From: an uncultured Alphaproteobacteria bacterium
GTDB taxonomy: Bacteria > Pseudomonadota > Alphaproteobacteria > Dongiales > Dongiaceae
Direction of reading: 5' to 3'
DNA length: 24,000 nt
Assembly (NCBI GenBank): GCA_963757155.1
Contig: CAVWQS010000026.1
Coordinates: forward strand, 23,422 to 47,421
The translations under genes and the position numbers were made by a program. This document shows, one piece after another, positions 1-24,000 of this stretch. Every line of letters begins with the position of its first letter. Positions within the stretch are counted from its first letter, which is position 1. Under the pieces are notes generated by a model, which did not search any database, was not told the origin of the DNA, and worked only from the letters and a program-made list of their open reading frames with translations.

Positions 1-589
1 CGGCGAGGCCGAACTTGCCATTGCCGTAGACGGCGGTGGTGCGCATGAGATAGCCGACCGCCACCACCTCTCCCAGATCGGGTTGGCGCCCGGCGGCCAG
101 CGCCGCCGTCACCTTGTCGAAGAGACGAACGCTGCGGTTGGCGCGGCTCAGCACCAGCTCATCGGCGCCGTAGCGCGCCGCCTCCTGCCGCGGCGCCGCC
201 TGGCTGAGGCGCTCGATGGCGGCCTCGTCGATACGGCCCGCGGAAAGCGCGAAGGCGGTGTCCCATTTCTCGGCGATGACCCGGTCGGTGCGCTCCTCCG
301 GGGCCAGTTCGTTGGAGAAGCCCGAGAAGGTCAGGAGCCCCGCCGGCGTCTCGATCTCATAGACGATGCGCCCGAAGCCGCTGGCATCGAGATCGTGGCA
401 GCGCTGGCGGAAGATCCAGCGCTCGCGCCCCATCCGGCGGACCAGAGAGCGCACGAAGCTGAGGCGCGTGGGATGGAAGGAGCCGAGCCGCGCCAGGCGC
501 ATGACCGTGGCCGCCGGGCGGAGCGGCGCTTCCGGCGGCGTCGCGCCGGCGCGCGGGGTCGAAGTCGATGTTGCGGTGGATCGTTGCAT
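1..589 (-). CDS. Conserved hypothetical protein, N-terminal part only (the gene runs off the left edge)
   Basis: Absent from the ORF track because it has no stop inside the window. My translation of the minus strand from the ATG at 589..587 is open to position 1: MQRSTATSTSTPRAGATPPEAPLRPAATVMRLARLGSFHPTRLSFVRSLVRRMGRERWIFRQRCHDLDASGFGRIVYEIETPAGLLTFSGFSNELAPEERTDRVIAEKWDTAFALSAGRIDEAAIERLSQ...GYLMRTTAVYGNGKFGLA. The composition looks like a real protein, unlike the overlapping R/G/A/P-rich shadow ORFs. There is an in-frame TGA 21 nt upstream of the ATG. I do not recognise the family. Confidence 0.6.
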   Translation of the reverse strand, partial: MQRSTATSTSTPRAGATPPEAPLRPAATVMRLARLGSFHPTRLSFVRSLVRRMGRERWIFRQRCHDLDASGFGRIVYEIETPAGLLTFSGFSNELAPEERTDRVIAEKWDTAFALSAGRIDEAAIERLSQAAPRQEAARYGADELVLSRANRSVRLFDKVTAALAAGRQPDLGEVVAVGYLMRTTAVYGNGKFGLA

Positions 590-672
590 GGCGGTCGGCG
601 CTCCCGGTCACCTCAGCCTAGAGCGGTATTCGATCGGAGGGAATCCTTGGGAATCGGCCACTCCCAAAACAT

Positions 673-709
673 CCCCTCCCACCTTGCGGGGGAGGGCTTG
701 GGAGGGGGG
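673..709. repeat. G/C-homopolymer REP-like hairpin (CCCCTCCC ... GGGGGAGGG ... GGGAGGGG)
   Basis: CCCCTCCC (673..680) can pair with GGGAGGG (690..696) or with GGGAGGGG (700..707). The motif is the same type as the hairpin at 963..1005. It is intergenic. A GATCCGCG/CGCGGATC palindrome follows at 712..729. Confidence 0.5.
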
Positions 710-790
710 TCGATCCGCGTCCGCGGATCACGATGAATCTGCTCGGCATCCCTTGCATTGTGGAGAATATGGCCACCCCCACCCCGGCCC

Positions 791-955
791 CTATGGCACG
801 GACACATCTCAAAAAGCAGAGTCCGATCAATGGCTTGGCCAACAGGGGTCGAGTAGTGCGGCCGATAGCTATGAAGGGCAAGGAAGTCCCGTATCTGCGG
901 GGACTTCTCGCGCTTTTTGGCCCGAGGCGCGGCGAAAGATGTGTCCACTCCATAG
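791..955. mobile_element. MITE-like non-autonomous element, 165 bp, with 19-bp imperfect terminal inverted repeats and a 9-bp direct duplication of flanking sequence
   Basis: The left end CTATGGCACGGACACATCT (791..809) matches the reverse complement of the right end AGATGTGTCCACTCCATAG (937..955) at 16 of 19 positions. The element is flanked immediately on both sides by the identical 9-mer CCCCGGCCC (782..790 and 956..964). Internally there is a second inverted pair, CAAAAAGC (810..817) with GCTTTTTG (912..919), and an 8-bp hairpin (883..890 with 900..907). No transposase-sized ORF is present. Confidence 0.5.
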
Positions 956-962
956 CCCCGGC

Positions 963-1005
963 CCTCCCCCCTCAAAGCGCGGGCCTTACGGCCCGCAGGG
1001 GGAGG
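963..1005. repeat. REP-like compound hairpin downstream of the Nudix gene
   Basis: The outer stem pairs CCTCCCCC (963..970) with GGGGGAGG (998..1005). The inner perfect stem pairs GCGGGCC (979..985) with GGCCCGC (990..996) around a TTAC loop. It lies 45-87 nt downstream of the minus-strand stop at 1050. There is no U-tract, so it is not a canonical intrinsic terminator. Confidence 0.5.
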
Positions 1006-1049
1006 GGGAAGAAAGTGGGAAGCCAGGACCAGGAATTCGTCGCGGATTT

Positions 1050-1631
1050 CTAGCCGCCGAGCAGTCGGTTGAGCTTGGCATATTGCAGCAGCAGGATCGT
1101 CTTGCCGTCGACGATCTCGCCGCGCGCTACCATGGCAAGGGCCTCGTCCAGAGTGCGTTCGAGGACTTCGATGTCCTCGCCCTCCGCCTCCAGCCCGCCG
1201 CCCTGGTTGACGCGACTCGCGGCGCTGTATTCGGCGACGAAGAAAACCAGCCGCTCCGTCACCGAGCCGGGGCTCATGAAGGCCTCGAAGACGCGACGGG
1301 GCTGAGCGACATGACAGCCCGCCTCCTCCTCCGCCTCGCGACGGATGGCTTCCTCGGGGCTGAGCTCATCCAGGAGCCCGGCCGCCACCTCGATCAGCGG
1401 CTCGGGATGGCCGTTGACGAAGGCGGGGTAGCGGAACTGGCGGACCAGCAGCACCGTGCCGCGGGCCGGGTCGTAGAGCAGGATGGCCGCGCCATTGCCG
1501 CGGTCATAGGTCTCGCGGTTGAGGGTCTGCCAGCTGCCGTCGCGACGGCGGTAGTCCAGGGTCGTCTTCTTCAGGAGATACCAGTCGTCCGACAGCACGC
1601 GCACCTCGCGCACGCGGACGCGCTCCGCCAT
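1050..1631 (-). CDS. nudK: Nudix hydrolase, NudK-like nucleoside-diphosphate-sugar pyrophosphatase (GDP-mannose pyrophosphatase family)
   Basis: 193-aa ORF. The N-terminus MAERVRVREVRVLSDDWYLLKKTTLDYRRRDGSWQTLNRETYDRGNGAAILLYDP...LLVRQFRYPAFVNG...LIEVAAGLLDELSPEEAIRREAEEEAG runs parallel to my memory of E. coli NudK (..ILSDNYFTLHNITYDL..REVYDRGNGATILLYN..LIRQFR..AGLLD..IRKEAIEETG). The Nudix box core REAEEEAG is present. Confidence 0.8.
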   Translation of the reverse strand: MAERVRVREVRVLSDDWYLLKKTTLDYRRRDGSWQTLNRETYDRGNGAAILLYDPARGTVLLVRQFRYPAFVNGHPEPLIEVAAGLLDELSPEEAIRREAEEEAGCHVAQPRRVFEAFMSPGSVTERLVFFVAEYSAASRVNQGGGLEAEGEDIEVLERTLDEALAMVARGEIVDGKTILLLQYAKLNRLLGG

Positions 1632-1703
1632 CGGGGAAGTTTCAGGATTTTCTTGTTCATCGGCAATCCCTAGCGGAACGGGGCGGCTCTTGCCATCGCA
1701 AGT

Positions 1704-2744
1704 TCAGGCCGCGGCGGGCTTGGCCTCGCCGGCGAGAGGATAGTGGCAGGCGACCTGGCGGCCATCGGGCAGCGGACGCAGGATCGGCCGCTCCGCCCGG
1801 CAACGGTCGGTGGCATAGCGGCAGCGCGGGTTGAAGCGGCAGCCTGGCGGCGGGTTCATCGGGCTCGGCACATCGCCGGTGAGCACGATGCGCTCGCGCT
1901 TCACCGGCCGGTCGAGCTCGGGCACCGGCACGGCGGAGATCAGGGCCTCGGTATAGGGATGAGCCGGGTGGCCATAGACCAGATCCGTCGGCCCCGTCTC
2001 GACGATGGCGCCCAGATACATGACCGCGATGCGGCTGGAGACCTGGCGCACCACGCTCAGGTCATGGGCGATGAAGATATAGGTCAGCGCCAGGCGCTCC
2101 TGCAGATCGGCCAGGAGATTGACGATCTGGGCCTGGATCGAGACATCGAGAGCCGAGACCGGCTCGTCGGCGACGATCAGCTTCGGCTCCAGCGCCAAGG
2201 CCCGGGCGACGCCGATGCGCTGGCGCTGGCCGCCGGAAAACTCATGGGGAAAGCGGTTCAGATGGTCGGGATGGAGGCCCACCAGCCCCATCAACTCCTT
2301 GAGGCGGCGGTCGATCTCCGCCCGGCCGAGGCGGCCATGGATGCGCATCGGCTCGGCGACCAGATCGCCGATCCGCCGGCGCGGGTTGAGGGAGGCATAG
2401 GGATCCTGGAACACCATCTGCATCTGGCGCCGGTGGGGCCGGAGCTGGCGGGCGCCGAGATGAGAGATGTCGACGCCATCCAGCAGGATCTGGCCGTCGG
2501 TGATCTCGTAGAGGCGCATGAGGCAGCGCCCGAGGGTGGATTTGCCGCAGCCGGATTCGCCGACCAGGCCCAGGGTCTCGCCGGGCCAGACCTCCAGCGA
2601 AACGCCGTCCACGGCATAGACGGTCTTCTGCTGCCCCGGGATGACGCTGCGACCGACCCGGAAATGCTTCTTCACATCGATCGCCTTCAGCAGCGGACGC
2701 GTCGGCAGCTCGGCGGGCGGATCATTGGCGGCGCGCTGGCTCAT
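1704..2744 (-). CDS. Peptide/nickel ABC transporter ATP-binding protein (DppF/OppF-like)
   Basis: 346-aa ORF. Walker [10 protein letters not shown], signature LSGGQRQR, Walker [13 protein letters not shown], and the C-terminal oligopeptide-transporter extension (PxHPYTxALxxA..., CxFxxRC). Its start overlaps the upstream stop by 4 nt (ATGA at 2741..2744). Confidence 0.9.
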
Positions 2745-3787
2745 GAGGCCTGCCGCAGGCTGCGCGCGGCATGCTGACGCGCGCGCTCTTCCATGGAGAG
2801 ATGGCAGGCGGCCTCATGGCCGCCCTCGCCCTCCAGCGGCGGCTGCTCGCTGCATTTGACGAAGCGGAAGCGGCAGCGCGGCCCGAAGGCGCAGCCCTGG
2901 GGCAGGTTCGACAGCGACGGCGGGCTGCCCGGGATGGAGGGCAGGCGCCGGGGCCGCGGCCCATCCAGCGGCGGGATCGAATCATGCAGCCCCCAGCTAT
3001 AGGGATGCCAGGGCTGGGTGAAGATGTCGCGGGTCGTGCCCCGCTCCACGATGCGGCCGGCATACATGACCATGACCCGGTCGGCGATCTCGGCGACAAC
3101 GCCGAGATCATGGGTGATCAGCACGATGGAGGAACCGAAGTCGCGGCGGAGCTTCTTCAACAGCTCCAGGATCTGAGCCTGCACCGTCACATCGAGGGCC
3201 GTCGTCGGCTCGTCGGCGATGAGCAGCGAGGGATTGCAGGAGAGCGCCATGGCGATGAAGCCGCGCTGGCGCATACCGCCCGAGAGCTCATGAGGGTAGC
3301 GGTCCACCGTCACCGCGGGATTGGGAATCCCGACCTCGCCCAGAAGCTCGATCGCGCGCTTGCGGGCCTGGCGGCGGGAGAGACTGGTATGGGCGCGGAT
3401 CTGCTCCTCGATCTGCCAGCCGATGGTATAGACCGGGGTCAGCGCGGTCATGGGATCCTGGAAGATCATGGCGATCTCGCTGCCGCGCACGGCGCGTAGC
3501 TGGCGCCGCGAGAGACCGACGAGCTCGCGCCCCTTGTAGAGGATCGAGCCGCCGATCACCGCATTGGGATCGTTGATCAGCCCCATCACGCTCATCAGCG
3601 AGACGGTCTTGCCCGAGCCCGATTCGCCCACCACGCCGACGATCTCATGGGTGTCGATGCTGAAGGAGATGCCGCCGACGGCATGCAGCAGCCCGTGCTC
3701 GGTGCGGAAGGAGACCGTGAGGTCCCGCACCTCGAGCAAAGGCTTCTGCCCGTCAGGCGAGGCGGACGCGGGGGTCGAGGGTGGCAT
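2741..3787 (-). CDS. Peptide/nickel ABC transporter ATP-binding protein (DppD/OppD-like)
   Basis: Walker A GESGSGKT, signature LSGGMRQR, Walker B LLIADEPTTALD, and a C-terminal CxFxPRC motif. The track ORF (2741..3904) has a low-complexity N-terminus that overlaps the permease gene. I place the start at the ATG at 3787 (MPPSTPASASPDGQKPLLEVRDLTVSF). The exact start is uncertain. Confidence 0.85.
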   Translation of the reverse strand: MPPSTPASASPDGQKPLLEVRDLTVSFRTEHGLLHAVGGISFSIDTHEIVGVVGESGSGKTVSLMSVMGLINDPNAVIGGSILYKGRELVGLSRRQLRAVRGSEIAMIFQDPMTALTPVYTIGWQIEEQIRAHTSLSRRQARKRAIELLGEVGIPNPAVTVDRYPHELSGGMRQRGFIAMALSCNPSLLIADEPTTALDVTVQAQILELLKKLRRDFGSSIVLITHDLGVVAEIADRVMVMYAGRIVERGTTRDIFTQPWHPYSWGLHDSIPPLDGPRPRRLPSIPGSPPSLSNLPQGCAFGPRCRFRFVKCSEQPPLEGEGGHEAACHLSMEERARQHAARSLRQAS

Positions 3788-4724
3788 AGAGGATATCCAC
3801 GAGAGCATTGGCCATGACGACGAAGAAGGAGGCATACATGACCGTGGCCATGATGACTGGCAGATCGAGATTCTGGAGCGCGTCATAGGTGAGCTTGCCC
3901 ACACCCTGAAGCGCGAAGACCACCTCGGTCAGCAGCGCGCTGCCGCCGACGAGGGCGCCGAAATCGAGACCGAACAGCGTGACGACGCTGATGAGCGACG
4001 TGCGGAGCGCATGGCGCAGCAGGATCCGGGGTTCGCTGAGCCCCTTGGAGCGGGCGGTGCGGATGAAATCCTCCTGCCCCGCCTCCACCAGATTGGCCCT
4101 GAGCACCCGACCGTAGAGCCCGATATAGAGCGTGGCCAAGGTCAGCCAGGGCAGCAGCAGGGTCTTGAACCAGAGCCAGGGATCATCCGTCAGCGCCGTA
4201 TAGCCCAGCGGCGGCACCCAGGAGAAAAGCCAGGTGTCGTGCAGGCGGTTCTGGGTGATCAGATTGACGATCTCGCCCAGCCAATAGACCGGCATGGAGA
4301 TGCCGATGAGGCCCAAGACCATCAAGGCGCGGTCCAGCAGGCTGCCTTTGGTCGCCGCGGCGATGACGCCGATGGCGACGCTGCCGACGATCCAGAAGAA
4401 GGCCGCGCCCATGACAAGGGAAAGCGTGATCGGTGCCGCCTCCATCACCTCCGGGATCACCTCCTGGCCGCGATTGACGAAGGAGGTGAGGTTCCTATCG
4501 ATGAAGAGACGCTTCATCATGAGGGCGTATTGAATCGGCAGCGGCTTATCGAGGCCGAAGCTGGCGCGCACGGCGGCCACCACCTCCGGCGAGGCGTTGC
4601 GCCCGGCGATGCGCGAGGCGGGATCGGAGCCCGGGGTGGCGAAGAAGATCAGGAACACCAGGATGCTGATGCCCAGCATGACGAAGATCATCTGGGCCAG
4701 GCGGCGGATGAGCACGCTCAGCAT
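3753..4724 (-). CDS. Peptide ABC transporter permease (DppB/OppB-like)
   Basis: 323-aa ORF. The N-terminus MLSVLIRRLAQMIFVMLGISILVFLIFF is typical of DppB/OppB. It is a multi-span hydrophobic protein whose C-terminus ends ...LDPRVRLA. Confidence 0.9.
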   Translation of the reverse strand: MLSVLIRRLAQMIFVMLGISILVFLIFFATPGSDPASRIAGRNASPEVVAAVRASFGLDKPLPIQYALMMKRLFIDRNLTSFVNRGQEVIPEVMEAAPITLSLVMGAAFFWIVGSVAIGVIAAATKGSLLDRALMVLGLIGISMPVYWLGEIVNLITQNRLHDTWLFSWVPPLGYTALTDDPWLWFKTLLLPWLTLATLYIGLYGRVLRANLVEAGQEDFIRTARSKGLSEPRILLRHALRTSLISVVTLFGLDFGALVGGSALLTEVVFALQGVGKLTYDALQNLDLPVIMATVMYASFFVVMANALVDILYATLDPRVRLA

Positions 4725-4727
4725 GGT

Positions 4728-5771
4728 TCAGCGGAACCGCAGCTTGGCCCGGGGATCGAGCGCATCGCGCACCCCGTCGCCCAGGATGTTGAGGGCCAGC
4801 ACCGACAGCACGATGGCGATGCCGGGGGCGATCGCCACCATCGGACGGGTGTAGATCAGATCCTGCCCGTCCTGGATGATGGTGCCCCAGCTGGCATCGG
4901 GCGGCTGCACGCCGATGGAGAGGAAGGACAGCGCCGATTCCGTCAGCATGTTGATCGCCACCATCAGCGGCACGAAGACGATCAGGGTCGTCATCACATT
5001 GGGCAGGATGTCGCGGAACAGGATGCGGTGGGAGGGCACGCCGAGCCCGATGGCCGCGAGCACGAACTCGCTTTCCTTCAGCGCCAGGACCTGGCCGCGG
5101 ATCGGCCGCGCCACATAGGGAATGTAGACGATGCCGATGATGAAGATGGGCAGCCACAGGGTGCCCGCGGTGATGGAGATCGGTCCGATATCGAAGCCAT
5201 GGCTGATGAGCACGATCGAGAGCGAGATCGCCAGCAGATAGATCGGGAAGGCCCAGAGCACGTCGAGCAGGCGCGAGATAACCATGTCGATGGCGCCGCC
5301 GAAGAAGCCGGCGACCAGCCCGGTCAGCGCCGAGAGCACCAGGCACATGAGGGTCGAGGCGCCGGCGATCAGCAAGGAGTTTCGCCCGCCATAGAGCAGC
5401 CGCGCGGCGATGTCGCGGCCTTGCCCATCCGCCCCCAGGAAGTAATTGCCGATATCCCAGGTCGGGCCCAGGGGTACCGAGCCCAGCCCCAGCCCCTCCG
5501 TCGAGGGCTCGATCAAGGCGACGCTCTCGCCGTTGACGGTGATGGTGCCGTCGATGTTGGAGGTGAAGGGATCGGTATGGGCCACATATTTCGCATAGAG
5601 GGGGGCCGCGAGGCAGAGCAGCACGATCACCAGGAACAAGGCGAGCGCGCCCATGGCCGCCCTGTCGGCGACGAGCTTGCGCAGCGCCCGCGCCCAGGGA
5701 CCCAGGGCCGGCCGCTCGAGTGCGGCCGACCCCTGTCCCAACTCAGTCGTGATTGGCAGGCTGTCCGTCAT
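4728..5771 (-). CDS. Peptide ABC transporter permease (DppC/OppC-like)
   Basis: 347-aa ORF. It carries LGADGQGRDIAARLLYGGRNSL, ESALSFLSIGVQPP and a GDGVRDALDPR C-terminus, all characteristic of DppC/OppC. The gap to the next permease gene is 3 nt. Confidence 0.9.
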   Translation of the reverse strand: MTDSLPITTELGQGSAALERPALGPWARALRKLVADRAAMGALALFLVIVLLCLAAPLYAKYVAHTDPFTSNIDGTITVNGESVALIEPSTEGLGLGSVPLGPTWDIGNYFLGADGQGRDIAARLLYGGRNSLLIAGASTLMCLVLSALTGLVAGFFGGAIDMVISRLLDVLWAFPIYLLAISLSIVLISHGFDIGPISITAGTLWLPIFIIGIVYIPYVARPIRGQVLALKESEFVLAAIGLGVPSHRILFRDILPNVMTTLIVFVPLMVAINMLTESALSFLSIGVQPPDASWGTIIQDGQDLIYTRPMVAIAPGIAIVLSVLALNILGDGVRDALDPRAKLRFR

Positions 5772-5825
5772 CCTGACGAATCCCTTCGATGAACAGCCCG
5801 CCCGATGAGCCTAAGGCCCGCGGCT

Positions 5826-7491
5826 CTACTTGATCCACGACGCCGTGTGCTGCCAGTAGTACTGGGCATTGAAGACATAGTTCTTCACGCGCTTCGACAG
5901 GAAGTCGATGTATTTCGGCGTGAACAGCACCGCGACCGGCGCCTGGTCGGCCATCATCCTGTCGATGACCGCCCATTCCTTGTTGGCCGCAGCCGGATCG
6001 GTCACGCTCAAGGCCAGGGCTGCATTCATCTTGTCCTGGATGGTCTTGTCGCAGAAGCCGGCGATGTTCGGGGAGTTGTCCGAGCCGGGATGGAAGGTCC
6101 CGCAGCCCAGCAGCACGTTCAGGAAGTCGGATGGCGCCGGATAGTCCTGGTACCATTGCGAGACGCTGATCTGGACCTTGTTGTTGGTGTTCTGGATGTA
6201 GGTGAACTGGATGTTCTGCGAGAGCGCCTTGACGCTGGCGTCGTAGCCGATCGACTTGAGCACGCTCTGCAGATAGGTGCCGATGGAGCGATCGACCGTC
6301 AGATCCTGGACGATGATCGTCACCTTCTGCCCCGCGGTGCCGGATTCCTTCACCAGCTCCCTGCGCCTTGGCCAGATCCGGCGCACGTCCATTTGGTGCC
6401 GGGATTCTTGGTATAGGGGCAATAGGGCTCATAGCCCGGGGAAGCCGGGCGGCAGGACCTGGCAGGCGGGCTGCGCAAGCACCTTGCCGCCGAAGAGCTT
6501 CACCGTCGAATTGCGGTCAATGGCGAAGTTCACGGCCTGGCGGGCCTTCAGATTGTTGAAGGGCGGGATGTTGGTGTTCATCGGCGCATACCACATGGCC
6601 GTCAGGGTGTTGATATGCACCTGATCTTTGAACTTGGTGCCGATCTCGGCCAGACGATCCGGCGGCGGCTGGTCGAGGGTCCAATCCGCCTGGCCGTTCT
6701 CGATGGCGGTGATCTGCGGCTTCCTGGGTCAGGCCGAAATCATAATGGACCTCGTCGGGATAGCCGTCGGGCTGGGCGTCCTTGCTCCATTCCTTGAAAT
6801 AGGGATTGCGGACGACCTTGAGCTGCTTGTTGGGATCATAGGCGGCGAACATATAGGCGCCGGTGCCCATGATCGGCTCGCTGCCCATGTCCTTGGGCGG
6901 CGTATCGGCCGGAAGGATCACGCCATGGGGCACGGCGAGCTTGTCGAAGAACTCCGCGTCCGGCGCCACCAGATTGATGGTGACGGTATTGGCTGCCTCG
7001 TCGGCCACCACGCCGCCGTCCAAGGTGCAGGTCGCCGGGGTCTTCAGGCAGACATCGGCGCCGACGATGCCGTTGTAGAAGGAACCGGCCGTGGGCGTCG
7101 ATACCTTGAAGATGCGCTGGAAGGAGGCGACGACGTCCTTGACGGTCAGGTCCTGTCCGTTGGCGAATTTGATGCCCTTGCGGATCTTGAAGACATAGGT
7201 CTTGCCGCCGTTCTGGGGCTCGGGCATCGCCTCGGCCAGGTCGGGCACGATGGTGAAGCCCTCGCTGCCGGCGGCATGCTTGAAGGTGACGAGGCCGTCA
7301 TAGACGTATTGGTAGACGGTCCAGTATTGCAGCGTGTAGTTGATCTTCGGATCGAGGCTGCCACCCGCCGATTGCGAGAGAAGGCGCAGCGTCCCGCCGC
7401 GATGAGCATCATCGGCGGCCGCGGGCTGCAAGCTCGCGGCCATCAGCCCTGCGGCCGCCGCGGCTCCCATCAGCCATGTTGTTCGAGTCAT
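5826..7491 (-). pseudogene. Family-5 peptide/nickel ABC substrate-binding protein (DppA/OppA-like) with its reading frame disrupted at four places
   Basis: The ORF track splits it into 6517..7491, 6429..6620 and 5826..6422. The family-like sequence runs from MTRTTWLMGAAAAAGLMAASLQPAAA...HYDFGLTQEA in the first frame. After skipping one base near 6717 it continues as QITAIENGQADWTLDQPPPDRLAEIGTKFKDQVHINTLTAMWYAPMNTNIPPFNNLKARQAVNFAIDR...VLPPGFPG. Skipping a base near 6437 gives GYEPYCPYTKNPGTKWT. Skipping a base near 6385 gives APDLAKAQ. Skipping a base near 6360 gives ELVKESGTAGQKVTIIVQD... through to the stop at 5826. Read literally, an in-frame TGA occurs at 6429..6431. A good RBS (AAGGAAGG) lies before the ATG at 7491. 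Confidence 0.65.
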
Positions 7492-7545
7492 GATTGCCTT
7501 CCTTTCATCCCTGTTTGGTTGTCGTGCATCCGTTGCACTTCGACT

Positions 7546-8505
7546 TTAGTCCCCTCGTCCCTCTTGCGCGGCGAGAAACTCGTCGACGAGCTTCAGGCAG
7601 CGGTCGCTCTCCTCAAGATGCGGCGAATGGCTCGATTCCTCGAAGATCGCCCAGCGGACATCGGGGATTCGATCGGCATAGGGCTGCACCGTCGCCGGCG
7701 TCGCCTCGTCATGGCGCCCGGAGATCAGCAAGGTGGGCGCCTCGATCAGATGCAGCCGGTCGATGATGCTCCAGTTCTTCAGGCTGCCCAGGACGTGGAA
7801 TTCGCTGGGCCCGTTCATGGTGTGATAGACGGTCGGGTCTTCCTGCATGAAGCGGAAGCTGCGGTTCATGCAATCCGGCCAGGGATCCAGGCGGCAGAGA
7901 TGGCGGTCGTAGAAGACCCGCACCGCCGCCGTATATTCGGGCGAATCCGTCGTGCCCGCGGCCTCATGCTTCAGAAGGGTCTGCTGCACGCCGGGCGGCA
8001 AGGCCTCGCGCAGCCGATCCGCCTCCTGGACCCAGAGGGTCATGGAGGCCGGCGAATCCGCGATCACCAGAGAGCGCAGCCCCGCCGGGCGAAGCACGCC
8101 ATGCTCGGCACCCAGCATGCCGCCCCAGGATTGGCCGAGCAGGTGGTAGTCCTTCTCGATCCCGAGATGGCGGAGGAGATTGTCGAGCTCCGCCAGGAAC
8201 AGCTCGACGGTCCAGAATCCGGGCTCCTTGTCGCGGAGATGGGTGGACCGGCCGGCGCCGAGCTGATCGTAGAAGACGACGGCGCGGCCCGATTTGGCCA
8301 AGCGGTCATAGGGCTCGAGATAGTCATGGGTCCCGCCGGGGCCGCCATGCAGGGTCACCAGCGGCGGCTTGCCGCCCTCAAGATCGCCCACCACCCGGTA
8401 CCAGGTGCGGTAGCCCCGGAAATCGGCATATCCGTCACGGCGGCTTGCCGCTCCCGGATCCGACGCGACGGTCTTGCTGCCCATGGGATCCGCGTCACCG
8501 CTCAT
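7546..8505 (-). CDS. pip: Proline iminopeptidase / prolyl aminopeptidase (alpha/beta hydrolase, S33 family), paralog 1
   Basis: 319-aa [13 protein letters not shown] oxyanion region, nucleophile elbow [15 protein letters not shown] (Asp) and [10 protein letters not shown] (His). The start overlaps the upstream pip stop (ATGA at 8502..8505). An alternative in-frame ATG lies at 8484. Confidence 0.85.
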
Positions 8506-9407
8506 TTGTCATGGCTCGCGAGAAACTCGCCGACGACCTTGAGACAATTTTCCGTCTCCTCGACATGGGGCATATGGCTGGAATTCTCGAAGATGGTCCA
8601 GCGCACATCGGGAATGCGGTCCGCATAGGGCTGCACCGTCGCCTTGGTGGCCTCGTCGTAGCGGCCGGAGATCAGCAGGGTCGGCGCCTGGATGCGGTCG
8701 AGCCGGTCGATGATGCTCCAGGGCTTGAGGGTGCCGACGACGTGGAATTCGCTGGGGCCGTTCATGGTGTGATAGACGGTCGGATCCGCCTCGATGGCGG
8801 CGAAGGTGCGCTCGACCTCCGGCGGCCAGGGGACACGGCAGACATGCCGGTCATAGAAGAAGCGAACGGCCTTGGCATACTCGGGCGAGCTGGTGGTGCC
8901 TGCCGTCTCATGGGCCAGCAGGACCGCCTGCACTTCCGGCGGCAGGGCCGCGCGAAGCTCATTGGCAGCCTGGAGCCAGAGCTCCATGGAGGCGGGCGAA
9001 TCGGCGATGACGAGGGCCTTCAGCCCCTTGGGCCGGCGCACCGCATGCTCGGCCGCCAGCATGCCGCCCCAGGACTGGCCGAGAAGATGATAGGCCGAGG
9101 CGATGCCGAGATGGGCCAGGAGATTGTCGAGTTCCTCGAGGAAGAGCGCGGGGGTCCAGAATTCGGCCCCCTTCTCCCTCAGATGGGTCGAGCGGCCGTT
9201 GCCGAGCTGGTCGTAATGCACCACCGCCCGGCCGGCCGAGGCCAGGCCTTTGAAGGAATTGACATAATCATGGGTGCAGCCGGGCCCGCCATGGAGAATG
9301 ACGACGGGGGCAATGGCGCTGCGGAGATCGCCGGTGACGCGATACCAGGTGCGGTAGTCGCGGAAGCTCGCATAGCCTTCGTCAATCATGGCGTTCGAGG
9401 CGCCCAT
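8502..9407 (-). CDS. pip: Proline iminopeptidase / prolyl aminopeptidase (S33), paralog 2
   Basis: 301-aa ORF, collinear with paralog 1 and roughly two-thirds identical by eye. [25 protein letters not shown] and [10 protein letters not shown] are all present. Confidence 0.85.
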
Positions 9408-9574
9408 TGTCTTTCCGAATGCCTTCCCCGGGGTCGACGCACAAGCCGTTGTTACGACATTTTGACGGCTAGGCTAGTGACCGTATGCACGGATGTAAAG
9501 TGACGCCGCTGCACTGCACAAAGCTGTGACAAGACGGCGGTGCGGAAGGTAGACCCGGGCACCCGGCCCCCGCT

Positions 9575-9594
9575 ACCTATCAAAAATGAGAGGT
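9575..9594. promoter_or_regulatory. lux-box-like 20-bp dyad ACCTATCAAAAATGAGAGGT in the pip/luxR divergent intergenic region
   Basis: 7 of 10 positions are symmetric (ACCT.TCA....TGA.AGGT). The outer ACCT/AGGT arms and the 20-bp length match the canonical lux-box layout (V. fischeri ACCTGTAGGATCGTACAGGT, from memory). The centre lies about 52 nt upstream of the luxR-family GTG and about 177 nt upstream of the pip ATG at 9407. Confidence 0.35.
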
Positions 9595-9636
9595 TGGTAA
9601 CTTGACCGGGCCGGCCGAATCGCTAGCGTCAGGGGC

Positions 9637-10407
9637 GTGATCCTCGATCTGGCCGCCTTTGCCCAGGATTTGGCCCGGGCCCGCAGCATCCCCGAACGGG
9701 TCGATCTGGCAGCCGCCCGGCTGCTGGAGCTTGGCTTCAATTCCATGTGCTACGACTACACCCCCGTGCCGCTCTCCCATGAGGGGATCGTCATCGCCCC
9801 CAATCTGGTCGAGCCGCGCAATGTGCCCGAGAGCTTCACCCGGCTCTGGCTCGAGAGCGGCTATGCCGCCATCGATCCGGTTCAGGCGCTCGCGGTCCGC
9901 GCCAGCCTGCCCTTCGTCTGGTCCGTGGCGGAGGGCAGCGGCTCGGCCCTGCGGGAGGTGCTGGCGCCGACCCACGCGCCGGTCGTCCATTACCTGCGCG
10001 ACACGAGGATGAGCTGCGGCGTCACGGTGCCGATGCATCTGCCGGGCGGCGAGTTCGCCACCTTCACGGGCGTGCGCATCGATCCCGAGCCGGATTTCGA
10101 GGAAGACGCCGGCCGAAGGATCGGCGATGTCGCCCTTCTGGGCGCCCTGCTCCACGCCAGCATCTATCCGACCCTCGACCGCAAGATGCGGACCTGCCGC
10201 CATGTGCGGCTCACGCGGCGCGAGCGGGAGTGCCTGCAATGGTGCGCCCGCGGGCTGACGACCAAGGAGATCGCCGGCCAGCTATCCCGCTCGGCGGCGA
10301 CGGTGACGCTGCATCTGGAGAACGCCGCCCGCAAGCTCGGCGCCCGCAACCGCGCCCAGGCGGTCGCGCGCGCCGCGCATTATCACGTGCTGGAAGGCGC
10401 CCATTAG
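9637..10407 (+). CDS. LuxR-family transcriptional regulator with an N-terminal autoinducer-binding-type domain and a C-terminal GerE/LuxR HTH ('LuxR solo')
   Basis: 256-aa ORF with a GTG start preceded by AGGGG and an in-frame TAG at 9625. The C-terminal HTH reads LTRRERECLQWCARGLTTKEIAGQLSRSAATVTLHLENAARKLGARNRAQAVARA. The N-terminal segment NVPESFTRLWLESGYAAIDPVQALAVRASLPFVW aligns without gaps to LasR [34 protein letters not shown]. No LuxI/HdtS/LuxM-like synthase is present in the window. Confidence 0.85.
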   Translation: MILDLAAFAQDLARARSIPERVDLAAARLLELGFNSMCYDYTPVPLSHEGIVIAPNLVEPRNVPESFTRLWLESGYAAIDPVQALAVRASLPFVWSVAEGSGSALREVLAPTHAPVVHYLRDTRMSCGVTVPMHLPGGEFATFTGVRIDPEPDFEEDAGRRIGDVALLGALLHASIYPTLDRKMRTCRHVRLTRRERECLQWCARGLTTKEIAGQLSRSAATVTLHLENAARKLGARNRAQAVARAAHYHVLEGAH

Positions 10408-10435
10408 CACCCTTGCCGCTCGCCCCTGGACCCCT

Positions 10436-10470
10436 CCCCGGACTTGATCCGGGGATCACGCCGGGGTGAC
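10436..10470. repeat. REP-like hairpins between convergent genes (possible bidirectional terminator)
   Basis: CCCCGGA (10436..10442), a CTTGA loop and TCCGGGG (10448..10454), followed by TCAC-GCCGGG-GTGA. They lie between the luxR-family stop (10407) and the lipoprotein stop (10492). No U-tract is present. Confidence 0.4.
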
Positions 10471-10491
10471 GGAATGTAAGGGGAGCCCGGC

Positions 10492-10986
10492 TTAGCCGAC
10501 GCCGGCCACCCATCCCTGCGGGCTCTTGCAGAGCTTGACCGTGTCTTCGGTCATCTTGCCGTTCTGGACCGCCGTCTCGCGGACGAAGCGGCAGGTCTTG
10601 CCCGTGCTGTCGGTGAAGAGCGCGCCGACCGCCGTCGCCGTGCCCGAGGCCTCGGTCTGGAAGATGGCATTGGTCTTGCGCCAGGTGATGGTGGTGCCGG
10701 TGCTGGCTTCGGCGGCGCGTGCCGCGGCCTGGCCGGCGGCGGTATCGGCATCGCCGTCCAGCGCATTGGACATGCGGTTGCCGATGAGCCCGCCGGCGGC
10801 CATGCCGATGAGGACGCCGGCCGGGCTGCCGGAGATGGCATAGCCGATGAGCCCGCCGCCCGCCGCCCCCAGGCCGGTGCCGGCGGTCTCGCCCGAGCTC
10901 ATCTCGCCGACGCCGCCGGAGGAATTGCAGGCCGAGAGAGCCAGGCAAGCCGACAGCGCCAGAACGCCAAGCGTTTTACACGTCAT
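10492..10986 (-). CDS. Outer-membrane lipoprotein with a glycine-zipper region (17-kDa surface antigen-like)
   Basis: I trimmed the track ORF (10492..11085) to the ATG at 10986. That gives MTCKTLGVLALSACLALSAC with a lipobox (LSAC) and GGGGGA as RBS. The Gly-zipper stretch is GLGAAGGGLIGYAISGSPAGVLIGMAAGGLIG. The C-terminal beta-rich domain contains two Cys. Confidence 0.7.
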   Translation of the reverse strand: MTCKTLGVLALSACLALSACNSSGGVGEMSSGETAGTGLGAAGGGLIGYAISGSPAGVLIGMAAGGLIGNRMSNALDGDADTAAGQAAARAAEASTGTTITWRKTNAIFQTEASGTATAVGALFTDSTGKTCRFVRETAVQNGKMTEDTVKLCKSPQGWVAGVG

Positions 10987-11175
10987 GGTGGATTCCCCCG
11001 ATTCGCGAACCAGCCTAGGCTCGACGGTTTTCCGGAGAATTTCAAGTATCTTCCCCCCTCCCACTCTGTCCCCGACGGCCATCATTTCTTCATCGAACCG
11101 TAAAGGGAGCGGAACGCCTTGCTGTCATCCTCCAAGGGATGCGGCTGCGGCCGCGCCTTTCCCGCGGAGGATCCG

Positions 11176-12426
11176 ATGAGGCGAGAGCTGGCCCTGATTG
11201 CCGCCGTGCTGGCGGTCGCGACCCCCATGGCAGTTCGTCATGCCGCTGCCATCGAGCCAATGGGCGCCGGCGAGTTTAACGTCAAGGCCAAGGTCGACCT
11301 GAAATCCCTCGATCGCGCCGATTTCATCGCGCTGCTCGACTCCGCCGCTCAGAGCGAAGGTGGCAGCGAGCTGGTCTTCTATGATTTCGCCGATACCCTC
11401 TGCGACCTGCTGGCCAAGGAATCCCAGAGCTTCACCGCCAAGAGCGGGATCAAGGTCAAGCATGTCTGCGTCGATGGCGACACGGCCTCCCAGCAGCTCA
11501 TCGCGGCGCAAGCTTCCGGCAGCAGGCCGCCGGCGGATGTCTTCTTCGGGCCGAACAACGACATGCGGGCGCTGACCAAGGCGGGGGTCGTGGCGAACCT
11601 GCCGCTGGTTGCCGTGGTGCCGGAGGCGAAGGATCTGGACAAGGAGGCGGCGCTGCGCTCCCGCGGCTTCGAGCATGGCGGAACGGTCCTGCCCTTCCAT
11701 CGCAACCAGACGGTCATCGCCTATGACTCTGCCAAGATCGCAGAGCCGCCCTCGGGGCTCGTGGAGATCTTCGACTATGCGAAGGCCCATGACTTGAAGG
11801 TCGCGGTCACCAATCCCACCAAGGGCGGCAGCGGCTCCGGCTTCGTGGAGAGCGCGCTGCTCGCCCTCGCCCCGGAATGCCAGAAGGATCTCTACGACTT
11901 CACCCTGTCGGAGGCGCAGGCCAAGGCCGTGGCGGAGCGCTGCATGCCGAAAATCGTCGGCTTCTTCAAGGAGCGCCAGGGGCTGATCGATTTTACCAAT
12001 GGCAATGAGAACTCGATCCAGGAGATCGCCAATGGCGTGGTGGGCTTCGCCACCGTCTGGGAGGACGATCTCTACACCCTGGCGGCCAAGGGCATGGTGC
12101 CGAAGACGGTGAAGCCGATGCTGCTGGCGAGCGGCGAGGTCGGCGATGGCGACGGCCTCTTCGTGCTGTCCTCCACCGACAAGGTCGAGGCCGCGCTTCT
12201 CTATGTGAATTTCCTGATGGGCGATCAGGTCCAGATCGACAAGCTGGAACAGACCGGCAGCCGCACGGCCCGCCTCGACCTGCAGACCGCCGGCAAGATT
12301 CCCGACCGCCTCGCCGTATATCTCGTGCCCGACCAGCTTTATCACGAGCGCACCCGGCCCCGGATCAACGGCCTCATCAGCGACGCGGCGGCGGACATCT
12401 TCGTGGCCCAGGTGCTCGCTCAATAG
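11176..12426 (+). CDS. ABC transporter periplasmic substrate-binding protein (family 1, PotD/Fbp-like)
   Basis: I trimmed the track ORF to the ATG at 11176, which is preceded by GGAGGA. The signal peptide is MRRELALIAAVLAVATPMAVRHAAA. It is a ~390-aa mature soluble protein and the first gene of an ABC operon. Confidence 0.75.
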   Translation: MRRELALIAAVLAVATPMAVRHAAAIEPMGAGEFNVKAKVDLKSLDRADFIALLDSAAQSEGGSELVFYDFADTLCDLLAKESQSFTAKSGIKVKHVCVDGDTASQQLIAAQASGSRPPADVFFGPNNDMRALTKAGVVANLPLVAVVPEAKDLDKEAALRSRGFEHGGTVLPFHRNQTVIAYDSAKIAEPPSGLVEIFDYAKAHDLKVAVTNPTKGGSGSGFVESALLALAPECQKDLYDFTLSEAQAKAVAERCMPKIVGFFKERQGLIDFTNGNENSIQEIANGVVGFATVWEDDLYTLAAKGMVPKTVKPMLLASGEVGDGDGLFVLSSTDKVEAALLYVNFLMGDQVQIDKLEQTGSRTARLDLQTAGKIPDRLAVYLVPDQLYHERTRPRINGLISDAAADIFVAQVLAQ

Positions 12427-12448
12427 GCCGAAAACGGAGGCCCGCACC

Positions 12449-13498
12449 TTGCTCTCCCTGCGGGGGGTCGCCAAGAGCTTCGGCGAGACGGCGGCGGTCG
12501 AGGATGTCGATCTGGAAGTGGCGGCCGGCGAGTTCCTGACCCTGCTCGGTCCCTCGGGCTGCGGCAAATCGACCCTTCTCAGGATCGTCGCCGGGCTGGT
12601 CGAGGCCGACCGGGGCCAGGTGCGGCTCGACGGCGAGGAGATCCAGGAACTGCCGGCCCATCGCCGGCGCACGGCGATGGTCTTCCAGAGTTATGCCTTG
12701 TTTCCGCATATGACGGTCGAGCGCAATACCGCCTTCGGGCTGGTGATGCGCGGCGTCGAGCGATCCCGGATCGAGCGCCGGGTGGCCGAGACGCTCGCCC
12801 TGGTGGAGCTTGACGGCCTCGGCCGGCGCTATCCGCGCGAGCTCTCCGGCGGCCAGCAGCAGCGCGTCGCCCTCGCTCGCGCGCTGGTGACCGAGCCCCG
12901 CGTGCTGCTGCTCGACGAGCCGCTCTCCAATCTCGACGCTAAGCTGCGCGACCGGCTGCGCATCGAGCTCCGCGCCCTGCAGCGGCGCCTCGGCCTCACC
13001 ACCGTTTTCGTCACTCATGACCAGGCGGAAGCCATGGCGCTCTCCGACCGCATCGCCGTCATGTCCAAGGGGCGGCTGATCGAGACGGGCACGCCGGAGG
13101 AGATCTACAGCCGGCCGCAGAGCCGCTTTGCCGCCGAATTCGTCGGAATCGCCAATCTGCTCTCCGGGACGCTGAGCGACGACGGCCGGCATCGGTTCGT
13201 CGACACGGCGCTGGGTCGCTTCGCGGCATTGGGCGATGCCGGGCGCGCGGGGCCGGGTGCTTCGATCTGCCTGCGGCCGGAGGATATCGGCCTGTCCCTC
13301 GAGGGTCCCGGACCCTACGGGAAGCTGACCCATGTCACCTATGCCGGCCCGTTCCAGGATTGCATCGTCGAGATGGAGCAAGGCGGGCTTCGGCTGCGCG
13401 CGCATGTCCCGGTGCGGCCCTGGCATATCGGAGAAAGGGTGGCCGTGCGGCTGCCGGAGCGGGCCGCGGTGCTTGCCGGCGATTCGGATCGCGCGTGA
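12449..13498 (+). CDS. ABC transporter ATP-binding protein (PotA/FbpC-like, with a C-terminal TOBE-type domain)
   Basis: 349-aa ORF with a TTG start preceded by GGAGG. Walker A GPSGCGKST, Q-loop VFQSYALFPHM, signature LSGGQQQR and Walker B LLLDEPLSNLD. Confidence 0.9.
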   Translation: MLSLRGVAKSFGETAAVEDVDLEVAAGEFLTLLGPSGCGKSTLLRIVAGLVEADRGQVRLDGEEIQELPAHRRRTAMVFQSYALFPHMTVERNTAFGLVMRGVERSRIERRVAETLALVELDGLGRRYPRELSGGQQQRVALARALVTEPRVLLLDEPLSNLDAKLRDRLRIELRALQRRLGLTTVFVTHDQAEAMALSDRIAVMSKGRLIETGTPEEIYSRPQSRFAAEFVGIANLLSGTLSDDGRHRFVDTALGRFAALGDAGRAGPGASICLRPEDIGLSLEGPGPYGKLTHVTYAGPFQDCIVEMEQGGLRLRAHVPVRPWHIGERVAVRLPERAAVLAGDSDRA

Positions 13499-14415
13499 GC
13501 ACGCTCATCGCCGCGCCCACCCGGCTTGCGGCTCCCACAGGGGAGATCCGGCGAGGCGTCAGCCGCCGCCGGCGCCGGCGCGTCGAGACCCTCCTGCTGC
13601 TTCTGCCGGGGGCGGGATTCATTGCGGTCGCCATGGTCGCCCCATTGCTGCAGCTCGCCCTTGGCAGCGTCGGACTGACGGGGCTGGGCAGCGAGCGGCG
13701 CTTCAGCCTCACCGCCTTCCAGGCGGTGCTCGGCAATCCGATGATGCGCGACGCCCTCTGGTTCAGCCTGCGCATCGCCGCGATCACCACGGTGCTGGGC
13801 GTCGTCTCGGCGCTCGGCCTCGTGGCCTTGCTGACCCTGCGCTTCCCCGGCCGCCGTCTCGTCATGCTGCTCTCCAAGCTGCCGCTGGTGGTGCCCAGCC
13901 TGATCGCCGCCTTCCTGGTCCTCACCATGATCGGCCCCGGCGGCATGGGCGCGCGGCTGGCGGCCCAGCTCGGCCTCGGCTGGCCTCAGCTCGTCCATGA
14001 TCGGGCGGGCATCGGGATCACCCTGGTGCTGCTCTGGCATCAAATTCCCGTGACTTTGCTGATCCTCCTGGCGGTGGTGGGCTCCATTCCCCTCGACCTC
14101 ATCGATGCGGCGCGCAATCTGGGGGCGACGGCCCCCCGCGTCTTCCGCCATGTCATTCTGCCTTTGGCGCTGCCTGGCATCTCCGCCGCCGCCCTTCTCG
14201 TCTTCATCGATTGCTTCGGCGCCTATGCGGTGCCCTCGCTGCTCGGCCCCGCCTATCCTCAGGCCCTGCCGGTGATGATGACGAGCGAGTTCCTGGAGCG
14301 GGCGCATTGGCAGATCGCCTCGGCCATCGGGGTGGTGATGACCCTCACCACCATCGCCGTGATGGTCCTCTATCACCGGCTGATCGCCCGTGCCGATCGG
14401 ACGCCTTCCCGATGA
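13495..14415 (+). CDS. ABC transporter permease (PotB-like)
   Basis: I trimmed the track ORF 13360..14415 to the GTG at 13495, which overlaps the ATPase stop (GTGA). It is multi-span and hydrophobic. The EAA-type loop reads DLIDAARNLGATAPRVFRHVILPLALPG. Confidence 0.8.
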   Translation: MSTLIAAPTRLAAPTGEIRRGVSRRRRRRVETLLLLLPGAGFIAVAMVAPLLQLALGSVGLTGLGSERRFSLTAFQAVLGNPMMRDALWFSLRIAAITTVLGVVSALGLVALLTLRFPGRRLVMLLSKLPLVVPSLIAAFLVLTMIGPGGMGARLAAQLGLGWPQLVHDRAGIGITLVLLWHQIPVTLLILLAVVGSIPLDLIDAARNLGATAPRVFRHVILPLALPGISAAALLVFIDCFGAYAVPSLLGPAYPQALPVMMTSEFLERAHWQIASAIGVVMTLTTIAVMVLYHRLIARADRTPSR

Positions 14416-15257
14416 CGCCGATCTGGGGCCTGCGCCATCCTTTGCTGCGCTGGTGCCTGGGCTTCACCGTGCTGAGCGTCGCCGGCCTCGTCTTCCTGCT
14501 TCCCATCGCCACGGCGGTGCTCTGGTCGCTGGTCGATCCGGAGACCGGCTGGTTCCCGCCTCATGTCTTTCCGGCGAGCCTGTCGCTCGCCAATTGGCGC
14601 GACATGCTGGCGGTGCCGGAGCTGGGCCAGGCGCTGGGCCGCAGCCTGCTCATCGCGGCTATCGTTACTGTGCTTTGCACCGGCCTCGGCTTGCCGACGG
14701 GCTATGCCCTGGGCCGTCGGCGCTTTCGCGGCCGGCGCGCCATCGAGGTCCTGGTGCTGACGCCGCTGATGATGCCGGGGATCGTGCTCGCCATCGGCCT
14801 TGGCGGGCTGTTCATGCGTCTCGGCCTGGGCCAGACCCTCGCCGGGGTCGTGCTGGTGCAGACCGTGGTGGTGCTCCCGCTCACCATCCGCATCATCGCC
14901 GCCACGGCGCAATCAATTCCGGCCGATGTCATCGATGCCGCCACCAATCTCGGCGCCGGACCCGGGGCGCTGGCGCAGCACATCCTGGCGCCTCTGCTGC
15001 TGCCGGGCCTGCTGGCGGGGGCGCTGCTCAGCTTCATCGCCAGCCTGGAGGAATTCCTGCTCTCCTTCGTGGTCGGCATGCCGACGGTCCAGACCCTGCC
15101 CATGCTGCTCTGGGCCTATCTCGGCGGGCGCTCGGCGATCCTCAGCTATGCCGCGGTCGTCACCGTGGCACTGCTGATCCCGACCCTGCTCGTCCTCGTC
15201 GTCGTCGAGCGGTTTCTAAAGCAGGAATATCTCGCGGCCGGCTTCGGCAAGGCCTAA
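14412..15257 (+). CDS. ABC transporter permease (PotC-like)
   Basis: I trimmed the track ORF 14211..15257 to the ATG at 14412, which overlaps the upstream stop (ATGA). The EAA-type loop reads DVIDAATNLGAGPGALAQHILAPLLLPG. Confidence 0.8.
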   Translation: MTPIWGLRHPLLRWCLGFTVLSVAGLVFLLPIATAVLWSLVDPETGWFPPHVFPASLSLANWRDMLAVPELGQALGRSLLIAAIVTVLCTGLGLPTGYALGRRRFRGRRAIEVLVLTPLMMPGIVLAIGLGGLFMRLGLGQTLAGVVLVQTVVVLPLTIRIIAATAQSIPADVIDAATNLGAGPGALAQHILAPLLLPGLLAGALLSFIASLEEFLLSFVVGMPTVQTLPMLLWAYLGGRSAILSYAAVVTVALLIPTLLVLVVVERFLKQEYLAAGFGKA

Positions 15258-15286
15258 CCCCGGAAAGAAGAAAGATGAGGAACAAC

Positions 15287-16057
15287 ATGAAGCTGCTCGT
15301 CGAGCCGAACCATCCGCCCTTCACCTCGGCCCATCGCGGCTTTTCCACGGCCGCACCGGAAAACACCATGTCGGCGCTGCACGCGGCATGGAAGACCGGT
15401 GCCACCGTCGCCGAAATCGACGTGCGCCTCAGCCGCAACGGCGAGCTCGTGCTGATGCATGACCGCGATCTCAAACGGACGACCGACGGCCGCGGCCTCC
15501 TTGCCGACAAGAGCTGGGAGGAGCTTCGCCGGCTCGACGCCGGAAGCTGGTTCGACGAGAGCTTCGCCGGCGAGCGCATCCCCAGCCTCGAGGAGGTCCT
15601 GCTCTGGGCCAAGGACAAGATCGGGCTGCTGGTCGAGCTGAAGAATTTTCCCGAGCGCGATCCGCGCTTCATCGACCGTCTGCTGGCGCTCTTCCACCGG
15701 CTCGACGCCGCGGAGGGCGCGATCCTCGCCAGCTTCGACCATCCGACCCTGGCGGAGATCCATCGCCGCGAGCCCGAATGGCCGATCCAGATGATCTACC
15801 ACGCGCGCCTCACCGATCCCGTTGGGGCGGCGCGGGCCTGCGGCGCCGGCTTCGTTTCCCTCGAGCCGGAATTCTGCGTGCCGGAGGATGTGGCCGCCTT
15901 ACACGAGGCCGGCATCGCCGTGCTCACCACCGTGCGTTCGCTGGAGGATGCGCGCGCCTTCCATGCCATGGGCGTCGATTTCATCGAGGCCAATGACGCC
16001 GGCATGCTGGCGATGTCCGTGGAGGAAATCGCGAAGGCGCTGTCGGTGGCGGTATAG
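15287..16057 (+). CDS. Glycerophosphodiester phosphodiesterase (GDPD) family protein, cytoplasmic
   Basis: Only the 3' part of track ORF 14390..16057 is real. The start is the ATG at 15287 (GAGGA lies 5 nt upstream) or the ATG at 15275. The sequence SAHRGFSTAAPENTMSALHAAWKTGATVAEIDVRLSRNGELVLMHDRDLKRTTDG...IPSLEEVL...LVELK carries the GDPD HR...E.D...H.D catalytic pattern. No signal peptide. Confidence 0.85.
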   Translation: MKLLVEPNHPPFTSAHRGFSTAAPENTMSALHAAWKTGATVAEIDVRLSRNGELVLMHDRDLKRTTDGRGLLADKSWEELRRLDAGSWFDESFAGERIPSLEEVLLWAKDKIGLLVELKNFPERDPRFIDRLLALFHRLDAAEGAILASFDHPTLAEIHRREPEWPIQMIYHARLTDPVGAARACGAGFVSLEPEFCVPEDVAALHEAGIAVLTTVRSLEDARAFHAMGVDFIEANDAGMLAMSVEEIAKALSVAV

Positions 16058-16081
16058 CGCCGACTCCACAATTCTCCTCTT

Positions 16082-16109
16082 CGTCATTCCCGCGAAAGCG
16101 GGAATGACG
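16082..16109. terminator. Perfect 12-bp REP-type hairpin between convergent genes (putative bidirectional terminator or REP element)
   Basis: CGTCATTCCCGC (16082..16093), a GAAA loop and GCGGGAATGACG (16098..16109). A partial third copy, CGGGAATGACGA, lies at 16115..16126. The hairpin sits between the GDPD stop (16057) and the pqiC stop (16136). No U-tract is present. Confidence 0.5.
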
Positions 16110-16135
16110 AAGGACGGGAATGACGAAGGAGAGGT

Positions 16136-16729
16136 CTACCGCGCGAAGGTGGCGGCGATCTTGTCGGCGAGCTGGCCCAGGGCCTGGCTCATGGCGGCGA
16201 CGAGATCGGCATCGGCATCCGAGGCCGGCTTCACCGTCAGGCGGTTCGTATCCTCGGTCACGCCATTTGCCGTGGTGAGCGTCCAGCGCGCCGCGAGGAC
16301 GATGGTGCTGTCGGGATCGGGATCGAAGCGCGAGAAATCGATCTGCAGCGTGGCGGCGGCGGCGGTCGCCGTCGGGCTGTCCGCCTTGAAGACCTGCGCC
16401 TTCGGCAGGCGCTGGGCGAGATCGCCCACCAGGATGCGGGTGACCATGTCGCCGAAGGGCTCGCCCCAGCGGTCGAACTCGGCGACGTCGAGCTGATAGG
16501 CCCCGCCATGGCGCACGATCTGCGGGCGATCGAGATATTTCGGGATCGCCGCACTGGCAACCGCAAGGGTCGCGGGGCCGCCCTCGAGCTCCGTGCCGGG
16601 CTGGATCGCCAGCGAGAAGATCTGGGGCGTGGGGCTCGTGCTGCAGCCTGCGAGACCCAGCACGCCGAGCCCCGCCGTCAGCAGGCCGAGCGTCAGAAAC
16701 CCGCGCCGCGTGGTGTCTGGCGCCGTCAT
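16136..16729 (-). CDS. pqiC: PqiC/YmbA-family lipoprotein (ABC-type transport auxiliary lipoprotein, DUF330-like)
   Basis: 197-aa ORF immediately downstream of pqiB with an ATGA overlap at 16726..16729. Lipobox LAGC. The call rests on size and position matching PqiC; the family was assigned by context and general resemblance, not by search. Confidence 0.7.
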   Translation of the reverse strand: MTAPDTTRRGFLTLGLLTAGLGVLGLAGCSTSPTPQIFSLAIQPGTELEGGPATLAVASAAIPKYLDRPQIVRHGGAYQLDVAEFDRWGEPFGDMVTRILVGDLAQRLPKAQVFKADSPTATAAAATLQIDFSRFDPDPDSTIVLAARWTLTTANGVTEDTNRLTVKPASDADADLVAAMSQALGQLADKIAATFAR

Positions 16730-18453
16730 TGCGATGAACCTCCCGTCTTGCCTTGCAACAGCGCCTCCGGATGCTGCTCGAGATAGTCCGTCAGGACGCG
16801 GATGGAGCGCGCGGCGTCCTTCAGCTGCGACATCAGGCTGGTCAGGTCGCGGCTGAACTGCGAATTGGACCCGAGCGTCTTGTCCGCCGAGGCGAGCGTC
16901 GTGGTCGCCTGGTTCAAGGCCGCCTCCCCGGCGATCGCCGCGCCCTTGAGTGCGGCGATCAGGGGACCCGCATCGGCGCTCATGGTTCGGGCCAGGACCT
17001 TGACCGAGTTCAAGGCATCGTTCAGCGATTTCACGGCCTGGGTCAGCTCCGGCCCGTTGACGAGCTTCGAGGCCCCCGACAGCATGTCGTCGGCATGGGC
17101 CATGACCTGGTCGAGCGGCAGCTTCGCCACCTTGTCCAGCAGCGTGGTGACCGAGCGCATGATGCCCTGAAGGTCGGAGGGCACCGAGGGCAGCTCGGGA
17201 TATTTGCCCTTCTTGACGATCTCCTCCGGCGGCGAATTGGGGAAGAAATCGAGCGACACCAGCATCTGGCCGGTGATCAGGCTGGCCGATTGGAGCTGCG
17301 CCCTGAGGCCGCGCTTGACCAGCGCCTCCAATATGGCCTCGCTCTGCTCCGGCGTTGACTGGCCGCCCTCCATCTGGATCCGCTCGGTCTCGAGCTCGAC
17401 GGTCACCGGTATATGCAAGCTGAGATCCTTGGGGCTCAGCTCCATATGCACATCGGTCACCTGGCCGATGGTGATGCCGCGCAATTGCACGGGGGCACCC
17501 GCGTTCAGCCCCGCGACCGAGCCCAGGAAATAGATGAGATAGGGCGCCTTATGGACATAGGTGGCGTTCTCGACGCTATCGGCATCGTCGAAGAGCGGGA
17601 AGACATGGTCCGCCTTGGCGGGCTCACCGATGCGCGCGGTCGAGGGGGTGTCGAAGACGACGCCGCCGCCCAGGACCGCATCCAGCGATTCGAGCTGGAA
17701 CTTGAATCCGGTGGTGGTGGTCTTCAGCGAGATGCCCGAGGCATTCCAGAACCGGCTGCCGTCGTAGACATAGCTCGCAAAGGGATCGCGCACGAAGATA
17801 TGGAGCCGGAGAGCCTTGTCGATGCCCGGCGGGTCATAACCCGCGACCTGGCCCACCACGATGCCGCGATAATAGACGTTCGAGCCAGGCCCGATATTGC
17901 CGATCCGGTCCGTCAGCAGCACGAACTCGCGCCCACGCTCGCCGGAGCGCACCACCGGCGGCACTTCGAGGCCGGTGAACTCGCGCGCGCTATCGCCGGA
18001 TCCCGGATCGAGCTCGATATAGGAGCCGGAGACCAGCGTATCGAGGCCGGAAATGCCGGAGAGGCCGAGGCGGGGCAGGACGACCCAGAAGCGGGCGCCG
18101 GCGGTCAGATTCGGCGTCACCCATTTCTCCATCCGCGCCGTCACCACCACGGTCTCCATATCGTCGGCGAGCTCGACCTTTTCGACGACGCCGAGCTTGA
18201 CGTTCTTGTGCCGGATCTCCGTCTTTCCGGCCGCAAGGCCGGTCGCCGTCTGGAAGTGGATGGTGATCTCCGGGCCGCGCTCCGACAGGGTCTTGTAGGC
18301 GAGCCAGGCGCCGACCACGGCGGCCACGATGGGGATCAGCCAGACCAGCGAGAAGCGCCGGCCATGCTCGGCCCTGGTCTTGATCGAGGCGGTCGGATCG
18401 GGCCGGGGCGACGGCGGCGACGGGTTCGGCGGAAGGGAGCCGGAGTCAGTCAT
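16726..18453 (-). CDS. pqiB: PqiB-family intermembrane transport protein (multi-MCE-domain protein)
   Basis: It has an N-terminal TM anchor (FSLVWLIPIVAAVVGAWLAY), repeated MCE-type segments (e.g. GLAAGKTEIRHKNVKLGVVEKV, GSNVYYRGIVVGQV, GAPVQLRGITIGQV) and a long C-terminal helical region. I prefer the ATG at 18453 (MTDSG...), which has GGGAGAG as RBS and overlaps the pqiA stop by 8 nt, over the track start at 18471. Confidence 0.85.
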   Translation of the reverse strand: MTDSGSLPPNPSPPSPRPDPTASIKTRAEHGRRFSLVWLIPIVAAVVGAWLAYKTLSERGPEITIHFQTATGLAAGKTEIRHKNVKLGVVEKVELADDMETVVVTARMEKWVTPNLTAGARFWVVLPRLGLSGISGLDTLVSGSYIELDPGSGDSAREFTGLEVPPVVRSGERGREFVLLTDRIGNIGPGSNVYYRGIVVGQVAGYDPPGIDKALRLHIFVRDPFASYVYDGSRFWNASGISLKTTTTGFKFQLESLDAVLGGGVVFDTPSTARIGEPAKADHVFPLFDDADSVENATYVHKAPYLIYFLGSVAGLNAGAPVQLRGITIGQVTDVHMELSPKDLSLHIPVTVELETERIQMEGGQSTPEQSEAILEALVKRGLRAQLQSASLITGQMLVSLDFFPNSPPEEIVKKGKYPELPSVPSDLQGIMRSVTTLLDKVAKLPLDQVMAHADDMLSGASKLVNGPELTQAVKSLNDALNSVKVLARTMSADAGPLIAALKGAAIAGEAALNQATTTLASADKTLGSNSQFSRDLTSLMSQLKDAARSIRVLTDYLEQHPEALLQGKTGGSSQ

Positions 18454-19774
18454 CGTTCTCTCCCGCCGCATCCCACATCAGCCGGGGATCGAAGCTCATG
18501 GCCGCCATCATGGTGATGACGACGACGGCGCAGAAGGAGGTGGCGCCCACGCCGGGCTCGATGGTCGCGATGGAGCCGGCACGCACGAGGGCCACCAGGA
18601 TCGATACCATGAAGACGTCGATCATCGACCAGCGGCCCACGGCATCGACGATGCGATACATCCTCGTGCGGTCCCTGAGGCGCCCGCGCGACTTGAACTT
18701 GATGGAGAGCATCAGGTAGATGAGGCTGATGAGCTTCAGCACCGGGACGGTGATGCTGGCGAAGAAGACCAGCAGGGCCAGCGGCCACATGCCGCCCGTC
18801 AGCAGCTCCTCGACGCCTTCGAGGATGGTGCTGGGGAAGCCGCTGCCGAAGGAGATGATCGTCAGCACCGGATAGACATTGGCGGGGATATAGAGGATCA
18901 CCGCCGCCACCACCAGCGCCGCGCAGCGCGTCAGACTGTTCGCCCGGCGCCGATGCAGGGTCGCCCGGCAGCGCGGACAACCGCTCCCCGCCGCTTCCAC
19001 CGGCAAGACGAGGCCGCAGGCATGGCAGGAGAGCCGCCGACCTTCCTCGGCGCCGCGCAGCGCCGGCACCAGGCCGCGGCGCTCCATCTCCTCCCAGACC
19101 GCGTCGGTATCGATCGAGGCATTGGCCGCGGTCATGGTGATCATCAGGGTCACCAGAGCGTAGAGGGCGACGCCGATGTGGATGCTCGCGAGATCCACGA
19201 GCTTCACATAGGCGACGAAGACACCCAGCATATAGACTTCGACCATCGCCCAGGGCGTCAAACTCTCGACCAGGCGGAAGACCTGCGGCAGGAAGGGCGG
19301 CGGCCGGCGCATCCTGATGCCGAGCAGGACGTAGATCGTGCTGCCGACCTTGATCAGGGGCGCCAGGATAGTGGTGGCGATCACAACCGCGGCCAGGAGA
19401 TACATGCCGCGGTTGAACAGCTCGATCGAGCCGGTGACGAGATCGGCCGTCTCCAGCTGCCCCTGGATATCGAGGGTCATGAAGGGCAGGCTATTGGCGA
19501 TGGCGATGAGGATCAGCCCGCCGAAGCTATAGGCCAGCGTCCGGTCGAGCCCGACGGTGTTGTAATGCCGAATCAACCCGCCGCAGCGCTGACACACCGC
19601 CCGGCTGCCGTTGCGCAGCGGCGGCAGCCGGTAGAACCGGCCGCAACCGCGGCATTCGACGATAGCGGAGGGGGAGAGCGGCAAGGCGCGTGAGGTCGTG
19701 TGCTCTTCCGCTCGGCTGCCGCCGGCGGCCGTTAAACTACCAAGCCTAGAAATTCCTGCCCCCTCGCCGGCCAT
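18446..19774 (-). CDS. pqiA: PqiA-family integral membrane protein (two PqiA repeats, each preceded by a CxxC...CxxC zinc-ribbon-like motif)
   Basis: 442-aa ORF. CRGCGRFY...CQRCGG and CHACGLV...CPRCRA motifs are each followed by four hydrophobic spans. This is the first gene of a pqiA-pqiB-pqiC arrangement. Confidence 0.85.
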   Translation of the reverse strand: MAGEGAGISRLGSLTAAGGSRAEEHTTSRALPLSPSAIVECRGCGRFYRLPPLRNGSRAVCQRCGGLIRHYNTVGLDRTLAYSFGGLILIAIANSLPFMTLDIQGQLETADLVTGSIELFNRGMYLLAAVVIATTILAPLIKVGSTIYVLLGIRMRRPPPFLPQVFRLVESLTPWAMVEVYMLGVFVAYVKLVDLASIHIGVALYALVTLMITMTAANASIDTDAVWEEMERRGLVPALRGAEEGRRLSCHACGLVLPVEAAGSGCPRCRATLHRRRANSLTRCAALVVAAVILYIPANVYPVLTIISFGSGFPSTILEGVEELLTGGMWPLALLVFFASITVPVLKLISLIYLMLSIKFKSRGRLRDRTRMYRIVDAVGRWSMIDVFMVSILVALVRAGSIATIEPGVGATSFCAVVVITMMAAMSFDPRLMWDAAGENDD

Positions 19775-19880
19775 CCGACTGTGGATTCAGCCGGCATCAT
19801 AGCCATAGAGGCATCCCCTGTCGCTAGATGCCTGTCCCAAATGAAACAGGCTTGGGGATTAACAACCCGTGGATAGCGGG

Positions 19881-20756
19881 TCAGGCCGGCGCATCGGCCA
19901 GCCGCGAGGCCGATCCGATACGCCGCTGGCTCCGGACGGCCGCCAGACCCGCAAGGGCCAGACAGGTCAGCAAGACGACCCAGCAGGGCCGCGCCAGGAA
20001 GGGCCAGTGCCAGTCCGCGGCCAGGACGCGACGCGCGTCGACGCCGGTGGCTAGTCCGTAGTACAGGGCCTCCCCCAAGCCCGTCGCCAGCCCGGCGCCG
20101 ATGGCCAGCAGAAACAGGGCCCAGGCCGGCATCACGCCCTCGGGACGCAATCGCCCCATCACGCGATAGCTCATCAGCCAGAGGAAGAGCCCGGCGGCGG
20201 CGGCCGGCTCGGCCACATTGAGCTTCGACTGCATGAAGTAATGCACCAGCGCCAGCACCCCGATGGCGTAGACGAGGCGATGCAGGTTGCGCCAGCTGCG
20301 CCCGCCCAGGCGCTTGATCATCCCGTCGGTCGAGGTCGCCGCCAATGCCGCGAGCAGGAGCAGCGTCGCGAAGCCGATGGTGAGATAGACCCGGCGGAGG
20401 ATCTCGGCGGCGACATGGGGGAGATCGAAGGCCTGATCCCAGGCATAGAGCGTCAGATGGGAGAGCGCATAGGCAAAGGCCGCGACACCGATCATCCGGC
20501 GCACCAGCACCAGGCGCGGCCAATGGAGGAGCCGGCGCAAAGGGGAGACAGCGAGAGAGAGCAGCAGAAGCCTGACGGCCCAGAGACCCGTCTGATGGAT
20601 CGCCTCGGTCAGGGGCCGCGGCCCCAGGCTGCCATGGACCAGGCCGAACAAGGTCCAAAGCCCCGGAGCGAAAATTGCCAGGAAGACGATCAGCTTGAGC
20701 GGCGACAGGCTGCCGCCGCGATTCTGCCAAGGGAAGGTCATGGCGGGAAAGGTCAT
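19881..20756 (-). CDS. MsrQ/YedZ-like ferric-reductase-type haem-binding membrane protein
   Basis: The sequence KLIVFLAIFAPGLWTLF...TGLWAVRLLLLSLAVSPLRR...RRMIGVAAFAYALSHLTLY...WRNLHRLVYAIGVLALVHYF resembles the MsrQ (YedZ) transmembrane haem-b domain. The start is ambiguous: ATGs at 20816, 20756 and 20741, the last two within a duplicated MTFP coding repeat. No MsrP gene is adjacent. Confidence 0.65.
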   Translation of the reverse strand: MTFPAMTFPWQNRGGSLSPLKLIVFLAIFAPGLWTLFGLVHGSLGPRPLTEAIHQTGLWAVRLLLLSLAVSPLRRLLHWPRLVLVRRMIGVAAFAYALSHLTLYAWDQAFDLPHVAAEILRRVYLTIGFATLLLLAALAATSTDGMIKRLGGRSWRNLHRLVYAIGVLALVHYFMQSKLNVAEPAAAAGLFLWLMSYRVMGRLRPEGVMPAWALFLLAIGAGLATGLGEALYYGLATGVDARRVLAADWHWPFLARPCWVVLLTCLALAGLAAVRSQRRIGSASRLADAPA

Positions 20757-20952
20757 GAACGAGAGAAGAGCATGGGAATCGCTAGATAGACTGCCCGCGT
20801 CCGCCTCGCCATGCATGGGCGATCACGTTTCGGCGAGGGTTACCGGCGGCAAGGTTCCCGGCAGCTCTCATTCCTATGCACGTAAGAGGCGCAGGAATGC
20901 GCTTGCTGCGCCGTGAATACTGCATCTTCACAAAAACAACCCGGAGATACCG

Positions 20953-21543
20953 ATGTCTCGTAAAGGACTTCTCGCCGCCGCCGCCATCAGCTTGCTCTGC
21001 GCGACCGGCGCGATGGCGCAAACCTCGACCGATGGAACCACGGCCAGCAGCGGCGTGACGCTGGCCGACGGCAGCAACGGTTCCACCAAGCCGATGCACC
21101 GACATTTTTCCCGCATGCGCGATCCGGCCTTCGCCAAGGACATGTGCGTCGAGCATTTCGCTCGCTCCGCGGGAAAGCTCGCCTATCTCGAAGCCAAGCT
21201 CCAGCTGACGGCGGATCAGAAGCCGCTGTGGGACAAGTGGGCAGAGGCGACGGCGGCGGGCAGTGCCACGATGAAGGATGATTGCATCGCCGGCGTCCCG
21301 GCCAAGGACACGCCCTCGACGGCGCTCGATCGCGACAGCCGCGTCGAGAAGCTGCTGACGGACAAGCTCGAGACGCTGAAGACAGCGCGTCCGGCGCTGG
21401 AGGCGCTCTATCAGTCGCTGTCGCCGGAGCAGCGCATCGCCTTCGACCACAGCACCAAGGGTCGCCATAAGGGGATGGGCGGGCCGCGGTGGCAGCATCA
21501 CGGCCAGGATGGGCATGGCCAGGACGAGGTATCGCCCGGCTGA
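20953..21543 (+). CDS. Spy/CpxP/ZraP-family periplasmic protein (LTxxQ motif) with a His-rich C-terminus
   Basis: 196-aa ORF. The signal peptide is MSRKGLLAAAAISLLCATGAMA. LTxxQ-type motifs are LQLTADQKPLW and LSPEQRIAF. The C-terminal tail is GRHKGMGGPRWQHHGQDGHGQDE. Confidence 0.7.
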   Translation: MSRKGLLAAAAISLLCATGAMAQTSTDGTTASSGVTLADGSNGSTKPMHRHFSRMRDPAFAKDMCVEHFARSAGKLAYLEAKLQLTADQKPLWDKWAEATAAGSATMKDDCIAGVPAKDTPSTALDRDSRVEKLLTDKLETLKTARPALEALYQSLSPEQRIAFDHSTKGRHKGMGGPRWQHHGQDGHGQDEVSPG

Positions 21544-21566
21544 AGCCGGAGGAGCTGACGATCTCC

Positions 21567-21597
21567 GGCGCCTCGCGGGACGATCCCGCGAGGCGCC
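21567..21597. terminator. Strong GC hairpin between convergent genes (putative bidirectional terminator)
   Basis: GGCGCCTCGCGGGA (21567..21580), CGA, then TCCCGCGAGGCGCC (21584..21597), giving a 13-14 bp perfect stem. It lies between the Spy-like stop (21543) and the azoR stop (21611). A second 7-bp stem pairs 21545..21551 with 21563..21569. No clear U-tract. Confidence 0.5.
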
Positions 21598-21610
21598 GTG
21601 CGATCAGGCG

Positions 21611-22234
21611 CTAGGCCGCCAAGTTCGGCAGCAGCTCGGCGATGGTGGCCCGCGCGCCGTCGAGGGCGCCGGTGGCGGTCTCGACGCTGATGTTCAGGCC
21701 CTCGGCATAGATGAAGGTGACATCCTTCAAGCCGATAAAGCCGAGCACGCCCCTGAGATAGGGCTCATGGAAATCCATGCTCTTGCCGGGGCCGCTGCTG
21801 TAGACGCCGCCGCGGCTCGCCACCACGAAGACCTTCTTGTTCTGAAGCAGGCCCACCGGGCCTTCGGCCCCGTAACGGAAGGTGCGGCCCGCCCGGACGA
21901 CATGGTCGATCCAGGCCTTGAAGGTCGAAGGAACGGAAAAATTGTACATGGGCACGGCGAGAAGAATGACGTCGGCCGCCTCCACCTCCTCGATCAGCCG
22001 GTCGGCGAGGGCTGCCTCTTCGGCCTGCGCCGGCGAGCGCTTCTCGGCCGGGGTAAGGGCGGCGCCCAGGGTGCCGCCCGTCACATGCGGCACCGGGTCG
22101 GCCACGAGATCGCGCTCGACGACGCGGGTACCGGGATGGTGGCGCTTCCAGGTCTCGATGAAATGGAGACCGAGCGCCCGGGATTTGGAATTCTCCCCGA
22201 GGATGCTGGAGGAGACGAAGAGAAGCTTGCTCAT
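21611..22234 (-). CDS. azoR: FMN-dependent NADH-azoreductase / quinone reductase
   Basis: 207-aa ORF. MSKLLFVSSSILGENSKSRAL...VERDL...VPH... and ...VPMYNFSVPSTFKAWIDHV...GRTFRY are typical of AzoR (flavodoxin-like fold). Confidence 0.85.
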   Translation of the reverse strand: MSKLLFVSSSILGENSKSRALGLHFIETWKRHHPGTRVVERDLVADPVPHVTGGTLGAALTPAEKRSPAQAEEAALADRLIEEVEAADVILLAVPMYNFSVPSTFKAWIDHVVRAGRTFRYGAEGPVGLLQNKKVFVVASRGGVYSSGPGKSMDFHEPYLRGVLGFIGLKDVTFIYAEGLNISVETATGALDGARATIAELLPNLAA

Positions 22235-22295
22235 GACCTGTGACTCCGAATCTGCGGCGGCGCCCCTGCGCCCCTGCCCGTCCAGAAATGGGGCT

Positions 22296-22313
22296 TTCTA
22301 TCCATCGATAGAA
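22296..22313. promoter_or_regulatory. 18-bp dyad TTCTATCCATCGATAGAA in the azoR/LysR divergent intergenic region (candidate LysR-type regulator binding site)
   Basis: 8 of 9 base pairs are symmetric. It sits in the only AT-rich stretch of this intergenic region, about 52 nt upstream of the LysR ATG (22357) and about 70 nt upstream of the azoR ATG (22234). Strictly, the symmetric T/A pair spacing is T-N10-A rather than the textbook T-N11-A. Confidence 0.4.
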
Positions 22314-22356
22314 TTGATAAAATTTAGTCGTCATCCATCTAATTTATAGATGTCTC

Positions 22357-23358
22357 ATGCTCGAACCGGTCACCCTCGACCAGCTTCGCATCCTCATGGC
22401 CATCGCCGAGACAGGCAGCTTCTCGGCGGCGGCCCGGCGCCTGAGCCGGGCTCAATCGGCAATCAGCCATGCGGTGGAGGGTCTGGAAACCGCCTTAGGC
22501 GTGGCCTTGTTCGACCGTACGGGCCGGGCGCGGAAGCTAACGGAAGCCGGGCGGATCCTGCTCGAGGATGCCAAGGCCGTCGTCTCGCGTACCGAGGAGC
22601 TGCGTGCGCGGGCCCGGAGCATGGGGCAAGGCATCGAGCCGGAGCTGAGCCTGGCGGTCGACGTGATGTTCCCGACCGATGTCGTCATCGAATCGATTCG
22701 CGCGCTCCAGTCGGCCTTCCCCTCGCTGCCGGTGACCCTGCATACGGAGGGTATCGATGCGGTCGATCTGCGGGTGCGCGAAGGAACGGTGCTGCTCGGC
22801 ATCAACCCCGAGATCGATCGCCTGCCCAATGACGGTCTCGAGCGCCGCTTCCTGACCGAGATCACTTTGGTCAGCGTGGTGGCGGCGGAGCATCCGCTCG
22901 CCCGGTATCCCGGGCCAATCCCGATCAAGGAGCTCGAGCGCCATGTGCAGCTCGTCCTCTCCGAGCGCGACTGGCTGGTGGCCCGCGCCCAGGGCAAGCC
23001 CGTCTCCTCGGTCTTTCGCGGCGTCGTCAGCCCCCATGCCTGGCGCTTCGTCGATCTGGGGACGCGCTACAGCTTTCTGAAGGCCGGCTTCGGTTTCTGC
23101 AACATGCCGCTGCATATGGTGGCCGAGGATATCGCAGCCGGGCGCCTGAAGCAGATCGTGATCGAGAGCTGGGGAAAGTCCTCATTCACCGTGCCGCATT
23201 ACCTCGTGCTGCGCCGCGGGCGCGAGCCGGGCAGGGCCGTTTGCTGGCTGATCGGCCATTTGCAGGAGCGCTTCGCGGCAGCCGCCCAGCCTGACGCTGT
23301 TCGGCAAAGCGCCAACCCGGTGCCGGGACGCCGCCAAAAGCGCGTCTCTGCCAGGTAA
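22357..23358 (+). CDS. LysR-family transcriptional regulator
   Basis: 333-aa ORF. The N-terminal wHTH reads LDQLRILMAIAETGSFSAAARRLSRAQSAISHAVEGLETALGVALFDRTGR and is followed by a LysR substrate-binding domain. It is divergent from azoR. No obvious SD precedes the ATG. Confidence 0.9.
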   Translation: MLEPVTLDQLRILMAIAETGSFSAAARRLSRAQSAISHAVEGLETALGVALFDRTGRARKLTEAGRILLEDAKAVVSRTEELRARARSMGQGIEPELSLAVDVMFPTDVVIESIRALQSAFPSLPVTLHTEGIDAVDLRVREGTVLLGINPEIDRLPNDGLERRFLTEITLVSVVAAEHPLARYPGPIPIKELERHVQLVLSERDWLVARAQGKPVSSVFRGVVSPHAWRFVDLGTRYSFLKAGFGFCNMPLHMVAEDIAAGRLKQIVIESWGKSSFTVPHYLVLRRGREPGRAVCWLIGHLQERFAAAAQPDAVRQSANPVPGRRQKRVSAR

Positions 23359-23416
23359 TTGTCAGGTTCCGGCGTCATAGGAGGCGCCCGCCCGAACCTC
23401 CGAGAGGACTGCCTTG

Positions 23417-24000
23417 ATGGCTTCGAGTGACCGCGACGTCGAAATCTGGGACCTGCCGACCCGCATTTTCCATTGGACCCTGGTGATCCTGGTCGGCACC
23501 AACCTCTTCCTGATCGGGCCGCGAGGGGGCCTCCAGACCGTCCTCCATTTCATCGCCGGCTACACCATCGCCGGCCTCCTGCTGTTCCGGCTGATCTGGG
23601 GATTCATCGGCAGCCCGCACTCGCGCTTCGCCGATTTCCTCTGCCGGTGGCCGGCGGTGAAGGGCTATCTCGCCCGCCTGCTGCGCTTCGATCCGCCCCA
23701 TAGCGTCGGGCACAATCCCCTGGGCGGCTGGATGATCGCCCTGCTGCTGACGAGCTTGGCCGCGATGATCGGCACCGGCCTTTTCGCCGCCGCCCGTCGG
23801 GCCGCAGGGCCCTTGGCGAGCCGCATCCCCCCGTCCCTGGCCGGGCTGGCGGGCAATCTGCATGTGCTGATCTCCGACCTGCTGATCGCGCTGATCGTGA
23901 TGCATGTCCTGGGCGTCGCCGTCGACTGGTTCCTGACCGGCGACAATCTGGTGAAAGCCATGCTGACCGGACGCAAACGCTTGTCGCCGGAGATCGCCGC
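23417..24000 (+). CDS. Cytochrome b561-family di-haem membrane protein (PF01292-type), N-terminal ~194 aa; the gene runs off the right edge
   Basis: Absent from the ORF track because it has no stop in the window. My translation from the ATG at 23417 (GAGAGGA lies 8 nt upstream) is open to 24000: MASSDRDVEIWDLPTRIFHWTLVILVGTNLF...HFIAGYTIAGLLLFRLIWGFIGSPHSRFADF...HSVGHNPLGGWMIALLL...GNLHVLISDLLIALIVMHVLGVAVDW. It has the conserved His pattern and TM layout of bacterial cytochrome b561 / Ni-Fe-hydrogenase-type cytochrome b. Confidence 0.75.
   Translation, partial: MASSDRDVEIWDLPTRIFHWTLVILVGTNLFLIGPRGGLQTVLHFIAGYTIAGLLLFRLIWGFIGSPHSRFADFLCRWPAVKGYLARLLRFDPPHSVGHNPLGGWMIALLLTSLAAMIGTGLFAAARRAAGPLASRIPPSLAGLAGNLHVLISDLLIALIVMHVLGVAVDWFLTGDNLVKAMLTGRKRLSPEIA

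What the first reader, a model, noticed from the sequence alone, without database searches (positions are those of the whole stretch)
7546..10407. LuxR 'solo' with non-AHL-type pocket residues sitting divergently next to proline iminopeptidase genes (PAB LuxR-solo signature)
Seen in sequence: a full-length LuxR-family regulator (autoinducer-binding-type domain plus HTH) lies at 9637..10407. No AHL synthase is present anywhere in the 24 kb. The regulator is transcribed divergently from pip genes. A gap-free by-eye alignment to LasR puts F at the W60(LasR)/W57(TraR) position and W at the Y64/Y61 position, while D-P and the downstream W are conserved (FTRLWLESGYAAIDP...PFVW). Established knowledge: the plant-associated-bacteria LuxR solos (XccR, OryR, PsoR, XagR, NesR) do not respond to AHLs and sense plant-derived compounds. 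They typically carry W57M and Y61W substitutions, and they are characteristically adjacent to pip, which they regulate through a lux-box-like site. Inference: this regulator belongs to or is related to that subfamily. It has a variant first substitution (F instead of M), so its ligand specificity may differ from the characterised members.
Basis: partly seen in the sequence, partly recalled or inferred. Interest (0 to 1): 0.7.

Follow-up and report, generated by a model that had tools for sequence, protein, structure and literature searches.

The report
Non-AHL LuxR solo beside pip genes
This is a quorum-sensing-type regulator that has lost the residues needed to bind the usual bacterial signal. 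It sits next to two proline-iminopeptidase genes and a peptide importer, so it is an ordinary new member of the known "plant-signal" LuxR-solo (OryR/XccR/PipR) family, with one unusual pocket residue.

Summary
Window 9637-10407 (+) encodes a 256-aa LuxR-type protein with an autoinducer-binding domain and a GerE HTH domain. It is divergent from two tandem TIGR01250 proline-iminopeptidase genes (8502-9407 and 7546-8505, minus strand). These head an Opp-type ABC importer operon. No AHL synthase lies in the 24 kb.

Three independent alignments put F67 at TraR W57, W71 at Y61 and V63 at Y53. D70, P71, W85, G113, E178, L182 and G188 are kept.

The protein carries the other pocket residues published as typical of the plant-associated (PAB) solos: V72, Q73, V101, L105, M110, T129. 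It is 44% identical, without gaps, to XccR, against 21-25% to TraR and LasR.

A position matrix built only from pip-promoter boxes of other clades, including the published luxXc box, gives one outstanding hit in the window. It is ACCTATCAAAAATGAGAGGT at 9575-9594, in the luxR/pip intergenic region.

F at position 57 is not unique. It marks about a fifth of the nearest relatives, all from uncultured bacteria. It usually travels with an aliphatic residue at position 62, where M/W-type proteins mostly have Cys.

The host is a Dongiaceae-like soil alphaproteobacterium.

Verdict: new member of a known kind; ligand unknown.

The parts
9637..10407 (+). LuxR-type solo regulator, 256 aa, GTG start. N-terminal autoinducer-binding-type domain with pocket residues V63/F67/W71/L72/D80/P81/V82/Q83/W95/V116/L120/M125/G128/T144. 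C-terminal GerE HTH domain.
   Evidence: Pfam. Residue mapping. 44% gapless identity to XccR. AF2 model with pLDDT 93.3, whose nearest PDB folds are QscR, RhlR, TraR and SdiA.
9575..9594 (.). 20-bp imperfect dyad ACCTATCAAAAATGAGAGGT, the candidate binding site (lux-box/pip-box type) of the solo. Its centre is 52.5 bp upstream of the luxR GTG and 177.5 bp upstream of the pip2 ATG.
   Evidence: A PWM built from 13 boxes of other clades scores it 21.1 bits. The next best hit in the 24 kb scores 8.9. The maxima of 100 shuffles averaged 8.6, sd 3.0, highest 19.6. It is the top hit at the same position in all 8 query-clade loci. In L025 both half-sites changed together (ACCTAGGAAAAATCCCAGGT). It shares 13 of 20 bases with the published luxXc box.
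9601..9629 (+). Conserved CTTGAC (9601-9606) and TAGCGT (9624-9629), with a 16-nt spacer counted from TTGACC. Putative luxR promoter placing the transcription start close to the GTG. Inference only.
   Evidence: Read from the sequence. Both blocks are invariant in 9 related intergenic regions. The simple consensus scan did not call it.
9546..9551 (-). Minus-strand TAnnnT (TACCTT) whose T, A and final T are invariant in relatives. It could be the -10 of an activator-dependent pip-ward promoter, with the box centred near -45. Inference only.
   Evidence: Invariant columns A152, T156 and A157 in alignment A3. Sequence.
9471..9499 (-). Minus-strand TTTACA-N17-TAGCCT, a sigma-70-like element about 60 bp upstream of pip2. 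It would be a second, box-independent pip promoter. Inference only.
   Evidence: The blocks GGATGTAAAGTG and GGCTAGGCTAG are almost fully conserved in 9 related loci: 11 of 12 and 10 of 11 positions are invariant, and the proposed -35 hexamer is fully invariant. Not called by the consensus scan.
8502..9407 (-). pip2, a proline-iminopeptidase-family (S33) hydrolase of 301 aa and first gene of the divergent operon.
   Evidence: TIGR01250, 262.5 bits, above cut-off. PDB 7A6G, 5e-133. GQSWGG nucleophile motif kept, with invariant Asp and His residues near the C-terminus.
7546..8505 (-). pip1, a tandem paralogue of 319 aa, 69% identical to pip2. Its start overlaps the pip2 stop by 4 bases.
   Evidence: TIGR01250, 283.8 bits. 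Alignment. The tandem pair is conserved in L001-L003, L023, L025 and L042.
5826..7491 (-). SBP_bac_5 periplasmic binding protein of the ABC importer. As sequenced it is broken by four single-base insertions (about 6717, 6437, 6385-6387 and 6363-6364). It is intact (552-555 aa) in all five short-read relatives.
   Evidence: Pfam on the fragments. Indel mapping. Sister long-read-style contigs carry many different single-base insertions. The closest solved relative is 8UPI, an L-amino-acid-amide-binding SBP, at 7e-54.
4728..5771 (-). OppC-type permease
   Evidence: PF00528 and PF12911. 63-72% identical to permeases next to M-type solos.
3753..4724 (-). OppB-type permease
   Evidence: PF00528 and PF19300.
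2741..3904 (-). OppD-type ATPase. The listed ORF start overlaps the permease gene, so the true start is probably further downstream.
   Evidence: PF00005 and PF08352.
1704..2744 (-). OppF-type ATPase
   Evidence: PF00005 and PF08352.

Best explanation
The locus is a Pip-type signalling system of the OryR/XccR/PipR family. These are LuxR solos that do not use AHLs (class D, the 'PAB' solos).

Proposed working, by analogy with the PipR system of Pseudomonas sp. GM79:
1. A small exogenous, peptide-like, amino-acid-amide-like or ethanolamine-derived compound is imported by the Opp-type ABC transporter encoded in the divergent operon.
2. The compound binds the N-terminal domain of the solo. That domain lacks two of the polar contacts for a homoserine-lactone head group (Y53->V, W57->F) and carries the family's own pocket (W61, V72, Q73, V101, L105, M110, T129).
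3. The liganded dimer binds the dyad ACCTATCAAAAATGAGAGGT at 9575-9594 in the shared control region.
4. It activates the pip2-pip1-SBP-permease-ATPase operon and may also act on its own promoter, which abuts the box.
5. The two Pip hydrolases then act on the signal or on a related substrate, giving feedback.

Shown here: domain architecture, pocket residues, family membership by sequence, gene linkage across the family, and presence and conservation of the box.
Inferred: the ligand class, activation rather than repression, which promoter the box serves, and the feedback.
For: Architecture and key residues.

All six PAB-typical cluster-2 pocket residues tabulated by Covaceuszach et al. (PMC3821632) are present: V82, Q83, V116, L120, M125, T144.

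Similarity:
- 44% gapless identity to XccR, with a nearly identical recognition-helix region (RSAATVTLHLENAARKLGARNR against RSTATVNLHLNSAARKLGARNR).
- 45-48% identity to Kosakonia and Pseudomonas members, against 21-25% to TraR and LasR.

Gene linkage:
- pip lies within 1.5 kb in 52 of 54 family loci and in 0 of 11 other LuxR loci.
- An orthologous ABC transporter (SBP 60-68%, permeases 63-72% identical) lies next to M-type solos. This includes a Dongia sp. genome with the layout [ABC]<-|->luxR->pip.

The box:
- The box PWM was built without the query clade. It gives one outlier in the 24 kb, and that outlier lies in the intergenic region.
- Family loci typically carry one box upstream of luxR and one upstream of the downstream pip.
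- A dyad-preserving double change is seen in L025.

Literature model: in GM79 the ABC transporter is required for the PipR response and peptidase mutants over-respond (PMC4981722). PAB solos regulate the adjacent pip (PMC10134790).
Against: - Nothing here is experimental for this protein.
- The box lies 177.5 bp from the pip2 start codon and only 52.5 bp from the luxR start. In canonical loci the pip box is centred about 60-70 bp from the pip start (GM79 -71.5).
- A conserved sigma-70-like element sits between the box and pip2. pip could therefore be driven independently, and the box could mainly serve luxR.
- Position 57 is F, a state absent from the published set of 18 PAB solos (M 13, W 5).
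- The known ligands of the family disagree with each other: HEHEAA for PipR, glucose claimed for XccR, and no response found for PsrR. Two of the three residues reported for glucose binding in XccR (C21, Q60) are not kept here, where they are R21 and P60.
- The SBP gene is frameshifted as sequenced.
Confidence: 0.62

Rival explanations
1. The F57/L62 'roof' subtype is a separate specificity class. The receptor works as above but senses a different compound from the M57- and W57-type members, in free-living soil bacteria rather than plant associates.
For: - Published authors already treat M against W at position 57 as a probable specificity determinant. PipR is W/W and responds to HEHEAA; PsrR is M/W and does not.
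- F57 occurs in three clades, nearly always with an aliphatic residue at position 62, where M/W types mostly have Cys, Thr or Ser.
- Both residues lie on the same predicted helix, 66-73.
- A Dongia sp. genome carries an M57/C62 system with the canonical layout. The family Dongiaceae therefore holds both types.
Against: - All other pocket positions are the same as in M-type proteins.
- F/C combinations exist (L047, P0158), so the covariation is not strict and is confounded by phylogeny.
- No ligand data exist, and no pocket geometry could be examined.
Confidence: 0.25
2. The dyad serves mainly autoregulation of the regulator gene. The pip-ABC operon is driven from its own sigma-70-like promoter, so pip is merely linked to the regulator and not controlled by it.
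For: - The box ends 7 bp from a conserved CTTGAC/TAGCGT pair in front of luxR.
- A conserved TTTACA-N17-TAGCCT lies about 60 bp upstream of pip2, 120 bp away from the box.
- In Kosakonia no PsrR-dependent pip activity was detected.
Against: - In every characterised relative except Kosakonia PsrR, where no PsrR-dependent pip activity was seen, the adjacent pip is the regulated target.
- Boxes upstream of luxR sit at very different distances from the luxR start in different clades (-30 to -227). That variation is hard to reconcile with a box positioned relative to the luxR promoter alone.
- An invariant minus-strand TAnnnT lies at the spacing expected for a box-dependent pip-ward promoter.
Confidence: 0.15
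3. It is an AHL-eavesdropping solo, like SdiA or QscR, whose cognate signal comes from other bacteria.
For: - It has a full-length autoinducer-binding-type domain with D70, W85 and G113 kept.
- The nearest solved folds are AHL receptors.
- The best NCBIfam hit is SdiA, but at 50 bits against a cut-off of 350.
Against: - Y53, W57 and Y61 are all replaced. From the TraR and LasR structures, as I recall them, Y53 and W57 give two of the hydrogen bonds to the lactone/amide head group.
- Relatives with the same W61/Q73 pocket (OryR, XccR, PipR) are reported not to respond to AHLs.
- It is only 21-25% identical to AHL receptors.
Confidence: 0.05
4. The system is decaying in this organism: the binding-protein gene is a pseudogene, so the regulator is signal-blind.
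For: Four frameshifting single-base insertions fall within 355 bp of the SBP gene. They are unique to the window.
Against: - Contigs encoding the identical regulator, from three ENA assemblies, are 92-98% identical to the window. They carry dozens of different single-base insertions, which break other genes at other places, including pip genes (fragmented calls; the insertions were mapped only in the SBP gene). This pattern fits error-prone assembly.
- All five short-read relatives have an intact ORF.
- The rest of the operon is intact in the window.
Confidence: 0.07

Closest known systems
XccR/pip of Xanthomonas campestris pv. campestris, with OryR, XagR and XocR of other Xanthomonas
   Same: - LuxR solo with W at position 61 and the D-P-V-Q motif, next to a pip gene.
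- 20-bp dyad of the same type: the luxXc box ACCTGGCAAATTTGCCAGTT shares 13 of 20 bases with the window box.
- 44% gapless protein identity and a nearly identical recognition helix.
   Different: - XccR has M at position 57 and C at position 62; this protein has F and L.
- In Xanthomonas the pip lies downstream of the regulator, with its own box. No ABC peptide transporter is linked there, according to Schaefer et al..
- Here two pips head a divergent ABC operon and there is one box.
- Two of the three residues reported to bind glucose in XccR are not kept here: C21 and Q60 are replaced, Y41 is kept.
PipR / AapA-F / PipA of Pseudomonas sp. GM79
   Same: - The same three-part module: a non-AHL LuxR solo, S33-type peptidases, and an Opp-type ABC importer in an operon on the other side of the regulator.
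- This is the only system of the family with a working model: import, sensing, pip activation, and signal removal by the peptidases.
   Different: - PipR is W57/W61.
- GM79 has one peptidase (aapA) heading the ABC operon and pipA downstream of pipR. Here both peptidases are pipA-like: they are 64-70% identical to the pips downstream of M-type solos, against about 37% for the aapA-position genes. Both head the ABC operon.
- Whether HEHEAA is sensed here is unknown.
PsrR of Kosakonia; NesR of Sinorhizobium meliloti; PsoR and PsaR2 of Pseudomonas
   Same: - The same family signature and pip adjacency.
- The query is 48% identical to a Kosakonia member, P0081, and 43% to a Rhizobium giardinii member, P0086.
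   Different: - These are M/W or W/W at positions 57/61, with the canonical luxR->pip order.
- All come from cultured plant-associated bacteria.
Canonical AHL receptors TraR, LasR, RhlR, QscR and SdiA
   Same: - The same two-domain fold.
- D70, P71, W85, G113, E178, L182 and G188 are kept.
   Different: - Only 21-25% identity.
- Y53, W57 and Y61 are replaced, as are V73->Q, F101->V and A105->L.
- No luxI partner is present, and the target genes differ.

Membership tests
PAB / OryR-XccR-PipR LuxR solos (class D, subgroup 0 of Bez et al. 2023) | Two-domain LuxR architecture: autoinducer-binding-type domain plus GerE HTH domain | tested here: met
   PF03472 at 1.1e-19 and PF00196 at 6.2e-19. AF2 model with pLDDT 93.3; nearest folds QscR, RhlR, TraR and SdiA.
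PAB / OryR-XccR-PipR LuxR solos | Y61 (TraR numbering) replaced by W | tested here: met
   W71 aligns with TraR Y61 and LasR Y64. W is present in 118 of 118 nearest homologues and in 18 of 18 published PAB solos.
PAB / OryR-XccR-PipR LuxR solos | W57 replaced by M (13 of 18 published members) or kept as W (5 of 18) | tested here: not met
   The residue is F67. The position is already variable within the family, and F occurs in 23 of 118 nearest cluster representatives. I therefore read this as a third state of a variable position and not as exclusion from the family.
PAB / OryR-XccR-PipR LuxR solos | Family-typical pocket residues V72, Q73, V101, L105, M110, T/S129, with D70, P71, W85 and G113 kept | tested here: met
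   V82, Q83, V116, L120, M125, T144, D80, P81, W95 and G128, against Table 1 of PMC3821632.
PAB / OryR-XccR-PipR LuxR solos | A pip (proline iminopeptidase) gene next to the regulator | tested here: met
   Two TIGR01250 genes, divergent, starting 229 bp from the regulator. The linkage holds in 52 of 54 family loci.
PAB / OryR-XccR-PipR LuxR solos | A lux-box-like inverted repeat in the control region of pip | tested here: met
   9575-9594 scores 21.1 bits with a PWM from other clades and is the only outlier in the 24 kb. Its distance from pip2 (177.5 bp) is longer than in canonical loci, so its target promoter is not settled.
PAB / OryR-XccR-PipR LuxR solos | Clusters with characterised members and not with AHL receptors | tested here: met
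   44% identity to XccR, 45-48% to Kosakonia and Pseudomonas members, and 21-25% to TraR and LasR. The neighbour-joining tree agrees but has no support values. In the 50%-cluster library only 25 proteins reach E<=1e-30, and most of the full-length ones carry W61 and Q73.
PAB / OryR-XccR-PipR LuxR solos | No cognate luxI (the 'solo' condition) | tested here: inconclusive
   None in the 24 kb window or in the 20-kb stretches of sister contigs. The whole genome is not available.
PAB / OryR-XccR-PipR LuxR solos | Responds to plant-derived or other non-AHL compounds and not to AHLs | not testable with these tools
   This needs reporter or binding assays.
PAB / OryR-XccR-PipR LuxR solos | Host is a plant-associated bacterium | tested here: inconclusive
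   The closest loci are metagenome contigs and MAGs labelled Dongiaceae. No habitat information was retrievable. Family members also occur on contigs from gut, food and bioreactor metagenomes.
Canonical AHL-binding LuxR receptors | Invariant W57 and Y61, usually with Y53, in the acyl-HSL pocket | tested here: not met
   F67, W71 and V63.

The most novel reading that the evidence does not exclude
The F57 / aliphatic-62 receptors form a third, undescribed specificity class of Pip-type LuxR solos, alongside the M57 and W57 classes. They would be used by free-living soil Alphaproteobacteria (Dongiaceae and unnamed relatives) to sense a compound other than HEHEAA or glucose. The signal might be an amino-acid-amide-like molecule taken up by the linked SBP_bac_5 importer and cleaved by the duplicated Pip hydrolases. 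If so, the 'plant-associated bacteria' circuit is not restricted to plant associates.
Probability: 0.25. Interest if true: 0.55.

Novelty: new member of a known kind. Interest (0 to 1): 0.33.

Why it matters
The ligands of this widespread family are still largely unknown. One member senses HEHEAA, one is claimed to sense glucose, and another answered neither compound it was tested with. Position 57 has been singled out in the literature as a likely specificity determinant.

A natural third state (F, usually with L/M/I at position 62) in otherwise identical pockets gives a ready-made comparison set for ligand hunting and for residue-swap experiments.

The locus also shows the module (solo, Pip hydrolases, Opp-type importer, 20-bp dyad) in a soil lineage not known as plant-associated. 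That bears on the claim that these solos occur only in plant-associated bacteria.

Beyond this the locus is a routine member of a described family.

Tried and rejected
- Exact-seed inverted-repeat search of the intergenic region found nothing. The dyad appeared only with a mismatch-tolerant palindrome scan and comparison with other loci.
- The simple sigma-70 scan found no promoter. The promoter elements I name are read by eye from conserved blocks and are unproven.
- An Rfam scan of 9300-9750 found nothing meaningful. The one hit was a CRISPR-repeat model at E=0.95, so the long conserved pip2 leader is not a known RNA element.
- A real pseudogene reading of the broken SBP gene was considered and set aside in favour of assembly error.
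- PipR and OryR reference sequences could not be obtained. No supplement was held for the COPAL preprint, and no PAB solo structure is in the PDB. XccR was recovered indirectly from a contig holding the exact published EMSA probe, and was checked against the published C21, Y41 and Q60.
- The structure model confirms the fold and the helix carrying F67, W71 and L72. Pocket geometry could not be inspected, because coordinates are not returned.
- The AapF structure of the PipR system was not recognisable among the PDB hits of the binding protein. The top hit was instead the amino-acid-amide binder 8UPI.
- A link between the neighbouring GDPD/ABC operon and ethanolamine-type signals was considered. 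It rests on nothing but adjacency, so I do not claim it.


Full report
**What is in the sequence**

- ORF 9637-10407 (+) encodes 256 aa with PF03472 (autoinducer-binding domain, 1.1e-19) and PF00196 (GerE HTH, 6.2e-19).
- Two genes run divergently from it. pip2 is 8502-9407 (-), 301 aa. pip1 is 7546-8505 (-), 319 aa. Both score above the curated cut-off of TIGR01250, the proline-iminopeptidase family.
- The two pips are 69% identical to each other and overlap by four bases. Both keep the GQSWGG nucleophile motif.
- The nearest solved structure to pip2 is a proline iminopeptidase, 7A6G, at 5e-133.
- The same strand continues with an SBP_bac_5 binding protein, two Opp-type permeases, two Opp-type ATPases and a NUDIX gene.
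- Every codon-biased ORF of at least 90 aa in the 24 kb was scanned against Pfam. None is an autoinducer synthase.

**The residue claim**

- phmmer against PDB sequences aligns the motif NVPESFTRLWLESGYAAIDP...PFVW with LasR [20 protein letters not shown]...PIFW. This puts F67 on W60, W71 on Y64, D80-P81 on D73-P74 and W95 on W88. RhlR gives the same register.
- MAFFT with TraR, LasR and 118 homologues gives, in TraR numbering: Y53->V63, W57->F67, Y61->W71, with D70, P71, W85, G113, E178, L182 and G188 kept. LasR agrees with the alignment printed.
- A gapless BLASTP alignment with XccR gives the same positions.

**Which family**

The review by Bez et al. and the pocket survey by Covaceuszach et al. 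define the plant-associated-bacteria (PAB) solos by four things:
- W57M (or W kept) and Y61W;
- a conserved second shell of V72, Q73, V101, L105, M110 and T/S129;
- an adjacent pip gene;
- a lux-box-like site in the pip promoter.

The protein has all of the second-shell residues: V82, Q83, V116, L120, M125 and T144.

I recovered XccR itself from a metagenome contig, L081. That contig holds the exact 46-nt luxXc EMSA probe published for Xcc, and its ORF has the published C21, Y41 and Q60. The query is 44% identical to it over 253 residues with no gap, and the recognition-helix region is almost the same. Identity is 48% to a Kosakonia member, 45% to a Pseudomonas member, 21% to TraR and 25% to LasR.

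In a library clustered at 50% identity, only 25 proteins reach E<=1e-30. Most of the full-length ones carry W61 and Q73, after which the ordinary W57/Y61 LuxR proteins begin.

The AF2 model is confident (pLDDT 93.3). Its nearest solved folds are QscR, RhlR, TraR, SdiA and LasR, and no PAB solo has a solved structure.

**Gene linkage across the family**

- Of 54 loci whose regulator has W61 and Q73 and that have at least 1.3 kb on both sides, 52 have a pip homologue within 1.5 kb. None of 11 loci with other LuxR homologues does. Many loci are close relatives, so these are not independent counts.
- An orthologous ABC importer lies next to several M-type solos, with the SBP 60-68% and the permeases 63-72% identical.
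- One of these is a Dongia sp. genome with the layout [ATPase ATPase permease permease SBP]<-|->luxR->pip.
- In the clade of the window (74-96% identical regulators: L001-L003, L023-L025, L042, L094) no pip follows the regulator. Instead two pipA-like genes head the divergent ABC operon.
- Other F-type clades have luxR->pip->SBP->pip->permeases->ATPases on one strand.

**The DNA site**

- Palindrome scans of luxR-pip intergenic regions in other clades recover one recurring 20-bp dyad. Examples are AACTAGCATTTTTGCTAGTG, ATCTATCAAATTTGCTAGCT, AACTATCAGTTCCGATAGCT and the published luxXc box ACCTGGCAAATTTGCCAGTT.
- A symmetrised matrix was built from 13 such boxes, none from the query clade. It scores ACCTATCAAAAATGAGAGGT at 9575-9594 with 21.1 bits. 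The next hit in the 24 kb scores 8.9. The maxima of 100 shuffles averaged 8.6 (sd 3.0, highest 19.6).
- The same position is the top hit in all eight query-clade loci. In L025 both half-sites changed together, to ACCTAGGAAAAATCCCAGGT.
- Family loci usually carry two boxes, one upstream of luxR facing the divergent operon and one upstream of the downstream pip. The window clade has no downstream pip and keeps only the first.

Which promoter the box serves is not settled:
- It abuts a conserved CTTGAC...TAGCGT pair in front of luxR.
- An invariant minus-strand TAnnnT (9551-9546) would put it near -45 of a pip-ward start.
- A conserved TTTACA-N17-TAGCCT (9499-9471) offers a second, box-independent pip promoter.
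- Neither the consensus promoter scan nor Rfam calls anything in this region.

**How unusual is F57**

- The published set of 18 PAB solos has M in 13 and W in 5. W57F is recorded for other solo groups but not for the XccR/OryR group.
- Among the 118 nearest cluster representatives the position is M in 87, F in 23, W in 7 and L in 1.
- F occurs in the query clade, in a clade 54-56% identical to it, and in a clade that also has P71->L.
- In 50%-identity clusters F marks 3 of about 20.
- No F-type protein carries a name from a cultured organism. The query clade is labelled Dongiaceae in MAG records.
- F57 goes with L, M, I or V at position 62 in 23 of 23 representatives. M- and W-type proteins mostly have C, T or S there. 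Exceptions with F and C exist (L047, P0158).
- Both residues lie on predicted helix 66-73.
- Authors of the Kosakonia study already argue that M against W at position 57 probably changes specificity. PipR (W/W) responds to HEHEAA, and PsrR (M/W) does not.
- A different ligand for the F type is therefore plausible but untested.

**Mechanism**

The best-supported reading follows the PipR model: import of a small signal by the ABC transporter, binding to the solo, binding of the dyad, activation of the pip-ABC operon, and removal of the signal by the Pip hydrolases.

The loss of Y53 and W57 removes two polar contacts for a homoserine-lactone head group. This rests on my recollection of the TraR and LasR structures and was not tested here. 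Together with the reported AHL-blindness of relatives, it argues against an AHL ligand.

The nearest solved relative of the binding protein is MeAmi_SBP (8UPI, 7e-54), which binds L-amino-acid amides. HEHEAA is itself a substituted glycinamide. This is a lead and not evidence.

**The broken binding-protein gene**

- The window has four single-base insertions in this gene (near 6717, 6437, 6385-6387 and 6363-6364). They are absent from five relatives, all of which have intact 552-555-aa ORFs.
- The identical regulator protein occurs on contigs of three ENA assemblies that are 92-98% identical to the window. Their gene calls are fragmented throughout, including pip genes. In the SBP gene, where I mapped them, they carry many different single-base insertions.
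- I read the frameshifts as assembly error and not as gene decay.

**Verdict**

The locus is a new member of the known OryR/XccR/PipR family. It has an undescribed but recurrent residue state at a position already known to vary, a rearranged operon, and a host lineage not known as plant-associated. Interest is modest.

Noticed in passing
window 5826-7491 (-): The SBP_bac_5 gene is split into three ORFs by four single-base insertions unique to the window. Sister contigs encoding the identical regulator carry many other single-base insertions elsewhere, so this is probably assembly error and not a pseudogene.
   Followed up: yes
L081 3927-3946, L084 1466-1485, L090 778-797; L053 3785-3804 and similar loci: Besides the known box upstream of pip, family loci carry a second box upstream of the regulator gene. 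In Xanthomonas contigs it is CATTGGTAAAAATGCTAGGT, about 62 bp before xccR. In enterobacterial contigs it is AGTTAGCAAAAATACTAGTT, about 113 bp before the gene. I did not find this second site described in the papers I read.
   Followed up: partly
window 9454-9522: Three blocks are almost invariant in nine related loci: ACGACATTTTGACGGCTAGGCTAGTGAC, GGATGTAAAGTG and GCTGCAnTGCACAAA. They lie between the box and pip2. Part of this fits a minus-strand TTTACA-N17-TAGCCT promoter; the rest is unexplained. There is no Rfam match.
   Followed up: partly
window 11119-16057 (+): An operon of an SBP_bac_8 binding protein, a PotA/PhnT-like ATPase, two permeases and a glycerophosphodiester phosphodiesterase (15287-16057) lies just downstream of the regulator. 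At least its first gene is conserved beside the regulator in L001-L003. No link to the Pip system was shown.
   Followed up: partly
L001 (DATHQQ010000235.1): This contig is 95% identical in the regulator and shares the gene order of the Dongiaceae-type loci. It is nevertheless filed under a 'Verrucomicrobiia' MAG, which probably reflects a binning error.
   Followed up: no
L017-L020, L085, L093; proteins P0029, P0031, P0034, P0041, P0055, P0067, P0077, P0092: A clade of F57 solos also replaces the 'invariant' P71 by L (D-L-V-Q). It still has two hydrolase genes, an SBP_bac_5 gene and an Opp-type transporter downstream on the same strand, with a box between luxR and the first hydrolase.
   Followed up: partly
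L091 and L092: A divergent F57 variant with the signature MFWLDVAW lacks P71, V72 and Q73. It has near-perfect dyads AGCTATCGAAATCGATAGTT upstream, and no pip is visible on these short contigs.
   Followed up: no
L061, L063, L066, L072, L099, L101: Family members (M57/W61, most with an adjacent pip) occur on contigs labelled human-gut, food and bioreactor metagenomes. [quoted passage not shown]
   Followed up: no
window 10492-11085 (-): A glycine-zipper-type lipoprotein gene converges on the regulator gene and is conserved there in L001 and L002. It has weak YiaD-like and DUF456 matches only.
   Followed up: no
window 16136-19774 (-): An ordinary PqiA / MlaD-domain / ABC_trans_aux (PqiABC-like) operon. 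It is followed by ferric-reductase-like, LTXXQ, flavodoxin-like, LysR and cytochrome b561 genes. Nothing here is related to the finding.
   Followed up: no
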